Part shown: positions 1-64,000 of the stretch, piece after piece
How positions within the stretch are numbered: the stretch's first letter is position 1
How the letters are laid out: each line of letters opens with the position of its first letter
IMG/VR virus record: IMGVR_UViG_3300033143_001962
Span: 1 to 64,000 of that record
Length of the DNA stretch: 64,000 nt
Reading direction: 5' to 3' (one strand)
Notes under the pieces: generated by a model
What the model was told of the DNA's origin: nothing
The model's database searches: none
The model's input: only the letters and a program-made list of their open reading frames with translations
Position numbers and translations under genes: made by a program

Positions 1-271
1 CATTAAATTGTATACCAACTGATAAGCCTGTGCCACGGTCAATATCGATGCCTGCTGTGCCCTCTGTAATAGATGATCCAGTTTCGCCAGCATTTAAAAC
101 GATAGTATTATCTGTAATTACAGTGTTGGTTGATTCTACTGACGTCTGTGTGCCAGAAACTATTAAATCACCATCTATTGTAATACCACCTTCGGCACGT
201 AACACAATACCATCAGTGACACCGACTGTTTCTATTGTGTAATTGCCTTTAATTCGTTTGTTTAAGCTCAT
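1..271 (-). CDS. virion structural protein (partial, runs off left edge)
   Basis: Translated by hand: MSLNKRIKGNYTIETVG...ITIDGDLIVSGTQTSVESTNTVITDNTIVLNAGETG...AGIDIDRG. This beta-rich pattern is typical of phage tail/virion proteins; GGAG RBS upstream. Confidence 0.65.
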   Translation of the reverse strand, partial: MSLNKRIKGNYTIETVGVTDGIVLRAEGGITIDGDLIVSGTQTSVESTNTVITDNTIVLNAGETGSSITEGTAGIDIDRGTGLSVGIQFN

Positions 272-284
272 TTAAGTTGCTCCG

Positions 285-857
285 TTATACGTTATTTATG
301 TGTTTTAAAAATTCATCTGTAGACATTATTTCAACATTTTTGTAATTCTTTATATTATCAACTGCGTTAGTATCCGATCCAGTTACTATCGTAAAGTGTA
401 TACCTTTATTGTGCTTAATTATGGTGTTGATTTGATGATGCCAATTGCCACCGTAGGTTGCTGGGTCTGTTGATTTCTTGTAGTACGGAGTGTCTGCAAA
501 TACGTTGTTAAATTTATCGCCTGTGCTACCAAAGTCAAATCCAAACAAGTACAAGTTCGTATGCCCGTGCAAGATAGCTAATTGTACAGCATTTGATCCG
601 CTGCTCCAATTTGCGTATGGTTGTTTAAGTTTGAAAGCACCTTTGTCTGAATACGGATTGCGGGTGTAAAATATATTATCGTGGCCGTAGCCTGTCATTT
701 GTATTAAATGTGCATGATCTGAGTCTGCTGCTACTAATACATCTGGTGTGATTTCAGTATGGATAGAGTTGCATCCGTACAAATTACCTTTGTTCTTAAC
801 TGTATGTAAGCAAATAGGTTGTCTGCTTATTCCGTTTCCTGCAATATATGCCGTCAT
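285..857 (-). CDS. DUF115/Maf-like nucleotide-sugar-handling protein
   Basis: Motif pattern YIAGNGISR, YGCN, PDVLVAAD, WSSGSNA, LYLFGFD. Confidence 0.5.
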   Translation of the reverse strand: MTAYIAGNGISRQPICLHTVKNKGNLYGCNSIHTEITPDVLVAADSDHAHLIQMTGYGHDNIFYTRNPYSDKGAFKLKQPYANWSSGSNAVQLAILHGHTNLYLFGFDFGSTGDKFNNVFADTPYYKKSTDPATYGGNWHHQINTIIKHNKGIHFTIVTGSDTNAVDNIKNYKNVEIMSTDEFLKHINNV

Positions 858-858
858 T

Positions 859-897
859 AAAAAACCCCTTATACTGTAATTATCAATATAAGAGGTT
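859..897 (-). terminator. intrinsic terminator hairpin after 922..1515
   Basis: Minus strand AACCTCTTATATTG-loop-CAGTATAAGGGGTT followed by a U run. Confidence 0.65.
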
Positions 898-921
898 AGT
901 TAAAATTTAATTAAAAATTAT

Positions 922-1515
922 TTAGATACCGAAAGCATCACCTGCGTCATCAGCTGTTGCAATGACTGTGCCATCACCTAGCGGAGTAACATCATTCATA
1001 GTGAATACTGTATCAGCTACGCTATCTGCTGCACCAAGTAATACAAAGTTAGTTGTACCAGGTACAACAATCTTGTACTCAACACCTTCTACACCTGCTG
1101 TTACATTAATGATATTAGTTGGATCACCAGCTTCTTCTGCTTCTGCTGCACCATCTGTAGTTGAATCACTGAAGTTCCATTTGATGCTATCATTTGCGTC
1201 AGCAATATCATATACATTACCTGCGCCATCACCTAATGTTACTTTGCGAGCTGCTATCTTAATAATACGTTTAACCGTAGTATCATCTAACTTCATTGAT
1301 ATTGACATTTCATTATCAGATAATGAAGCTGCATCAACGTCAACTAAGTAACAATCAGCTTCAGTAGTGCCATCTGAACAACGGAACTCCTTAGTTGCTA
1401 ATTGCTTAACAATCCAGCCATCTACAGATGCCGAGCCGTTGTAAAATTGTACTTTAAGTTCGTTGCCACCAGCTGTTGGTGCTCCGAAAAATCGTTTGTT
1501 TAGAGGTCTTCCCAT
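922..1515 (-). CDS. probable virion structural protein (MGRPLNKRFFG N-terminus)
   Basis: Late-type promoter and strong AAGGAG RBS upstream; acidic, beta-rich sequence. Confidence 0.55.
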   Translation of the reverse strand: MGRPLNKRFFGAPTAGGNELKVQFYNGSASVDGWIVKQLATKEFRCSDGTTEADCYLVDVDAASLSDNEMSISMKLDDTTVKRIIKIAARKVTLGDGAGNVYDIADANDSIKWNFSDSTTDGAAEAEEAGDPTNIINVTAGVEGVEYKIVVPGTTNFVLLGAADSVADTVFTMNDVTPLGDGTVIATADDAGDAFGI

Positions 1516-1597
1516 TTTAAAATTCTCCTTTGTTTAAGAATTGCCGTTCTAAGGCTACGCGGTTGGTTCCGCATAAACTAGCTTATTCTAGCACTCT

Positions 1598-1605
1598 TAT
1601 TTATC
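1598..1605 (-). promoter_or_regulatory. T4-type late promoter variant GATAAATA
   Basis: Matches the T4 late consensus TATAAATA at 7/8 positions; about 80 nt upstream of 922..1515. Confidence 0.55.
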
Positions 1606-2401
1606 AAGTTTCAGCATTTGGGTTGGCAATTAAGTTATCAATAATTCCTAATGATTCATTGAAGAAATGATCTGCTACCCGTTCATGCCAATCTGAATCA
1701 GGATGCATTCCATCTCGTGCGCCTGTGTTCATTACAAAAGGATTGTTGTCTTGCATTTGGTGCTGTATTAGTGTTTCAACTACCGGGTTGCAGAAGAATG
1801 ACGAGTAGTGGCTGTGGAACATCGTTCTCAAAAAACTTAAATTTTTTCTAAAATTAAATAACAAGTAGTCTTCATCTACAAGTTGTTTCGGAAAGCCTGA
1901 ATCTTCAATGGCAGTCTGGATTATTTTTCCATCGTTGTGTTCGTACGGTAATTCTAAACGTGTAATTGGTGGCCAGTACACAAAGACTAAGTGAGGCTTT
2001 AAGTCTGCATCGACTTTGTAAATAGTACGAGTAACATAATCAGAACTTGCGCCGCTTGTGGATAGATTATACGCTACTACAGACTGCGTGGTATAATCTG
2101 CTATTTTTTGTTTTAACTTATTAGCCCAAATTTCATGCTGATCAACACCAACACCAACTGACATACTACACCCTACGATAAGAATTCTAAAGGCCGCTTC
2201 ATCGTAAAAACTATCTGATCTAAAGCCGTGCTCGTTAAATGTGTACTTGATATCTTTTTCGTACTGTGCGTTCTCAGGCGTGTCAGTATCCAACCAATCC
2301 ACTGTCATGTTAGGCGGATACATGTTACTTGTTGGTAGTTCCTTATCCCATGCTGTCCTTGCGCTTGTATTGTAAAGCCGTTCCCTTTGCTTCCAGGTCA
2401 T
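1604..2401 (-). CDS. SGNH/GDSL-hydrolase-like protein
   Basis: FNEHGFRSD, IVGCSMSVGVG (block I), NLSTSGAS (block II), RDGMHP (DxxH). Start moved to MTWK at 2401, which gives an ATGA overlap with the upstream gene. Confidence 0.6.
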   Translation of the reverse strand: MTWKQRERLYNTSARTAWDKELPTSNMYPPNMTVDWLDTDTPENAQYEKDIKYTFNEHGFRSDSFYDEAAFRILIVGCSMSVGVGVDQHEIWANKLKQKIADYTTQSVVAYNLSTSGASSDYVTRTIYKVDADLKPHLVFVYWPPITRLELPYEHNDGKIIQTAIEDSGFPKQLVDEDYLLFNFRKNLSFLRTMFHSHYSSFFCNPVVETLIQHQMQDNNPFVMNTGARDGMHPDSDWHERVADHFFNESLGIIDNLIANPNAET

Positions 2402-2577
2402 ACTTTTTTCACCGGGCTTCCAAAATACAATATCACCGGCCATGCTAATGCCCACGCTATTAATCGTATTATGTAATTTATAATGCTACTTGAAACACCA
2501 GACGTGTGTTGAATATACACCCAACATACTGCACCAATCACACAATACAGTAAAACAAAAATATCTATTTCAATCAT
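2398..2577 (-). CDS. small two-helix membrane protein, 59 aa (not in ORF track)
   Basis: MIEIDIFVLLYCVIGAVCWVYIQHTSGVSSSIINYIIRLIAWALAWPVILYFGSPVKKV; ATGA overlaps on both sides. Confidence 0.7.
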   Translation of the reverse strand: MIEIDIFVLLYCVIGAVCWVYIQHTSGVSSSIINYIIRLIAWALAWPVILYFGSPVKKV

Positions 2578-2924
2578 CGCACGTTCGGCTGTGGGTGTGG
2601 TAGACGTTCCGGTTGTGCTATCGTGTTGTATATAATTGTTAACCAGTGCTTATCTGAATTCTCAATAACATTACCAGTTTCGTCTAAGTAACCGGGTTGT
2701 ACTTCTTCGGTCATTTTATTAATAACGTCACATGGTACTGCCAGTGTGTCATTACCACTGTTGTAATAATTTATCATTTCCATCACGGTATCGTGATCGT
2801 ACTTGCCTGCGGCTTCTGTTCTAAAACAGTATCCAGCATTTTTTGGATTCCATAATGTAATATACGGGTCTTCTTCTTTAGTGTGCTTTACGCTTACTAT
2901 GTAGTACTTACTTATGTTTTTCAT
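2574..2924 (-). CDS. hypothetical phage protein
   Basis: YYIVSVKHT..DPYITLW.P.NAGY motif; overlaps its neighbours in the operon. Confidence 0.6.
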   Translation of the reverse strand: MKNISKYYIVSVKHTKEEDPYITLWNPKNAGYCFRTEAAGKYDHDTVMEMINYYNSGNDTLAVPCDVINKMTEEVQPGYLDETGNVIENSDKHWLTIIYNTIAQPERLPHPQPNVR

Positions 2925-3156
2925 TTGCTAGGCCTTTTAGTTGTTCAATCAACTCTTTATCAAGTTCTTCTCGGATTCCAATGGCTAATTCTCTTGCCAT
3001 GAAGTCTTGGAATGTTTCTGTTGGCGCTCCATGTTGTAATCTGTGCCATACCTTTTCTTCTTCGGTCATGCCCGCTTCGTCATCAGAAGGCATTATGTCT
3101 GTACCTCTGATATCCCAATTAGCCATTAGTGGGTTAGCTGGTTTTTTATTAGTCAC
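2908..3156 (-). CDS. WxRL-tagged mini-protein with major-capsid backbone-helix fragment
   Basis: EEEKVWHRLQ tag. FMARELAIGIREELDKELIEQLKGLA resembles MCP EIMAALAQEITAEIDQEILLSLRSLA. Confidence 0.65.
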   Translation of the reverse strand: MTNKKPANPLMANWDIRGTDIMPSDDEAGMTEEEKVWHRLQHGAPTETFQDFMARELAIGIREELDKELIEQLKGLANEKHK

Positions 3157-3454
3157 TCATCTTTCCTCTTAATTCGCTTCTGCGTCCTGATATTATAATT
3201 AAATTATTACTTTTTGCAAAGTCCATTAAATGTTTGTACATTCCAGGCGCTTCTTCTTCGAGTCTATCGTCGATACATAATCCTGATGCACTGTGCTCGT
3301 CTACGAAACACGGGTGTACGTACTTGTGATATTGCATACGTTTATTAGCTCCGAATGATGCGGCGGTTCCTGCTAATCGTTTACACCAATCGCTTGGTCT
3401 GAACTTTTTACCTTCTGTAGTTATTCCTACTATTAATTTTGTCGGGTCTGGCAT
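3149..3454 (-). CDS. DUF3579-like protein
   Basis: GITTEGKKFRPSDWCKRL...DDRLEE..P.MY..LMDFAKSNNL matches the proteobacterial DUF3579 pattern as recalled. Confidence 0.7.
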   Translation of the reverse strand: MPDPTKLIVGITTEGKKFRPSDWCKRLAGTAASFGANKRMQYHKYVHPCFVDEHSASGLCIDDRLEEEAPGMYKHLMDFAKSNNLIIISGRRSELRGKMSD

Positions 3455-3474
3455 TTTAATCCTAAATGTTTCTG

Positions 3475-3666
3475 CTATTTAGCCCCGGATAATAACTTCC
3501 AATCTTTTCCATCATACGTCCACATGTCATCCGAACTGTGATCGAAGTAGATGCTGCCGGCTATAGGTTTAGCAAGCGGGTCACTAGTGAATTTTGGACC
3601 AGTGTATTTTAATCTATCCCAGACTTCTTGCTGCTCTTTAGTTAATTGTGGTGTACGTACTGACAT
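3475..3666 (-). CDS. WxRL-tagged mini-protein with tail-fibre repeat unit
   Basis: Likely start MSVRTPQ. Tag EQQEVWDRLK followed by GSIYFDHSSDDMWTYDGKDW. Confidence 0.65.
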   Translation of the reverse strand: MSVRTPQLTKEQQEVWDRLKYTGPKFTSDPLAKPIAGSIYFDHSSDDMWTYDGKDWKLLSGAK

Positions 3667-3946
3667 GCAAGTCTGCTCCGTCAGGTGGAGTTGATTTGAA
3701 CTGTATGGTAGTTGTTGCATTACTTTCAATACTGTAATCAAGTTTATGGCGTAGTTTGCAGCCGTCTTTAAAGACTTCGAATCGCACCTTCTCCAATGTA
3801 AGTGATGGTAATGCAAATACATCGCCCCAACCGTTACCTGTGAAGTGGTTTACACTTATTAGCCGGTCGCTAGCCTGCCTTAGTATATTCCACATTTCCT
3901 TTTTAGACTTAAATGCTTTTGTTATTGTTTTCTTAGGAAGTTTCAT
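3638..3946 (-). CDS. WxxL-tagged mini-protein with virion beta-repeat domain
   Basis: Likely start MKLPKK. Tag KKEMWNILR followed by FTGNG..F...V..DG...DYSI...F..PPDGA. Confidence 0.65.
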   Translation of the reverse strand: MKLPKKTITKAFKSKKEMWNILRQASDRLISVNHFTGNGWGDVFALPSLTLEKVRFEVFKDGCKLRHKLDYSIESNATTTIQFKSTPPDGADLHVSTYTTIN

Positions 3947-4218
3947 TTTAGTCTGCGCCACATTTCCCTTTTGTGATTCTCTTTACGCTCAGCTTTATTT
4001 CTTACATGCACAAAACGTTTATGCTCTACTATCTCATCTAAGTACGGGCAGTTAAACGCAATTTTATCTATGTCATAACTTTGCCCTACTGCTTGACAGG
4101 AGGTAGCAATGTACACACCATCTTGTGATCCGTCAGGCGAGCAGGCATCAATCTCCCACTCAATGTACTCCTGGCATTGTTTATTCCAGCAAAATTCGTT
4201 AAAGACTATGTCAGACAT
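3943..4218 (-). CDS. 4-Cys mini-protein with C-terminal WxRL tag
   Basis: Likely start MSDIV. FNEFCWNKQC...SC...NCPY; ends KREMWRRLK. Confidence 0.65.
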   Translation of the reverse strand: MSDIVFNEFCWNKQCQEYIEWEIDACSPDGSQDGVYIATSCQAVGQSYDIDKIAFNCPYLDEIVEHKRFVHVRNKAERKENHKREMWRRLK

Positions 4219-4522
4219 ATTGTAGTATCCTCCAAATCTTTTCCTTTTTCTTTTGCTTCTGCTCTTCTGCCCATTCCTTTTCAAACAGAAATTTTGCGCG
4301 GGCGTTAGTAACATGCCAATCAACCATACCTTGCAAATGCACACAATTATGCGGGTACGTAGGAATGTTTTCGTCGTTGTCTAAGATCTTAGAGCATGAT
4401 GCATATTCAACAGTGGACACATGAGTTATAAAACCATCTTCCATAATTAATTCTTCGCCGTACTCACTATAGCACTCGCACTCAAAATGATCTCTGCAAA
4501 GTTCGTACCAATTATAACTCAT
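4211..4522 (-). CDS. 4-Cys mini-protein with C-terminal WxxL tag
   Basis: YELCRDHFEC...SC...NCVH; ends KEKIWRILQYV. Confidence 0.65.
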   Translation of the reverse strand: MSYNWYELCRDHFECECYSEYGEELIMEDGFITHVSTVEYASCSKILDNDENIPTYPHNCVHLQGMVDWHVTNARAKFLFEKEWAEEQKQKKKEKIWRILQYV

Positions 4523-4731
4523 TTTAATTTATCCTCAGGGATGGACATTGCATCGTGTATCCTCTGCATGTACTGTTCTCTGAATTTATGCATCGTTGGC
4601 TGCACTGCTGTTTTAATAACATCTATATCTATATCTGCCCATCTATGCCAGCCAGTCTTAGGCTTGTTATCACCTTTAAGCTTATCCCACATTATCCACT
4701 TAGCTGTCTTTGTTTTCTTCGTCTTTTTCAT
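4519..4731 (-). CDS. WxKL-tagged mini-protein
   Basis: Likely start MKKTKK. Contains IMWDKLKGDNKPKTGW, shared with 6000..6311. Confidence 0.6.
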   Translation of the reverse strand: MKKTKKTKTAKWIMWDKLKGDNKPKTGWHRWADIDIDVIKTAVQPTMHKFREQYMQRIHDAMSIPEDKLK

Positions 4732-4969
4732 ATTCTGCTCTGGCTTGTGCAAACTGTTTGTTAGTAATCGGGAGGCCGTGTATCGTCCCGTAAATATCAT
4801 CGTCAGACATTGGCTGTATGCCTACTATATCATTTGCTAATAGTGTTGGCATTACCTTTCTAATCATTGGTATCACTATACTATCAAACCCGGGCTTGTG
4901 TACTTTCTTCAAAGCCCTGAATGTTTTTTGTGCGTCACTTATTGTCTTTTTAGTTAGTTTAAAAGACAT
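4700..4969 (-). CDS. mini-protein carrying the major-capsid Gol-region fragment
   Basis: IVIPMIRKVMPTLLANDIVGIQPMS is 15/25 identical to MCP residues 60-84 in this window. Confidence 0.75.
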   Translation of the reverse strand: MSFKLTKKTISDAQKTFRALKKVHKPGFDSIVIPMIRKVMPTLLANDIVGIQPMSDDDIYGTIHGLPITNKQFAQARAEYEKDEENKDS

Positions 4970-5234
4970 CTATGTACACCGGCATGTTGTTGATCCTTTT
5001 TAAGCTCTTTTCGGGCTCTAATAATTTCTTCCACATCATATCTTTTTTCTTTGCTTCATGCTTTGCTTTCTTAATATCTTCCATGTGTGGGCAATTTTCC
5101 GCTATCTTTAAAATATTAAATGTAATCTTGCTGGTGCCGATGCTGCATGTTATACACCTACCTACTTGCATTTTAATATCAGCGAAGTGCTTACACTCCT
5201 TTGCTCTGCAAAATTCGTTAAAGTTATACGCCAT
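4959..5234 (-). CDS. 4-Cys mini-protein with WxKL tag
   Basis: Likely start MAYNF. FNEFCRAKEC...TC...NCPH, tag KDMMWKKLL, tail INNMPVYIDVF. Confidence 0.65.
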   Translation of the reverse strand: MAYNFNEFCRAKECKHFADIKMQVGRCITCSIGTSKITFNILKIAENCPHMEDIKKAKHEAKKKDMMWKKLLEPEKSLKRINNMPVYIDVF

Positions 5235-5457
5235 TCCTATCATTATACACTTGATTGAGCAATGGTTCTACACCTTTGGATACATCGCGTATAACGCCAG
5301 GGTAGAATGAACTAATATCGTAATCGACTATATGCACACCTGGTTTCATTACGTGTCCTGTCTGTGACAGACGTTTCCACATTGCATCTTGCTCGCGTTT
5401 TAATTGCTTGCGCAAGCCGTTGCGTATTTTACGTTTAGTAATTTCTATTGCATTCAT
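5224..5457 (-). CDS. WxRL-tagged mini-protein with family B DNA polymerase motif A fragment
   Basis: Tag QDAMWKRLS followed by IVDYDISSFYPGVIR (compare PolB DxxSLYPSII). Confidence 0.65.
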   Translation of the reverse strand: MNAIEITKRKIRNGLRKQLKREQDAMWKRLSQTGHVMKPGVHIVDYDISSFYPGVIRDVSKGVEPLLNQVYNDRNGV

Positions 5458-5585
5458 TTATCATCTGGCTCGTTGAATATTATTTTAGCATTTTGGTAAT
5501 CTACCTGAAGCGGTATATACGGGCAATATATATAACCTGCGTTTACCTCTACTTCCACTGGAACGAATTTTAATTTGTCCCACAT
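5454..5585 (-). CDS. 43-aa WxKL-tagged mini-protein with capsid YCPYIPL fragment (not in ORF track)
   Basis: MWDKLKFVPVEVEVNAGYIYCPYIPLQVDYQNAKIIFNEPDDK; AAGGA RBS; ATGA overlap with the next gene. Confidence 0.7.
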   Translation of the reverse strand: MWDKLKFVPVEVEVNAGYIYCPYIPLQVDYQNAKIIFNEPDDK

Positions 5586-5601
5586 TATTTCCTTATCTGT
5601 T

Positions 5602-6003
5602 TTATTCGTGTTGTCCAAACTCTACTCTCTCGGCCATATTTTTCTTAATTTGATTCTGACGGTTCATATTATGAATTGTTCTAGCAAACGATGAGCGACA
5701 TAATACTGTTAAATACGAATACGCATTGCTACTCTTAGTTTCATCGTATCTGTGATAGTACCGTAACATATTAGTAATTGCGTCTTGTATTAAGTCCTCA
5801 GCGTATGTAAACGATTGAAAATTTTTCCTAGTTAATTCTTTCTCTGCTAAATGTACAAGGTACTTTGCTAAGTTGCCAGTCGTTTGTTTAATCAGTTTCG
5901 AGTGACGTATTGCTTCGCGTAACTCTGCGTTGGTTGTGATCTCAACTTGGTTGTACCATGGTGCTTTTAACTTACGCCAAAATAATTTTTGTTCTTTGTT
6001 CAT
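5602..6003 (-). CDS. compact gp55-like (late sigma) paralogue with N-terminal WxKL tag
   Basis: TTGNLAKYL..L.E...R.N...FTY.ED....A......Y DETKSSNAYSY.T....SF.R aligns with 28673..29653. Confidence 0.75.
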   Translation of the reverse strand: MNKEQKLFWRKLKAPWYNQVEITTNAELREAIRHSKLIKQTTGNLAKYLVHLAEKELTRKNFQSFTYAEDLIQDAITNMLRYYHRYDETKSSNAYSYLTVLCRSSFARTIHNMNRQNQIKKNMAERVEFGQHE

Positions 6004-6311
6004 ACAGAAGACGATTCAAAGTCTATTAGAATGGGGCTGTTTTTAGTACGTACTGCCCGGCCAAGACTCTGGAAAGCGATCATACTTTTCCCTACACCAG
6101 ACTGTGCTGTGAATCCATTTATGAAGCTACGGTTAATACCGTGCATGAAGTTTGATGCTTCTGCAAGATTCCGCCAACCTGTTTTCTTAGGTGTATTATC
6201 GCCACTAAGCTTGTTCCATATTTGCGAGGGTGTGCCGTGTATCTTTTCAAACTGCTTACGTTTGCCGTTTGCTATCTTACGTTTATTAATCTGTACTTTA
6301 CTTTCTTTCAT
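6000..6311 (-). CDS. WxKL-tagged mini-protein with RecA/DnaB-type Walker A fragment
   Basis: SQIWNKLS...TGWRNL...GINRSFINGFTAQSGVGKSMI...ILIDFE, then the protein ends. Confidence 0.65.
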   Translation of the reverse strand: MKESKVQINKRKIANGKRKQFEKIHGTPSQIWNKLSGDNTPKKTGWRNLAEASNFMHGINRSFINGFTAQSGVGKSMIAFQSLGRAVRTKNSPILIDFESSSV

Positions 6312-6463
6312 CGTGGTCCTGTATTCTTTGTTGGCTGTTTCATCGACAAAAATATACTAGATAGTAATTTCCATTCTTTCTGTGCTTCGGTGAGTGGAGG
6401 AGTGCTTAACTTCTTCCACATTTCGTGCTGTTCTCTTTCTTCTTTTGTTTTAAATATTTTCAC
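6308..6463 (-). CDS. WxKL-tagged mini-protein
   Basis: Likely GTG start after an AGGA RBS; EREQHEMWKKLS. Confidence 0.55.
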   Translation of the reverse strand: MKIFKTKEEREQHEMWKKLSTPPLTEAQKEWKLLSSIFLSMKQPTKNTGPR

Positions 6464-6743
6464 GGTGCTTCCTGAGTTTTGCTTTTGCTTGTACCCGTGT
6501 ACTAAAATCCGTAGATTCCACATCACGCATCAAATTTGCCAGTGCATCCCTTTCTTGTGCTAATCGTTTTTCTTCTTCGTAGTCAACATCAGCAGACATC
6601 ATTCGTGCTCTAATTCTGACAGACATATCCTGATCTTTACATAATAAATCCAAGTGCTTGCGGGTATGGATTAGCTCAATCTTTTCTTCTTGCGTCAGTG
6701 CTGAAATACGTAGCACATCAAATAAGTCTGTTTCAGTTGTCAT
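6450..6743 (-). CDS. small helical-repeat-like protein, paralogue of 8065..8268
   Basis: DLF..L...ALTQ.EK...I...KHLD....D.D..VR..AR. Confidence 0.6.
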   Translation of the reverse strand: MTTETDLFDVLRISALTQEEKIELIHTRKHLDLLCKDQDMSVRIRARMMSADVDYEEEKRLAQERDALANLMRDVESTDFSTRVQAKAKLRKHRENI

Positions 6744-6900
6744 ATAACGTTTTCTTCTTGCCCATTGTTGCCATTAAGTACGATCTGACTAGATAATTAT
6801 CTTGTACCGCGAAGTTAGGATCAATCCAATATGACTCAACGGCATGCTGAATGCTTCCGTACTTTAATTTTAAAAATGTTACCACTTGTTCAATTTCCAT
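6733..6900 (-). CDS. FLxLKYGS-family mini-protein, 55 aa (not in ORF track)
   Basis: MEIEQVVTFLKLKYGSIQHAVESYW...; directly downstream of a promoter. Confidence 0.65.
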   Translation of the reverse strand: MEIEQVVTFLKLKYGSIQHAVESYWIDPNFAVQDNYLVRSYLMATMGKKKTLYDN

Positions 6901-6949
6901 TTCTAATCGCCAATAGCCGCTTGTTTATGAGGTTGCGCTTTTAAGCTAC

Positions 6950-6979
6950 ATAATAACATTTTATGTTATAAAAAGTCAA
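6950..6979 (-). promoter_or_regulatory. sigma70-type early promoter
   Basis: TTGACT-18 nt-TATTAT with TGn extension. Confidence 0.6.
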
Positions 6980-6986
6980 GTATTTG

Positions 6987-7328
6987 CTAAACATCATTTG
7001 CCAAAATTGCTGTGGCTGATGGCTTTATGCGTTTACGATCGTTGTCGTACTGAGCTGTAGCAATTTCAATACTGCTTAAATGTTTTAATAATGAGTGGAG
7101 TTTTTTATCTTCGTTGCCTAACTTTGACCACATAATGTCTTTGCTGAACAAGGTGCGAATCGCGTTAACGTTTGTTTCAATTCTTTCTAACCTGCCATTG
7201 AACTCGCCTACGTTTCCATTGTGCTGCCGGACCGTGTGTGCGAGCTTAGTTTTCAACCCCGAAATTTCATCGTCTTTGTCACGGAGTTGTTGTTGCAGGT
7301 CTCTAATTAAATTCTTCTTAGCTGTCAT
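6987..7328 (-). CDS. coiled-coil protein with internal WxKL tag
   Basis: Heptad-rich N-half; KDIMWSKLG. Confidence 0.6.
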   Translation of the reverse strand: MTAKKNLIRDLQQQLRDKDDEISGLKTKLAHTVRQHNGNVGEFNGRLERIETNVNAIRTLFSKDIMWSKLGNEDKKLHSLLKHLSSIEIATAQYDNDRKRIKPSATAILANDV

Positions 7329-7380
7329 AAATCACCTAAATGTTATCAATACTACGCTTTCTTACTACGACTACGAGCTA

Positions 7381-7409
7381 AGTATAACATTTTTTGGTGC
7401 AGAAGTCAA
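7381..7409 (-). promoter_or_regulatory. sigma70-type early promoter
   Basis: TTGACT-17-TATACT with TGn extension. Confidence 0.75.
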
Positions 7410-7582
7410 GCTTTTCGCTTATTTAGGTTAATAAAGTTGTAATTATTGTATTGTTCTTTGGAGTACAGTAGGAGTGCTTTGTGTTCGTCGTTGGATAGAT
7501 TGATATCATTGTTGACCCAAAGGTCGAATGCGTTTGTCATGCTGCCGTACTTGAGAATTAGAAAGGTTTTTGCCTGGTCCAT
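7406..7582 (-). CDS. FLxLKYGS-family mini-protein, 58 aa (not in ORF track)
   Basis: MDQAKTFLILKYGSMTNAFDLW... Confidence 0.65.
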   Translation of the reverse strand: MDQAKTFLILKYGSMTNAFDLWVNNDINLSNDEHKALLLYSKEQYNNYNFINLNKRKA

Positions 7583-7634
7583 AGTAAATATTTACCATAG
7601 TACGGCTTTTTACGTGGGGGCGCTTTTGACCCTA

Positions 7635-7663
7635 AGTATAACGTTTTGTTATTTAAAAGTCAA
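7635..7663 (-). promoter_or_regulatory. sigma70-type early promoter
   Basis: TTGACT-17-TATACT. Confidence 0.75.
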
Positions 7664-7869
7664 GTTTTTATTAGCAGTTTGAAGAACATTGCGTCTTGCT
7701 CTTGCTCAAACCAGAAGACTGGGGCGGTGTACTGATATATAAATTTGCCAGTGGTGTGCTTGCTGCACCATGCGGATAGTTCTAATAGATTATTTTTACT
7801 ATGTGTGAATGATACTTTATACCATGTGTTTCTATCAAAGGCATCGTAACATTCTTGATTCTTTTTCAT
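7660..7869 (-). CDS. small hypothetical phage protein (W-C...FWFEQEQDAMFFKL type)
   Basis: Overlaps the upstream gene (ATGA); motif style common in small phage proteins. Confidence 0.6.
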   Translation of the reverse strand: MKKNQECYDAFDRNTWYKVSFTHSKNNLLELSAWCSKHTTGKFIYQYTAPVFWFEQEQDAMFFKLLIKT

Positions 7870-8072
7870 CGGAAGTTATTTATTTTTTTCAGTATATCAA
7901 GCAACTCCGGAATGTCCGGGTGTAAGTCCGGATCAATGCTATCCAGCCAGTGCTTGAACTCTTGGTCGTATTTTTGTATATTGATTTCTTTAATGAGCTC
8001 TAATTTCTGCTCGGTGGTTAAATACTCTTTGGTTAATCTATGCCACAGTTCTTTCTTTTCTTCTTCACTCAC
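7866..8072 (-). CDS. mini-protein with N-terminal WxRL tag
   Basis: MSEEEKKELWHRLT. Confidence 0.6.
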   Translation of the reverse strand: MSEEEKKELWHRLTKEYLTTEQKLELIKEINIQKYDQEFKHWLDSIDPDLHPDIPELLDILKKINNFR

Positions 8073-8268
8073 TTTGCCATCCTAGCGTTTTAAGTTGTTT
8101 GTTTATTCTAACGTACTCTTGTTTATGCTTTTGCTTTCTTGCGTATCTTCTAACTTCACTATCATCATCGTTTTCAAAATAATCTAAGTGCTTGTTACTA
8201 GCAATGCATAACATCTTTTCGTACTGAGTGAGGGCGTTTAATTTTATAATTGTGAATAAATCTTCCAT
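8065..8268 (-). CDS. paralogue of 6450..6743
   Basis: Likely start MEDLF; ALTQYEK...KHLDYFENDDDSEVRRYAR. Confidence 0.6.
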   Translation of the reverse strand: MEDLFTIIKLNALTQYEKMLCIASNKHLDYFENDDDSEVRRYARKQKHKQEYVRINKQLKTLGWQSE

Positions 8269-8373
8269 AGCTATGTCTGTGTTTTTGCGCTTGGGCAACT
8301 CACTTCGTGCCTTGCGTTCTCTCTGTAAGTTACAGTCGAACCTACTCACCAAGCTCCTTGCTTTCGCAGACTA

Positions 8374-8403
8374 AGCATAACATATTTTAGAGGCAAAAGT
8401 CAA
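8374..8403 (-). promoter_or_regulatory. sigma70-type early promoter
   Basis: TTGACT-18-TATGCT with TGn extension. Confidence 0.6.
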
Positions 8404-8418
8404 CCGAGGTTTGCCAAA

Positions 8419-8859
8419 CTAAACGTTGTCGTTTTCATGTAGGCGTGTGTATAATGATAGTGCTAAATCAAATTGCATAATATGTGACATTATCCAGGGA
8501 CGGATTATCGATACTAAGTAGTATCCCATAACTTTTGGATTATGCGATAACTGTGATGTGTCAGCAACTTGATGACGTATATCATTGTGTGATTCTTTGT
8601 GACAATCGGCTGCTAATTTAGGAAATCCAATTCTATGCATTAGTGCTTCTTCGTGTTCTAAATGTGTGTCAACGTAGTCAACTAGCTCATCGTAGTACTG
8701 CTGAATGTGCTCTATTGTTGGGTCATCGTGTGTAATTTCGTTAATAATATTATTGCATAATTTAAACAGATTTCGGTGTTCGTTATCTATTTGTAAGTCG
8801 CCTGTTTCAAGGTCAGGTTGCCATTCTAACGGCGTTAGATTATCGGATTGTGGGGTCAT
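8419..8859 (-). CDS. bacteriohemerythrin
   Basis: W...LETGDLQIDNEH..LF, HLEHEEALM, HKESH, WIMSHIMQFD: complete hemerythrin di-iron ligand set (H, HxxxE, HxxxH, HxxxxD). Confidence 0.9.
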   Translation of the reverse strand: MTPQSDNLTPLEWQPDLETGDLQIDNEHRNLFKLCNNIINEITHDDPTIEHIQQYYDELVDYVDTHLEHEEALMHRIGFPKLAADCHKESHNDIRHQVADTSQLSHNPKVMGYYLVSIIRPWIMSHIMQFDLALSLYTRLHENDNV

Positions 8860-8891
8860 TGTATAGTCCTATTTTAAGTTAGCTATTAGTA

Positions 8892-8920
8892 ATTGTAGCA
8901 CGGAATCGCACCAAAGTCTA
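8892..8920 (-). promoter_or_regulatory. sigma70-type promoter for hemerythrin
   Basis: TAGACT-17-TACAAT with TGn; a GATAAATA late-type box also lies at 8930..8937. Confidence 0.55.
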
Positions 8921-8942
8921 GTAGTTTTTTATTTATCGTGTT

Positions 8943-9089
8943 TCATTTTAATGCAAAAAATTCGTTAAGCATATTGAATTCTGCTACTGGCATTTTAGCG
9001 ACTGCTGACCAATTCATCATCATATCATATGCTTTTTGTTGTGATCCGTACTTAATAACAATGAATGATTTTATTTCTTCAGTACTCAT
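8943..9089 (-). CDS. FLxLKYGS-family mini-protein
   Basis: Likely start MSTEEIKSFIVIKYGSQQKAYD. Confidence 0.6.
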   Translation of the reverse strand: MSTEEIKSFIVIKYGSQQKAYDMMMNWSAVAKMPVAEFNMLNEFFALK

Positions 9090-9261
9090 AAGTGTACGCT
9101 CCTGTTCGGCGATTATTGTCTTTTGCCCATTGTGCAATCAGATCTGATTCTTCTTGTGTAAATGAGGTATCATCAAATTTATACATCCATTCTTCATAAG
9201 CAAGTATCATACTACCGTACTTTAGTACAAGAATTAGTTCAGTGTCTTTACCCGTTTTCAT
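9079..9261 (-). CDS. FLxLKYGS-family mini-protein
   Basis: ELILVLKYGSMILAYEEW. Confidence 0.65.
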   Translation of the reverse strand: MKTGKDTELILVLKYGSMILAYEEWMYKFDDTSFTQEESDLIAQWAKDNNRRTGAYTYEY

Positions 9262-9403
9262 CTGACCACCATTCCATAAATTCAGTTAGCATTGCGTCGA
9301 GATCTGTACCTAAATCGTCACCTGTAAAATTACAATACACCATTACAATGTCATCATTGGACCCGTAACGTAATCTTAAATATGTTAGTACCGCTGGATT
9401 CAT
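9248..9403 (-). CDS. FLxLKYGS-family mini-protein, 51 aa (not in ORF track)
   Basis: MNPAVLTYLRLRYGSNDDIVMVY...; ATGA overlap with 9400..9618. Confidence 0.6.
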   Translation of the reverse strand: MNPAVLTYLRLRYGSNDDIVMVYCNFTGDDLGTDLDAMLTEFMEWWSDENG

Positions 9404-9618
9404 GCTTTTAACTTTGCCCACATGTACAATCTATTAATTTCTTCGTCAAACTCAGGTGTGCGTATCGTGTACCCTTTGCCGTTAATTCTATACTGGTAAT
9501 TATCAAAATCGTAAGTCTTAGGTGCAGAGACTCTGTAGTGTCTGACCCAGAACAATGTGCCATTTAAGCATTCGTATACTACATCACGTTGGTGCATTAT
9601 AACCGAGACACTATTCAT
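9400..9618 (-). CDS. RINGxxY-family mini-protein with C-terminal WxKL tag
   Basis: YRINGKGY...EFDEEINRLYMWAKLKA. Confidence 0.6.
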   Translation of the reverse strand: MNSVSVIMHQRDVVYECLNGTLFWVRHYRVSAPKTYDFDNYQYRINGKGYTIRTPEFDEEINRLYMWAKLKA

Positions 9619-9940
9619 CTTTCTTCTCCGGGACGTGGTCTACTACTAATCTAAGTTCATGCATTGTTAAACGTGTGTACATACCAGGTGGTAGATTTAT
9701 CCAGTAATGATATGCATTAAACACTGACCCGTACTTCCAAATTAGTACCATCTCGGCGTTATCTTTAGTAACATCCAATGTCTCCAGGCAGCCCTGTTCG
9801 CACCATAAATTTAATAGTGGTGGTACATTTTCAACTGTTCTGACTCCTGGCATGTTAACTGCTACTTCAAACGCTGTGATCACTTCTCCGATTGAAGAGT
9901 ACTTAAGTGACAGGAATACTTGCTGTTCATCTTCAGTCAC
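9611..9940 (-). CDS. tandem two-domain FLxLKYGS-family protein
   Basis: VFLSLKYSS and MVLIWKYGSVFNAY. Confidence 0.65.
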   Translation of the reverse strand: MTEDEQQVFLSLKYSSIGEVITAFEVAVNMPGVRTVENVPPLLNLWCEQGCLETLDVTKDNAEMVLIWKYGSVFNAYHYWINLPPGMYTRLTMHELRLVVDHVPEKKDE

Positions 9941-10124
9941 TTAGCTTCTCCCACACACGTTCTTTCTTACGTTCTTCATAAAATGCTTTTCTGTACTCAA
10001 GTGTATTTTCACTGTACAGTACATCGTTAATACGAAGTGTAACCCAGCTTTGTGAAATTGCACTTTGTCGTAGCGTACTGCATACTTGCGCAAATTTACC
10101 ACTGCTTAATTCAATTTCAATCAC
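9933..10124 (-). CDS. RINGxxY-family mini-protein with C-terminal WxKL tag
   Basis: LRINDVLY...KERVWEKLSD. Confidence 0.6.
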   Translation of the reverse strand: MIEIELSSGKFAQVCSTLRQSAISQSWVTLRINDVLYSENTLEYRKAFYEERKKERVWEKLSD

Positions 10125-10311
10125 TTAGCTTCTGCCATATCTCTGCTTTTTCAATAAATTCTGTTGCTGCTCGTCTAAATGCGTACGAATCTTTTTTGTA
10201 AATAACACCTTTAATTCTGAACGTGTGCCACGCAAAATTAGGATTCTTTAAACGTGGCACATTAGCCTTCACCCAATACCCGCAGTACTTTTCTCTATAA
10301 TGTGCTTTCAT
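10117..10311 (-). CDS. RINGxxY-family mini-protein with C-terminal WxKL tag
   Basis: FRIKGVIY...KAEIWQKLSD. Confidence 0.6.
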   Translation of the reverse strand: MKAHYREKYCGYWVKANVPRLKNPNFAWHTFRIKGVIYKKDSYAFRRAATEFIEKAEIWQKLSD

Positions 10312-10320
10312 ACCCGCCTA

Positions 10321-10497
10321 CTAATAGTTGTGCTCTTGCTGAACAAATCGATAATACCAATCTAACATCTCGTGTCGTTGTACTGTAGTAAACAAATCAT
10401 AATCGCTTCGTAAGTCGCCGTCACGCATTGCGTCGTAAGCGTTAGCCATGCTCCCGTACTTTAATATTAAGAATGTTCTAGTCTTTTCAGGACTCAT
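10321..10497 (-). CDS. FLxLKYGS-family mini-protein, 58 aa (not in ORF track)
   Basis: MSPEKTRTFLILKYGSMANAYDAM... Confidence 0.65.
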   Translation of the reverse strand: MSPEKTRTFLILKYGSMANAYDAMRDGDLRSDYDLFTTVQRHEMLDWYYRFVQQEHNY

Positions 10498-10696
10498 TGT
10501 ACAATTCCTTTATGAAGAAGTCAAGCATCAATTCTTCTTGTTGATTAACATTCATTAAATGGTATGCTATCTGGTCTCCGAATTCAAGCGAGTCATGAAA
10601 CGCATCAGCTAACTGTTCTAAGCCGCCGTGTTTAAGTGCTAAGAATGTGTATTCCTCGGTTGTTATAAAATCATCAAGTTCAACGGTTTCAGTCAT
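10487..10696 (-). CDS. FLxLKYGS-family mini-protein
   Basis: YTFLALKHGGLEQLADAF. Confidence 0.6.
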   Translation of the reverse strand: MTETVELDDFITTEEYTFLALKHGGLEQLADAFHDSLEFGDQIAYHLMNVNQQEELMLDFFIKELYNES

Positions 10697-10697
10697 T

Positions 10698-10886
10698 TTA
10701 ATCCCACATGTACCTGCGTCTGTTCAATTCACTGTCAGTTGCGTAGTAAAAGTAATTGTTCATTATTGTGTAGTCATCCGGCACTTGCTTTCCAACAACG
10801 GTACTAGTATTCATAAAGACTTGATAGGCTTTGTACACCGTACCGTACTTTAAAATTAAATAAGATTTAGTTGCTGCGTAGTTCAT
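10698..10886 (-). CDS. FLxLKYGS-family mini-protein
   Basis: KSYLILKYGTVYKAYQVF. Confidence 0.65.
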   Translation of the reverse strand: MNYAATKSYLILKYGTVYKAYQVFMNTSTVVGKQVPDDYTIMNNYFYYATDSELNRRRYMWD

Positions 10887-11086
10887 AATATGATCTTCTG
10901 TACACGTTCAGGAATTATTAAATCACCTTGTTCCTTTTTAGATTTAATATGCGATTGAATAAAGCTTAGTAATTTGTAGTAGTCTGGATCACTGTCGAGT
11001 CCTAGTGATCGCAATGCACTGTACCTAGAAAAGATATGTGCTACGCTTCCATATTTAAGCATAAGGAATGTGTCTTCAGAATTCAT
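10883..11086 (-). CDS. FLxLKYGS-family mini-protein
   Basis: DTFLMLKYGSVAHIF. Confidence 0.65.
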   Translation of the reverse strand: MNSEDTFLMLKYGSVAHIFSRYSALRSLGLDSDPDYYKLLSFIQSHIKSKKEQGDLIIPERVQKIIL

Positions 11087-11277
11087 TAAATTAAATCCAT
11101 TGCATATTCCATTGCAGATTTAGTTCTTATCGCAAGATGGTGTGCCCAAGCATACCCTACTATCATGCATTGTTCATCTTCTGTAAAATCAGCATCCCAA
11201 TCATCAGATATGTTATAAGCATCAATGGCATTTTCCATGCTACCGTACTTTAATATTAAGAATGTTTTAATTGGCAT
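11086..11277 (-). CDS. FLxLKYGS-family mini-protein
   Basis: KTFLILKYGSMENAIDAY. Confidence 0.65.
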   Translation of the reverse strand: MPIKTFLILKYGSMENAIDAYNISDDWDADFTEDEQCMIVGYAWAHHLAIRTKSAMEYAMDLI

Positions 11278-11516
11278 TATGATTTACCGTACACTGTGGT
11301 AATTGTAGGGGCAAATACCCCATTCAATGCTGCCCAAGCTTCTAATGGTTTTACTACTTCATCGAACTCATCGGATGGTTTTTCATATATAAACCCATTT
11401 ATTTTAAAGTCAAACCTCTTAAAATTGTACTGGCGATCAGCCATTATTGTTGACTCTCTCCATACGCTGTCAAAGATTTCTCTATTTTTTGAGTACAAAA
11501 TGTCCTGATTAGCCAT
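11277..11516 (-). CDS. RINGxxY-family mini-protein
   Basis: Likely start MANQD, downstream of the promoter; FKINGFIY...EFDEVVKPLEAWAALN. Confidence 0.6.
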   Translation of the reverse strand: MANQDILYSKNREIFDSVWRESTIMADRQYNFKRFDFKINGFIYEKPSDEFDEVVKPLEAWAALNGVFAPTITTVYGKS

Positions 11517-11546
11517 GGTTATTACCCTTCTGAACGAATATAATGT

Positions 11547-11575
11547 AGTGTAACAGGTTATTTTGGGAAAGTCAA
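11547..11575 (-). promoter_or_regulatory. sigma70-type early promoter heading the mini-gene array
   Basis: TTGACT-17-TACACT with TGn extension. Confidence 0.7.
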
Positions 11576-11608
11576 GCTTTTGATAGGCACTCATTAATAA
11601 ATATATTA

Positions 11609-12091
11609 GTGAACTACTTAATACTAATTGACGTTTGGGGACGATTGTCAACACCGTTAGAGATCATTTGTAAAACTAATATAGCATTATTAATATCTGA
11701 TGTCTCAGACAATCCAAATTGGAAAATAATATATCAGGATTTTGATCCTGATATCGATCCTAAAATTCAGCACGTTTGCAACAATTCAAATAATGCAATA
11801 CCCGAGCACGATTGGGCTAATTTAAAATTAGATTCAAAAGACATAGTGTACTTTGCTGGGTTTCATGCTAATCACTGTTTGTTTGAGAAACCGTTAGGTA
11901 TTGATAATCTATTAAGTTTGCACCCTGCTCAAGAATTTTTTGTGTTATCCGACCTAACATGTGGGCTGAATCAACACACTCCTGTACCTATCAGTGACTT
12001 ATCTATTATTAATTTCAATAATGATTATAGTGTAAAAATGAACATGCGGCGCGCAATGCTGCTCGATAATTTACTTAGTATACAAATTTAA
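11609..12091 (+). CDS. isochorismatase/cysteine-hydrolase-like protein
   Basis: LILIDVW ... VYFAGFHANHCL ... VLSDLT. Confidence 0.55.
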   Translation: MNYLILIDVWGRLSTPLEIICKTNIALLISDVSDNPNWKIIYQDFDPDIDPKIQHVCNNSNNAIPEHDWANLKLDSKDIVYFAGFHANHCLFEKPLGIDNLLSLHPAQEFFVLSDLTCGLNQHTPVPISDLSIINFNNDYSVKMNMRRAMLLDNLLSIQI

Positions 12092-12094
12092 GTC

Positions 12095-12123
12095 AAAAAA
12101 AAGCACTCCGAAGAGTGCTTTTT
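12095..12123 (-). terminator. intrinsic terminator after major capsid gene (likely bidirectional)
   Basis: Minus strand AAAAAGCACTC-TTCG-GAGTGCTTTTTTTT with a UUCG tetraloop. Confidence 0.9.
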
Positions 12124-12146
12124 AGATATTGCTTTACTACCTGGTC

Positions 12147-13337
12147 TTAGCTGAAAGACAAGTTGCTTACGCTGATTTCGCCTAAGTAATCACCAGCATT
12201 ACCAAAAGATGATGCAGTGTTAGTGAGTTCCACGTAACCATAACGTGTCATGAAGCTTACAACTGGTTCGAACGTAGACGGATCTAAAACAACGCCTGAG
12301 CTCATTAAAGGAATGTAAGGGCAGTAGAACGCTGGAGCGTCTGCTTCACTTGAACCTTTATAACCAATAAGTACCGGAGTACTATCAGCAGCATATGAAT
12401 CAACATATACTTTCATAGCACTGTTTAATGTACCAACTAACTTAGTGTTAGTAGGAGCTTCAAAAGTACCTTCAGTTGTACGTGCAAATGCAGATGTAGT
12501 AGCTGATTGTAATACTGTTAATGCAGCTGGACTAACAACGGCATAGTTACCTGCGCCACGACGTGTACGTTGTGCGATAAGGTTAGCAGTACGGTTAACT
12601 AATACAGCAAGTGCCGCATGTTCATCACCTACGAATGTAGCAGTACCAGATACAGCAGCTTGATCGTAGTTGAATTCAGTTGACGCTAAAGAACGTAAAG
12701 ATAATAAAATCTCTTGATCGATTTCAGCGGTAATTTCTTGTGCTAATGCAGCCATGATTTCAGCTTCGACATCAATGCCGTGCATTGATTGTGCATCTTG
12801 AGCAGCTTCAAAAGTCCAACGCGCTTGTAACTTACGTGTCTTCGCTTCAACAGCTTGCTTTAAGATTTGAACGGAAATGTTACGACCGCCTTCACCTTCC
12901 ATTTGCGCTGTAGCAGCACCACGGTAGTCAGTCTGTGTAGCACCAACGCCTGCAGAGTATGCTTGAGCAATTTTGAAAGGACTTAACGCTTCATCACCAG
13001 CTGTAGTTGGTGTACCAGCAGCAGATGTATCGTTCATTGTTGAACCGTAACGTACACGTAAAGTATGGATCTGGCTTACTGGACCAGACATTGGTTGAAC
13101 ACCTACTAATTCGTTTGCAATTACCGTAGGCATTACACGTCGAATTACTGGTAAAATTACACGGTTTAATGTTGCAACGTTACCAGCGGCAGTAGCGCCA
13201 CTTGTAGCAGATTCTGCTAAGTGGTTACGAGTGTTTTCTAGGATTACGCCCATTGTAGAACGTTTAGTACCGTCTAGACCTTCAAGCAATGCTTCTTTAG
13301 TCTCTCCCCAACGGCCTTCTAATAGTGCTTGTGACAT
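12147..13337 (-). CDS. gp23: major capsid protein (T4 gp23-like)
   Basis: RRVMPTVIANELVGVQPMSGP, KTRKLQARWTFEAAQD..HGID.EAE, FYCPYIPL, FMTRYG. Confidence 0.95.
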   Translation of the reverse strand: MSQALLEGRWGETKEALLEGLDGTKRSTMGVILENTRNHLAESATSGATAAGNVATLNRVILPVIRRVMPTVIANELVGVQPMSGPVSQIHTLRVRYGSTMNDTSAAGTPTTAGDEALSPFKIAQAYSAGVGATQTDYRGAATAQMEGEGGRNISVQILKQAVEAKTRKLQARWTFEAAQDAQSMHGIDVEAEIMAALAQEITAEIDQEILLSLRSLASTEFNYDQAAVSGTATFVGDEHAALAVLVNRTANLIAQRTRRGAGNYAVVSPAALTVLQSATTSAFARTTEGTFEAPTNTKLVGTLNSAMKVYVDSYAADSTPVLIGYKGSSEADAPAFYCPYIPLMSSGVVLDPSTFEPVVSFMTRYGYVELTNTASSFGNAGDYLGEISVSNLSFS

Positions 13338-13359
13338 ATCTAATTTTCTCCTGTTTAGA

Positions 13360-14454
13360 TTATAGCCCTGCTAACTTTTTAATGTCGATTACATTTGTAT
13401 CTTCATTTTTGTTAACAGCTTTATCACCAGTTACTGCAACGCGACTTTCTGTAACTACTTTACGTTTCTTAGGCGTAGTAGCTTCGATTGTTTTATTGGC
13501 AAGTACCGCTGGTAAATATTTTTCGAAAGTTTTATTCAAACGCGAAGTTTGAACGTTTTCGAGTAAATCCTGCATAACTACACGTTTGTCATCGTTGAGT
13601 GGACCTAACAAATCAGCTAATGTATCAGCACGTTTGTTATTTTCTGTAATTACTTTAATTTCATTATCTTTGCTTTCTGTAAGCTTTTGTAGTTTTGTAG
13701 CAATAACAACAGACTCTTTAATTTCTGTTTTCTGTGCTGCAACTTGATCCTTTAGCTTACGGATTTCTGCATTTTCGTTTAAGTGAGTACTTGTAAATTC
13801 ACTTGAGAACGCTTCAAATATTGTACGACCAAATGCGTTTTCACGCGCTGATTTAATATCTTCTTGTAATGCAGTTAGTTCAGATGACAGTTTTAACTTA
13901 ACATGGTTTTTAACTTTCGCAGCAGATTCTGTTACAAAGCGACTCTTAAGTGCTTTGAGTTGATCACGTGCTTCTGCAACTAGCTTAACCTTAGTATCAA
14001 CTAAGTCTTGCTTGTCTTGTGCAAATTCACGTATTTCTGTTGCTAACTTCTTAGAAACAAATTTTTCAATTGATTCTAAACCTTCGTTTTGCTTTTTGCG
14101 GTCATTGCGTAGTTCTTTAATTTCTTCAGCTAACTTAGCTGTCATGAAGTTATTAAACTTAGCACCACTCTCTGACATTTTCTTAATGAACTTAACACGA
14201 TCTTCTGCTAATGCAGATTTCTCTTCTTTAAATTCAACAATTTCAGAGTGCAAACCTTCGGTAACCATTTTGTCAAGAGCTTCAACCATCACTTTCTTAT
14301 CATGATCATAACGCTGTGCAAATTCTTCACGTAATTCAGTACGTAACTCTTCACGGGCTTCATTTAATTTTGAATCCCAAGCTTCCATAATTTCTGAATG
14401 TGTGTCTTCATTGATAACATTACTATCAAGCAACTGTTTGATTGCTTCTAACAT
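13360..14454 (-). CDS. gp22: prohead core scaffold protein (gp22-like)
   Basis: Long charged coiled coil located between protease and MCP. Confidence 0.75.
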   Translation of the reverse strand: MLEAIKQLLDSNVINEDTHSEIMEAWDSKLNEAREELRTELREEFAQRYDHDKKVMVEALDKMVTEGLHSEIVEFKEEKSALAEDRVKFIKKMSESGAKFNNFMTAKLAEEIKELRNDRKKQNEGLESIEKFVSKKLATEIREFAQDKQDLVDTKVKLVAEARDQLKALKSRFVTESAAKVKNHVKLKLSSELTALQEDIKSARENAFGRTIFEAFSSEFTSTHLNENAEIRKLKDQVAAQKTEIKESVVIATKLQKLTESKDNEIKVITENNKRADTLADLLGPLNDDKRVVMQDLLENVQTSRLNKTFEKYLPAVLANKTIEATTPKKRKVVTESRVAVTGDKAVNKNEDTNVIDIKKLAGL

Positions 14455-14465
14455 ATTTCAGTCTC

Positions 14466-15098
14466 CTAAATTTTAAGATCTTTGATAAACTTCATTACTT
14501 CAGTCTTCAAATATCTTTGTACACGTTTGTCCGTACTAGCTTCTTCTGCTATACCTAACATTTTAAGTCCGCCATTAAAATTCATAATGCCTTCGTATAT
14601 TGCTGTAGGGTACGCTTCAGGCGCACTAGGTTGGGCAACTATATCAACAGTGATTATTTCGAAATCACTGACGTGTCCGTTGGCTTCGTTAACATTGCCG
14701 CTTCCGCGACTTGATACACCTAACTTAACACCTGCTTCAAGCATAGTTTGAATAACTGTTCCTGAAGGTGTTGGTAGTATCTTTAACTTGCCATAACCGT
14801 TTGCGCCTTCCATCCACATATCTGTAATCATGTGCGACACACGGTCTAAATTTATTTTCAAATCTTCTGGATGATCTATTTCGCCTAAGACGCTATAGCC
14901 ACCCTTGATTTGTTCTTTTAGTGTTTGTACTGCGGTTGATATTTCATTTACTGGATATACACGTTGGTTTGCATTACGTTGGTCTCCCTGTATGCAAATG
15001 CCTTTCATGTATAAGTCTTTGCCGCCTGTGTCGTTAGCTTCGTTTAAAAGCTCGACTCTAGCAGCATCAAAAGATAAATGTTCCTGTAAAATTCCCAT
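14466..15098 (-). CDS. gp21: prohead protease (gp21-like)
   Basis: RNANQRVYP, LGEIDHP, VSHMIT, LGVSSRGSG, TVDIVAQPSAPEAY. Confidence 0.93.
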   Translation of the reverse strand: MGILQEHLSFDAARVELLNEANDTGGKDLYMKGICIQGDQRNANQRVYPVNEISTAVQTLKEQIKGGYSVLGEIDHPEDLKINLDRVSHMITDMWMEGANGYGKLKILPTPSGTVIQTMLEAGVKLGVSSRGSGNVNEANGHVSDFEIITVDIVAQPSAPEAYPTAIYEGIMNFNGGLKMLGIAEEASTDKRVQRYLKTEVMKFIKDLKI

Positions 15099-15105
15099 CG
15101 TAGTA

Positions 15106-15900
15106 TTAAGAACCGCTTAAGCTTTTCTTATTAACACCAGCATCTTCGCCCTTCTTCTTAGGCTCAGTTACTTTGCTTTCGTTTGGCTCAGTTGTACCAT
15201 CGCCTGGCTTAACACTAGGTGTTGCAACATTACCTTCTTCACCAGTTGTTTGGTGTGGCTTAGCTACTGCTCCAAGACCTTTCTTACCGCTGTTATCAGC
15301 GTTAACTGTAGTCTTGTTAGTACCTTCGCTTTCAGTGCTGTTTGAAATACCTTTAGTTACTTTAGTTAAAGCAACGTTTTCGTTAAAACCTTCAAGTTCT
15401 GGTTCCATACCCATGTCACCACCCATTTCAGCGTCCATACCCATGTCATCGCCCATTTCTGGTTCCATGCCCATTTCGTCGCCCATGCCTTCATCACCAC
15501 CCATCATTGAGTCGAATTCAGCCATTAATGAATCTAATTGATCTTCTAAATCAACTACACGGTCTTCTAATTCTGCGTCTTCTTCGTCGCCTGCAACGTG
15601 ATCCATTTCATGTGAATCCATATCACCTGAATCATCAAAGTCATTATGACTTTCGCCAGCTTCGTCACCAATTTCAGGTGCCATCATATCGTCGTCTTCT
15701 GCTTCACTCATACCTTCTTCATCAGCTGCAATGTCGTTGACTAATTCGTCAGCTTGATCACCACCAAAGTTATCTTGGTCCATAAGTGACTCATAAATGT
15801 CACGAGATTTTTCAACTACGATTTCGTGGAAGAGGTCCGAAGCTTTTGCTTCTTCTTCATTGATAACGTACTCAATTAATTTTTCAAATTTATTACTCAT
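15106..15900 (-). CDS. acidic prohead core protein (gp67-like position)
   Basis: Very acidic, low complexity, with MGDEMGMEPE-type repeats; lies in the head module. Confidence 0.55.
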   Translation of the reverse strand: MSNKFEKLIEYVINEEEAKASDLFHEIVVEKSRDIYESLMDQDNFGGDQADELVNDIAADEEGMSEAEDDDMMAPEIGDEAGESHNDFDDSGDMDSHEMDHVAGDEEDAELEDRVVDLEDQLDSLMAEFDSMMGGDEGMGDEMGMEPEMGDDMGMDAEMGGDMGMEPELEGFNENVALTKVTKGISNSTESEGTNKTTVNADNSGKKGLGAVAKPHQTTGEEGNVATPSVKPGDGTTEPNESKVTEPKKKGEDAGVNKKSLSGS

Positions 15901-16026
15901 TCTTAAATCTCCTAAAAGTATACTTTCTATGACTGTATTTAATAGCTAAAGTCTAAAAGTACGTATTTAATAGGAGAAAAGGTGTGAAAAGGTATATCTT
16001 TTGTGAAATCTACTAGAAATAGTAGA

Positions 16027-16323
16027 TTATTGTTGTGCTTCTACTTCCGCTGCAAGTGCCTGTGGATCGCCACTTACTAAAATTATTTGGCCGTTAACTT
16101 GGAATTCTCTGACGCCGCGCTCTATCGGAAAGTCAAATACAGATGATGAATCGAAGCCGTACTTCTCATCAAAGTGTGCCATTGCTGTGTCGTTATGTGT
16201 ATCAAGTTCTTCTATACTAACACCGTCAAATACATATAAAATTCTACTTTCACCGTATTCATTTAACGATTCGATACGCTGCATTGATTCTGTTAATTTC
16301 TTAAGTTGGTCTAGCTCTTTCAT
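16027..16323 (-). CDS. hypothetical protein, possible internal head protein
   Basis: Head module; LKKLTES/LNE leader resembling gp21 cleavage-site-rich propeptides. Confidence 0.45.
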   Translation of the reverse strand: MKELDQLKKLTESMQRIESLNEYGESRILYVFDGVSIEELDTHNDTAMAHFDEKYGFDSSSVFDFPIERGVREFQVNGQIILVSGDPQALAAEVEAQQ

Positions 16324-16550
16324 TAGAAAGGTTCTCCCATATCTACTTCGCCCTCTGCTGGAGCTCCATATTGTTTTTGGATTGACGTAAGCTTTGCTTC
16401 TTTTTCATACTCTCGTATATCATTCATCTTTCTTAATTTATTAATTTGCTTTAATGTAAGACGTGTTTGACGTAAGGCATACTTAGTAGACTCGTCGTCT
16501 TCTAAACTTTGCATGCCTGGTATGTGTTGCTCTACTTCGTTAATAATCAT
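16323..16550 (-). CDS. small head-module protein
   Basis: RQTRLTLKQINKLRKMND; CATAAATA late box at 16556..16563. Confidence 0.6.
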   Translation of the reverse strand: MIINEVEQHIPGMQSLEDDESTKYALRQTRLTLKQINKLRKMNDIREYEKEAKLTSIQKQYGAPAEGEVDMGEPF

Positions 16551-16558
16551 AATACTAT

Positions 16559-18259
16559 TTATGGTAAGTCAACATCTACAGTATCAGGACCTTCTGCGTC
16601 CATACTGTCCATGTCTTCCATGTCTTCCATATCTTCGAAGTCACTCATGTCGCCTAAGTCGCCATCCATACCGCCCGGACTAACACCTACGCCACGTAAA
16701 TCAGATCCACTAGTGCCGCCCTCTTCGTCGTCTACAGCATTTTCTTCGCGCCATAGTTCTTCGTTCTCTGTCATTTCTTCTTCAGTTAAACCTAAGTAAC
16801 GTTTAAGTGCGAAGCGTTTAGACATATAAGGTATGTCCGCTGTACTGCCGAAGTTACCTAAACGTGCAGTATCAAGCTCACTTTGTCGGTAGCTTGCAAA
16901 GTTCTGTGGGTTATTAAACTTAATATCAAATAAGCCTGCGTCAATGTTAAAGCCTCTCCAGCGTAAAAACATCTTAAACTCTTCGTTTAATTGTGTTACA
17001 AGTACGTTTTGTAAGCGTTCGCAGTACTGGTTAAATCTAAATTCTTGTATTAATGCGCCAGTACCACCATCTTGTTTAGTAGTTTGATCTGCGCTGTCGT
17101 CTGGGCCGCTTGGCAAGTAACTGCTAGGTACACGTAAGCCACGTGCCATTTTGTTGTTAAAGTAACGTAAGTCATCTATCTCACTTAAGTTTTGTCCACC
17201 CGGTAATGTATCTACTGTAGAGCCACGTCCGTCTGCATCCTTAGGGAAGAAGTAATCTTCATTCATTGATATAGGATTATAGCTTGCATCAAGCATATTC
17301 TGCCCACCGCCGTTCTGTGTAGGTATACGTCGTTGATGCATTTCATTCTTAATACGTTCCACAAAGCCCATAGCTAAGTGACTAGGCATATTACCAGTAT
17401 CAATGTTAAACACTCTACGTTCTGGTGCGCGTTGGATACGATAAATTAATATAGCATCTTCTAATAATTCTTTTTGTTTATACACTTTAAACACTTGTTC
17501 AAGTATACTTTGTCCAAATGGCCAGTTATAATCCATGCCTTCTGTTAAGCTTAAGTGCATAATATGAGCAGCATCAATAGCTACTTCTTGTTGATTAAGA
17601 CTAAAACGTCCATGACTTCCGCCGTCTTGATTTGGAATTGTGTACGATTGTGGTGCAGTGGCGCCTTGCCCTGGTGCTCCGTTTTGGAAATCACTTGTTG
17701 TCTTTGCGGCTACTGTTAAGTTCTCAAAGTTAGGGTTAATGTCTTGTATAATGTACTGCTCTGGCTTTTTACCTTCACTTTCATTTACAATAACTCTTGT
17801 TACTTTATTAGTTTCAATCCAAAATAGTTTAAATGTTTCTGGATCACGGATAAACACTTGGTCTCCGTATTTAATAGAGTTACGGAATACTTTAAAGATA
17901 CGCTTGTCGAACTCGTTAAGCTTAACCCATTGTGTTAACTGTTCAGCTAGTATTTTAACTTCGTTGTCTGTAGGTTTTTCACTGTAGCTTATTTCAAATG
18001 CAGTTTTGTTTTGTTCATTTTGTTGTGTACTGAACTCAGCAATAATATCTAAACATGCATTGATTTCGCTGTCCATATCCATTGTCTCGTACTGATTGTA
18101 ACGTTCAATACGATTAGGGTGCCCAGTGTACACTTCCGGTAATGTGTTCTTGTAGTTTTGAAAACCAAAGTTCTTACCGTCGGGTCCGTGACTCGCTCCG
18201 CTTATTGGGCTCATCATTCCTGTTGTGTCTGCTACTTTGAAATACTTTTTCCATGCCAT
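16559..18259 (-). CDS. gp20: portal protein (gp20-like)
   Basis: LLEDAILIYRIQRAPERRVFNIDTGNMP, SMNEDYFFP, TVDTLPGGQNLSEIDDLRYF. Confidence 0.95.
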   Translation of the reverse strand: MAWKKYFKVADTTGMMSPISGASHGPDGKNFGFQNYKNTLPEVYTGHPNRIERYNQYETMDMDSEINACLDIIAEFSTQQNEQNKTAFEISYSEKPTDNEVKILAEQLTQWVKLNEFDKRIFKVFRNSIKYGDQVFIRDPETFKLFWIETNKVTRVIVNESEGKKPEQYIIQDINPNFENLTVAAKTTSDFQNGAPGQGATAPQSYTIPNQDGGSHGRFSLNQQEVAIDAAHIMHLSLTEGMDYNWPFGQSILEQVFKVYKQKELLEDAILIYRIQRAPERRVFNIDTGNMPSHLAMGFVERIKNEMHQRRIPTQNGGGQNMLDASYNPISMNEDYFFPKDADGRGSTVDTLPGGQNLSEIDDLRYFNNKMARGLRVPSSYLPSGPDDSADQTTKQDGGTGALIQEFRFNQYCERLQNVLVTQLNEEFKMFLRWRGFNIDAGLFDIKFNNPQNFASYRQSELDTARLGNFGSTADIPYMSKRFALKRYLGLTEEEMTENEELWREENAVDDEEGGTSGSDLRGVGVSPGGMDGDLGDMSDFEDMEDMEDMDSMDAEGPDTVDVDLP

Positions 18260-18280
18260 GTTATAATGTTCTCTTTATGC

Positions 18281-18288
18281 TATTTATA
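18281..18288 (-). promoter_or_regulatory. T4-type late promoter TATAAATA
   Basis: Exact consensus about 20 nt upstream of the portal start. Confidence 0.75.
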
Positions 18289-18322
18289 GGTTCTATTGCT
18301 TTGGTTGTTAAATTGTTAACCG

Positions 18323-20350
18323 TTATGAGTTTGTGTTGTCTTTAATCTTGCGTAACATATCAAGCTTTTTACTAATATCGCCTAGTAGTGCCCGCATTGC
18401 TGATTGTTCACCAAATTCAGCTGCTGAAATAGCTCTCCCGCCATCACTGTCGGCTTTATTATGAGCACGTTGCATTTCTATCCATTCAGCTTTTACTTTT
18501 TCTTGCTGTGCTGCTAAGTCGGTTGTATTTGCTGCGAGTGGTTGTTGTTTTTCTCTCGCTTTAACAAAGGATGCTGATTTTGTTTTTGTTACATTAGCTC
18601 GTTTAATATCGTTCTTAGCATTAGTAATAGCATTTTTCGTTAACCATTTGTCTAACCCACTTTCTGTAAACAAATCTTTTTTGTATTGTTCAATTTCTGC
18701 TTTTTTATTTTTTATTTTTAAGTCGTTTACTTTAATTCGTAACTTGTGTGCTGTTAATTGCCCGGCTTTTAATTTTTTCTCATCGGCTGCTACTAAGTTT
18801 CTCAACTCTTCTTTTAAACTTTCCGGTGCGTCTGGATTAGCTATTGCATTCTCAAGTTTCTTTCTATTGCTTTTTAAATTTGATTTAGTGTCAGCATTTG
18901 TGCCTGTGACCGCTTTAAGTGAGCCAGCAGTACCGGGTGAATCATGCGCCCATTCATTAATCTTACCTGTAATTAGCTCTAATGCACCCGCGAACTTGTT
19001 TAAGCCGGTTATAACAATACCACTGTCCATAAACATACTGTTCATATTAGCGGTAGCTTGTTGTAATGTCGTCATTGTCTTTACTATGTCTTTAGTAGCT
19101 TTATCAGCACCTTTACCTTGTGCATCACGCTGTTTAACTATGTCTTCGTACTCTAATAAATTCCTACCAGCTGTATTAGCAAGCTCAGCAAAGTTAATGA
19201 ACGGTGAGTCTGAACCTAATATTTTAGCAAGACTTTGATGCATCCCGCCAGTCTTGGCAAGTTCTTTAGCTTTTATAGTTACACCATTAATTGCTTTAGC
19301 TTGTGCTTCAGCAGCTTGTTTAGTAGTCATATCATTCTTTTTAAACTGTTTCAATGATGCTACAATGGTCTCGCCCATTGATGACTTGTATACTTTTTGT
19401 GCTGCGGCAGTGTTAATATATCCAGCTGCGATATCAGCTGCGCCTTGTGCAAGCTCAGGGGATTTCGTACGTAAGGTAGTAACAAAATCACTCATTGCGT
19501 TAGAAGCTGCAAGACCGTACTTAGATTGATGTTCGTTTAATGTTGCTCTGAATCTTGCGTCTGACATGTTTGATTCACGTTGTTTCTGCAATTCTTTTCT
19601 ACTAACACCAGACAGTTTAGCAATAGTATCTAATTCATATGCATAACGTTTAGTGCCTTGTATTATTTCTTCTTGTGACATTTGTGAACGCATGCCTAAC
19701 TTTCGTTGCATTACCTGGAAGTCAACAGATGCTTCGCCTATTTCAGCAATGCTGAAACCTAAGTTACGCATAGCTTGACCTTCAGCACCTTTCATTTCTT
19801 TCATTGTCGTGGTAAATGTTTTGCCACCTTTTAACGCAGAACTAGACAAGTACGATAAATTCTCTGAGTTTTCTTGTAGTAATTTTGAGTAAGTAGCAAG
19901 TGGTATTCCTGCTTTCTTAATATCTTTAGCTAATCCTGTTATACCTTCAGCACCCATTTGGCCAGCTTCACTTAACTGTTGGAAGTTATCAAAACCTGCT
20001 TGTATCTGCCCTATAGAAAATGTTGCTAACTCTTGCGCAGCTTCGCCTAGACCACTAAACACATCACCAAGTAATGGAATCTTACCAAGTAAGCCTGTTA
20101 TAGCGCCTATTGTAGCGTTAATGACAGGTGTTAAGTCGTTAAAGTTACCTGTACTTTTATCAACAGCCTTTGCTGAGTCTTTAAACCCTTTTGCTACTTC
20201 GCCTGTTGCGGTTCCGAATGTTTTAACTACCTTGCCTGAAGTTGTTACAGCAAGCTTGAACTTAATCATCTCTTCTACTGTAATTTTACCGGCATCAGCC
20301 AGCTCTTGCATGTGTTCAAACCATTCTTCTTCTGATCTTTCGTCTGCCAT
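18323..20350 (-). CDS. probable tape measure / tail length protein
   Basis: 675-aa Ala/Lys-rich helical protein, divergent from the baseplate hub gene. Confidence 0.55.
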   Translation of the reverse strand: MADERSEEEWFEHMQELADAGKITVEEMIKFKLAVTTSGKVVKTFGTATGEVAKGFKDSAKAVDKSTGNFNDLTPVINATIGAITGLLGKIPLLGDVFSGLGEAAQELATFSIGQIQAGFDNFQQLSEAGQMGAEGITGLAKDIKKAGIPLATYSKLLQENSENLSYLSSSALKGGKTFTTTMKEMKGAEGQAMRNLGFSIAEIGEASVDFQVMQRKLGMRSQMSQEEIIQGTKRYAYELDTIAKLSGVSRKELQKQRESNMSDARFRATLNEHQSKYGLAASNAMSDFVTTLRTKSPELAQGAADIAAGYINTAAAQKVYKSSMGETIVASLKQFKKNDMTTKQAAEAQAKAINGVTIKAKELAKTGGMHQSLAKILGSDSPFINFAELANTAGRNLLEYEDIVKQRDAQGKGADKATKDIVKTMTTLQQATANMNSMFMDSGIVITGLNKFAGALELITGKINEWAHDSPGTAGSLKAVTGTNADTKSNLKSNRKKLENAIANPDAPESLKEELRNLVAADEKKLKAGQLTAHKLRIKVNDLKIKNKKAEIEQYKKDLFTESGLDKWLTKNAITNAKNDIKRANVTKTKSASFVKAREKQQPLAANTTDLAAQQEKVKAEWIEMQRAHNKADSDGGRAISAAEFGEQSAMRALLGDISKKLDMLRKIKDNTNS

Positions 20351-20388
20351 TTTAAATCCTAAAATAATATTGGGTTATAACTCCCAAG

Positions 20389-20396
20389 TATAAATA
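20389..20396 (+). promoter_or_regulatory. T4-type late promoter TATAAATA (divergent CATAAATA at 20406..20413 on minus)
   Basis: Exact consensus upstream of 20424. Confidence 0.75.
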
Positions 20397-20423
20397 CGTT
20401 TATACTATTTATGAGAAAAGATT

Positions 20424-21263
20424 ATGAGTGAAAATCCTTTAAAGCAATATTTTAGAACAGCAGCGATACATTTAGATTTACCGTCAAAAGGTAAGTTCTA
20501 CCCAGATGACACTTTAGAAATGCCCGAGACAGGTGAAGTTGAAGTGTTTCCTATGACAGCGTTAGATGAAATAACATACAAAACACCAGACGCATTATTT
20601 AACGGTTCAGCCGTAGTTGATGTTATACAAAGCTGTATACCTGCAATTAAAAATGCATGGGAGATGCCCATTATAGATTTAACTGCGGTACTAACTGCAA
20701 TCAGAATTGCAAGTTTCGGACATCAAATTGACATCGAAACTAAATGTCCTGAGTGCGGTGAGAAGAGTGATTATGGTCTTGATTTACGCAATGTACTTGA
20801 TTCTGTTACTCCACCTGATTACTCTAAATCACTTAGTATTGGTGATCTTAAAATTATGTACAAGCCAATGTCGTACAGAGACTTAAACGAAAATAGTAAA
20901 TTACAATTCGAAGAAGCAAAGATAGAACAGTTACTTGTTACAGATGAAGCCGAAATGAGTAATGAGGAACAGTTAAAAATTATGTCTGATGCATTTAAAA
21001 AAGTATCTTTATATACATTAACTGCATTATCTAATAATATTAGTAAAATCATTACACCAGACGTGACAGTCTCCGACAACGAACACATTGTTGAATTCTT
21101 AGAAAACTGCGAACGTGATAGGTTTAAGCTTATTAAGAAAGAAGTTACTGACAGTCAGTCTGACAGTATTATAAAACCGTTACATATTAAATGCATCAAA
21201 TGTGAACATGAATACGATGAACCGTTCACTTTGGATATGTCATCTTTTTTCGCGCAAGACTAG
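20424..21263 (+). CDS. gp26: baseplate hub assembly protein (gp26-like)
   Basis: LPSKGKFY, PMTALDE, IRIASFG, CPEC ... CIKC zinc motifs. Confidence 0.75.
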   Translation: MSENPLKQYFRTAAIHLDLPSKGKFYPDDTLEMPETGEVEVFPMTALDEITYKTPDALFNGSAVVDVIQSCIPAIKNAWEMPIIDLTAVLTAIRIASFGHQIDIETKCPECGEKSDYGLDLRNVLDSVTPPDYSKSLSIGDLKIMYKPMSYRDLNENSKLQFEEAKIEQLLVTDEAEMSNEEQLKIMSDAFKKVSLYTLTALSNNISKIITPDVTVSDNEHIVEFLENCERDRFKLIKKEVTDSQSDSIIKPLHIKCIKCEHEYDEPFTLDMSSFFAQD

Positions 21264-21268
21264 TAATC

Positions 21269-21481
21269 TTGGATTCTGACGGTATTGAGGGGTACATCAA
21301 TCAATTGGAAGATGAAGTTAAAGACATTAAAAATTCAGCACTACAACTAACATGGGCTATGCGTGGCGGTGTGCAATATCACGACACACTTAACATGTGT
21401 TTTGACGAACGCAAAATGATAGCCGACATATCAAAAGAAAATCTAGAAGTTACTAAGAAGTCAGGGCTTCCGTTCTTTTAA
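21269..21481 (+). CDS. small baseplate assembly protein (gp51-like position)
   Basis: Follows gp26; LTWAMRGGVQY...ER motif. Confidence 0.5.
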   Translation: MDSDGIEGYINQLEDEVKDIKNSALQLTWAMRGGVQYHDTLNMCFDERKMIADISKENLEVTKKSGLPFF

Positions 21482-21722
21482 GCAAGTCCTTACGTGTTTG
21501 CTTACCATCCTCCCAAGACACACACATAGCACCATCTAATATATTAGCTACTGCAATCTTCCTAGGAATCTGAATTACTTCATTATGTTCTACACAATAA
21601 AGTCTGTAATGATGACTTTTATCTTTGTACGTGAGCTCACGGTAGTAATGTGTGCAATTATCATTACACAAATGTTCTACTCGCTTTTCAAATCTAATGT
21701 AAAAGTCTTTGATGTTGCTCAT
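21453..21722 (-). CDS. hypothetical protein
   Basis: C/H-containing 89-aa ORF with a GATAAGTA late-like box upstream. Confidence 0.45.
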   Translation of the reverse strand: MSNIKDFYIRFEKRVEHLCNDNCTHYYRELTYKDKSHHYRLYCVEHNEVIQIPRKIAVANILDGAMCVSWEDGKQTRKDLLKRTEALTS

Positions 21723-21779
21723 ACATGTACTTATCAGAATTTAATGTCATGGCTATGAAATAATGTATTAAATGACTTA

Positions 21780-22538
21780 AGATCTAGCTGCGCAGATCTA
21801 TTCGTTTGTTTACTTCGTGAAACAAACTCATCTGTTTTCAGACTAATTAGTATAGATATTTTTGAAAGAGTAATTACTTAATGTATGATAGATGGAGCAC
21901 TTACTGATACTCGAACAGAGTCAGTGGCCATACTTCACCCACCCTAGGGTAAGTGAAAAAGAATTCGAACGTCCTCGTTAGTCCAAGTACATAAAATCTG
22001 ATCCCATGCGGAAATTCTAGCACAAGCCGTAAATCAAACCATGTTTCTACACGATAGGTATGTGTTACTGTTAAGTAACATGAAGGCGGTCGTCCTCAAA
22101 CCTTCTCATATCCCGACTCACACGACGGAACCCGTACACACCTCGTTGTAGTCACCAGCGTGTACTGAGTCGACGGTTGTATCTTTTTCACAGAGCCGTC
22201 ATCTTTTAGCCTAAACACTTATATCTCCCATATTGATTTATTTTCACAGTTAAACGCATTACATGGTAGGCGTATTGCATCATCGTCCTTTGGTAGGATA
22301 GTAACTGTTAATCCCGCTATTGCTCGGAACGTTTAGGTGTCCTTCTCATCATTTGGCTGAGGAAGTTTTACCGCGTGTAGTATCCGCCCCACGCAAAGGC
22401 TTTCAATAGTGTTTAGGCTAAAATCAATAAATTGCTGGTATGTATTGTGTCCCACATAACTTTTCCGTTATGCATTTCGCTGGGTGCGTATTTTGAGAAT
22501 AAGATTTTATAGAGTTTGCTCTCTTTATGTAACGTATG
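21780..22538 (-). ncRNA. candidate large structured non-coding RNA (~750 nt)
   Basis: No ORF of 60 aa or more; perfect 16-bp long-range stem; more than 10 hairpins, with G-U pairs mostly favouring the minus strand; upstream promoters. Boundaries approximate. Confidence 0.6.
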
Positions 22539-22544
22539 TGTTAC

Positions 22545-22601
22545 ATTATAGCATCTTCTGTACAAAATGCAACTAATAAGTTACATTTAATGATATTTAT
22601 A
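22545..22601 (-). promoter_or_regulatory. sigma70-type promoter (TTGCAT-16-TATAAT, TGn extension) plus late promoter TATAAATA (22594..22601), both pointing into the non-coding region
   Basis: Direct motif matches. Confidence 0.6.
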
Positions 22602-22634
22602 TTATCAATTGTCTGTACAAAAATAAATACTAAC

Positions 22635-23165
22635 ATGGCATATATAGAGCTTAAAACAAAGGACATTAAAATCCTAAAAGAAAAACTCCACAAGCAAAAT
22701 GAAGGCATCTGCCCTTTGCTTGGTGTCCAAGTGCCACCTGAACAAATGGCATTAGATCATATACATAAGCTTAAGTCCGAAGACTACGCTGATGATAAAG
22801 GAACTATACGCAATGCTATAGAGTTCCGAGCTAATGCACTAGAAGGTAAAATAACAAATAATTGGAAACGTTATTACGGTGCTGATACTTCTAAGCACTT
22901 AACAGATCTTCCAACTTTCTTACGCAACCTTGCTGACTACTTAGAAGCTGGAGCTTACACAGAAGACGGAGATTTTTATATCCATCCTAGTGAAGTACCT
23001 AAACTTCCAAAAGTCAAAAAATCATCTTATAATAAAATGATTAAACTCTTCAAGATAAAATATCCCAAAAAGAAAGTACCACCTTATCCAAAATCTAAAA
23101 AATTAACTAAACTTATGGACAAGCTGTTTACTGAATTTGATATAACTGATTTTTATTACAGTTAA
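22635..23165 (+). CDS. endonuclease VII (gp49)-like nuclease
   Basis: Likely start MAYIEL. QNEGICPLLG...ALDHIH...GTIRNAI..RANALEGKI...FLRNLADYL. Confidence 0.75.
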   Translation: MAYIELKTKDIKILKEKLHKQNEGICPLLGVQVPPEQMALDHIHKLKSEDYADDKGTIRNAIEFRANALEGKITNNWKRYYGADTSKHLTDLPTFLRNLADYLEAGAYTEDGDFYIHPSEVPKLPKVKKSSYNKMIKLFKIKYPKKKVPPYPKSKKLTKLMDKLFTEFDITDFYYS

Positions 23166-24146
23166 TCACCACTCGGTGATATGATTGATGTCACCGAGTT
23201 TTTCTTGTGTACATTTGTTCTTGCACTCCGACGATGTAAATAGTAATTCTTCGTACCAACTATCTAATTCTGTAATTGGTGTATTGTACAAATTTAACGC
23301 ATTACTTGTCCATGCATCGTTGTGTTCGTATCTATTAGCAACCCAGCAACACGGATAAAGCTCACCTCGGCTATTTAAAAATACACCCTTGTTACCAATA
23401 GAACATAAGCCGCTATTTGATGTTAATGCCGCAGCACGTTCTTTAAAGATTACTTTCAAGTCAGCGCCAGGTCTGACTTTATTAGTAATATAAGCTAACT
23501 CTCTTTCGTACCGTTTACTACTTGATAGTAAATTAGGATCAGTGGGTTTTAATTTATCGTCTTTTATCCACTTAGTACTTTTTGTTAGCTGGAATAAATC
23601 AAATTTATATTCTATAGCTAGATTTAATAAATCTTGTATGTTGTCTTGATTAAACTTAAAACCTATTGAGGCCCATACTTTATAAGTTGAGTTATTAACA
23701 CTAGTGAACGCATCAATCCCATCCATGATACCCGCCCAATCTGAATTAATGCGATACATCTTGTTTGAGGCATGATCGAATCCGTCAATACTCCAATGCA
23801 TTTCATCATTTTCATTAAGCACCTCACCAAGTGCTGTCCACCAATTCAGTGGTCTGTAGCTTCCGTTTGTTATAATAACAAACATAATGTCTGGGTTACA
23901 CGCCTTAAACCATTCAATGATTTGAATTAATTCAGTGGCATATATTGGATCACCGTCGTTACCGCATAACGTTATCTTCTTAATATTTTTAGCAACATTT
24001 GCACCTACCGTATCTTTAAAGAAATCTAGTGTTAGCTGCTTATTAAGCAACGACTCAGGCACCTCGGCCCTAGGACATCGCGGACACTGCAACGGACAAC
24101 GACTGCTTAGTTCTATATGCCAGTGGTCTAATGCTATACTAGTCAT
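23166..24146 (-). CDS. radical SAM protein with C-terminal SPASM/twitch-like domain
   Basis: CPLQCPRC (CxxxCxxC), CGNDGDP, ITNGS, SIDG, G.LYPCCW; start approximate. Confidence 0.85.
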   Translation of the reverse strand: MTSIALDHWHIELSSRCPLQCPRCPRAEVPESLLNKQLTLDFFKDTVGANVAKNIKKITLCGNDGDPIYATELIQIIEWFKACNPDIMFVIITNGSYRPLNWWTALGEVLNENDEMHWSIDGFDHASNKMYRINSDWAGIMDGIDAFTSVNNSTYKVWASIGFKFNQDNIQDLLNLAIEYKFDLFQLTKSTKWIKDDKLKPTDPNLLSSSKRYERELAYITNKVRPGADLKVIFKERAAALTSNSGLCSIGNKGVFLNSRGELYPCCWVANRYEHNDAWTSNALNLYNTPITELDSWYEELLFTSSECKNKCTQEKLGDINHITEW

Positions 24147-26124
24147 CGACGCCTTCGTATGATGTAAAGCCACCCTCTTTAATTACTTTAATTGTATTAT
24201 GCACACGACTTATTAGTTCGTCTTTGTGTGATACAAGCCATACAGACTTGTTACGCTCACGCGCCATACTCTTAAGTATTTTAATAGACGAATCAACGCC
24301 GTTAGCATCTAATCCATTGTCTAGTAGTTCGTCTACAAACAATAGGTTTATATGACTATATAGCGATTCCCATACATCTCTAAACGCCCAACTTAATGAT
24401 AATATTAAACGTGTACGCTCGCCACGACTTAAGTTATCAAAGTCTAACTCGCGGCCCATGTCGCTAATCTCTACAGTTAAGTCACTCATGAACCTAACTT
24501 GATGCGGTAATCCAATTTCGTCTAAGTAGTGTGTTAATCTATTGTTTAAGTAAGCTAAGTTCTGCTCTATAATCTTCTTACGTATAAAGCTATCCTTGCT
24601 TGTTAATAATTTAAGTAAGAATGCTTGATGTTCCTGCATTTCAGTTAATCGATTCATTTCATCGTAACTAACATCTTGTATACCACTGTCTTGCATAGTT
24701 TCAATCTGTGCAGTATATGGATCTGTTTCAAGTGCTGATACTTCTAACTGTGCTATTAATGTATTAAGTGAACTCTTGTGTTCGTGTGCTTCGTCAATAT
24801 CTTTATAAAAAGTTTTGAGTACTACAGGCTCTATGCGTGGCACTTCATCTTCAAATGGAACAGTAGGATCATCTTGTTTACTTACTGCCATCCCTTTAAC
24901 TTCAGGCGGCGATCCTAGCTCTGCAAGTTTTAATTTGTATTCATCTTCTTTAGTAGTGTTATCTGCTAACTGAGTACTGTAGTCAGTCATCTCAGTTTGC
25001 TTTGCAGTTATGTTTTCTTCTTGCTTTTCATCGTGTAGCTCTTGCCCGCATGAATGACACTTGTGGTCTACGAGTAAATCAATATCTTTTTGTAAGCCTT
25101 GCATTCTGCGTTCGCATTTTGTATTATCTGTTTCTAATTGCGTGATCCATTTGTTACAATCGAGTACTGCGGTATTGTATTCTGTTACTACTGCATCCTT
25201 AGATGCTTCTTCTGCGTCTATTACAGCATTGAACTTAGTTACTTTTTCTTTTTCAACGTGATATGCAGCCATAGCTACTTTGTGTGCTTCTTTGCTTGCG
25301 TCAGAGAGTGCGTACCACTCAGTCTTTGCATCTTCTCTTGCTTGCGTGTTGTCTTTGTGATTGCTAATTTCTTTTTCAATGTTTATGTCCATTAACTTAT
25401 TAATGGCCGTGCCAAGATTGGTGTCTTTTGTGTGTTTGTCAGTTTGCCACATTGTTTGTCTGTCTTGAAGATTCTCAATTTGCTCTTCAATGTGTAAATT
25501 AGACTTTAATATAGCACTTAGTAAGAACTCTTCTTCTTTTAAACCATCCTTTGTACTCTTGTTTGCAACTTTAAGTGCCTCTGCCTTCTCAGACAGTACA
25601 GTAATACCAAGTAGTTGTTCTATAATGTTCTTTTGATCGTTGTTACGCATTGATAAGAACGGTTCAGTGTACGTATTAAGTGCTACACTGTGCTTAAACA
25701 TATCGTGACTAAGATTTAGTAACTCTTCAATCTCTCGTTGCGTTTCTCTGTTCTCACCTTGTGCTTCATCACCTTCTGTATCTTCACCATTCTTATAAAA
25801 TTTTAATAAGTTTGGCTTACGACCGCGCTCGATTCTGTACTCAACATCATCAATGTCAAAGTCCACAGAAACAAGCATGTTCTTTTCATTTGTTTTGTTT
25901 ATTAGATTGTTAACACGAATCTTAGTAAGTGCATCACCGTAAAATGCATAACTTAATGCATTAATTAACGTAGTCTTACCAGTACCATTCTTACTGCCAT
26001 TAGCACCTAAGTCTAAGTTTTCACCTAGTACAAGTGTTAAGTCTTGTCTATCGAAATTTACTGCTTGTGTTGCATTACCAACACTCATAAAGTTTTTTAC
26101 TGTTAAATTCTTAATACGAATCAA
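24139..26124 (-). CDS. gp46: recombination exonuclease ATPase subunit (gp46/SbcC/Rad50-like)
   Basis: KNFMSVGN, Walker A GSKNGTGKTT, zinc hook CHSCGQ, signature LSRGE, Walker B LLFVDE, VSH. Likely TTG start at 26124. Confidence 0.93.
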   Translation of the reverse strand: MIRIKNLTVKNFMSVGNATQAVNFDRQDLTLVLGENLDLGANGSKNGTGKTTLINALSYAFYGDALTKIRVNNLINKTNEKNMLVSVDFDIDDVEYRIERGRKPNLLKFYKNGEDTEGDEAQGENRETQREIEELLNLSHDMFKHSVALNTYTEPFLSMRNNDQKNIIEQLLGITVLSEKAEALKVANKSTKDGLKEEEFLLSAILKSNLHIEEQIENLQDRQTMWQTDKHTKDTNLGTAINKLMDINIEKEISNHKDNTQAREDAKTEWYALSDASKEAHKVAMAAYHVEKEKVTKFNAVIDAEEASKDAVVTEYNTAVLDCNKWITQLETDNTKCERRMQGLQKDIDLLVDHKCHSCGQELHDEKQEENITAKQTEMTDYSTQLADNTTKEDEYKLKLAELGSPPEVKGMAVSKQDDPTVPFEDEVPRIEPVVLKTFYKDIDEAHEHKSSLNTLIAQLEVSALETDPYTAQIETMQDSGIQDVSYDEMNRLTEMQEHQAFLLKLLTSKDSFIRKKIIEQNLAYLNNRLTHYLDEIGLPHQVRFMSDLTVEISDMGRELDFDNLSRGERTRLILSLSWAFRDVWESLYSHINLLFVDELLDNGLDANGVDSSIKILKSMARERNKSVWLVSHKDELISRVHNTIKVIKEGGFTSYEGVDD

Positions 26125-26726
26125 TCGAAATTCCTCATTAAATTTTCCTTCCATGGCAGCATTCTTAGGTTGCTTACCGCTGATGCATCTTCTACACTCA
26201 TACCTTTTTCAAAACATTCTTTTATTGTTTTGATATGATCTAACTGCCATCCACCTTCTACACCACATAACGTTCTTGGGTAATTTTGTGGGTTAATTAT
26301 TTTCTTGTGTACATTATACACTTTTCCGCTCAGTCCGTGTACCTTTCTGGCATATTTTGTATATTCCTTAATATTAGGGTTTCTTATTTTTCTTGACCCT
26401 AATCCTTTTGCAGCAACATTATTTGTTTTTTGCTGACACGAGTGCGAACAATACTTCTTTTTCAGCTTAATCATAACTTCAAATGTAGTTGTGCAATCCG
26501 GGTTAATGCATTCTCTAGTTTCACGAGGCAGTTTATTAGATCTTGTTGCTCTAGATCTACCTGTCATTGCTTTTGACTGGTTGCCTTTAATTCCCAACGC
26601 ATATCTTTTATTTCTTACTGTGCCTTCTCTGAGTCTCAACTTTTCAGCAATTTCACGCACACTTTTAGTTGTATCGTGTAATAAATTAATTTCTTCGTCG
26701 GTCCAGTTATGTGGTTTTATCATCAT
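26121..26726 (-). CDS. free-standing HNH homing-endonuclease-like protein
   Basis: N-terminal WTDEE HTH, C-x4-C/C-x3-C zinc motif, LDHIK...NLRMLPWKEN; inserted between gp47 and gp46. Confidence 0.7.
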   Translation of the reverse strand: MMIKPHNWTDEEINLLHDTTKSVREIAEKLRLREGTVRNKRYALGIKGNQSKAMTGRSRATRSNKLPRETRECINPDCTTTFEVMIKLKKKYCSHSCQQKTNNVAAKGLGSRKIRNPNIKEYTKYARKVHGLSGKVYNVHKKIINPQNYPRTLCGVEGGWQLDHIKTIKECFEKGMSVEDASAVSNLRMLPWKENLMRNFD

Positions 26727-26783
26727 AATATTAAGTCTCCTTAATATTATTTACCGTTTTACTGCTTAATCGTTAAGGTTAAT

Positions 26784-27797
26784 CTATAAATTGTTGTAAA
26801 TTTCCATTAGTAATGCAGGCTTGTAGAAATCACTTTCAATTGCTGTGATTTGCTCGCTTATAATAGTATCTACACTATTAAAGGATACTTCTGCATTATT
26901 GTCTTGTTCGAACTCGCCATCTTTAACAGGAATTAAACTTATTTCACGTAAGTTGTATTTCTTATTAAACGTTTCTTTGATAAAGTTTGCTTCTTCATAA
27001 CTTACGTCGATATCTAAGTTAACTTTAAGTGACATGCCCGGTGAAAGTAGTTCGTCACCTTTATCGATTAGCTCGCTTAGGTTTACTACCCTGTATAAGG
27101 GTTGATCTGGCCACGAATGGAATGTCGGTTCTTTATCCCATTCGAGAACCATAGCACCACGTTTATCATCACCAGCATCGGCGAAGTTATGCGGAAAGCA
27201 ATTACCAATGTATGTAACATTGCCACGTTCTTGTCGCATATGAAAGTGCCCACTGAACACTTGTTCAACGTTAGCCATTTGATCTGCATTTACGGTACCA
27301 CTGTCAGGCATTTCAACCAAAGCATTCATTTTAAAATGCGGTAGTTCGAAATGACCGAACATATACTTGGCTTTAATCTTCGTTAATTTTTTATAATCAT
27401 CGCCCACCAACCAAGGAACAATGGCAACATCATCTTGCTTAAACCAGTCATTACATATTGTAATATTCGGTAAATGTTTTGCCCATTCAATCCCGTGAAT
27501 GTCACGTTTATCTCTATAGTAAAGATCATGATTCCCAGGTATAAAGTAAAAGTTTTCAAATGCATCGTTAAGTTTCTCCAGACTTCTCAAACTGAAGTTA
27601 AGAGTCTGGAGATTAATAGACGCGCGGTGGTGATGCCAATCGCCTAAGAATAGGCCTGTTTCACAGCCTTGTTCTTTTGCAGTAGCTATAGCAAAGTCTA
27701 CGAAAGCTTCACAATCCTCATTGTGCCGCTGACTATTGCTTTTTAAACCGAAATGTATATCTGTAAATATTAGTGCTTTATTAAATAGGTTACTCAT
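26784..27797 (-). CDS. gp47: recombination exonuclease nuclease subunit (gp47/SbcD/Mre11-like)
   Basis: TDIHFG, LGDW, GNHD, GHFE, SGHFH metallophosphoesterase motifs; likely start MSNLF. Confidence 0.93.
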   Translation of the reverse strand: MSNLFNKALIFTDIHFGLKSNSQRHNEDCEAFVDFAIATAKEQGCETGLFLGDWHHHRASINLQTLNFSLRSLEKLNDAFENFYFIPGNHDLYYRDKRDIHGIEWAKHLPNITICNDWFKQDDVAIVPWLVGDDYKKLTKIKAKYMFGHFELPHFKMNALVEMPDSGTVNADQMANVEQVFSGHFHMRQERGNVTYIGNCFPHNFADAGDDKRGAMVLEWDKEPTFHSWPDQPLYRVVNLSELIDKGDELLSPGMSLKVNLDIDVSYEEANFIKETFNKKYNLREISLIPVKDGEFEQDNNAEVSFNSVDTIISEQITAIESDFYKPALLMEIYNNL

Positions 27798-28686
27798 GAA
27801 GCTCCTTTGGGTATGTATATGTCCATAATTCTGTTGTTGTTTTGGGAAAGTCGTCACCAATGTCATTACATCTTAATTCGAGATTTAATTCTTCTCTAAG
27901 ATATTTTTGTATGTATGCTTCGTCGTATACGGTACTGTCGTCTGGCATGTTGCAATTAATGTGTTTAGTAAAGTTATCTAAGAACAGTGCTATATCTTTG
28001 TCCTTATTAAGGTGCTTTTGTAAGCTTAACATTTCATTGTGATTTGTCATTATAGTGTCGTAACTTTCGGTTACGTCGAAGTTAAGTTCACGCGCTAACC
28101 GCATTAATGTATTTTTAAAATCAAATAATAAATCTTTGATGTTGATTTCAATACACTTGTCCTTGCTATTATATTCGCCAACTGAATTTACGCCTTTGAT
28201 AAATTCTTTATAACTGTAAAATTCTCGCATGTTTGCAACTTTTGAAAAATCCTCATCATTGATTTCTTTTCTATGCTGGTCTATTAGATATCTGTCATGA
28301 ACTTTATCGTGCTTGTTGTTGCGAATTAATAAATGCATGTCTGCGTCGGATCTAATTAATATACCTTTGACAACTTTTGATAAAATGTAATCAACACTTT
28401 CACCAGCACTCGAATCGGTTAAGTCACGCTCGTCATTAAATACATGATGCATTCGGAAAAACGGAAGTGTGTCTGGCCCGTGTACATGTTGCTCGAACGT
28501 AGGCATGTTAATCCTTGAGTTATATATTGTGAAATTTTTCTGCGTGTGAGAATTGCCATTCTTTCCCCACGGCAATTCCGGACTATCACAAAGCCCAATG
28601 CTGGTAAAATTGTTAAGTACCCAATAAAGATACGACCCGTATGCTCCAGGCTCGTATATTATAGGTATTGTTTTACTTTTTGTCAA
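27790..28686 (-). CDS. hypothetical protein, possible sulfotransferase-like P-loop fold
   Basis: N-terminal IIYEPGAYGSYL loop. Confidence 0.35.
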   Translation of the reverse strand: MTKSKTIPIIYEPGAYGSYLYWVLNNFTSIGLCDSPELPWGKNGNSHTQKNFTIYNSRINMPTFEQHVHGPDTLPFFRMHHVFNDERDLTDSSAGESVDYILSKVVKGILIRSDADMHLLIRNNKHDKVHDRYLIDQHRKEINDEDFSKVANMREFYSYKEFIKGVNSVGEYNSKDKCIEINIKDLLFDFKNTLMRLARELNFDVTESYDTIMTNHNEMLSLQKHLNKDKDIALFLDNFTKHINCNMPDDSTVYDEAYIQKYLREELNLELRCNDIGDDFPKTTTELWTYTYPKELHE

Positions 28687-29653
28687 GTTTCTCGTCTGTT
28701 AAATGTTTGTCGTCTGAGTTGTCATTACTAAACTGTCTAGTCCAGCTAGGAGTTAGTCCGTTAGCTTCTAAAATGTCATCACGTATGTTCTGCATCTTCT
28801 TCTCGATGTTTAGTACCCTGGTAAAGCTGTTAGTAACTGCGGCAGTGTAGTACGCAAATGGATTTTGTGATTTCATTTCATTAAACTGTAGTCCAATTTG
28901 ACTAAGCTGTAATAAAGCTTGCCCTTGCATCTCATCATTGTAAGTATAACCACGCCAGTTACTGCGCGTTCCGTAACGTTCGCATAACTTCATGTACATC
29001 ATTGCTAAGTTGCCAGTCGTCCGCCCGTGATCTTTATTAAATGCACCAGTTTCTAAATCACCTTTCCAATGACTCTTACCTACTAGCTGTACTGCCATAG
29101 CATTATCGCCTTCCATAGCAAACCCGTGGTCTGCTAACTTTGAAACACGGTAGTGATAAAATGCAGGAAAGCCACAACGCATAGGAATCATTTCTACTTC
29201 GAGCCCAGTGCCGTCTAGTAACTCTAATTCATCGTCGTTTAATAAATCATCAAACACTGCATTAGCTTTTGCCTGCTTAGCCGCTTTAGCAGTAGCAGCT
29301 TTTGATTTCTTTTTAGGTACAAGTGGAATGTGTTCTGTAGTCATTACTCTGTAAACTACATCTTCTAATTTGATATCTTCTAATTCGGTGGGAATGTCAA
29401 GCTTTGTTAAGCGTGTTGCCCTTGCCTGTCTGCCAAGTAGTGTAACCGGTACGTCTTCCATGATGGGCTTTCCATCTTTGTCTTTGCTTACTTCGACATT
29501 TTGTGTACCCCAAATGTCCGATAAGTTTTCTACTATGAAGTCTTGTTGATTGTCTTCTACTTTGTCCAGAAAAGAACAGTATGAAATTTTACTTAAGTGT
29601 ATCTCTTTCAACATATCCTTGTTATTTAAATAATTCTTTTTACGTTTAGCCAT
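28673..29653 (-). CDS. gp55: late transcription sigma factor (gp55-like)
   Basis: NYLNNKDML, RSNWRGYTYNDEM, FNEMKSQNPFAYYT; adjacent to gp47/gp46 as in T4; likely start MAKRKK. Confidence 0.85.
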   Translation of the reverse strand: MAKRKKNYLNNKDMLKEIHLSKISYCSFLDKVEDNQQDFIVENLSDIWGTQNVEVSKDKDGKPIMEDVPVTLLGRQARATRLTKLDIPTELEDIKLEDVVYRVMTTEHIPLVPKKKSKAATAKAAKQAKANAVFDDLLNDDELELLDGTGLEVEMIPMRCGFPAFYHYRVSKLADHGFAMEGDNAMAVQLVGKSHWKGDLETGAFNKDHGRTTGNLAMMYMKLCERYGTRSNWRGYTYNDEMQGQALLQLSQIGLQFNEMKSQNPFAYYTAAVTNSFTRVLNIEKKMQNIRDDILEANGLTPSWTRQFSNDNSDDKHLTDEKLDKK

Positions 29654-29681
29654 ACATCTCCTTGTAGCTTTAGATTTAACT

Positions 29682-29709
29682 ATTATAGCACATAAGCATA
29701 ATAAGTCAA
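29682..29709 (-). promoter_or_regulatory. sigma70-type promoter for gp55-47-46 operon
   Basis: TTGACT-16-TATAAT with TGn extension. Confidence 0.7.
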
Positions 29710-29743
29710 CCATAATTTATTATATTGGGTTATAATATGTACT

Positions 29744-29751
29744 CATAAATA
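29744..29751 (+). promoter_or_regulatory. late promoter variant CATAAATA
   Basis: Upstream of the baseplate operon; the same variant occurs at 35670..35677, and GATAAATA at 52146..52153 and 52817..52824. Confidence 0.6.
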
Positions 29752-29773
29752 CGTTAAACAGGAAAGTAAGTTA

Positions 29774-30601
29774 ATGGCAGATTCAATTAAAACTATAGCG
29801 GCAGCAGCGGCAGCAGAAGCACGTAAATTAAAATCAGCAACCCTGCAACAATACGCAGTGGATGAACAGAAAAAGGAAAAAGATTGGCGTGTACGATTAC
29901 ATCTGGCACCAGGTGCTGATTACTTGTATAAATCAGACAATCCTGGAATACTAGCCCCGCTTAAGGCGACAGACGGCCTTATATTTCCTTATACTCCTGA
30001 GATAGCAGTTCAGTACAATGCTAACTACCAGAACTACGAGTTAACTCACAGTAACTACAAAGGTTATTTTTATCAAGGCAGTAAGGTAGAAAATTTAATT
30101 ATAACAGCAACATTCACAGCACAGGATAGAGCAGAAGCCAACTACATGTTAGCAGCAATGCACTTCTTACGTAGTGCAACTAAAATGTTTTATGGTCAAG
30201 ACGATAGCAAGCGTGGAGTTCCGCCCCCAATATTATTCTTAACAGGCTTAGGCGAATTTCAATTTAAAAATCACCCATGTGCATTAACAATGGTGAACTA
30301 CAACTTAGAAACAGATGTGGATTATATCGCAGCAGGCTCTATGCAAACACCACCACCTCGCAAGACTAGCACTAGTGCCAGAGTGAATAAATCATTAGCG
30401 AAAGGTGCCAGAATTATTACAGGTCGGTCCGAACCAGAAGCTAACGATCCGATAGAAGTACACGACGATGTTACTTATGTGCCTACTAAGATAATAATAA
30501 ACTTCACAGCTATTCCGATACAAACACGAGATCAAGTTAGCAACGAGTTCAGCTTAGAAAAATATGCAAGTGGTGAACTACTTAAGAAAGGATTTTGGTA
30601 A
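29774..30601 (+). CDS. tail-tube-fold baseplate protein (tube initiator-like)
   Basis: IFPYTP, FTAQ, GVPPPILFL; located before gp53. Confidence 0.55.
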   Translation: MADSIKTIAAAAAAEARKLKSATLQQYAVDEQKKEKDWRVRLHLAPGADYLYKSDNPGILAPLKATDGLIFPYTPEIAVQYNANYQNYELTHSNYKGYFYQGSKVENLIITATFTAQDRAEANYMLAAMHFLRSATKMFYGQDDSKRGVPPPILFLTGLGEFQFKNHPCALTMVNYNLETDVDYIAAGSMQTPPPRKTSTSARVNKSLAKGARIITGRSEPEANDPIEVHDDVTYVPTKIIINFTAIPIQTRDQVSNEFSLEKYASGELLKKGFW

Positions 30602-30897
30602 TGAGTTACAAGAATTCAAGTGCGTACAGTAATACAGGTATCAGTGATTACTATTTAGATTTAATGGTAAACAGGTCAATACCGAAGTTATCCGACGATA
30701 CTATTTTTACAATTACAGAAACGTATAACATGCGCCCAGACTTATTAGCGTATGATGTGTACGGTGATGCAGACTTGTGGTGGGTATTTGCTCAACGCAA
30801 TCCAGACACATTAAAAAATCCGTTAATTGATTTTAAACCAGGTACTGATATTTTTGTACCGCAGATAGCAACATTGCGCACAGTGCTAGGAATTTAA
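30601..30897 (+). CDS. gp53: baseplate wedge LysM-like protein (gp53-like)
   Basis: RPDLLAYDVYGDADLWWVFAQRN ... G..IFVP. Confidence 0.8.
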   Translation: MSYKNSSAYSNTGISDYYLDLMVNRSIPKLSDDTIFTITETYNMRPDLLAYDVYGDADLWWVFAQRNPDTLKNPLIDFKPGTDIFVPQIATLRTVLGI

Positions 30898-30898
30898 T

Positions 30899-33034
30899 AT
30901 GGCTGACTTTGAACCGTTACCTAATAAGTTTAAGAAGTTTAATAACTTCACTTATTCTGTATCTATATACATTCAATCTCCCGCACATTATGCAGACATG
31001 ATTAATAGTGTCGATGGCTACACGGATCTGAGTAGGCTAACTTTACTCTTACAAAGTGGTGGTATAACTAATAGCACACTCGGAGCAAAGCGTAGCAGGC
31101 ATTTTAAAAATGACTTTTATATAAACGACATACAAATAGAAAGTTTAATAAGTGGCACAGCCACCGGCAGTCCGAGTAACTCGTACGAATTGAACTTTAC
31201 AGTTACAGAACCAATGGGGTTAACATTCCTTGAAAGCTTAAACAATGCAGTACAAGAATATAATCAGGAATTAGGGTACGCAGATGGTGAGGTCAACTTC
31301 GTAGCACAAACATACTTAATGGTAGTCCGTTTTTATGGCTATGACAAGGATGGTAATATCCAAACAGGCGACAGTATCGAAACGTCAGACGCAGATGCCT
31401 CAGTTGAAAAATATATTCCGTTTATGTTTAGTAACATTACATTTACAATGGAAGCAGCACAGGTTGTATATAGGTGTGAAGCGGTATGCCCGCAATCACA
31501 TATAGCAAACGATAAAGCACATGGAGTTATACAGAAGACAATCGGACTGAAAGGTGCAACCCTTGCAGATTTACTGTCTTCTAATAGCTCTACAAGTTTA
31601 AAAACAGTATTAAATGATCACCAAAAGCAACTAAAGAAAAACCACATGTTCACTCATGTAGACAGTTATGATTTTGAATTTGACAAAAAAGGCGGCGCCC
31701 TGGCTATAGCTGAAATGAAACAGAAAGGCGCATTAGACGTAACCCGTAATGCTTCAAAAATAGATCCTACGACGATAATAAGTACAGCTGAGTTAGACAC
31801 AAAGGCACAAGCATTATCAGCACATGCAGGAACAAGCATAATTAAGTTCTTAGACACAGCAATACGTTCTAGCGACTACATACTGAGTCAGTTCACTGAG
31901 GTAGACGATCCGGCTGTCAAGGGCAAAAAGCATTATGTACAGAAGACTGAAGGCCCGCTGAAGTGGTTCAAAATACAACCAAGACTTAAAGCTGATGTTA
32001 ACAAGTACGATAAAAAACGCAACGACTTCGCGTATCACATTACATACGTTATATCAGAATACGATGTACCGAGTTTAGGTACAGTATCACCAGTGTTCGA
32101 CGGCGTTGATTGTTTTAAAGTACACAAGGAATACGACTTTTGGTTCACTGGTGCTAATACAGAAGTACTTGATTTTAGACAAGAGTACAATGCATTTTAT
32201 CTAACATCGTTTAGTAATTCGCATTCAGAGAATAAAACAGGCTCACAAGTAAACTTTAATAATTTAATAAGCAACACAACACGTACAGCAAACATAGCAA
32301 CTTCAAATCAAGTTGCTCGCGGTGGAACAAATGATAGCACACAACAATCAGCTAACGCGGCAAGTATATTATACTCACCTGCTGATCAAGCTAATGCAGA
32401 AATTGATATAGTTGGCGACCCAGATTGGATCTGTCAGAGTGAATTGTATTACGGTCCAGGTGAAGATAAGAATTATGGTCCAGTTATGAACGATGGGTCG
32501 ATTAATCCGAACGTGGCTGAAGTATTTTTTAGTATTAGTTTTAATACAGTAGTTGATTACGATTTAACGACAGGCTTAGCAGATACAAGACACAACGGCC
32601 AAACATTATCGCAATATAAATTAGTGTACAGAGCAAACCAGATAACTACACAATTACACGATGGACAGTTTAAGCAGAAGTTGTTAGGTACTATTATGTT
32701 TATACCTGATAGATGTACAGCCGGCACTAGTAACGGATCAGGTAACGGATCAGGTAACGGATCAGGTAACGGATCAGGTAACGGATCAGGTAACGGATCA
32801 GGTAACGGATCAGGTAACGGATCACAGGGAGTATCTATTAGAGCTACAGACACAGACGCAAAACCTGCTCCGGTACTTAGTAAGGTAGGTAAGTCTAATA
32901 AAATAACTAATACACCGAGTCTCGTCAGCAAAAGAACCGATCGCTCAGCGAAGGAAGCTCTTGACTTGAAAGGCAGTACAGTTACTCAAAGTGGCTCAGG
33001 CTTTGCAAACGAATTTGATGATGACCAAGGATAA
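30899..33034 (+). CDS. baseplate hub-like protein
   Basis: Lies between gp53 and gp5; IVGDPDWI and GQFKQ.L motifs of hub/gp27-type proteins. Confidence 0.5.
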   Translation: MADFEPLPNKFKKFNNFTYSVSIYIQSPAHYADMINSVDGYTDLSRLTLLLQSGGITNSTLGAKRSRHFKNDFYINDIQIESLISGTATGSPSNSYELNFTVTEPMGLTFLESLNNAVQEYNQELGYADGEVNFVAQTYLMVVRFYGYDKDGNIQTGDSIETSDADASVEKYIPFMFSNITFTMEAAQVVYRCEAVCPQSHIANDKAHGVIQKTIGLKGATLADLLSSNSSTSLKTVLNDHQKQLKKNHMFTHVDSYDFEFDKKGGALAIAEMKQKGALDVTRNASKIDPTTIISTAELDTKAQALSAHAGTSIIKFLDTAIRSSDYILSQFTEVDDPAVKGKKHYVQKTEGPLKWFKIQPRLKADVNKYDKKRNDFAYHITYVISEYDVPSLGTVSPVFDGVDCFKVHKEYDFWFTGANTEVLDFRQEYNAFYLTSFSNSHSENKTGSQVNFNNLISNTTRTANIATSNQVARGGTNDSTQQSANAASILYSPADQANAEIDIVGDPDWICQSELYYGPGEDKNYGPVMNDGSINPNVAEVFFSISFNTVVDYDLTTGLADTRHNGQTLSQYKLVYRANQITTQLHDGQFKQKLLGTIMFIPDRCTAGTSNGSGNGSGNGSGNGSGNGSGNGSGNGSGNGSQGVSIRATDTDAKPAPVLSKVGKSNKITNTPSLVSKRTDRSAKEALDLKGSTVTQSGSGFANEFDDDQG
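32732..32824 (+). repeat. perfect 12-bp tandem repeat (AACGGATCAGGT)x7.75 encoding (NGSG)n
   Basis: Directly visible. Confidence 0.95.
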
Positions 33035-33037
33035 TAA

Positions 33038-34507
33038 ATGAGTGATATGAATTACAGTGGCAGTAGAAAGCCGGCAAAGAATTTTAATTTAGATAGAGGC
33101 GGCGCGATAGCGCACCCTGGTCCTTTTGTGGGAGTAGTTAAAGGTACAACAGACCCTACACATGCAGGACGTATACAAGTATGGATTAAAACATTCGGTA
33201 ATATAGCTACACAAGATAATGAAGCTGATTGGATATGGGCTAGGTACATGACTCCATTCTACGGCGTAACACCACATAAAACTTACGAAACAGTACAAAA
33301 TAATCACTTCGACGAAAACGGTCAGTCGTACGGTATGTGGATGGTAGCCCCTGATGTAGAAACAGAAGTTCTTGTTGTATTTGCCGAAGGCGATCCAGAT
33401 CAAGCGTTCTATATAGGCTGTATTCCAACTCCGATGATGAACCACTCTATTCCAGCAATGGGCGCAGTGCCTGCTAGCCGTGCTAAAATTAACACCGCGG
33501 CAGATACTGTAATAGTACAAGATTTGTTTGCAGATCAAATACCAGTGTCAGACATGGACAGATCAGAACGATCACTTAATAATCCAGACTACCTTAAATC
33601 AGAGAAGCCATTTTACAAGTACCTAACGTCTCAAATGGTTAACTCAGGATTAATAGCAGATACCTTACGTGGTCCTATTACAAGTAGTGCTCAGCGAGAA
33701 ACACCAAGTCGTGTGTTTGGCTTTAATACTCCAGGCCGCCCTGTGTATAATGTACCAATGGCAGATGACGAAGTTAGGCAAAAAATAGAAGACGACGTAG
33801 CCAACGACGTAGTAACTGATACTACTGTTCATTATAGAAAAGCAGGCCATAGTTTTGTAATGGACGATGGCGACATAGATACTGATAATAACTTAGTGCG
33901 TATTCGTACATCAAGTGGCCACCAAATAACTATGTGCGATGATGAAGGCAAAGAATTTATTTACATTACACATAGTAGTGGTAATTGCTGGATAGAGTTA
34001 GGCTCTGAAGGAACTATAGATGGATGGGCTGCGAACAGTGTTAACTTCCGTACAGGTGGTGACATAAACTTACACGCCGACAAAGACATTAACTTAAATG
34101 CCGGTGAGCAGATTAACTTGCGAGCAACTAAAGACATGACACTTGAAACAGATGCTAGTTTATTACTTACAGGTAAGACAGCAGTAACAGCATACAGTTC
34201 AGCAACTATAGGACTTAAGAGTGATGGTACAATAGCACTCGATGCAGGGAGCTCGGGATCGTTTAAAGCAGGTGCAGCAATGACTATTAAAGGCTCACGC
34301 GTAGGGTTAAATGATGGCTCGGCAGCATCAGTGACAGCACCACAGGCACTATCGCAAAATAGCTGGCCAGACACGTACGAAATACCAGACAAGGGCTGGT
34401 ACGAAGAAGCTGGTAAATTCAAAAGTATTGTTTCACGCGCAACAACTCATGAACCGTACTCAGGTCATGGTGCTGGTATTGCTAACCCTAAGAAGTCAGG
34501 TAGTTAA
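33038..34507 (+). CDS. gp5: baseplate central spike (gp5/VgrG-like, OB fold plus beta helix)
   Basis: DPTHAGRIQVWI, P.V.TEVLV.F..GD, GHSFVMDD, IRTSSGHQI; C-terminal beta repeats. Confidence 0.8.
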   Translation: MSDMNYSGSRKPAKNFNLDRGGAIAHPGPFVGVVKGTTDPTHAGRIQVWIKTFGNIATQDNEADWIWARYMTPFYGVTPHKTYETVQNNHFDENGQSYGMWMVAPDVETEVLVVFAEGDPDQAFYIGCIPTPMMNHSIPAMGAVPASRAKINTAADTVIVQDLFADQIPVSDMDRSERSLNNPDYLKSEKPFYKYLTSQMVNSGLIADTLRGPITSSAQRETPSRVFGFNTPGRPVYNVPMADDEVRQKIEDDVANDVVTDTTVHYRKAGHSFVMDDGDIDTDNNLVRIRTSSGHQITMCDDEGKEFIYITHSSGNCWIELGSEGTIDGWAANSVNFRTGGDINLHADKDINLNAGEQINLRATKDMTLETDASLLLTGKTAVTAYSSATIGLKSDGTIALDAGSSGSFKAGAAMTIKGSRVGLNDGSAASVTAPQALSQNSWPDTYEIPDKGWYEEAGKFKSIVSRATTHEPYSGHGAGIANPKKSGS

Positions 34508-34509
34508 CA

Positions 34510-35274
34510 ATGTTAGAAGATAGAATATCTGAACTTGAAAGTGAAGTAGTACAAGCACCGATTAAAAAAGATGACGTGTTAAACGAAGCTGTGAAAAATT
34601 ATAATATAACAGAAGTGCAAGCACTTACAATAGAACAAGTGCTAGGTATCATTGCCTCGAGGGTGAAAGATGTTAATCAAGATACCGACGAAGTAACTGC
34701 TAGTAGTGTTGGATTATACGGACTACGCATTCCGCAATTACAAACAAGAATTGTAGTTAAACCGCATATAGCAAACGGTGATGCAAGTGTAATTTTAAAC
34801 GATTCGTCGGTGTTTACAGGCCGCGAAGGTATTACACATGTTAACGATATTCTCGATAACGAAAACGTACAAAATAAATTACTACAAGAAACAGCAACAT
34901 TTGTAATTAATAAACTAACACAAAGAAGTCTGTTAAACAATGAGGGTGCAGCTACTATGGCAGCGGTACTCGGAGCAGCAATGAAGTACAGTGTAGATGA
35001 AATTGCAAGTTGGATAAACGGTACAGATAATACAGATATAAATAAAGTAGCAAAGCAAGCACAATACGCATCAGCCCTAGTTGATCAAAAAGTAGCTGAT
35101 GAAATTGCTAAGATACAAGCAGGAACAAATGGTGCAGTAGTTGTAGTACCAACACGTAACACAGGCACTGTAGATGATAGAGCGTCTACTAAAATGATGA
35201 ACGCAATGATAAACAACAAAGCAGATCCTGTAGAATCAAGTTACGTAGAAAAAGATGATGAGGAATATTTCTAA
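34510..35274 (+). CDS. hypothetical baseplate-region protein
   Basis: Between gp5 and gp25, tightly coupled. Confidence 0.5.
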   Translation: MLEDRISELESEVVQAPIKKDDVLNEAVKNYNITEVQALTIEQVLGIIASRVKDVNQDTDEVTASSVGLYGLRIPQLQTRIVVKPHIANGDASVILNDSSVFTGREGITHVNDILDNENVQNKLLQETATFVINKLTQRSLLNNEGAATMAAVLGAAMKYSVDEIASWINGTDNTDINKVAKQAQYASALVDQKVADEIAKIQAGTNGAVVVVPTRNTGTVDDRASTKMMNAMINNKADPVESSYVEKDDEEYF

Positions 35275-35648
35275 TGCCGAATTTTATAGGCTTTAATACA
35301 ATAGGACAAGATAAGAAGTTCACACTAACTGATTATGAGTTAATTAAACGTGATTTATTAAATGCATTTAGTATAAGGTTAGGCACAATGCCAGGACGGC
35401 CTGAGGTTGGTTCGAAAATATGGGAAATGGTATATGATCCGAACGATGACATCTTAAAGCGTGAAATTGAAAATGAAATCACCCGCATTATTAACACAGA
35501 TCCACGCGCTGAGTTACAGTCTATACGTGTTACCCAAACACATAACACCGTGAACGCAGAAACAAAAGTTCTAATAGCACCGGATTCAAGTACTGAAACA
35601 CTGTACTTTATATTTAACACGGACACCCAAACAGTAACAGCACAATAA
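35274..35648 (+). CDS. gp25: baseplate wedge / sheath initiator (gp25-like)
   Basis: IKRDLLN.F....G....P.VGS.IW...YDP ... DPR. Confidence 0.85.
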   Translation: MPNFIGFNTIGQDKKFTLTDYELIKRDLLNAFSIRLGTMPGRPEVGSKIWEMVYDPNDDILKREIENEITRIINTDPRAELQSIRVTQTHNTVNAETKVLIAPDSSTETLYFIFNTDTQTVTAQ

Positions 35649-35705
35649 ACTGCATACATTATAGTTCACCATAAATACAAACAATAGTATTTAAGGGAAA
35701 ATATA

Positions 35706-38700
35706 ATGGCTACAACTACACGTCAAACGGCAATCTTCGGTACAGAGGATTGGAAAAAGCTTTATAAAACATATAAAGAAGCTGACTTCCAAAGTTATAA
35801 CTTTGAGACCATTCGTAAAACAATGGTTGACTACTTACGTCAACACCACCCAGAAAGTTTTAACGATTTTACAGAGAGTTCAGAGTACGTTGCAATTTTA
35901 AACGTAATGGCATTTATGGGCCAATCACTTGCTTTCCGCTCAGACTTAAACACTCGTGAAAACTTCTTAGATACAGCAGAACGACGTGATAGTGTTACAA
36001 ACCTTGCTAAACTAGTAGGGTATACACCAAAGCGTAACGATGCAGCAAGTGGCTATTTAAAAGTACAATCAGTAACTACAACAGAAAACATCACTGACTA
36101 CAATCGCGTTAATCTCTCTAACGTAACAGTACGCTGGAACGATAAAACAAATGACGATTGGCAAGAACAATTTAGTACAGTACTTAATGCTGCATTAATT
36201 GATTCGCAAAAAATCGGCCAGCCGGGACGTAGCGCAGATGTAGTTGGAATTAAAACAGACGAGTACGCTATTAACATGACAGCAGGCTTTTTGCCAGTAG
36301 TTCCATTTAATGCATCAGTAAGTGGTTCACAAATGGACTTTGAACTTGTTAATGCTTCATCAGTGAACAAAAATTATATTTACGAACCAGCACCAAAAGC
36401 TGATGCTAAAATTAACTTATTGTTCCGCAATGATAATAATGGTTATGCAAGCGGTAGCACAGGTTACTTTTTCCACTTTAAGCAAGGTTCATTACAGACA
36501 CAAGACTTTACACTAAGCGAGCGTATTGCAAATCATTCAGTTGAATTTGATACAGACGGTGTTAATAATAGTGACGTGTGGTTATTTAAAGTTGATGCAG
36601 AAAATGCAGTAGTAACAGATGAATGGACTGAAGTAGAAAACATTTACGCATCTAATAACTCACAACTTGATACAGAAGATAGAAAGTTCTTTAGTGTTAC
36701 AAGCAGAGCAGCAGATCAAGTTACACTTAACTTTGGCGATGGCGTGTTTAGTGATATCCCAGTAGGTACATATCGTTCTTACTTACGTGAGAGTAACGGT
36801 CTTGAGTACGTTATCAACGCAGAAGAATTACAAAACATTGATGTTAGCTTAAGCTACACAAGCAGAACTGGACGTCCAGAAACAATTACATTTACACTTA
36901 GTTTAACGACTCCAATTACTAATGCTAAGAATAGAGAAAGCTTAGACGATATTAAACGCCGCGCACCAGCACGTTTCTACACACAGAACAGAATGGTAAA
37001 CGGCGAAGATTATAACAACTTCCCTTACACTGCATACAGCTCGATTATTAAAAGCAAAGCAGTTAACAGAACAAACATAGGCGCAAGTCGCTATTTAGAT
37101 TTAGTTGATCCTACTGGCAAGTACAGTAGCATTAACACATACGCAAGCGATGGATTAATTTATAAAGACGAGAGCTTGAAGTCATTTAACTTCACGTTCA
37201 ATGATAAGAATGACATTGATTTAGTATTCCGTAATAAAGTAGAACCACTACTTGCTTCACGCGGCACTATACAATTTTACTACGAGAACTACAGTAGAAT
37301 TGACATGTCATCAATTGATATACAGTGGAGTCAGAGTACTACTATAACAAATGAAACGACCGGCTTCTTTAAGAACTCATCGGATGCTCCGCTTAGTATA
37401 GGGTCATTTGTTAACGATAATAGAGAGTACTTAATTCCTAATGCACTTATTAAATTTATTGCTCCAAACGGGTATCACTTTAACGCAACTAACAAATTAG
37501 TACCAGGTACAGTAGTAACACCAGAAGATAAAGATGAAATTTGGGCAACTATTGTTTCGGTAGATACAGACGGAACAAATCAAGGTGTTGGTAATTATGA
37601 AGACGGAACAGGTCCAGTTACATTAAATCAGTTTGTGCCAACTGAAGCAATCCCGGCAGAAATTATTCCAGTGTTTAGCACAGACTTACCAGTTGCACTT
37701 GAGCAAGAAATGTTAGCGCAAGTAGAATTGTTACGTAACTTTGGCATTAGATTTGATCACTTAACAAATACATGGTACATTATTGCAGCAGATGATTTAG
37801 ATGCACAAGGTGACTTTAGCTTAGATAACGCAGGATCAACTAATAACGTAAATGAAGATGCGAGTTGGATAGTACGCTTTATTAGTACACCACAAGGCTA
37901 CGAAGTATCAGGAAGAGTCTTACAGTACTTCTTCTCAAGTGTACTTGAAACACGTTTCTTCTTTGATGATAGCAGACAAATATTTGATCCAAGAACTGGC
38001 AAGGTAGTAAACGACTTTATTAAAGTACTTAAAACAAATAGTAAGCCAGACAATAACGAACCACTGGCTGGTGATATCATTATGGATATTATAGATCAAA
38101 GTGTAGAGACTGATGGCTATGTAAACGATTACAAAGTAGAAATAAGCTTTACTGATAGTGATAAAGACGGCATCGCAGATGACCCGGATTACTTTAATAC
38201 TTTAGTTAATGCAGAAGTAGATAGTACTCGTAAAAACGTGTACTTCCAAAGTACTGTAGATTTTGATAACTTAGAACGTTACCTGCCTATTGCGTCAGAC
38301 ACTGTTAATGCAGAGTACGCAACAGAAGCAGACATTGCTTTAGTTAAAACAGAAAACGTAAACGGTCAAATATTTTATGCTTATACAGATGATGCATTTT
38401 ACGAATTAGTAGTTGACGGTATAGACCGCAGCATAGTTTTACGTACAGACTACAATGCACAAACAGGACGTGATAAATTACACTTCCAATATAAACATAA
38501 TAGTCCAGAAACAAGACGTATTAATCCAAGTGTTACAAACATTATAGATATCTTTGTTGTTACTGCTAGTTACTATGAAGCGTTCACTCGCTACATTCAA
38601 GACAATACGAATACAGTTGAAAAACCGATCGTACCAACAACAGATGAGCTAACAGTACAGTACGAGAAGTTACAAGATAGTAAAATGGTTAGTGATAATG

Positions 38701-39098
38701 TTGTTATGAATAGTGTTAAGTTTAAAGCACTGTTCGGAGATAAAGCAGACGATAATTTACAAGCATATATAAAAGTAGTGAAACTTAATAATGTTGTAAC
38801 AAGTGATAGTGAAATTAAAAGTAATGTTATTTCAGCTATTAACGAGTACTTCGATATTGATAACTGGGACTTCGGTGATACATTCTTCTTCAGTGAACTT
38901 AGCGCATACTTACATAGTAAGCTTGGTGACGTTGTAGGATCTATTGTTATTATTCCTAAGGATCCACTTAAAACATTTGGTGATTTATATGAAATTAAAT
39001 CAGCACCGCATGAGATATTTGTAAGTGCGGCAACAGTTAACGATGTAAATATAATCGATGCTTTAACAGTAAGCAAGTTACAGAACGGAGCGGTATAA
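35706..39098 (+). CDS. gp6: baseplate wedge protein (gp6-like)
   Basis: FNDFTESSE, ENFLDTAERRDSV..LAKLVGY.P, FGDGVF, ESLDDIKRRAP..FYTQNRMVNGEDY. Confidence 0.85.
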   Translation: MATTTRQTAIFGTEDWKKLYKTYKEADFQSYNFETIRKTMVDYLRQHHPESFNDFTESSEYVAILNVMAFMGQSLAFRSDLNTRENFLDTAERRDSVTNLAKLVGYTPKRNDAASGYLKVQSVTTTENITDYNRVNLSNVTVRWNDKTNDDWQEQFSTVLNAALIDSQKIGQPGRSADVVGIKTDEYAINMTAGFLPVVPFNASVSGSQMDFELVNASSVNKNYIYEPAPKADAKINLLFRNDNNGYASGSTGYFFHFKQGSLQTQDFTLSERIANHSVEFDTDGVNNSDVWLFKVDAENAVVTDEWTEVENIYASNNSQLDTEDRKFFSVTSRAADQVTLNFGDGVFSDIPVGTYRSYLRESNGLEYVINAEELQNIDVSLSYTSRTGRPETITFTLSLTTPITNAKNRESLDDIKRRAPARFYTQNRMVNGEDYNNFPYTAYSSIIKSKAVNRTNIGASRYLDLVDPTGKYSSINTYASDGLIYKDESLKSFNFTFNDKNDIDLVFRNKVEPLLASRGTIQFYYENYSRIDMSSIDIQWSQSTTITNETTGFFKNSSDAPLSIGSFVNDNREYLIPNALIKFIAPNGYHFNATNKLVPGTVVTPEDKDEIWATIVSVDTDGTNQGVGNYEDGTGPVTLNQFVPTEAIPAEIIPVFSTDLPVALEQEMLAQVELLRNFGIRFDHLTNTWYIIAADDLDAQGDFSLDNAGSTNNVNEDASWIVRFISTPQGYEVSGRVLQYFFSSVLETRFFFDDSRQIFDPRTGKVVNDFIKVLKTNSKPDNNEPLAGDIIMDIIDQSVETDGYVNDYKVEISFTDSDKDGIADDPDYFNTLVNAEVDSTRKNVYFQSTVDFDNLERYLPIASDTVNAEYATEADIALVKTENVNGQIFYAYTDDAFYELVVDGIDRSIVLRTDYNAQTGRDKLHFQYKHNSPETRRINPSVTNIIDIFVVTASYYEAFTRYIQDNTNTVEKPIVPTTDELTVQYEKLQDSKMVSDNVVMNSVKFKALFGDKADDNLQAYIKVVKLNNVVTSDSEIKSNVISAINEYFDIDNWDFGDTFFFSELSAYLHSKLGDVVGSIVIIPKDPLKTFGDLYEIKSAPHEIFVSAATVNDVNIIDALTVSKLQNGAV

Positions 39099-39101
39099 CA
39101 A

Positions 39102-42100
39102 ATGGCAAGAATTCGTAGTGTAGATTTTTTACCTGAAATCTTTCAAACAGAGACTAACAAAAAGTTCTTGAACTCAACTCTTGATCAATTAATTCAAGAG
39201 CCAAAGTTTAAAGAAGTACAAGGTTACATCGGACGTAGGAATGCACCTGGTGCAACGCCAACTGATGGCTATGTACTAGAACCTACAGCTGATCGTACTA
39301 ACTATCAACTTGAACCGGGCGTGACATTTAAAGATAGCGATGGCAAGACAATTGATGCTCTATCTTACTTAGGACTTATTAACGGACTTAAGGCTGCAGG
39401 CGCGAATGTTGATAATCACGATCGTTTATTCCGTAGTGAGACATACAGTTGGAGTCCGTTTATAGACTTTGATAAATTTGTTAACTACTCACAGTATTTT
39501 TGGTTACCGGCTGGCCCAGATAGCGTAGACGTAGGCGAACTTGCTGACGGCGTACTGTTAACTAACGACTTTAACATGGAGCAAGAAGAAGATACATACA
39601 GCGTAGAAGACTACAGTATCGACAATCCAATCATTACAGTAGCACGTGGTGGCGAATATACATTTAATGTTAATCAACCAGGACAAGAGTTCTTTATACA
39701 AGCACAACCAGGTGCCGACGGTACCATGCCATGGGCTGCAAACATTAGTTCACGTGACGTACTTGGTGTTAGCAACAACGGCGAAGACAGCGGCGCAGTA
39801 CAATTTAACGTACCGCAAAGTAACGCACAAGACTTCTACCATAACTTAACAAGCATAGGTGATGTTGATTTAGCAACCTCAGTACGCATGGATGAGATTG
39901 CAGATCAATTATTAGATGATGTCGGTGAACACTTAGGCATACAAAACATCAACAACAATACTATTGTATTTTTAAATGATCAACTAGGCGATGCAGTCGA
40001 CTTAGGTTGGATCAATAATGGAATCCCACTGACAACATTAGCAGAACGTTATCAAGTTTTTAAAATCGTTCTCGAAGACGTCGCAGGCGATGTGTATGTT
40101 AGACTAAACCCTTACCAACTTGTAAATAACTTAGAAAAGTTTACAGTACAGTACGGTAACGAACACAGTAACAAGACATTTTATAAAACTCAACAAGGTG
40201 TGTTTAAAGAGATGCCAATTTTAACAGCATCATTGACTACACTGTACTATCAAGATTCATCACACCCGGATCGCTTTGGTGTTATAAACATAGTCGATGC
40301 AAATGAATCTCCTACACTTAATATAAGTGATATACTTGGCAGAACAGATTACACTAGCGCAAATGCAGTGGTGTTTACTAATGGATTAAAAGTTAAATTC
40401 CGCGGCAACACAAACCCAGCAGAGTACAGCGACAATGAGTACTTCGTTGAAGGCGTAGGCACTGCTATTAAGTTAGTCGCTGTCAGCGATTTAATAATAC
40501 CAGAAGCGTATGCTAAGAGTACGACAGCACCATGGGATACTAGCCCATTTGATTCAGCAGGACTCGATGGAACATTAAATGCCCCACTTGATCAAGACTA
40601 CATCACAATTAACAGATCAAGCATTGATAGAAACGCTTGGTCGCGTAGTAACAGATGGTTCCACATTGATGTAATTACTAAGACAGCAGAATATAATAAC
40701 GTTGTACTAGACTTAGATAATAACGACAGAGCAGACAGACCCGTAATAGAGTTTGATGCAGACTTACGTTTATTTAATTACGGCACTAACGGTAAGGATA
40801 GTATTAACATAGTAGACACTACAGAAGTAGATGCACTTTCAAACGTTAATGACGAAGAAAGCTATACTATAGACGGATATAACTTAGTAGAAGGATCACG
40901 GGTTGTTTTCGCAGCAGATGCGGATTTATCAGTGCGTAATAAAATTTATGTTGTTGAACTAGTTGACTTAAACAACAACGGCACAGAGACTATAAACTTA
41001 ACTCTTGCAGAAGATAGCGAAAGTGAAAACAATGACGTTGTACTTGTTACTAACGGATTAACACAACAAGGCGCAGTGTTTACATTTACTAATAATGTAT
41101 GGGTACAATCACAACAAAAAGAATCAGTTAATCAAGCTCCATTGTTTGATGTGTTTGATACAGCTGGTACCTCACTCAGTGATTTACAAGCATATCCAAG
41201 TACTTCATTTGCAGGTACTAAGGCATTTAGTTATGCAGAAGGAACTGGTCTTAAAGATAAAGTCTTAGGCTTTCCATTAAAGTACTTAAACATTGATAAC
41301 TTAGGTGACATCGTTTTCGAGAACAACCTTTACACTGATACGTTTATTTACGTAGAGAACAGTGTATCAAAAGACAATAGCCCGGTTGGCGATGGTTACT
41401 TAAGAAAGTACAGCACACGAGAAGAATACACAAATGAAATTGGTTGGTCTAAGACAGTTGAAGAATCGTACTTAGCACAAATTTTAAACTTCGAGTACAC
41501 AGGTGCAGCACTTGAATTAGATGTATTACCTAAGGTAGGATTGAGTATACCAGCTGTACATATTACTATTAACAACGAATTTATTAACCCTTCAGACTAC
41601 ACAGTAACTGATAACGTTATTACATGTTCGAATATTATTGCAGAAATAGGCGATACTATCACTGTTAATGTTATAAGTGACGAAGTAAGTAAATTAGGTT
41701 ATTACGAAATTCCAAGTAATATAGCAAGCAACATGTTTAATGAAAATACAGATTTGCTTACACTAGGTACAATCCGTAATCACTTTAATAACTTATCACA
41801 ACATATCTTAGACATTGATGGTGATGTAAACGGTGCAAACAACTTACGTGACTTAGGCGACATAAGCCGTTACGGTAATTTAATTGTACAGCAATCAGCA
41901 CCACTGGCACTTGCAGCAATGTTTATGCGCAACAAAGAATATAACTTCTTTAGTGCTACAGAGTTCAATGCAAGACAATACGAGAAATTTAAAAACCAAT
42001 TAATGGATTGGGTTAGTAAGAACGAAGTATACGGAATGGATGCAGGCGAAGTACTTGATGCCGCATTGAAAGAATTAAATGCTAACAAGCACGTAGACGG

Positions 42101-45100
42101 AAGTTTTTACTGGAGCGACATGCTTGCGACAGGTGAAGACTTCGAAGCAACAGAGTACGGTATTACTGCTATAAGCACAAATACTTTTACAACTCTTTAC
42201 TCGTACAATTACACAAGCGCAAATAGTAAAGCATTATTAGTGTACGTAAACAATGAACTACTAACTAAAGATGCAGAATACACAGTAGCGAATGATGGCC
42301 CACGTATTGAAATTTTAACTACTCTAGACGTAGGCGACATTGTTACTATAAAAGAATACAACACAACAGTTGGTTCAGGTATACCAAGTACACCTACTAA
42401 AATGGGAATGTACCCTAAGTTCAAACCAGAGCTGTACACAGATAACACATACGTTAAACCAACAGATGTTATCAGAGGACACGACGGTAGTGTTACAGTA
42501 GCGCACGGCGACTTCAGTGATGATGTTTTACTTGAATTTGAAAAACGTGTTTATAATAACATTAAAGTTAATGCTGAGATACCACTATTGTACAGTGATG
42601 TACAAGGTGGACAATTCCGCTTCACAGATTACACTGACGCTGAAATCAATCAAGTACTTGCTCCTAGCTTATTAAGCTGGTTAGGTTGGAACAGAATTGA
42701 TTACAAAACACAAGACTACAATAAGCTAGAAAGTAAAACATGGAACTACAGTTCGGCACAATGTAAAGAAGGCGACAAAGTAGCTAAAGGAAACTGGCGC
42801 GGAATTTATAACTGCTTCTACGACACAGATGCACCACATGAACGCCCGTGGGAAATGCTTGGTCTAACAGAGCAGCCAACGTGGTGGAAAAATAGATACG
42901 GCCCTGCACCTTATACAGCAGGTAACTTAGTACTATGGGACGACTTAGAAATTGGCTTAATTAAAGAGCCAGGTAACGAACGCATAGCAGAAAGATTTGT
43001 GCGCCCAGGATTAACAAACGTACTTCCTGTAGACGGTGAAGGCAAATTGTTAATGCCGCTTGATACAGTAATATCAGATTACACTGAATATGACTTTAAG
43101 AAGTCTTGGGCACTAGGCGATCACGGTCCAGCAGAAACAGCATGGCGTAAGTCAAGCGCGTTCCCTTATGCTGTACAGACTTTATTAGCATTAACTAAGC
43201 CTGCGCAGTACTTCAGCTTAATGGCAGACAGAGATAGATACACTTACAACACAGATTTTAATCAGTACTTGTACGATGAAAGACATAGAATTGATTCACG
43301 TAAGGTAGAGATACTTGAAGAAGATACATTTAAACATAGTTACATAAATTGGATTGTAGATTATAATAAGCATTACGGTTATAACTCATCTGAGAAACTA
43401 AAAGAAGATATGAGCAACTTAGGTGTTAGCTTAATGCACCACATGGCTTCATTTACAGATAAGAACAGCTTACGTATATTTACAGATAAGAGTTCCCCGG
43501 ATAGCACTAATAGTAGTTTATTACTACCAGACGAAAGTTACAACTTATTAATGTACAAGAATCAACCATTCGACGAGATTATATACTCATCTGTCATTGT
43601 ACAAAAAACAGAAGATGGCTATTCAGTGTCAGGTAACAGTGCAACGAACCCGTACTTTAAAATATTTGCAAGTGAGCCAACAGGACAGTTTAAAACTATT
43701 ACGGTAGGACGTACAGAGCGTACATCGACATCTGTTAATGTACCGAAAGACTTCACAGAAGAAGTCGTGTTTATCCCTTATGGTCACGTATTTAGAAGCA
43801 GACAAGCAGTAGCAGACTTTATCGTAAGCTATAACAAGTACTTAGTAGCACAAGGTTTGCAGTTCAATGACGCAGTAGGTACTATACAAGTTGATTGGGA
43901 AGAAATGGTTAAGGAGTTTATTTACTGGACTGACCAAGGCTGGTCAACAGGCAGTGTAGTTAATTTAAACCCATCAGCAAGCACATTAGAATTCGAACGT
44001 GAGTTAGTACTTGTAGACGACTTAAACAATTTAGAATTAAACGAACAACCACTGGATCAAAACCGCGAGCCATTACAATCCGGCGATTATGTTGTTGATA
44101 GAATTGATAATAACTTTAAAATTAGAATGTTAAACAATAACGTTATAAGTTACTTGAAGTTTAACTTAACTAACTTCGAACATTTATTAGTACTTGATAA
44201 CGTAAGTATCTTTAACGACTTAATGTACGATCCGGTTACTGGTGTTAGACAACATCGTGTTAAACTTTCTGGTTTTGCAACATATGATTGGAACGGCCAA
44301 CTTGATGCGCAAGGCTTCTTATACAACGACGATAACGTAGTTGAATGGAGCCAAACTAATAGCTACAACACAGGTGATATTGTTAAGTTTAAAAACTCGT
44401 ACTGGAGTGCAGCAGAAAAGCTACAACCAGCAGCAGAGTTTGATTTTAGTAAGTGGGTCAAGACTAATTACAATGATATTAAGAAAGGCTTGTTACCTAA
44501 TATTGCAACGAAAGCAGACCAACAACTTGATTTCTATAATAATAAAACAGCTAACTTAGAAAGTGATGTTGATTTAATGGCACTTGGCTTAACAGGCTTC
44601 AGAGCGCGTGATTACTTACGTGCATTAGATTTACATGACATAAGTCAAGCACACATATACAGTGACATGATACAGTCTAAGGGAACAGCAGATAGCTTGA
44701 ACTTATTCCAAGATGTTATACTTAACAACGAAGTTGTTGATTACGAAATATACGAAAACTGGGCAATTAAACGTGCAGAGTTCGGTGCGAGTAGTAGCAG
44801 AAGTTACATTGAATTACAATTAGATGAAACGTTCCACACAAGCAATCCGAGTATTGTAGAAGTTGTTAATGCAACCATTGACGCAGAATTTGGCGACCAA
44901 ACAATTACAACGGCAAACATATACAAGCAAAGCGAAAAGAACATAGATAAAAACATACTACCAACTAACGGTGATAAGAATTTAGATACTATGCTACCAT
45001 CAGCAGGTTTTGTTAACCCAGACGATGTAGATATTGCTATATTTGAATTAGCTGACTTCCCTGAAGTGACAGATGTCATTGATGGTACACTTGTATGGGT

Positions 45101-48100
45101 TGCTAAAGATACAGTAACAGATTGGAATGTGTACAGAGCATTTGAATTAGAAGCAGTGATAACAGATGTGCTTGATAACTTAGACGGTTCACTTACATTA
45201 ATATTTGATACTGAACACGGACTAGCAGCAAGTGAAATTTTAGTAGTACAAAATGTTGATGCAGCATTAGTAGATGGCACACATATTATAAGCTCAGTGA
45301 CTGATGACTTTAAAGTTGTTATCCCGGGCGAGTTAGCACAGAATCAAACTACTATAGATGATGTTACAGGAACAGCATTAAAGTTCCTATCAGTGCGCAT
45401 GGAAAATCCAAGCAGCATTGCAGGCTCATTTGTTGATAACAGATTATTTGCAACGGATACTGTATGGATTAACGAATACAATAGTAAAGGTGCAGTGTAC
45501 GAAAAGTCAAGTCCATTTACACCAGTGGTGTCTTACATTAGCCCAGAAGAAGAAGCTAATTCGGAGTACGGTTATGACGTAGTACAAGGTTATAACGGCG
45601 CTGGCATGATGGTAAGTGATCCGGCTATTAATACAAAAGGACAAGTGTTCTGCTTTGACAAATTTGGATCAGCCGATTATATATTAAATCAAGTACTTAA
45701 ACTTAGATCTACAGAAGTAGCACGTTATGGTGAATCACTTGCGATGTCTGAGGAATGGGCAGTAATTGGTGCACCGGGCGACGGAGCATCTATACCAGGT
45801 GTTGCAGTACTAGTATCACGTGATAAGGTTAAAGGATTGTTTAATGAAATTCAAGTTATGACTCATCCTGACGCTACTAACGCAACTCTACTAGATACAG
45901 AATTCGGTAAGAATGTTACATTAAGTACAGATGAGAATTGGTTGTACGTAAGCGAACCTAATGCAAACAAAGTTCACTCGTATCAAAAAGTAGAACATCA
46001 AGCACAAACTATTGCAACAACAATGGACGGAATTACCCAGAATATTTTTGTAGAAGATGTTATTAAAGCTGATACAAAGAATGAATTGTCGGTGACGTTA
46101 GATGGCAACTTACTTTCAACAGCAGAGTACGAATACGACGGAACAAATGTAGTATTTGATGTTACGCCAGCAGATGGTGTTATTGCCCGCGTGTCACGCT
46201 TAGACTCGAATGTGTTTGACGGTAACGGCTCAGCTCAATTCACAATAAACAATGTTTATGCATTGAATGGAATTGATTCTATTAGAGTAGCAATTGATGG
46301 CAATATACAACGTCCGCGATATGATTACACACTAGCAGGTAACGTGTTAACATTTACAACAGCACCTGACTTAGGTACTAATAATATAGTAGTTACAGTT
46401 GATACACATTTTGCTTATGTGAGCACTATTGCAGAAGCAAGTGGTGACTTCAGTACAGCAGTTGATGCAACGACAGATAGCAGTCACATTATAATTACAG
46501 CACCAGCAGATGACAAAGCATATATTTACGATAGAGTTGTTGAACGTTTTGTAGTACACAAAGATGATGCTCTATTAGAACCAATTACGTTTACCCTTAA
46601 TCCTATCGCAGGTAGAACTGTGAGCGGTAATGTATTTGTAAATGGTGTGAAGCAAATTAAAGAAGGATTCAATGTAAACCCTAATTACAGTGTAAGTGGT
46701 AATACAATTACATTTATAACAGACAATGTAAAAGTCGGCGACTTCGTTGATGTTGATACAACTGAATTTAAAGAAATACAAACATTAACAGGCCCAGCAG
46801 GTTCAAGCTTTGGTAACGATGTAAGTATTTGTAAGTCTAAGTGCTCTATATACTTCGGCGCTGAAAATGATAACGACGGCGAAGGTAGTGTTGTGCGCTA
46901 TGTTAACAAAACAAGAATGTACGGTATTATACAAAGTACAATACAGGACTTAACAGTTAGTGTAGGTGATAGTTTACGTGTCAATAATGTTGAGATCGTA
47001 TTTACAGGAACAACAATAGACCAAGTAGCACAAGATGTCAACGATGCTGCAATACCGAATGTTATTGCAAGTGTTAACGATGGTTACTTAATAATCGAAC
47101 TTAAGAACAAAACAATTACATCGATTGCTAACAAGTTAGACGTATTGCCTGGCAAAGGTACTACAATGGCATCGCTTGGCTTACAATCTTACTACAATGG
47201 ACAAACAATTACAAGTCCGCAACCAGCTGCTGGAGCACATTTTGGTAGCTCGGTGCAAATTGACTTAAACTTAAATCAATTAATTGTAGCAGCGGTAAAT
47301 GGGCCGATTGCATACGGCGCAGACACAACTGAAGTTCTCGCAGATACAACAGCGTATACAGCAGACATGGCATCAACAGGTGTAGTTTATACATACGATT
47401 TACTACCTGACGCAACAGAGTTTAGTGAAGGCAAATTAGTATTTGGCCAACAAGTTATAGATGATAAGATGGTAACTACCGGACTGTTTGGTAATGCCGT
47501 AAGCTTAGTAGACGGTACACTAGTTGTTGCATCAATTGCTTACGACACAGACACGTTAACTGATGTAGGGCGAGTTGCTATATTTGAAAATAAAGAAAAC
47601 AAGTTAAGCTGGAATGCAATTAAAACAGAAAAAGACATTGTTGATGTTAGCTTAATTAACTCAGTATTCATTTACAACAATGAAACGTTTGCTGTTGAGC
47701 AGTACCTAGATTACATCGATCCACTTAACGGTAAGATACTTGGTGTAGCTAAACAGAATATAGATTACATAGAAACAAAAGAACCAACAGTGTATGGCAG
47801 CGACTTCACAGGTGCATTATGGGGCAAACAACAAGTTGGACAAATGTGGTGGGATATTAGTACATGTAGATTTGTTGATTATAATCAAAACGATAGTGTA
47901 CAAGCAAGCAAGCTATGGGGCAAAATGTACCCAGGTAGCAGTGTTGATGTTTATCAATGGATTGAAAGTGATGTGACACCAGACTTATACGACGGCGCAG
48001 GTACAGTGTACGATGTAACTAAATTTGTTACAATGTCAGAAATAAACAATAGCGGTATTATACAAAATACTTATTACTACTGGGTTAAAGGTGTTAATGC

Positions 48101-51100
48101 AGTAGATACAAACGCTCACAAAACTTTAAGTGCAGACGCAGTAGCTCAGTACATTGAATCACCAATTAGCTCAGGCATAGCGTACTGTGCATTAATTGAT
48201 CAAAACATTGTAGGGCTGTATAACTGTAAAGAAATTATCAACAGCACTAAGTCAGTACTACATATTGAATACGATAAGATTAAAAATGATAACAATGTAT
48301 TCCACGAGTACAGCTTATTAAGAGAAAACTTTGCCAATGACTTCTTACCAGATGGGCTGTACAAAAAGTTCCAAGACAGCTTATGTGGCGTTGATAGCTT
48401 AGGCAATAAAGTACCGGATGTTAACTTAAGTTATAGTGATAGATTTGGTATTGATTTTAGACCACGTAAGTCTATGTTCATTGATAAGTTTGCAGCTCTG
48501 ACAAGTTATTTAGAGCGTGTTAATGCTATAATGAAATTAAGCACTATTGCAGAGTCTAGGGTTTATCCTTTACTTAATAGTGAAGAGCCTATCCCTGCGC
48601 AAGCATCAGGTGCATGGGATGAAAAAGTATTTAATACAGAAGAACTATCGTTCCAGGACTTAAACATTGTTCCAGCAGGGCACACGTACTTACTTGAAAC
48701 AGATAGTAATAGTAACGGCTTATGGGCAATTTACGAAGTAACAGCCACCAAGACTTTACAATTAAAACGTGTGCAAAGTTATGACACTAAACGTTTTTGG
48801 AGTACTGAGAATTGGTACGCAGAAGACTTTAGTCCGTTTACTAAATCGGATTATGTTGTAGGCACTTATGCAGAATTAGCAGCAATAGACGCAGCTAACA
48901 ACGCAGTGGCTAAAGTACTTGAGAACAGTGTTAACAAGTGGGAAATATACAGATACGAAACTGATACATGGGTACGTGTTGCGTTAGAAAGCGGAACTAT
49001 ACAGTTCAATGAACGTTTATGGAATTATGACTTAGGACGTTACGGTTGGGATACAGAAGTATTTGATGCACAATACAACGATGAAGAACCAGTAATTGAA
49101 TTAAGAAAAATTATTCAATCAATTAACGAAGAAATATTAATTGGTGACTTAGCAGTGGAACGTAACAAAGCGTTCATGTCAATGTTTAATTACATATTGT
49201 CGGAGCAACCACATGTTGATTGGTTGTACAAGACAAGTTTAATTGATGTGAATCACAGAGTACGTAGCTTAAGTCAATATGCAGTATACCAGAAAGATAA
49301 CCAAGACTACTTAGCAGATTACATCAAGGAAGCTAAGCCTTATCATACTAAGATTAAAGACTTATTACTTAGCTATGACGGCAACGATGTATTTGATGGC
49401 TCACTGACTGACTTTGATTGTCCAGCAGTGTACAGCGATGAGTACAATAAATTTATTAGCCCGATCTTAGATGATGGTGCTATCCTTACAACAGACGTAA
49501 GCAATGTACTTGCAGATGATGCACAATGGCAAACAAGCCCATGGGCTGAATGGTACAACAACTACAGATTAAATATCAGTGAAGTTGAAATAGTTAACCC
49601 AGGTAGTGGATATACATTTGCTCCTACTGTTACTGTTACAGGTGACTGTGTAAATCCTGCAGAGCTTATTGCAGTGGTATCAGGCACAGGCGAAATTAAA
49701 GAAATAGAAATTGTTAAAGCAGGCTGCGGATACATTAGCGCACCAATTATTACAATAGAAGGTGGTAACGGCAACGGCGCTACTGCATTAGCTATTACAG
49801 GTAACAACGTAGTCAGAACGCTAAACACTACTATTAAGTACGATAGGTACGAATACGAGTCAAACGTAGTAGAGTGGGAAGCACTAACTGAGTACACCGA
49901 AGACCAATTAGTACGTGTTAACAATGCAGTATATAAAGTGCTTACAACAGAAGAAAGTGCAGAAACATTTAACCCAGCATTACATGAGTTAGTTGATATC
50001 GAAACCTTAAGTGGTATTGATAGAACAACAGGCTACTATGTGAGTGATGTTAACAACCCAGGACTAGACTTATCATTATTAATTAATGGCATTGCATACC
50101 CGGGTGTTGAAGTTGACAGTGTACACTTTGCACAATCACTTGACTCAGTAGGTCCAGAAGGCTTACCGACGTACAGTGAAGAAATAATAGATACAATTTA
50201 CGAGAGCGCGTTCTTAGATACTTACTTAGGCACAACGCCTATAGATATTAATATAGACGGCGGTATGTTCATTGATACATATCACTCACATGCACCGGAC
50301 GAATTAGTTCCAGGTGCAATGTTTGATACACTTGATATTAAAGTGTTTAGTCGCCCTGGCTCAGACTACAACAATGATGGACATGGGTTTGATATACAAA
50401 GCGTAACGAATACAGCAAGTGGAACAACAGGCACGTTTAGCTTTGATGCCGCAGCAAATCACGCAATTGAGCTTGTAGTTGTTAATTTAACAACAGGAGC
50501 AACATTGTACGAAGGTGCAAATTACAGCATTAACTGGACTGACAAGACAGTAGAAGTTACTAGCGGTATTGTACAGGGTGATGAAGTTAAGATATTTGTT
50601 TATGAAATTGGCGGTGGCAATCAGTTGTACAGAGCTACAATGACAGGCGATGAAGCTAATAATACATTTACTGTACCGGCTAAACTGGACGAAATATATA
50701 ATATTGTAATGTTTGCCAATGGTGTTGAACTTACTAACGTAACAACAACCCCAATTAATAATCAGTCATCACTTGTTACTATAACAGGCACTTTACAAGC
50801 AGATGCATTTGTTACTGTTACGGTATTTGGATTTAATATTCCGCAGCGCGACGAAAGCTACCCAGTTACACAAACGTTTATATATGGTACTGATGCACTT
50901 GAAATGGACGTTGATGCATTGACTGGTAAGAACAGACATAACGCTATTGTTGAAGTAAACGGCTTACGTTTACAGCCAGAAGAAGGTGTGCGTAGTATTG
51001 CAAATGGAATAAACACAACGTTCTTATTGCCACAAGGCGGCAATTACAGTCATGACTTAGTTGCAGATAATGAAGTGTCTGTATATGTTAACGATGTGTT

Positions 51101-52130
51101 ACTTGCGAATGGAATTGATTACACATTAAGCCCAGCAGCTCCACAAGCTGCAAGATACGGCACAGCGAAGTACGGTACAGCATTGTATTATAATAGCACC
51201 GGGAACTTTATCCCGCGTTATGTAATATTAAACACTGCACCAGTTGATGGTCAGAAAGTAGAAGTATTTGTTAGTCACGAAACAGCATACGAATTTGATG
51301 TTAACACATTAATATTAGATGCAGCACCAACTAACGGTGATATTGTAGCAGTAACAACATTTAAAGATGTTAGAGAACTTGATATACTAACAGAAGTATA
51401 TGTTGGCCCAACACAAATCGAAGAAGCACAGTTAGACTTGTACGATACAGAAGGTTACGATACACTTGCTTTTGATTTAACATCAGGTGTAGACGTAGAT
51501 GTAAATGTATTCCGAAGCAGTAAGATTGCACTAGCAAATACAAATAGACTATGGGTAACATTAAACGGTGAACGTTTAGCAGCTGGCGAAGATTATAGAA
51601 TTGAGAACACTAACGAGTTAGTACTTACAATTCCAGTAATATCTGAGACAGATGTTGTAGCCGTAACTAGTATTACTGATAGTATTATTACAGATGGTTC
51701 AGAGTTCCGTATATTTAAAGATATGCGTGACAGTGTTGGTATGTACAAAATCTCAGATACTACAACTACAGAATTAATACAAGATTTAAACATAGCAGAC
51801 GACATAATACATGTACGTGATGCAAGTGTACTAGGACAGCCGAATCTAGCTATTGCTAAGTTTGGTATATTAACTATTAACGGTGAGCGCATTACATACA
51901 GAGAACGCGACTTACTTAACAATACGGTTAGTGGGTTACGTCGTGGTACAGCTGGCACAGGTGCAGCAGATTTGCACAGTGCAGATGACAGAGCTTACGA
52001 TATTAGTTCTAAGAGTTTTGTACAATGGGATTATGATAGAATATGGTACGCTGTAGGTGATGGCGAAGCGTCAAATGGAATTCCGTTACAGGACCAAGCG
52101 ACGATACCTGCTTTATTCATTAAAAAGTAA
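39102..52130 (+). CDS. giant 4342-aa baseplate/tail structural protein (gp7-like position)
   Basis: Follows gp6; repeated V.V(N/D)G...DY beta modules, FG-GAP-like propeller repeats, NPGSGYT.AP modules, KPYHTK motif. Confidence 0.7.
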   Translation: MARIRSVDFLPEIFQTETNKKFLNSTLDQLIQEPKFKEVQGYIGRRNAPGATPTDGYVLEPTADRTNYQLEPGVTFKDSDGKTIDALSYLGLINGLKAAGANVDNHDRLFRSETYSWSPFIDFDKFVNYSQYFWLPAGPDSVDVGELADGVLLTNDFNMEQEEDTYSVEDYSIDNPIITVARGGEYTFNVNQPGQEFFIQAQPGADGTMPWAANISSRDVLGVSNNGEDSGAVQFNVPQSNAQDFYHNLTSIGDVDLATSVRMDEIADQLLDDVGEHLGIQNINNNTIVFLNDQLGDAVDLGWINNGIPLTTLAERYQVFKIVLEDVAGDVYVRLNPYQLVNNLEKFTVQYGNEHSNKTFYKTQQGVFKEMPILTASLTTLYYQDSSHPDRFGVINIVDANESPTLNISDILGRTDYTSANAVVFTNGLKVKFRGNTNPAEYSDNEYFVEGVGTAIKLVAVSDLIIPEAYAKSTTAPWDTSPFDSAGLDGTLNAPLDQDYITINRSSIDRNAWSRSNRWFHIDVITKTAEYNNVVLDLDNNDRADRPVIEFDADLRLFNYGTNGKDSINIVDTTEVDALSNVNDEESYTIDGYNLVEGSRVVFAADADLSVRNKIYVVELVDLNNNGTETINLTLAEDSESENNDVVLVTNGLTQQGAVFTFTNNVWVQSQQKESVNQAPLFDVFDTAGTSLSDLQAYPSTSFAGTKAFSYAEGTGLKDKVLGFPLKYLNIDNLGDIVFENNLYTDTFIYVENSVSKDNSPVGDGYLRKYSTREEYTNEIGWSKTVEESYLAQILNFEYTGAALELDVLPKVGLSIPAVHITINNEFINPSDYTVTDNVITCSNIIAEIGDTITVNVISDEVSKLGYYEIPSNIASNMFNENTDLLTLGTIRNHFNNLSQHILDIDGDVNGANNLRDLGDISRYGNLIVQQSAPLALAAMFMRNKEYNFFSATEFNARQYEKFKNQLMDWVSKNEVYGMDAGEVLDAALKELNANKHVDGSFYWSDMLATGEDFEATEYGITAISTNTFTTLYSYNYTSANSKALLVYVNNELLTKDAEYTVANDGPRIEILTTLDVGDIVTIKEYNTTVGSGIPSTPTKMGMYPKFKPELYTDNTYVKPTDVIRGHDGSVTVAHGDFSDDVLLEFEKRVYNNIKVNAEIPLLYSDVQGGQFRFTDYTDAEINQVLAPSLLSWLGWNRIDYKTQDYNKLESKTWNYSSAQCKEGDKVAKGNWRGIYNCFYDTDAPHERPWEMLGLTEQPTWWKNRYGPAPYTAGNLVLWDDLEIGLIKEPGNERIAERFVRPGLTNVLPVDGEGKLLMPLDTVISDYTEYDFKKSWALGDHGPAETAWRKSSAFPYAVQTLLALTKPAQYFSLMADRDRYTYNTDFNQYLYDERHRIDSRKVEILEEDTFKHSYINWIVDYNKHYGYNSSEKLKEDMSNLGVSLMHHMASFTDKNSLRIFTDKSSPDSTNSSLLLPDESYNLLMYKNQPFDEIIYSSVIVQKTEDGYSVSGNSATNPYFKIFASEPTGQFKTITVGRTERTSTSVNVPKDFTEEVVFIPYGHVFRSRQAVADFIVSYNKYLVAQGLQFNDAVGTIQVDWEEMVKEFIYWTDQGWSTGSVVNLNPSASTLEFERELVLVDDLNNLELNEQPLDQNREPLQSGDYVVDRIDNNFKIRMLNNNVISYLKFNLTNFEHLLVLDNVSIFNDLMYDPVTGVRQHRVKLSGFATYDWNGQLDAQGFLYNDDNVVEWSQTNSYNTGDIVKFKNSYWSAAEKLQPAAEFDFSKWVKTNYNDIKKGLLPNIATKADQQLDFYNNKTANLESDVDLMALGLTGFRARDYLRALDLHDISQAHIYSDMIQSKGTADSLNLFQDVILNNEVVDYEIYENWAIKRAEFGASSSRSYIELQLDETFHTSNPSIVEVVNATIDAEFGDQTITTANIYKQSEKNIDKNILPTNGDKNLDTMLPSAGFVNPDDVDIAIFELADFPEVTDVIDGTLVWVAKDTVTDWNVYRAFELEAVITDVLDNLDGSLTLIFDTEHGLAASEILVVQNVDAALVDGTHIISSVTDDFKVVIPGELAQNQTTIDDVTGTALKFLSVRMENPSSIAGSFVDNRLFATDTVWINEYNSKGAVYEKSSPFTPVVSYISPEEEANSEYGYDVVQGYNGAGMMVSDPAINTKGQVFCFDKFGSADYILNQVLKLRSTEVARYGESLAMSEEWAVIGAPGDGASIPGVAVLVSRDKVKGLFNEIQVMTHPDATNATLLDTEFGKNVTLSTDENWLYVSEPNANKVHSYQKVEHQAQTIATTMDGITQNIFVEDVIKADTKNELSVTLDGNLLSTAEYEYDGTNVVFDVTPADGVIARVSRLDSNVFDGNGSAQFTINNVYALNGIDSIRVAIDGNIQRPRYDYTLAGNVLTFTTAPDLGTNNIVVTVDTHFAYVSTIAEASGDFSTAVDATTDSSHIIITAPADDKAYIYDRVVERFVVHKDDALLEPITFTLNPIAGRTVSGNVFVNGVKQIKEGFNVNPNYSVSGNTITFITDNVKVGDFVDVDTTEFKEIQTLTGPAGSSFGNDVSICKSKCSIYFGAENDNDGEGSVVRYVNKTRMYGIIQSTIQDLTVSVGDSLRVNNVEIVFTGTTIDQVAQDVNDAAIPNVIASVNDGYLIIELKNKTITSIANKLDVLPGKGTTMASLGLQSYYNGQTITSPQPAAGAHFGSSVQIDLNLNQLIVAAVNGPIAYGADTTEVLADTTAYTADMASTGVVYTYDLLPDATEFSEGKLVFGQQVIDDKMVTTGLFGNAVSLVDGTLVVASIAYDTDTLTDVGRVAIFENKENKLSWNAIKTEKDIVDVSLINSVFIYNNETFAVEQYLDYIDPLNGKILGVAKQNIDYIETKEPTVYGSDFTGALWGKQQVGQMWWDISTCRFVDYNQNDSVQASKLWGKMYPGSSVDVYQWIESDVTPDLYDGAGTVYDVTKFVTMSEINNSGIIQNTYYYWVKGVNAVDTNAHKTLSADAVAQYIESPISSGIAYCALIDQNIVGLYNCKEIINSTKSVLHIEYDKIKNDNNVFHEYSLLRENFANDFLPDGLYKKFQDSLCGVDSLGNKVPDVNLSYSDRFGIDFRPRKSMFIDKFAALTSYLERVNAIMKLSTIAESRVYPLLNSEEPIPAQASGAWDEKVFNTEELSFQDLNIVPAGHTYLLETDSNSNGLWAIYEVTATKTLQLKRVQSYDTKRFWSTENWYAEDFSPFTKSDYVVGTYAELAAIDAANNAVAKVLENSVNKWEIYRYETDTWVRVALESGTIQFNERLWNYDLGRYGWDTEVFDAQYNDEEPVIELRKIIQSINEEILIGDLAVERNKAFMSMFNYILSEQPHVDWLYKTSLIDVNHRVRSLSQYAVYQKDNQDYLADYIKEAKPYHTKIKDLLLSYDGNDVFDGSLTDFDCPAVYSDEYNKFISPILDDGAILTTDVSNVLADDAQWQTSPWAEWYNNYRLNISEVEIVNPGSGYTFAPTVTVTGDCVNPAELIAVVSGTGEIKEIEIVKAGCGYISAPIITIEGGNGNGATALAITGNNVVRTLNTTIKYDRYEYESNVVEWEALTEYTEDQLVRVNNAVYKVLTTEESAETFNPALHELVDIETLSGIDRTTGYYVSDVNNPGLDLSLLINGIAYPGVEVDSVHFAQSLDSVGPEGLPTYSEEIIDTIYESAFLDTYLGTTPIDINIDGGMFIDTYHSHAPDELVPGAMFDTLDIKVFSRPGSDYNNDGHGFDIQSVTNTASGTTGTFSFDAAANHAIELVVVNLTTGATLYEGANYSINWTDKTVEVTSGIVQGDEVKIFVYEIGGGNQLYRATMTGDEANNTFTVPAKLDEIYNIVMFANGVELTNVTTTPINNQSSLVTITGTLQADAFVTVTVFGFNIPQRDESYPVTQTFIYGTDALEMDVDALTGKNRHNAIVEVNGLRLQPEEGVRSIANGINTTFLLPQGGNYSHDLVADNEVSVYVNDVLLANGIDYTLSPAAPQAARYGTAKYGTALYYNSTGNFIPRYVILNTAPVDGQKVEVFVSHETAYEFDVNTLILDAAPTNGDIVAVTTFKDVRELDILTEVYVGPTQIEEAQLDLYDTEGYDTLAFDLTSGVDVDVNVFRSSKIALANTNRLWVTLNGERLAAGEDYRIENTNELVLTIPVISETDVVAVTSITDSIITDGSEFRIFKDMRDSVGMYKISDTTTTELIQDLNIADDIIHVRDASVLGQPNLAIAKFGILTINGERITYRERDLLNNTVSGLRRGTAGTGAADLHSADDRAYDISSKSFVQWDYDRIWYAVGDGEASNGIPLQDQATIPALFIKK

Positions 52131-52162
52131 GCAGTTAATGATTTGGATAAATAATAGCAATT

Positions 52163-52813
52163 ATGCAAGACGATAAAAAACAAGAGAGTACAGAAGAAGT
52201 GAAAAAACCAAACGAACAAAGCGGCGTACAGGTTACAGGTCACATTAAAATTACTGATCCTGTCACAGGCGAAGTAATACTTGACAAACGCAACGCTATT
52301 CATTATGAAAACTTCAGTGAGTCACTGGCTAATAGCTTGTCCAATAAGAATGTTGGGCAAATATATCAAATGTCATTTGGCAACGGCGGCACAAGTGTTG
52401 ATCCTACAGGCGTAATTACTTACTTGCCTGCTAACTCAACAGGTCAGAACGCTGATTTGTACAATCAAACATATTCAAAAGTAGTTGACGATAGTTCAAC
52501 TGCTAATACAGATACTTCAAGAAACAATTTAACAGTTATTCATACTAGTGGTAAGGTTTACACTGATATACTAGTTAGTTGCTTACTTGATTATGGTGAG
52601 CCATCAGGACAACAAGCGTTCGATAATAGTACGCAACTTGATGGAGAGTTTGTATTTGATGAACTTGGCTTAAAGAGCTGGTACGGAAGTGCCGAGGATT
52701 TGAAATTAATCACTCATGTAGTTTTCCACCCAGTGCAAAAGTCCTTGAACAGACAAATACAAATAGATTATACAGTTCGCATCCAGACGTTGACGAACTT
52801 GTCAACAACTTAA
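52163..52813 (+). CDS. virion structural protein (baseplate/tail)
   Basis: Late box upstream; FVFDELGL, THVVFHPVQKSLNR.IQIDYT. Confidence 0.55.
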   Translation: MQDDKKQESTEEVKKPNEQSGVQVTGHIKITDPVTGEVILDKRNAIHYENFSESLANSLSNKNVGQIYQMSFGNGGTSVDPTGVITYLPANSTGQNADLYNQTYSKVVDDSSTANTDTSRNNLTVIHTSGKVYTDILVSCLLDYGEPSGQQAFDNSTQLDGEFVFDELGLKSWYGSAEDLKLITHVVFHPVQKSLNRQIQIDYTVRIQTLTNLSTT

Positions 52814-52846
52814 AATGATAAATAAAGCTAATATACGGAGCAATCG

Positions 52847-54340
52847 ATGGCTTATACAATAAACAAAACAGATGGTTCTATCTTCGCAACAGTATCGGAT
52901 GGAACAATCAATACAGACAGTAGTGTTACTGTCATTGGTAAAAACTACGCTGGTTACGGCGAATTTTTAGGTGAAAACTTTTTACGCCTTTTAGAAAACG
53001 GTTCAAATGCGGCAGCACCAGCTAACCCATTACAGGGCCAGCTATGGTTTGATTCAGCAGCAGGTTTACTTAAAGTATTTAACGGTACAACATTTAAGAA
53101 CTTAGGCGCAGCGGCAGCAGACAGTGTTGCTCCACCAAGTAATGTAACAGGCGACATGTGGTTTGACACAGTTAACTCACAGTTAAACGTTTATGATGGA
53201 GCTGACTTTATATTAGTTGGTCCAGCATTTACAGCAGGCACAGGTACTTCTGGCGCCATTGTTGATACTATCCAAGATAGTTTAGCAGTTGATCACGTTG
53301 TAATTAAATTATACGCAGAAGACGACATTGTAGCTATTGTAAGCAAAGACACAGAATTTACAATTGGTACACCACTGCCAGGTTTCGCAACAACAATTAC
53401 TCCAGGTGTTCAATTAGCATCAACAGTAAACGGTGAGATTCCAACGTTTATCGGTCAAGCTACAGATTCACAATTATTAGACGGTATCGACAGCACAGGC
53501 TTTATTAGTGCTACTACTGATGACACTACAACAGGAACAATTGGCATTTTAAATGACAACGGTTTAACAGTTGGCGCAGATAGCGATGCAAAGATTACAG
53601 TAAGTGGCACAAATGTTACAGTTGGTAATACAACATTAGACGGAGACTTGATTTTACAAGTTAACGATGGAGGCGTACCAACTGACGTTATAACAATAGA
53701 TGGCGCGACAGGTAGAGCAACAGTAGCAGCACCACTTACTGCAAACGATGTAGCTAACAAAGATTATATCGATACTGCAATAACAGCAGCCGTTGATCCT
53801 GTTACAGGTACTGCATTACTTAAAGATGGTAGCAATGATGTCACTGGCGTTATTAACCCAGCAGCAGATAATGCAACAGATTTCGGTGAAGTAGCAAAAC
53901 GTTGGGCAACAGTACATGCAGTAACATTTAGCGGTAAAGCTACGACAGCACAGTACGCGGATTTGGCGGAACGCTTTGAAGCAGATGCTACAATGGTTCC
54001 AGGCACAGTAGTTGAGTTAGGCGGTATAGCAGAAATTACAGCTTCGGTAAGTGATTTATCAAGTGAAGTGTTTGGTGTTATAAGTACTAATGCAGCGTTC
54101 TTAATGAACTCAGACGCAGGCACAAATGAAACGCATCCACCAGTAGCAATGAGCGGTAGAGTACCGGTCAGAGTTATTGGAACGATAAATAAAGGACAGC
54201 GTTTAGTGTCGGCAGGCGACGGCTTAGCCAGAGCAGCTACACTAGAAGAAATTAACTCTTTCAATGTAATCGGAAGAGCACTAGAAAGTAAAACAACAAG
54301 CGGCGAAGGTGTAATTGAAGCATTCGTAACCGTTAACTAA
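52847..54340 (+). CDS. tail fibre-like protein with C-terminal chaperone-like domain
   Basis: Two G.(L/M)WFD.....L.V(F/Y).G repeats; C-terminal AQYADLAERF...PGTVV..GG..EIT...GRVPVRV. Confidence 0.7.
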   Translation: MAYTINKTDGSIFATVSDGTINTDSSVTVIGKNYAGYGEFLGENFLRLLENGSNAAAPANPLQGQLWFDSAAGLLKVFNGTTFKNLGAAAADSVAPPSNVTGDMWFDTVNSQLNVYDGADFILVGPAFTAGTGTSGAIVDTIQDSLAVDHVVIKLYAEDDIVAIVSKDTEFTIGTPLPGFATTITPGVQLASTVNGEIPTFIGQATDSQLLDGIDSTGFISATTDDTTTGTIGILNDNGLTVGADSDAKITVSGTNVTVGNTTLDGDLILQVNDGGVPTDVITIDGATGRATVAAPLTANDVANKDYIDTAITAAVDPVTGTALLKDGSNDVTGVINPAADNATDFGEVAKRWATVHAVTFSGKATTAQYADLAERFEADATMVPGTVVELGGIAEITASVSDLSSEVFGVISTNAAFLMNSDAGTNETHPPVAMSGRVPVRVIGTINKGQRLVSAGDGLARAATLEEINSFNVIGRALESKTTSGEGVIEAFVTVN

Positions 54341-54361
54341 TTAAACAGGAATTTTTAAAAC

Positions 54362-55282
54362 ATGGCTTATACATCGGGCAACACAATATTAGATGACGAG
54401 TACAACAGCTTTGCAGCAAGTGTGAACGCAGTTATGTCGACAGGTAGTGGCGAAGGCGGTTACGGGCAAGGTGCAGTGTCTACAGTATCAGCAGGTACTA
54501 TAGTGTCAGCAGCACAATGGGCAACATTGCTAAACAAAATTAGCTCAGCAGCGTCGCATCAAGGTTCTAGTATTACAGGTATTGCTAACCCAGTAACAAC
54601 AGATACTATTACAGCAGAAGCAGCACTTACTAGTAACATTTCGACTATCGGAACTAACAAGAAAAACGCAGCGGCAAGTGGTACAGCTATCACAGCTGGT
54701 GGCACTTCGTCAACTACAGCATCATGGACTACAACACGCGCAACAACACAGCGCGTAACATTTGGCAGTACTGAACAAAGACGTTTCTTTTTCAACGCAG
54801 GTGGACGTATTACGATTTCGTTCTCGCGTACTGGCGGAACAGCACATGCTAAAAATACAGGTTGGACAGATTTATGTACAGCTTGCGGCACAATTAACTT
54901 AACTGGTGGTAGTGCAGCTAAAACAATAGCAGCGGTATCATACACAGGTCTTTCAAAGAAAGGCGGAAGCGGCACAGTGTCTATACTAAACACAGGTACA
55001 GGTGAAGAAGATTTAACTGGTACGTTAGTAACTCATTTCAGACAGTACGATGCATCTGCAAATTATACAGCAAATCGAATCGATCTTGCGCTTGCTGATG
55101 GTGCAGCAACTATTGACATCAGAACAACATTCATTGATGATGCTGCTGACGAACCTGAAGATCCAAGCCTTGATATAGTAGATGGCACTTTAACTTGTAC
55201 AGTAACAGTAGTTCCACCAAGTACTGCTAATTTATCTAGCACTTGGGGCACACCTAGTATTAGTACTACTGAAGCACTATAA
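54362..55282 (+). CDS. Thr/Ser/Gly-rich tail structural protein
   Basis: MAYT start like the preceding fibre gene; RFFFNAGGRI motif. Confidence 0.6.
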   Translation: MAYTSGNTILDDEYNSFAASVNAVMSTGSGEGGYGQGAVSTVSAGTIVSAAQWATLLNKISSAASHQGSSITGIANPVTTDTITAEAALTSNISTIGTNKKNAAASGTAITAGGTSSTTASWTTTRATTQRVTFGSTEQRRFFFNAGGRITISFSRTGGTAHAKNTGWTDLCTACGTINLTGGSAAKTIAAVSYTGLSKKGGSGTVSILNTGTGEEDLTGTLVTHFRQYDASANYTANRIDLALADGAATIDIRTTFIDDAADEPEDPSLDIVDGTLTCTVTVVPPSTANLSSTWGTPSISTTEAL

Positions 55283-55302
55283 CATTTTGGTACAATCCAA
55301 TT

Positions 55303-55331
55303 AAGTAAGGGGCTTTTGCCCCTTTACTTTT
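55303..55331 (+). terminator. intrinsic terminator ending the tail operon
   Basis: AGTAAGGGGC-TTTT-GCCCCTTTACT-TTT. Confidence 0.75.
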
Positions 55332-55351
55332 GACTTCTTTTTTGCTATAAT
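55323..55351 (+). promoter_or_regulatory. sigma70-type promoter for the modification cluster
   Basis: TTTACT-17-TATAAT with TGn. ATG at 55358 follows almost immediately, so the mRNA may be leaderless. Confidence 0.55.
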
Positions 55352-55357
55352 TAGCAG

Positions 55358-55666
55358 ATGAAAGATAAACTCAAAAACGTCCGCCAGCACTTCGATCACG
55401 ATGCTGCAAAACAAATACTCAAAGAAAAGTACGAAGCCAAAATGCTATTTGCAGCTTTCGAAGGCATGTGGAAAGCAGGTCCAGAATTAATTAATACACT
55501 CAAAATTGAAATTACTGGTTGCTATGCAAACATGGTATTAATTGACGAGTACGGTAATCCATGTAGCGTTAAGAGAATGGAATTATTATCATTGGCTCAA
55601 CAACGTTGGAAAGAACAAATGAATGGTTGGCACAAAGAATTTGAAGAGTTGCAAAGTAAACGATGA
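55358..55666 (+). CDS. hypothetical protein
   Basis: VLID.YGNP motif; coupled to the next gene. Confidence 0.55.
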   Translation: MKDKLKNVRQHFDHDAAKQILKEKYEAKMLFAAFEGMWKAGPELINTLKIEITGCYANMVLIDEYGNPCSVKRMELLSLAQQRWKEQMNGWHKEFEELQSKR

Positions 55667-56478
55667 GTAGAGGCGTACTAATATTTGCGTTTAACAATAA
55701 AACGTTAGACTACTTTAAGCAAGCAGTCTGGGTAGCTGATAGAGTACAGCGATTCCTTAACCTTCCAACAACTATTGTTACTGACGAAGCAAGCTTAAGC
55801 ACAAAAACAGAGCACAATGTTATTATTAAAGAAGTACACGTTATGTCTAAACGTGTATTTGATGTTAGTAAAGGATCACAGTCTGATTTTTGGTTTAATG
55901 CTAATCGCTTCCAAGCATACGATCTTACGCCGTACGACGAAACTATAGTAATTGATAGTGACTACATTGTTAGCAGCGATCAACTTAATTTATTATTTGA
56001 TTCGCCACATGACTTCTTATGTCATAGAGATGTGTACGATGTGTCTAATAGAAATAGCTTAAGTGGGGATTGCACATTTGGTAAGGTGCAAATGCCGCAC
56101 TACTGGGCTACTGTCTTATTCTTCCGCGAGTCAGCTCTTGCAGAAGACATGTTTGAGCTAATAGAAATGATTAAAGAGAATTGGAAATTTTATAGTCAGT
56201 TGTATCAGTTCACTGGAGCATTGTTCCGTAATGACTTTGCAGTTAGTATAGCACTGTCTATTGTTTACGGGCATAGATTACATGCTATTCCTACTATACC
56301 GTGGAACTTGCCTACAGCGGTAACAGATATAGAAGCTACGCAAATAGATGATACAACATTTGAATTAACGTACGAGAAGCACTACAGGAATAAGAAACGT
56401 CCTATGAAAACAATTATTAAAGATCAAGACTTACACTTGTTTAATAAGGTAGCGTTAGAGGCAATGATAGATGCATAA
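55663..56478 (+). CDS. nucleotide-diphospho-sugar transferase-like protein (GT-A)
   Basis: GVLIFAFN, TPYDETIVIDSD (DxD), YWATVLFF, FRNDFA. Confidence 0.65.
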   Translation: MSRGVLIFAFNNKTLDYFKQAVWVADRVQRFLNLPTTIVTDEASLSTKTEHNVIIKEVHVMSKRVFDVSKGSQSDFWFNANRFQAYDLTPYDETIVIDSDYIVSSDQLNLLFDSPHDFLCHRDVYDVSNRNSLSGDCTFGKVQMPHYWATVLFFRESALAEDMFELIEMIKENWKFYSQLYQFTGALFRNDFAVSIALSIVYGHRLHAIPTIPWNLPTAVTDIEATQIDDTTFELTYEKHYRNKKRPMKTIIKDQDLHLFNKVALEAMIDA

Positions 56479-57307
56479 GTTAGACCCAAACGGTTACTTA
56501 ATAGTAGCAACTAACACAGATGATGTAGACTACATTGATTGTGCGGTTGCATGTGCGCGTAGTATTAGATTGCACACACCAGACGCTAAGATATGCTTAT
56601 TAACTACTAGCGATGTGAAATTGGTCGCACATACAGTATTTGATTACATTAAGTTATTTCCGTACCCAGTCAATAAAGAAAATCCATTTGCAAACGATTG
56701 GCAAATATACCACGCAAGTCCATTCCGTGAAACGATTAAAATAGAAGCGGATATGATTATCCCGCATAGTATCGAACATTGGTTTAGTATGCTTAGACAC
56801 AAAGATGTTGTACTAACACTTGGAGCAAGGAACTACAAAAATGAAAAAACAAATGAAAGACATTATAGAAAAATATTTGATGCAAATAATTTACCTGACG
56901 TATATAATGCGATTACTTACTGGCGCGTAAGTCAAACAGCACATGACTTCTTTGCGTTAGTTAAGCATTTATTTGATGCATGGCCAGACGTGCAGCAGCA
57001 AATTAAATTAGGCAGTACTGACATTGGCACTACAGATTTAGTGTACGCAATAGCGGCAAGGTCTATGGGTGTAGAAAAAGTAACTTTGCCAGAAACATCA
57101 TATCCTACGCTTATACATATGAAAGGAAGGATAAATAAGCTTGTAGGCGAAGACTGGACAAAAGAATGCGTTTACGAATTCGATAAATCAAACATTCGTA
57201 TTAACACTATCGATCAACAATATCCCTTTCATTACCAAGTCAAAGAATTTAGCAAGGAATTAAACAAATATTATGACGAACTTCTTCAAAGCCCTGAGCC
57301 AAGTTAA
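56471..57307 (+). CDS. GT-A-like paralogue
   Basis: GYLIVA.N, SPFRETIKIEADM, LPDVYNA..Y. Confidence 0.6.
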   Translation: MHKLDPNGYLIVATNTDDVDYIDCAVACARSIRLHTPDAKICLLTTSDVKLVAHTVFDYIKLFPYPVNKENPFANDWQIYHASPFRETIKIEADMIIPHSIEHWFSMLRHKDVVLTLGARNYKNEKTNERHYRKIFDANNLPDVYNAITYWRVSQTAHDFFALVKHLFDAWPDVQQQIKLGSTDIGTTDLVYAIAARSMGVEKVTLPETSYPTLIHMKGRINKLVGEDWTKECVYEFDKSNIRINTIDQQYPFHYQVKEFSKELNKYYDELLQSPEPS

Positions 57308-57596
57308 CGAGCCAGTCTATCAAAAAATAGAATTTAGGCTGTACTACGACGACGAAAATAAGCCAACGTTCTACACCATGGAAGAACTTGAAGGCAATTA
57401 CATTAACATAACAGCACTAGAGTTTGCAGAAGGCAGGCAAGATGTAGTTATCAAAGATGGCAAAATTAAACGTGTTAGTGGTATAAGCATAGGTAAATTA
57501 GTACCATCGCAGGATGGATATGGCACACTACGAGACGATGTCAGTATAGTAGGATTAGAAACATTATGGAGTATGAAAACGTATGAGAACGATTAA
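57273..57596 (+). CDS. hypothetical protein
   Basis: FRLYYD motif; in operon. Confidence 0.5.
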   Translation: MTNFFKALSQVNEPVYQKIEFRLYYDDENKPTFYTMEELEGNYINITALEFAEGRQDVVIKDGKIKRVSGISIGKLVPSQDGYGTLRDDVSIVGLETLWSMKTYEND

Positions 57597-57834
57597 AATA
57601 AAGAAAGCATTCACTGAAGACTTAGTGCCAGTGGTAAAAATAATATTCGATGATCAAGAAGCATCAGCGACATGGAAGCCACACATTGTTGAAGATATGG
57701 AAAAGTATCACCCTGGGATTGATGTCACGGACGAAATTGTAAAGGCTCTAGTTGGAGAGTTAGATTTTGAATTTACATTAACTGAAGATGAAAAGGTTAT
57801 GTGTTTGGAAAAATTATCAGAAACCTTTAAATGA
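57583..57834 (+). CDS. mini-protein with major-capsid fragment
   Basis: SATWKPHIVEDMEKYHPGIDVTDEIVKALVGEL vs MCP QARWTFEAAQDAQSMH-GIDVEAEIMAALAQEI. Confidence 0.65.
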   Translation: MRTIKIKKAFTEDLVPVVKIIFDDQEASATWKPHIVEDMEKYHPGIDVTDEIVKALVGELDFEFTLTEDEKVMCLEKLSETFK

Positions 57835-58769
57835 GTGAATACAGCATGGACATAGCTGATATGGACGTTGTTTATCTTAGTTACGACGAGCCGCAGAAAG
57901 AAGAGTTCTGGGTTAAGATTAAAAACATGGTGCCATGGGCAGTACGTGTAGACGGAGTTAAAGGCAGCGACGCAGCACATAAAGCCGCAGCTGATGCAAG
58001 TCAAACAGATCGCTTCGTTCTAATAGATGGCGACAACATGCCAGACTTAGACTTCTTTAATCAGTCTATAAATTTTGTAGACGCTGATTACGAAAAAGCA
58101 GTATTCCGTTGGAGAGCACGTAACGAAATAAATGGCTTAATGTACGGCAACGGTGGACTTAGTTGTTGGACTAAAGAGTTTATATACAACATGAAAACAC
58201 ACGAGGCGAGTGAAGGCGATGATGAAACCGATGTCGAATTTTGTTTCGATCCTAATTACTGGGCTATGCATGATTGTTTCAGTACTACTTTTCCTAATGG
58301 CAGTCAGTACCAAGCATGGCGTGCCGGTTTCAGAGAAGGCGTTAAAATGTGTCTTATTAAGGGCACTAAGCCGAGCATTATAGAATTTAAAGATCAAGTA
58401 CATAAGCGTAACATGGATAACCTAAGCATTTGGCATAATATAGGGCTAGACGTAAAGAACGGCGAATGGGCCATAGCAGGAGCAAGACAAGGTACGTACA
58501 TGACTATGCTAGACGACACGTGGGATTATAAAGACGTACAAGACTTCGATAAAGTAGAAGAAATTTACAATACAAGTGTACGTGGATTTAATGCTGAAGG
58601 CTTAATGGATGATATAGGTGACGAGCTTGAAGCACAATTAGACATGACTATATTGCTACCAGACACCGCTAACAGTAGATTCTTTAAGCATCATTACAAA
58701 GCTAACTTTCATAATAAAGGTATCGGCGTTAAAGAAATTGATGTCATACGGGAGCAAGAAGGATGGTAA
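57831..58769 (+). CDS. glycosyltransferase-like protein
   Basis: LSYDEP, RVDGVKGSDAAHK, LIDGDN (DxD), YGNGG, AWRAGFREGVK. Confidence 0.6.
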   Translation: MSEYSMDIADMDVVYLSYDEPQKEEFWVKIKNMVPWAVRVDGVKGSDAAHKAAADASQTDRFVLIDGDNMPDLDFFNQSINFVDADYEKAVFRWRARNEINGLMYGNGGLSCWTKEFIYNMKTHEASEGDDETDVEFCFDPNYWAMHDCFSTTFPNGSQYQAWRAGFREGVKMCLIKGTKPSIIEFKDQVHKRNMDNLSIWHNIGLDVKNGEWAIAGARQGTYMTMLDDTWDYKDVQDFDKVEEIYNTSVRGFNAEGLMDDIGDELEAQLDMTILLPDTANSRFFKHHYKANFHNKGIGVKEIDVIREQEGW

Positions 58770-59323
58770 GTTGGCTAGACACAAACATATCTTTTAATAA
58801 TGCATTGTCAGATAACGGCCACAAATTAATCAATAAATTAATGATACAGTCACTTAGTGAGTCAGAAGGGAAGATGGACAAGTATTATTTTGACGATGTT
58901 GATTTTGTCAATGAAGCATGGCTTAACTCTCTTAAAGATGCAGGATTGTATCCGTATGTTGCTCTAGCAGTATATCGACGCGAAGGTGCACACGGTTTAG
59001 AATTTGCACATACTGATTCACTTACTACGTATGCGGCCTTAAATTGGGTAGAGTGTACAGGACTAAGTGAAATGGTATGGTACACCCCAACAAAAGACCC
59101 GACAATGATTGAAGCAATAGATACATTAGTATACGAACACGATGACCTAATAGAGATAGATAGTAAGGACATTCATGGTGATAATATGACACTAGTTCAA
59201 ACGAATATACCTCACGACGTCCGCCGTGACGGTGCAGCTCGTCTGACAATTAGTGTACGTTTCCGCAACGGATGGCAATCTTGGGAAGAAGCAGTAGAAT
59301 TTTTTAAAGGTAATAACTTATGA
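58763..59323 (+). CDS. HxD..H cupin / 2OG-Fe(II) oxygenase-like protein (paralogue 1)
   Basis: AHTD, ALNW, MVWY, TNIPHDV, RLTISVRF. Confidence 0.6.
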   Translation: MVSWLDTNISFNNALSDNGHKLINKLMIQSLSESEGKMDKYYFDDVDFVNEAWLNSLKDAGLYPYVALAVYRREGAHGLEFAHTDSLTTYAALNWVECTGLSEMVWYTPTKDPTMIEAIDTLVYEHDDLIEIDSKDIHGDNMTLVQTNIPHDVRRDGAARLTISVRFRNGWQSWEEAVEFFKGNNL

Positions 59324-59934
59324 ACCCGTATTACGCAACAACAAATATAGATTTTATGAACGGTATCTCAAATTACGGCGCAGAAGAAATTAGACGCTTA
59401 GACGCTGAGAGTATAACTAACCCGGAACAATTCTCAATTGAGAAGTACTTCATTGATTACGATGATAAAGAAAAGAACTTCCTGACACTTGAATGGAAAG
59501 ACAAACTAGTAGCAGCAGGTCTAGAGCCGTATTACGCTTTGGTGTTTGTTAGACAAAACACAGAACACAATAATGCAGACGGCCCGCACGTTGACGCACA
59601 GCCCGACGGTATATTCACAGCATTAAATTATGCGCATTGTTTAGGTGAAGAGAAAATGGTTTGGTACAAGGCGAATGAAACAGTTACAGACCTTAGTAAG
59701 GTGCCAGTACATGATACGCTGCCTTATATACAGTACGAAAAAAGTAAAGTCCGTGAAGTCGCATCAGCACCTACAGCAAGCCGTGGAAGCTTAATGTCGT
59801 TAGTGCGAACAGACATTCCGCATGACATTATTATTAAAGGTAACAGCAGACGCTTGTCAGTTAGCTTGCGCTTTCACAATAAATTTAAAGATTGGGAAGA
59901 AGCAGTAGAATTTTTTAAAGGTATTAAAATATGA
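59320..59934 (+). CDS. HxD..H cupin / 2OG-Fe(II) oxygenase-like protein (paralogue 2)
   Basis: PHVD, ALNY, MVWY, TDIPHDI, RLSVSLRF. Confidence 0.6.
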   Translation: MNPYYATTNIDFMNGISNYGAEEIRRLDAESITNPEQFSIEKYFIDYDDKEKNFLTLEWKDKLVAAGLEPYYALVFVRQNTEHNNADGPHVDAQPDGIFTALNYAHCLGEEKMVWYKANETVTDLSKVPVHDTLPYIQYEKSKVREVASAPTASRGSLMSLVRTDIPHDIIIKGNSRRLSVSLRFHNKFKDWEEAVEFFKGIKI

Positions 59935-60566
59935 TATACAATAACAACGGTAAACACTTAATGATAATTGGCTTCAATGCAAGCACAATTACACAAGAGA
60001 TAACGTACATGTTTGAAGAAGGCATTATGCGTGGTGATGCACCTGGTCTTAATTTTGATGTTATTACACCTGACGAATTCTTTAAGATTGGCCAGAAGGA
60101 AGTATTCCAGTACCTTGTTATGTTTAACAAAGATCAGAAAGTACGTAAAGACGTTATAGATACAATAAACTGCGAAGGTTTAAATTGTGTTAGTGCAGTA
60201 CATCATACAGCCTGGATGCCAGCAAATGCATACATTGGCAAAGGAACAGTTATAGGTCCATTTGCATCATTGTACCAGCATACTAAACTAGGAGACCACG
60301 TTGTCTTAGAAGCATACAGTATGGTAGGACATCACTCAGAGGTTGGAGACAATGTGCATATACGTCCTAATGTAATGATATCTGGCAATGTAACAATAGG
60401 TGATAATTGTATGATCAACTCGCGGAGTACAGTACTTGAAGGTTATAGTATTTGCGACGGAGTAGCATTAGGGGCAATGACTTGTGTGCGTAAGCATATA
60501 ACAGAGTCCGGTATATACTTGGGTACAAGTGCTAAACGTGTTGGTGAATTTGCTGATGCGACTTGA
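59931..60566 (+). CDS. hexapeptide-repeat sugar acetyltransferase (NeuD/PglD-like)
   Basis: AVHHTA, IGKGTVIG, VGHHSEVGDNVHI, IGDNCMI hexapeptide repeats. Confidence 0.85.
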   Translation: MIYNNNGKHLMIIGFNASTITQEITYMFEEGIMRGDAPGLNFDVITPDEFFKIGQKEVFQYLVMFNKDQKVRKDVIDTINCEGLNCVSAVHHTAWMPANAYIGKGTVIGPFASLYQHTKLGDHVVLEAYSMVGHHSEVGDNVHIRPNVMISGNVTIGDNCMINSRSTVLEGYSICDGVALGAMTCVRKHITESGIYLGTSAKRVGEFADAT

Positions 60567-61536
60567 GATACAAAAACATATCGGCAATGACGAGTTAGTT
60601 GATACAACTACATTAATTATTTCAATAATTGACATCATGCACGAGCACGGTGAAATCACAATGGTAACCGATGAGGTATTTTCAGCTGTTAACACTGGCT
60701 TCGTTGATGTACTAGATAAACTAATCCGGCACTATAATTGGGACAGGAAAAAGATTACACTCGAGTATGTTAATAGAAAAGAAATGGAAACTATTACGCA
60801 ATTTAATGCCGTGATGTTCTCGGATTTTAAGTCTGGTACATTAGCCGGTAGTCGCACATTTGATGTTCCTACATCGTTACCGTGGAATAAGGAAATGGAT
60901 TTTGGTATGTTTATTGGTCGGCTTAATTTTACAAGACTGTGCGCATTGGATAGTTACCGGAATTTTAAATATAAAGAATTTGGCATCACGTCGATGAATC
61001 AGGCACCTTACGAGGATTCCGTTAACGATAAGTTTATCTTACAATATTTAAAAGCCACAGATACGAAGTGGGCAGACATAAAGGATCTCCAGCCGTACAG
61101 CGATCTCGGCGAAGTAATAAAGCCACCTATAATTCCACCCGCAAGTTTAATAGGATGGGAGAAGGTATACGAAAAAATAGCAATTGAAATCATATGCGAA
61201 ACTAATGATTCGTACGGTAATATGGCTATTACTGAAAAGTTTCTCAGGTGTTGTTTGTATAAGCGACCATTTTTATTAATAGGCAGCCCGGGTATTCTGC
61301 TTAGTTTAAAAACCGATTACTGGCATACTGATGAGAAACCGAGATTCTTTGAGGATGTAATACCATTGAACTATGATAACTTATACGGCAAGGAACGAGT
61401 GGACGCCGTGTTTGATTTACTTGCTAATTTAATTAGTACAGGTAAAATTAATACAATACTTGAAGATTGCAAAGAAGACATTGAACACAATTTCAAGATA
61501 GTAAGTGAAAACATACAAGGATTATCAAATGCATAG
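60556..61536 (+). CDS. hypothetical protein, possible glycosyltransferase-like
   Basis: IEIICET...ITEKF.R....KRPFLLIG motif; likely start MRLEIQ. Confidence 0.45.
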   Translation: MRLEIQKHIGNDELVDTTTLIISIIDIMHEHGEITMVTDEVFSAVNTGFVDVLDKLIRHYNWDRKKITLEYVNRKEMETITQFNAVMFSDFKSGTLAGSRTFDVPTSLPWNKEMDFGMFIGRLNFTRLCALDSYRNFKYKEFGITSMNQAPYEDSVNDKFILQYLKATDTKWADIKDLQPYSDLGEVIKPPIIPPASLIGWEKVYEKIAIEIICETNDSYGNMAITEKFLRCCLYKRPFLLIGSPGILLSLKTDYWHTDEKPRFFEDVIPLNYDNLYGKERVDAVFDLLANLISTGKINTILEDCKEDIEHNFKIVSENIQGLSNA

Positions 61537-62128
61537 CAACAACTTACCAGACTGGTATAAAACAGAAATAGTATTTAGTGAGCAGTTCTCACTTAGTGAG
61601 TTTGGACACGAAGCAGTAAAAACAATGAAAGAACGTGCAGAAAAAGAATACGTGTGTCACGTAGTATATGAAGAAGACACACGTATCTTTAGTGACAGTT
61701 GGTTGCAGTACCTTGCAGAATTTGGACTACATCCTACAAGTGTGCTAATTATATGTAGGCTATCCCAAGCCCAACACCCACACGCACATTTAGATAAGTC
61801 ACTGGGCATACATGATAGCGGAGCACTTAATTGGGTAGAAGATAATAACGATGACAGCGAAATGATATGGTACGAGATGCCAGCATTAGATGTTGACCGT
61901 TACGACTTTGAAAGCGATCCACGCTATACTAATTTTAGAAGCGAGCAGTTAACAGAACGTTCTCGTGCTACACTTGGCGGTAGCGATAATATGGCATTAG
62001 TCAGAACAGACATTCCGCATAATATTATAATGGGTGACGTGCCTAGGCTGGCTGTTAGTGTACGCTTTAGTGAAGGTGAGTACACATGGGCAGAGTCCGT
62101 AGAAAGAATGAAGGAGTACATAGTATGA
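61529..62128 (+). CDS. HxD..H cupin / 2OG-Fe(II) oxygenase-like protein (paralogue 3)
   Basis: AHLD, ALNW, MIWY, TDIPHNI, RLAVSVRF; likely start MHSNN. Confidence 0.6.
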   Translation: MHSNNLPDWYKTEIVFSEQFSLSEFGHEAVKTMKERAEKEYVCHVVYEEDTRIFSDSWLQYLAEFGLHPTSVLIICRLSQAQHPHAHLDKSLGIHDSGALNWVEDNNDDSEMIWYEMPALDVDRYDFESDPRYTNFRSEQLTERSRATLGGSDNMALVRTDIPHNIIMGDVPRLAVSVRFSEGEYTWAESVERMKEYIV

Positions 62129-62718
62129 GTGAATGTATGCACAGAACAAACATAAGTTTTAAAGGCGCGCTATCCGAGTTAGGTGGAATAGAAATAAATC
62201 GTATCAGGCGACTAGTTGACAAAAAAACATTCCATCATCAAAAGTTTATATTAGATAAAGAAAAGATATTTACAGATGAATGGATGCAGTACGTACATGA
62301 TAAGTTAGGAATGACTCCTACTACTGCAATGGCATTTTGTCGTAACCCGCACGTACAATTAGGCGCAGCACATATAGATGGCGGCCGAGACCGTGAAATA
62401 TTTATGGGTCTGAATTGGGTGCAAGGCGAAGACGATAGTGAAATGATATGGTACGACATGCCCGACGTACTCAACGATATGCTTGAAGATGAATATGTTA
62501 AGTACTGGACGTTCCCAGAAGATGAATACGACTTAAAAGAAATACATAGAGAGTGTGTTGGCAATAGTGATAACTTAGCACTTGTACGCGCAGACATACC
62601 GCATGATGTTATTATGGGAGACAAACAACGTTTCGGGTTTACAATACGTTTCTGGAAAGACTACGAAAGTTGGGATGATGTTGTAGAACAATTTAAGGAC
62701 GTTATAGTTGAAGAGTAA
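62125..62718 (+). CDS. HxD..H cupin / 2OG-Fe(II) oxygenase-like protein (paralogue 4)
   Basis: AHID, GLNW, MIWY, ADIPHDV, RFGFTIRF; likely start MSECM. Confidence 0.6.
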   Translation: MSECMHRTNISFKGALSELGGIEINRIRRLVDKKTFHHQKFILDKEKIFTDEWMQYVHDKLGMTPTTAMAFCRNPHVQLGAAHIDGGRDREIFMGLNWVQGEDDSEMIWYDMPDVLNDMLEDEYVKYWTFPEDEYDLKEIHRECVGNSDNLALVRADIPHDVIMGDKQRFGFTIRFWKDYESWDDVVEQFKDVIVEE

Positions 62719-64000
62719 ATTTTTAACAGATGCAGAAAACATGAAGGAAAAGTTGGATACAGTATCTCCTTCATTTTGTTTAGCAAAGTGGAAGCAAGTA
62801 TCCTTGCACTTAACAAATGGCATGAATAACTCTTGCTACCATCCTCCATTGCATAAAATTAATGTAGACGATATAATAAAAGATCCAAGCGCACTACATA
62901 ATACAGCAGAAAAAGCTATAGCCAGAAAACAAATGGTGAGCGGCGAGCGACCCTCTGAATGTAGCTACTGTTGGGCAATGGAGGATAACGGTGAGTTAAG
63001 TGACAGGCATTACAGAAGTGGAGAACCATGGGCAGCACAGGACTTTGATACAATAGTCGCAAACCCAGAAGCTTCTGTAACGCCATCGTATGTAGAGGTT
63101 AATTTTAACCACTCATGTAACTTAGCTTGCTCTTATTGCAGCCCACAATTTTCGAGTACGTGGGGGGTTGAAGCAAGAAAGTTCGGAGCTTACCCTACTT
63201 CAACTCCACATAACGATCCTGCTTATTTTGCAGGTAATCGTAAACCAATTCCTAATCGCGAATACAATCCATACGTAGAAGCATTTTGGAAATGGTGGCC
63301 CGAGCTTTACAAAGACTTAGTACATTTCCGCATGACAGGCGGCGAACCATTACAAGATAAAAATACTTACAAAGTCTTTGATTATGTTTTGGAAAATCCA
63401 AAACCTGATTTACATTTGAATGTAACTTCAAACCTGTCTGTAGATCAGAAGCTGTGGGACAAATATTTAGGGTACGTTAAGCAATTAACTACTGGCAAGA
63501 TTGAACACTTCATGCAGTACGTATCAGTAGACACATGGGGTGAACAAGCAGAGTACATACGGCACGGGTTAGACTTTGATTTACTTTGGAAACGAGTAGA
63601 CCAGTACTTGACAGAAGTGCCTGAGTACTGTAGTATTACATTTATAATTACTATGAATAACTTGTCGATATACAGTTTGGATAAGTTAATGGAAGGCATC
63701 TTAGAGTTGCGTAAGAAGCACAGTAAAACATATCAGCGTGTATGGTTTGATACTCCAGTCTTGCGTACACCAGAATGGCAGAGCTTACAAATTCTGCCAG
63801 AGTACTATGCAACTAAGTTGATGGATATAAAAGAATTCATGATAGACAACGCGGAGACAGCTGATGAGCTGTATCATGGATTCAAAGATTATGAAATACA
63901 ACGTATGAGCAGAGACATAGCTTGGATGAGACAAGGAACTGATAACGTGGAACAAAAGAAAGCGGACTTTTATCGCTTCTTTAACGAAGCAGACAAACGT
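62708..64000 (+). CDS. radical SAM protein with N-terminal Cys cluster (partial, runs off right edge; not in ORF track)
   Basis: Translated by hand from TTG 62708: FCLAKWKQVSLHL..G...SCYHPP, ECSYCW, NHSCNLACSYCSP (CxxxCxxC), MTGGEPL. Confidence 0.85.
   Translation, partial: MKSKFLTDAENMKEKLDTVSPSFCLAKWKQVSLHLTNGMNNSCYHPPLHKINVDDIIKDPSALHNTAEKAIARKQMVSGERPSECSYCWAMEDNGELSDRHYRSGEPWAAQDFDTIVANPEASVTPSYVEVNFNHSCNLACSYCSPQFSSTWGVEARKFGAYPTSTPHNDPAYFAGNRKPIPNREYNPYVEAFWKWWPELYKDLVHFRMTGGEPLQDKNTYKVFDYVLENPKPDLHLNVTSNLSVDQKLWDKYLGYVKQLTTGKIEHFMQYVSVDTWGEQAEYIRHGLDFDLLWKRVDQYLTEVPEYCSITFIITMNNLSIYSLDKLMEGILELRKKHSKTYQRVWFDTPVLRTPEWQSLQILPEYYATKLMDIKEFMIDNAETADELYHGFKDYEIQRMSRDIAWMRQGTDNVEQKKADFYRFFNEADKR

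What the first reader, a model, noticed from the sequence alone, without database searches (positions are those of the whole stretch)
57583..57834. Further capsid-fragment mini-gene inserted in the glycosyltransferase cluster
ATW......D....HPGIDV..EI..AL..E gives 13 identities over ~32 aa with MCP 171-202. It ends LTEDEKVMCLEKLSE, reminiscent of the TEEEKVW..L / WEKLSD tag. It lies 50 kb from the array, on the other strand, so fragment genes are not confined to one locus.
Basis: partly seen in the sequence, partly recalled or inferred. Interest (0 to 1): 0.6.

Follow-up and report, generated by a model that had tools for sequence, protein, structure and literature searches.

The report
Capsid-derived mini-gene, recently inserted
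This is a real 83-codon phage gene from an apparently undescribed family of small acidic proteins copied from a 55-residue piece of the T4-type major capsid protein, and in this phage lineage alone it has been slipped between two overlapping genes; what the capsid look-alike does is untested.

Summary
The ORF at 57583-57834 (+) exists as described. Its 13 identities with MCP residues 171-202 are real (Smith-Waterman score 62, shuffle p about 1e-5). Taken alone the case is borderline: BLASTP, Pfam Gp23 and PHROGs find nothing.

An exhaustive HMMER search settled it. It found 14, later 17, metagenomic homologues of 73-86 aa at 25-47% identity. A profile built from them without the query finds the query (5e-29) and the phage's own MCP (2e-10, MCP 152-206). 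A family profile also hits the MCPs of five related jumbo phages and T4 gp23 residues 253-303. So the gene belongs to a conserved mini-protein family descended from the P-domain strands, short acidic helix and start of the spine helix of gp23-type capsid proteins.

AlphaFold2 predicts a compact fold of three strands and three helices (pLDDT 89.5).

In all 80 related loci the two flanking genes abut with nothing between them. The gene is therefore a lineage-specific insertion of about 250 nt, still translationally coupled.

The claimed "tag" is not shared (tag profile -0.2 bits). The glycosyltransferase label for the neighbours is unverified.

Function is inferred only: an MCP mimic, either a decoy for MCP-recognising factors or a modulator of capsid assembly.

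The parts
57583..57834 (+). Mini-gene: 83 codons plus TGA. Acidic protein (net charge -8, pI 4.6).
   Evidence: ORF list and translation. Member of a conserved family: leave-one-out profile E 5.4e-29. Charge and pI.
57586..57774 (+). Residues 2-64, the segment homologous to MCP residues 152-206 (T4 gp23 253-303). Predicted as three beta strands, a short acidic helix, the H-(P)-G-x-D turn and a long helix.
   Evidence: Profile positions 2-56 align to MCP 152-206 and to gp23 253-303. Secondary structure from the AlphaFold2 model with pLDDT 89.5.
57775..57831 (+). Residues 65-83, a family-specific C-terminal helix (LTxxE(K/R)...).
   Evidence: L66 and E70 are invariant in the family. It has no Trp, and the tag profile scores -0.2 bits.
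57590..57840 (.). About 250 nt present here and absent from the closest relatives. The boundaries are ambiguous by a few nt because ATGAG occurs at both ends (57583-57587 and 57831-57835).
   Evidence: A single-gap alignment puts window 57500-57589 against L001/L003 4906-4995 and window 57841-57900 against 4996-5055. In all 80 loci the flanking genes abut.
57273..57596 (+). Upstream 107-aa gene. Its stop overlaps the mini-gene start by 14 nt. In relatives its homologue ends on the start of the 312-aa gene.
   Evidence: Homologue found in all 80 related loci, E 1.9e-36 to 1.8e-8.
57831..58769 (+). Downstream 312-aa gene (function unknown, possible GT-A-like DxD). Its start overlaps the mini-gene stop in ATGA.
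   Evidence: 277 relatives in viral contigs at 63-75% identity. No Pfam hit. Weak Atlas lead only.
12147..13337 (-). Major capsid protein gene (396 aa, gp23 type).
   Evidence: Pfam Gp23 E 1.2e-95 and phrog_138 E 1.7e-97. T4 gp23 structures at 3e-37.
12720..12884 (-). MCP residues 152-206, the segment that the mini-protein family resembles.
   Evidence: This stretch is identical in the MCPs of G000 and G001 and nearly so in G002-G005.
55307..55351 (+). Terminator-like hairpin followed by a sigma-70-like site. It is the likely start of the tightly packed plus-strand gene run (55358 onwards) that contains the mini-gene.
   Evidence: Consensus scan only. No internal promoter or terminator was called next to the mini-gene.

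Best explanation
Window 57583-57834 encodes a genuine small acidic protein. It belongs to a conserved family of mini-proteins (73-86 aa) from uncultured jumbo phages that has no entry in Pfam or PHROGs. The family descends from an internal 55-residue piece of the gp23-type major capsid protein: the P-domain beta strands, the short negatively charged P-domain helix, the H-G-x-D turn and the first half of the spine helix. The piece has gained its own start codon and an extra C-terminal helix, and it is predicted to fold alone into a compact domain of three strands and three helices. In this phage lineage only, a ready-made copy of about 250 nt was inserted exactly at the stop/start overlap of two conserved genes. 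It took over the upstream coupling site and kept an ATGA overlap with the downstream gene, so it is made as part of that operon. These points are shown. Inferred mechanism: the protein acts as a soluble look-alike of that capsid element and competes for whatever recognises it on unassembled MCP. My first choice is a host factor that senses or handles the capsid protein, which would make it an immune decoy or blocker. My second choice is the complementary surface of MCP capsomers themselves. I put the identity and history at about 0.9, 'acts by mimicry of the MCP element' at about 0.55, and 'decoy for an MCP-sensing host factor' specifically at about 0.3.
For: Family: an exhaustive HMMER search of 1.84 billion representatives found 14 small full-length homologues at 37-47% identity. 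Three more were added from the profile search, giving an 18-row alignment. Homology to the MCP:
- A profile without the query hits the query at 5.4e-29 and the phage's own MCP at 2.2e-10 among 2,095 six-frame ORFs.
- The A2 family profile, which includes the query, hits the MCPs of five related, at least 92% complete, phages at 7e-11 to 1.5e-9.
- T4 gp23 chains are the four best PDB hits, E 0.0023, residues 253-303.
- Ten of 15 members hit Pfam Gp23, best 1.1e-6.
- Member P0013 finds 89 GenBank phage records by tblastn. In the 30 listed rows the match lies almost always under a gene annotated as major capsid or head protein, and no record covers 80% of the mini-protein.
Autonomous fold: AlphaFold2 with the 18-row alignment gives pLDDT 89.5 and pTM 0.74. 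Insertion: all 80 related loci have the 107-aa and 312-aa homologues abutting, and a single gap of about 250 nt separates the window from L001 and L003. Importance of the copied element: in T4, gp23 253-303 holds the head-length mutations A268, A275, D285 and D287 and the gp31-bypass site G292. It also contains the short acidic helix that makes inter-capsomer charge contacts (PMC9546572; the residue letters match the alignment). D47, nearly invariant in the family, aligns with T4 D285. Accessory, host-interface character: the gene is present in G000 and absent from G001-G005. Homologues sit among small accessory genes, repeatedly 1-3 genes after an RF-1-domain (GGQ) gene and near PTH2. All 18 members are acidic, pI 4.3-5.5. 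MCPs are documented triggers of bacterial immunity: CapRel (PMC9712102) and Avs7/Dsr1 with EF-Tu (PMC13581612).
Against: The query alone does not reach significance against gp23: BLASTP finds nothing, Pfam nothing at E<=1, and phmmer gives E 0.24. No expression data exist, since no sequencing run was listed. No partner is known. The fold searches found nothing above noise. The decoy idea has no direct evidence, and an MCP-like peptide could just as well trigger a sensor as block it (from my own knowledge, the T4 Gol peptide alone activates Lit). The RF-1 association comes from a few related contig groups and does not apply to this copy, which sits elsewhere. I did not confirm that the phages carrying the homologues have a gp23-type MCP.
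Confidence: 0.5

Rival explanations
1. Capsid-assembly modulator or interference factor. The free copy of the acidic P-domain helix binds the positively charged P-domain strands of MCP capsomers at the quasi-threefold contacts. It would either tune head size or assembly of this jumbo phage, or poison the capsids of competing gp23-type phages.
For: The copied segment is exactly the one that makes inter-capsomer charge contacts in T4 and where head-length mutations cluster. The short helix is net negative in 14 of 18 members. From my own knowledge, small proteins that redirect capsid assembly by mimicry exist (SaPI CpmB, P4 Sid).
Against: The gene is dispensable: five related complete phages with nearly identical MCP segments lack it. 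It is not in the structural module and has no TATAAATA late-promoter motif nearby. A dominant-negative fragment would also threaten the phage's own capsid.
Confidence: 0.25
2. Chaperonin-related role. The fragment carries the MCP determinant of co-chaperonin dependence and occupies or tunes GroEL with the phage Cpn10.
For: The T4 gp31-bypass site G292 lies in the copied segment. A Cpn10 gene lies 2 kb upstream of the homologue in L089/L090.
Against: Cpn10 is replaced by other small genes in the sister contig and is absent from the other contexts. Only one of the four bypass residues falls in the segment. I found no Cpn10 link in the window.
Confidence: 0.07
3. Decaying, functionless remnant of a local partial duplication of the resident MCP gene.
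For: It resembles this phage's own MCP. The phage does carry other MCP fragments.
Against: It is closer to 17 homologues from other phages over its whole length (25-47% identity) than to the MCP. Those homologues share its start (M-R), length and family-specific C-terminal helix. A confident compact fold is predicted. There is no DNA-level or flanking MCP similarity. The reading frame is intact and still coupled to its neighbours.
Confidence: 0.04
4. Chance resemblance: an unrelated ORFan that happens to share a helix-like motif with gp23.
For: The query alone is not significant in BLASTP, Pfam, PHROGs or phmmer.
Against: Profile-level E-values of 1e-9 to 1e-11 against six MCPs over 55 colinear positions. 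T4 gp23 tops the PDB list. A weak tblastn hit of the query itself falls on the phage RM378 head protein. A family member finds 89 GenBank phage records, nearly all listed ones under capsid genes.
Confidence: 0.02
5. It is the same kind of protein as the tagged array genes (EEKxWxKL tag fused to an MCP piece), with the tag moved to the C-terminus.
For: There is a superficial resemblance of LTEDEKVMCLEKLSE to TEEEKVW..L and WEKLSD. Tagged genes carrying the same MCP segment exist (genome 156721-156921; G001 86-aa ORF).
Against: The tag profile gives -0.2 bits, E 170, rank 290 of 2,095 ORFs, whereas all 22 true tags score E<=0.005. The invariant Trp is absent from all 18 family members. The Cys and the spacing are family features, which rules out my own idea of a 3-nt slip in a former TGG.
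Confidence: 0.04

Closest known systems
gp23-type major capsid protein (Pfam PF07068; T4 gp23 residues 253-303)
   Same: Colinear homology over about 55 residues: P-domain strands, short acidic helix, H-G-x-D turn and first half of the spine helix. The same key residues are conserved (W/Y, D, H-G-x-D, E, A-L, E).
   Different: It is 83 aa instead of about 400-520. It lacks the N-arm, A domain, P loop and the rest of the HK97 fold. It has its own start, an extra strand region and a new C-terminal helix, and is predicted to fold alone. The query itself is below Pfam detection. It cannot build a shell.
T4 gp24 vertex protein (a full-length MCP paralogue given a new job)
   Same: A copy of the capsid protein gene kept for a separate role (PMC9546572, and my own knowledge).
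   Different: gp24 is a complete HK97-fold subunit and a core virion part. The mini-protein is a fragment-sized accessory gene that close relatives lack.
Tagged MCP-fragment mini-genes of the same phage group (window 4700-4969 (-), 5454-5618 (-); genome 156721-156921 (-); G001 L088 1483-1743 (-))
   Same: They are small ORFs carrying conserved gp23 blocks. Two of them carry the very same segment, MCP 165-205.
   Different: They carry an EEKxWxKL motif and lack the N-terminal strands and the LTxxE helix. They are confined to G000 and G001 and lie mostly near the MCP gene. The 57583 family is older, wider and untagged.
T4 Gol peptide and Lit (a short MCP stretch that is biologically active by itself)
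   Same: It shows that a short conserved gp23 segment can be recognised by a host defence factor together with EF-Tu (my own knowledge; the MCP and EF-Tu theme also appears in PMC13581612).
   Different: Gol is gp23 residues about 93-122, a different segment. It is part of the MCP rather than a separate gene, and it triggers rather than blocks defence.
Capsid-size redirecting small proteins of satellites (SaPI CpmB, P4 Sid) and phage anti-sensor proteins such as DSAD1
   Same: They are small accessory proteins that work by competing for a surface used by a virion structural protein (my own knowledge; DSAD1 and DSR2 in PMC11087589, abstract seen).
   Different: None is known to be derived from an internal MCP fragment. 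No sequence or fold relation was found here.

Membership tests
Pfam PF07068 Gp23 (major capsid protein) | The protein itself reaches the family HMM threshold (24.4 bits) | tested here: not met
   hmmscan finds no Gp23 hit for the ORF at E<=1. The six-frame search of the genome with PF07068 lists the MCP and three other fragments but not this ORF.
Pfam PF07068 Gp23 (major capsid protein) | Homology to gp23 demonstrable through intermediate sequences | tested here: met
   Leave-one-out family profile against the phage's own MCP gives 2.2e-10. Five other MCPs are hit at 7e-11 to 1.5e-9. T4 gp23 is hit at 0.0023 as the top PDB hits. Ten of 15 members hit PF07068, best 1.1e-6.
Pfam PF07068 Gp23 (major capsid protein) | Complete HK97-type capsid fold able to form capsomers | tested here: not met
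   Only 83 aa. Only gp23 253-303 is covered. The model is a small three-strand, three-helix domain. It is a fragment homologue, not a capsid protein.
New mini-protein family (alignments A2 and A3, 73-86 aa) | Full-length similarity, M-R start, W ... H-G-x-D ... E-I..AL..E core, LTxxE C-terminal helix, acidic | tested here: met
   E 5.4e-29 against the profile built without it. Invariant M1, R2, E51, E59, L66, E70 and near-invariant D23, H43, D47 are all present. pI 4.6.
Tagged array proteins (EEKxWxKL motif) | Match to the tag, including its invariant Trp | tested here: not met
   The tag HMM from 22 instances scores the ORF -0.2 bits, E 170, rank 290. The true tags all score E<=0.005. No Trp in the C-terminal region of any family member.
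   No Pfam hit for the 271-, 278- and 312-aa neighbours at E<=1. The PHROG hit is to a family of unknown function. The Atlas lead to Glycos_transf_2 scores only 0.87. A hexapeptide acyltransferase lies at 59931-60566.
Phage anti-defence decoy or competitor proteins | Binds and neutralises a host sensor of a structural protein | not testable with these tools
   The host and its defence systems are unknown. PADLOC scan gave no consistent hit. Support is indirect only: accessory distribution, acidity and mimicry of a conserved MCP element.
Lineage-specific gene insertion (moron-like) | Absent at the orthologous junction in relatives, with intact flanks | tested here: met
   Eighty of 80 related loci have the flanking homologues abutting. 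A single gap of about 250 nt separates the window from L001 and L003.

The most novel reading that the evidence does not exclude
Jumbo phages have turned an internal piece of their own capsid protein into a free-standing, self-folding mini-protein. They deploy it as an accessory weapon, either as a decoy that blinds host immune sensors or translation-linked factors that recognise the conserved MCP element, or as an interference factor against rival gp23-type phages. The tagged MCP-fragment genes of the same phage group would then be a second, independent invention of the same trick.
Probability: 0.3. Interest if true: 0.85.

Novelty: new variant of a known kind. Interest (0 to 1): 0.62.

Why it matters
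Capsid proteins are among the commonest triggers of bacterial abortive-infection systems, and the copied segment is the part of gp23 that controls head length and inter-capsomer contacts. A conserved, self-folding, free copy of that segment, gained and lost like an accessory gene, would be a new class of capsid mimic. It would give a small, easily expressed reagent for asking what recognises unassembled MCP in infected cells. It is also a clean example of how a fragment of a large fold becomes an independent domain, and of how a ready-made mini-gene can be inserted at a stop/start overlap without breaking an operon. If it proves inert, the finding still corrects the annotation: this is a family, not an ORFan and not a capsid pseudogene.

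Tried and rejected
- Direct BLASTP of the ORF against the MCP found no alignment.
- Pfam and PHROGs on the ORF alone found nothing relevant.
- The word-indexed protein search returned only the query itself.
- blastn of the 4.1-kb region against GenBank phages found no match.
- tblastn of the ORF against phages gave two weak hits, one on the RM378 head protein at E 0.1.
- A search for relatives of the 278-aa neighbour found none.
- Single-sequence AlphaFold2 gave an unusable model (pLDDT 56).
- Foldseek against the PDB gave no E<=0.001 match. The VIA-align wide search gave a best Z of 6.9 to an unrelated protein, within the stated noise.
- The complex-prediction job on MCP plus mini-protein gave no verdict, neither support nor evidence against.
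- No sequencing run was listed, so read laying was not used and nothing can be said about expression or population variants.
- The PADLOC scan gave scattered single weak hits.
- I considered that VMCLEKLSE was a former MWEKLSE with a 3-nt slip inside TGG. I rejected this because the other family members have the same spacing and often the same Cys.
- TATAAATA late-promoter motifs occur 4 times in the window, fewer than chance expects, and none is near the gene.
- dN/dS was not computed. The look-ups work by identical protein, so the available DNA pairs are biased.

Full report
**The observation**

The ORF at 57583-57834 (+) is real. It has 83 codons, an ATG start and a TGA stop. Its start overlaps the stop of the upstream 107-aa ORF (57273-57596) by 14 nt. 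Its stop overlaps the start of the downstream 312-aa ORF (57831-58769) in ATGA.

Smith-Waterman gives 62 for ORF 25-81 against MCP 168-220. Two thousand shuffles gave mean 27, sd 4.2, maximum 50, and Gumbel p 1.1e-5.

Standard tools on the ORF alone stay silent:
- BLASTP finds nothing.
- Pfam and PHROGs find nothing relevant.
- A PF07068 scan of the whole genome lists the MCP and three other fragments but not this ORF.
- phmmer ranks the MCP as the best non-self hit among 2,095 six-frame ORFs, but only at E 0.24.

**What settled it**

The word-indexed search found only the query. I therefore used the exhaustive HMMER search of 1.84 billion representatives. It returned 14 small proteins of 73-85 aa, 37-47% identical over essentially the whole length. 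A profile search added more, and three of these gave an 18-row alignment.

The family shares:
- an M-R start and three short strands;
- then W ... D ... H-G-x-D ... E-I..A-L..E;
- and a C-terminal F-x-L-T-x-x-E-(K/R) helix.

Several members resemble gp23 much more plainly than the query does.

A profile built from the 17 homologues without the query finds three ORFs in this genome:
- the query at 5.4e-29;
- the MCP at 2.2e-10 (profile 2-56 against MCP 152-206);
- a further 66-aa fragment gene at 156721-156921 at 1e-3.

Other results point the same way:
- The A2 family profile, which includes the query, hits the MCPs of five related, 92-100% complete phages of 320-349 kb at 7e-11 to 1.5e-9.
- T4 gp23 chains are the four best PDB hits, at residues 253-303.
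- Ten of 15 members hit Pfam Gp23, best 1.1e-6.
- Three of 18 hit phrog_138, major head protein, and no other PHROG.
- Member P0013 alone finds 89 GenBank phage records by tblastn. Most listed hits lie under genes annotated as major capsid or head protein in jumbo myophages (PA5oct, RaK2, K64-1, XaC1 and others). No record covers 80% of the mini-protein.

The homology is therefore established transitively. The family appears to be missing from cultured phages and from Pfam and PHROGs.

**What part of the capsid protein it is**

The alignment to full-length T4 gp23 runs from R253 to N303. According to the T4 head structures (PMC9546572, read), this stretch contains:
- the head-length mutations A268V, A275T, D285V and D287V/N, which sit by the short, negatively charged P-domain helix;
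- that helix itself, which makes charge contacts with the positively charged P-domain strands of neighbouring capsomers near the quasi-threefold axes;
- G292, one of the gp31-bypass positions in the spine helix.

The residue letters at these numbers agree with the alignment, which checks the numbering. The family's near-invariant D47 corresponds to T4 D285, and invariant E51 to E289.

In the five related phages this MCP stretch is almost unchanged. All 18 mini-proteins are acidic (pI 4.3-5.5), and the short helix is net negative in 14 of them.

**Fold**

AlphaFold2 fails without an alignment (pLDDT 56). With the 18 rows it gives a confident compact model (pLDDT 89.5, pTM 0.74): strands 4-10, 16-22 and 25-30, and helices 33-42, 48-64 and 68-82.

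The order strand, strand, short helix, long helix mirrors the MCP segment. I infer that the extra C-terminal helix covers the face that the rest of the MCP would bury.

Foldseek and the VIA-align wide search found nothing above noise. That is unsurprising for a fragment-sized domain.

**History at this site**

The 312-aa neighbour has 277 relatives in viral contigs, and I examined the best 80, which are 63-75% identical. Every one has a homologue of the 107-aa gene ending on, or overlapping, the start of the 312-aa homologue. None has an ORF between them or any relative of the mini-protein within 5 kb.

A single-gap alignment places about 250 extra nt in the window (57590-57840) relative to the two closest relatives. 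The sequence ATGAG lies at both edges. The mini-gene uses what was the start context of the 312-aa gene, and it ends in a new ATGA overlap, so translational coupling is kept on both sides.

The family profile finds no copy elsewhere in the five related complete genomes. The gene is therefore a recent, lineage-specific acquisition of a pre-existing family member, not a local duplication of the resident MCP gene.

**Context of the family elsewhere**

Homologues lie among many small accessory genes of other large phages; one contig is 363.5 kb. In several contig groups an RF-1-domain (GGQ) gene lies one to three genes upstream, and PTH2 lies downstream. Other members sit by a glutaredoxin gene or in other settings.

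In the window's own genome, the other carrier of this MCP segment is the tagged 66-aa ORF at 156721-156921 (-). It overlaps the start of the RF-1-domain gene 156329-156724 (-) by 4 nt, near a cREC_REC homologue. Both genes are close relatives of the ones flanking the mini-gene in L091.

This repeated neighbourhood is a lead towards a translation-linked or host-interface role. It is not proof, and it does not apply to the 57583 copy itself.

**The 'tag'**

The array at about 2.9-11.3 kb (-) does contain a striking peptide motif: a charged run, then [MVILF]-W-x-[KRI]-L. There are 17 copies in 3037-10140, and five more elsewhere in the genome have the same charged prefix. Codon choice varies between copies, so the motif is kept at the protein level.

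A profile of the 22 instances recovers all of them at E<=0.005, with the next ORF at 0.84. It scores the 57583 ORF at -0.2 bits, rank 290. No member of the mini-protein family has the Trp. Their C-terminal LTxxE(K/R)xxC... helix is a feature of its own. The tag claim is not supported.

**The neighbours**

The 'glycosyltransferase' label is unverified:
- no Pfam hits;
- an Atlas lead of 0.87;
- a hexapeptide acyltransferase 2 kb downstream.

A terminator-like hairpin and a sigma-70-like site at 55307-55351 precede the packed plus-strand run that holds the gene.

**How it most likely works**

Shown:
- it is a conserved, probably self-folding copy of the MCP's P-domain strand and acidic-helix element;
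- it is acidic;
- it is accessory, being present or absent among close relatives;
- it is inserted so as to be co-translated with its operon.

Inferred: it acts by mimicry, competing for whatever binds that element on unassembled MCP.

- I rank a host factor first, making it a decoy or blocker of MCP recognition. MCPs are frequent immune triggers (PMC9712102; PMC13581612), and the gene behaves like a host-interface accessory gene.
- I rank binding to MCP capsomers second, which would mean assembly tuning or interference with rival phages.
- A chaperonin link is third.

The complex prediction of MCP with the mini-protein gave no verdict and counts for nothing either way. No sequencing run was listed, so expression is untested.

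**Verdict**

This is not an isolated scrap but a member of an undescribed family of capsid-derived mini-proteins, freshly inserted here. The tag link is wrong, the function is open, and the tests are simple.

Noticed in passing
window 3037-10140 (-), plus genome 71342 (+), 105155, 156859, 192670, 197778 (-): Twenty-two small ORFs share a peptide motif: a charged run, then [MVILF]-W-x-[KRI]-L (for example EEKVWHRL, REMWRRLK, RVWEKLSD). It lies at the N-terminus in some and at the very C-terminus in others. Codons vary between copies, so it is conserved as protein rather than DNA. Its role is unknown.
   Followed up: partly
window 4700-4969 (-): An 89-aa ORF carries a near-copy of the MCP block at residues 57-86 (PF07068 E 2e-9; phrog_138 9e-9). 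From memory, this corresponds to the T4 Gol region that activates Lit. The closest relative G001 has a tagged 141-aa counterpart (L088 1800-2225 (-)).
   Followed up: partly
window 5454-5618 (-): A 54-aa ORF has the tag (KEIMWDKLKF) followed by the MCP block YCPYIPL (MCP 331-345; PF07068 E 0.007).
   Followed up: partly
genome G000:C1:156721-156921 (-), outside the window: A 66-aa ORF combines the tag (EEKYEVWNKLKD) with the same MCP segment as the finding (MCP 167-199; PF07068 E 0.001). It overlaps the start of an RF-1-domain (GGQ) gene at 156329-156724 by 4 nt and lies near a cREC_REC gene at 157276-157584. The same gene set flanks a mini-family member in L091.
   Followed up: partly
L089, L090, L091-L096 and two contigs without DNA: Members of the mini-protein family lie repeatedly 1-3 genes downstream of an RF-1/PCRF-domain gene, with PTH2, DAHP synthase, ferredoxin and, in one group, Cpn10 nearby. 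This may be a translation-rescue or auxiliary island of jumbo phages.
   Followed up: partly
window 6733-11277 (-): There is a second multi-copy family of small ORFs of about 55-70 aa sharing an N-terminal (F/Y)L(I/M)LKYGS motif, with at least a dozen copies interleaved with the tagged genes.
   Followed up: no
G001 (record of L003), 255535-257284 (-): Only the closest relative has extra PF07068 fragments: three, lying 8-9 kb from its MCP gene. Three other complete relatives (G002, G003, G005) have the MCP alone. The tagged fragment genes therefore look like a young, sub-lineage invention.
   Followed up: partly
window 39102-52130 (+): A single 4,342-aa ORF follows a 1,130-aa ORF in the plus-strand block. 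Downstream lies a 497-aa protein with a weak Peptidase_G2 autoproteolytic domain (52847-54340), which suggests tail fibre or spike genes.
   Followed up: no
window 58763-59323 (+) and 59320-59934 (+): Two adjacent, overlapping genes (186 and 204 aa) look like tandem paralogues. Both end in ...W(Q/K)xWEEAVEFFKG. Neither has a Pfam or PHROG hit.
   Followed up: no
whole genome G000: The record is 249,797 bp, 38.6% G+C, and estimated 72% complete. Related complete genomes are 320-349 kb, one with direct terminal repeats.
   Followed up: partly
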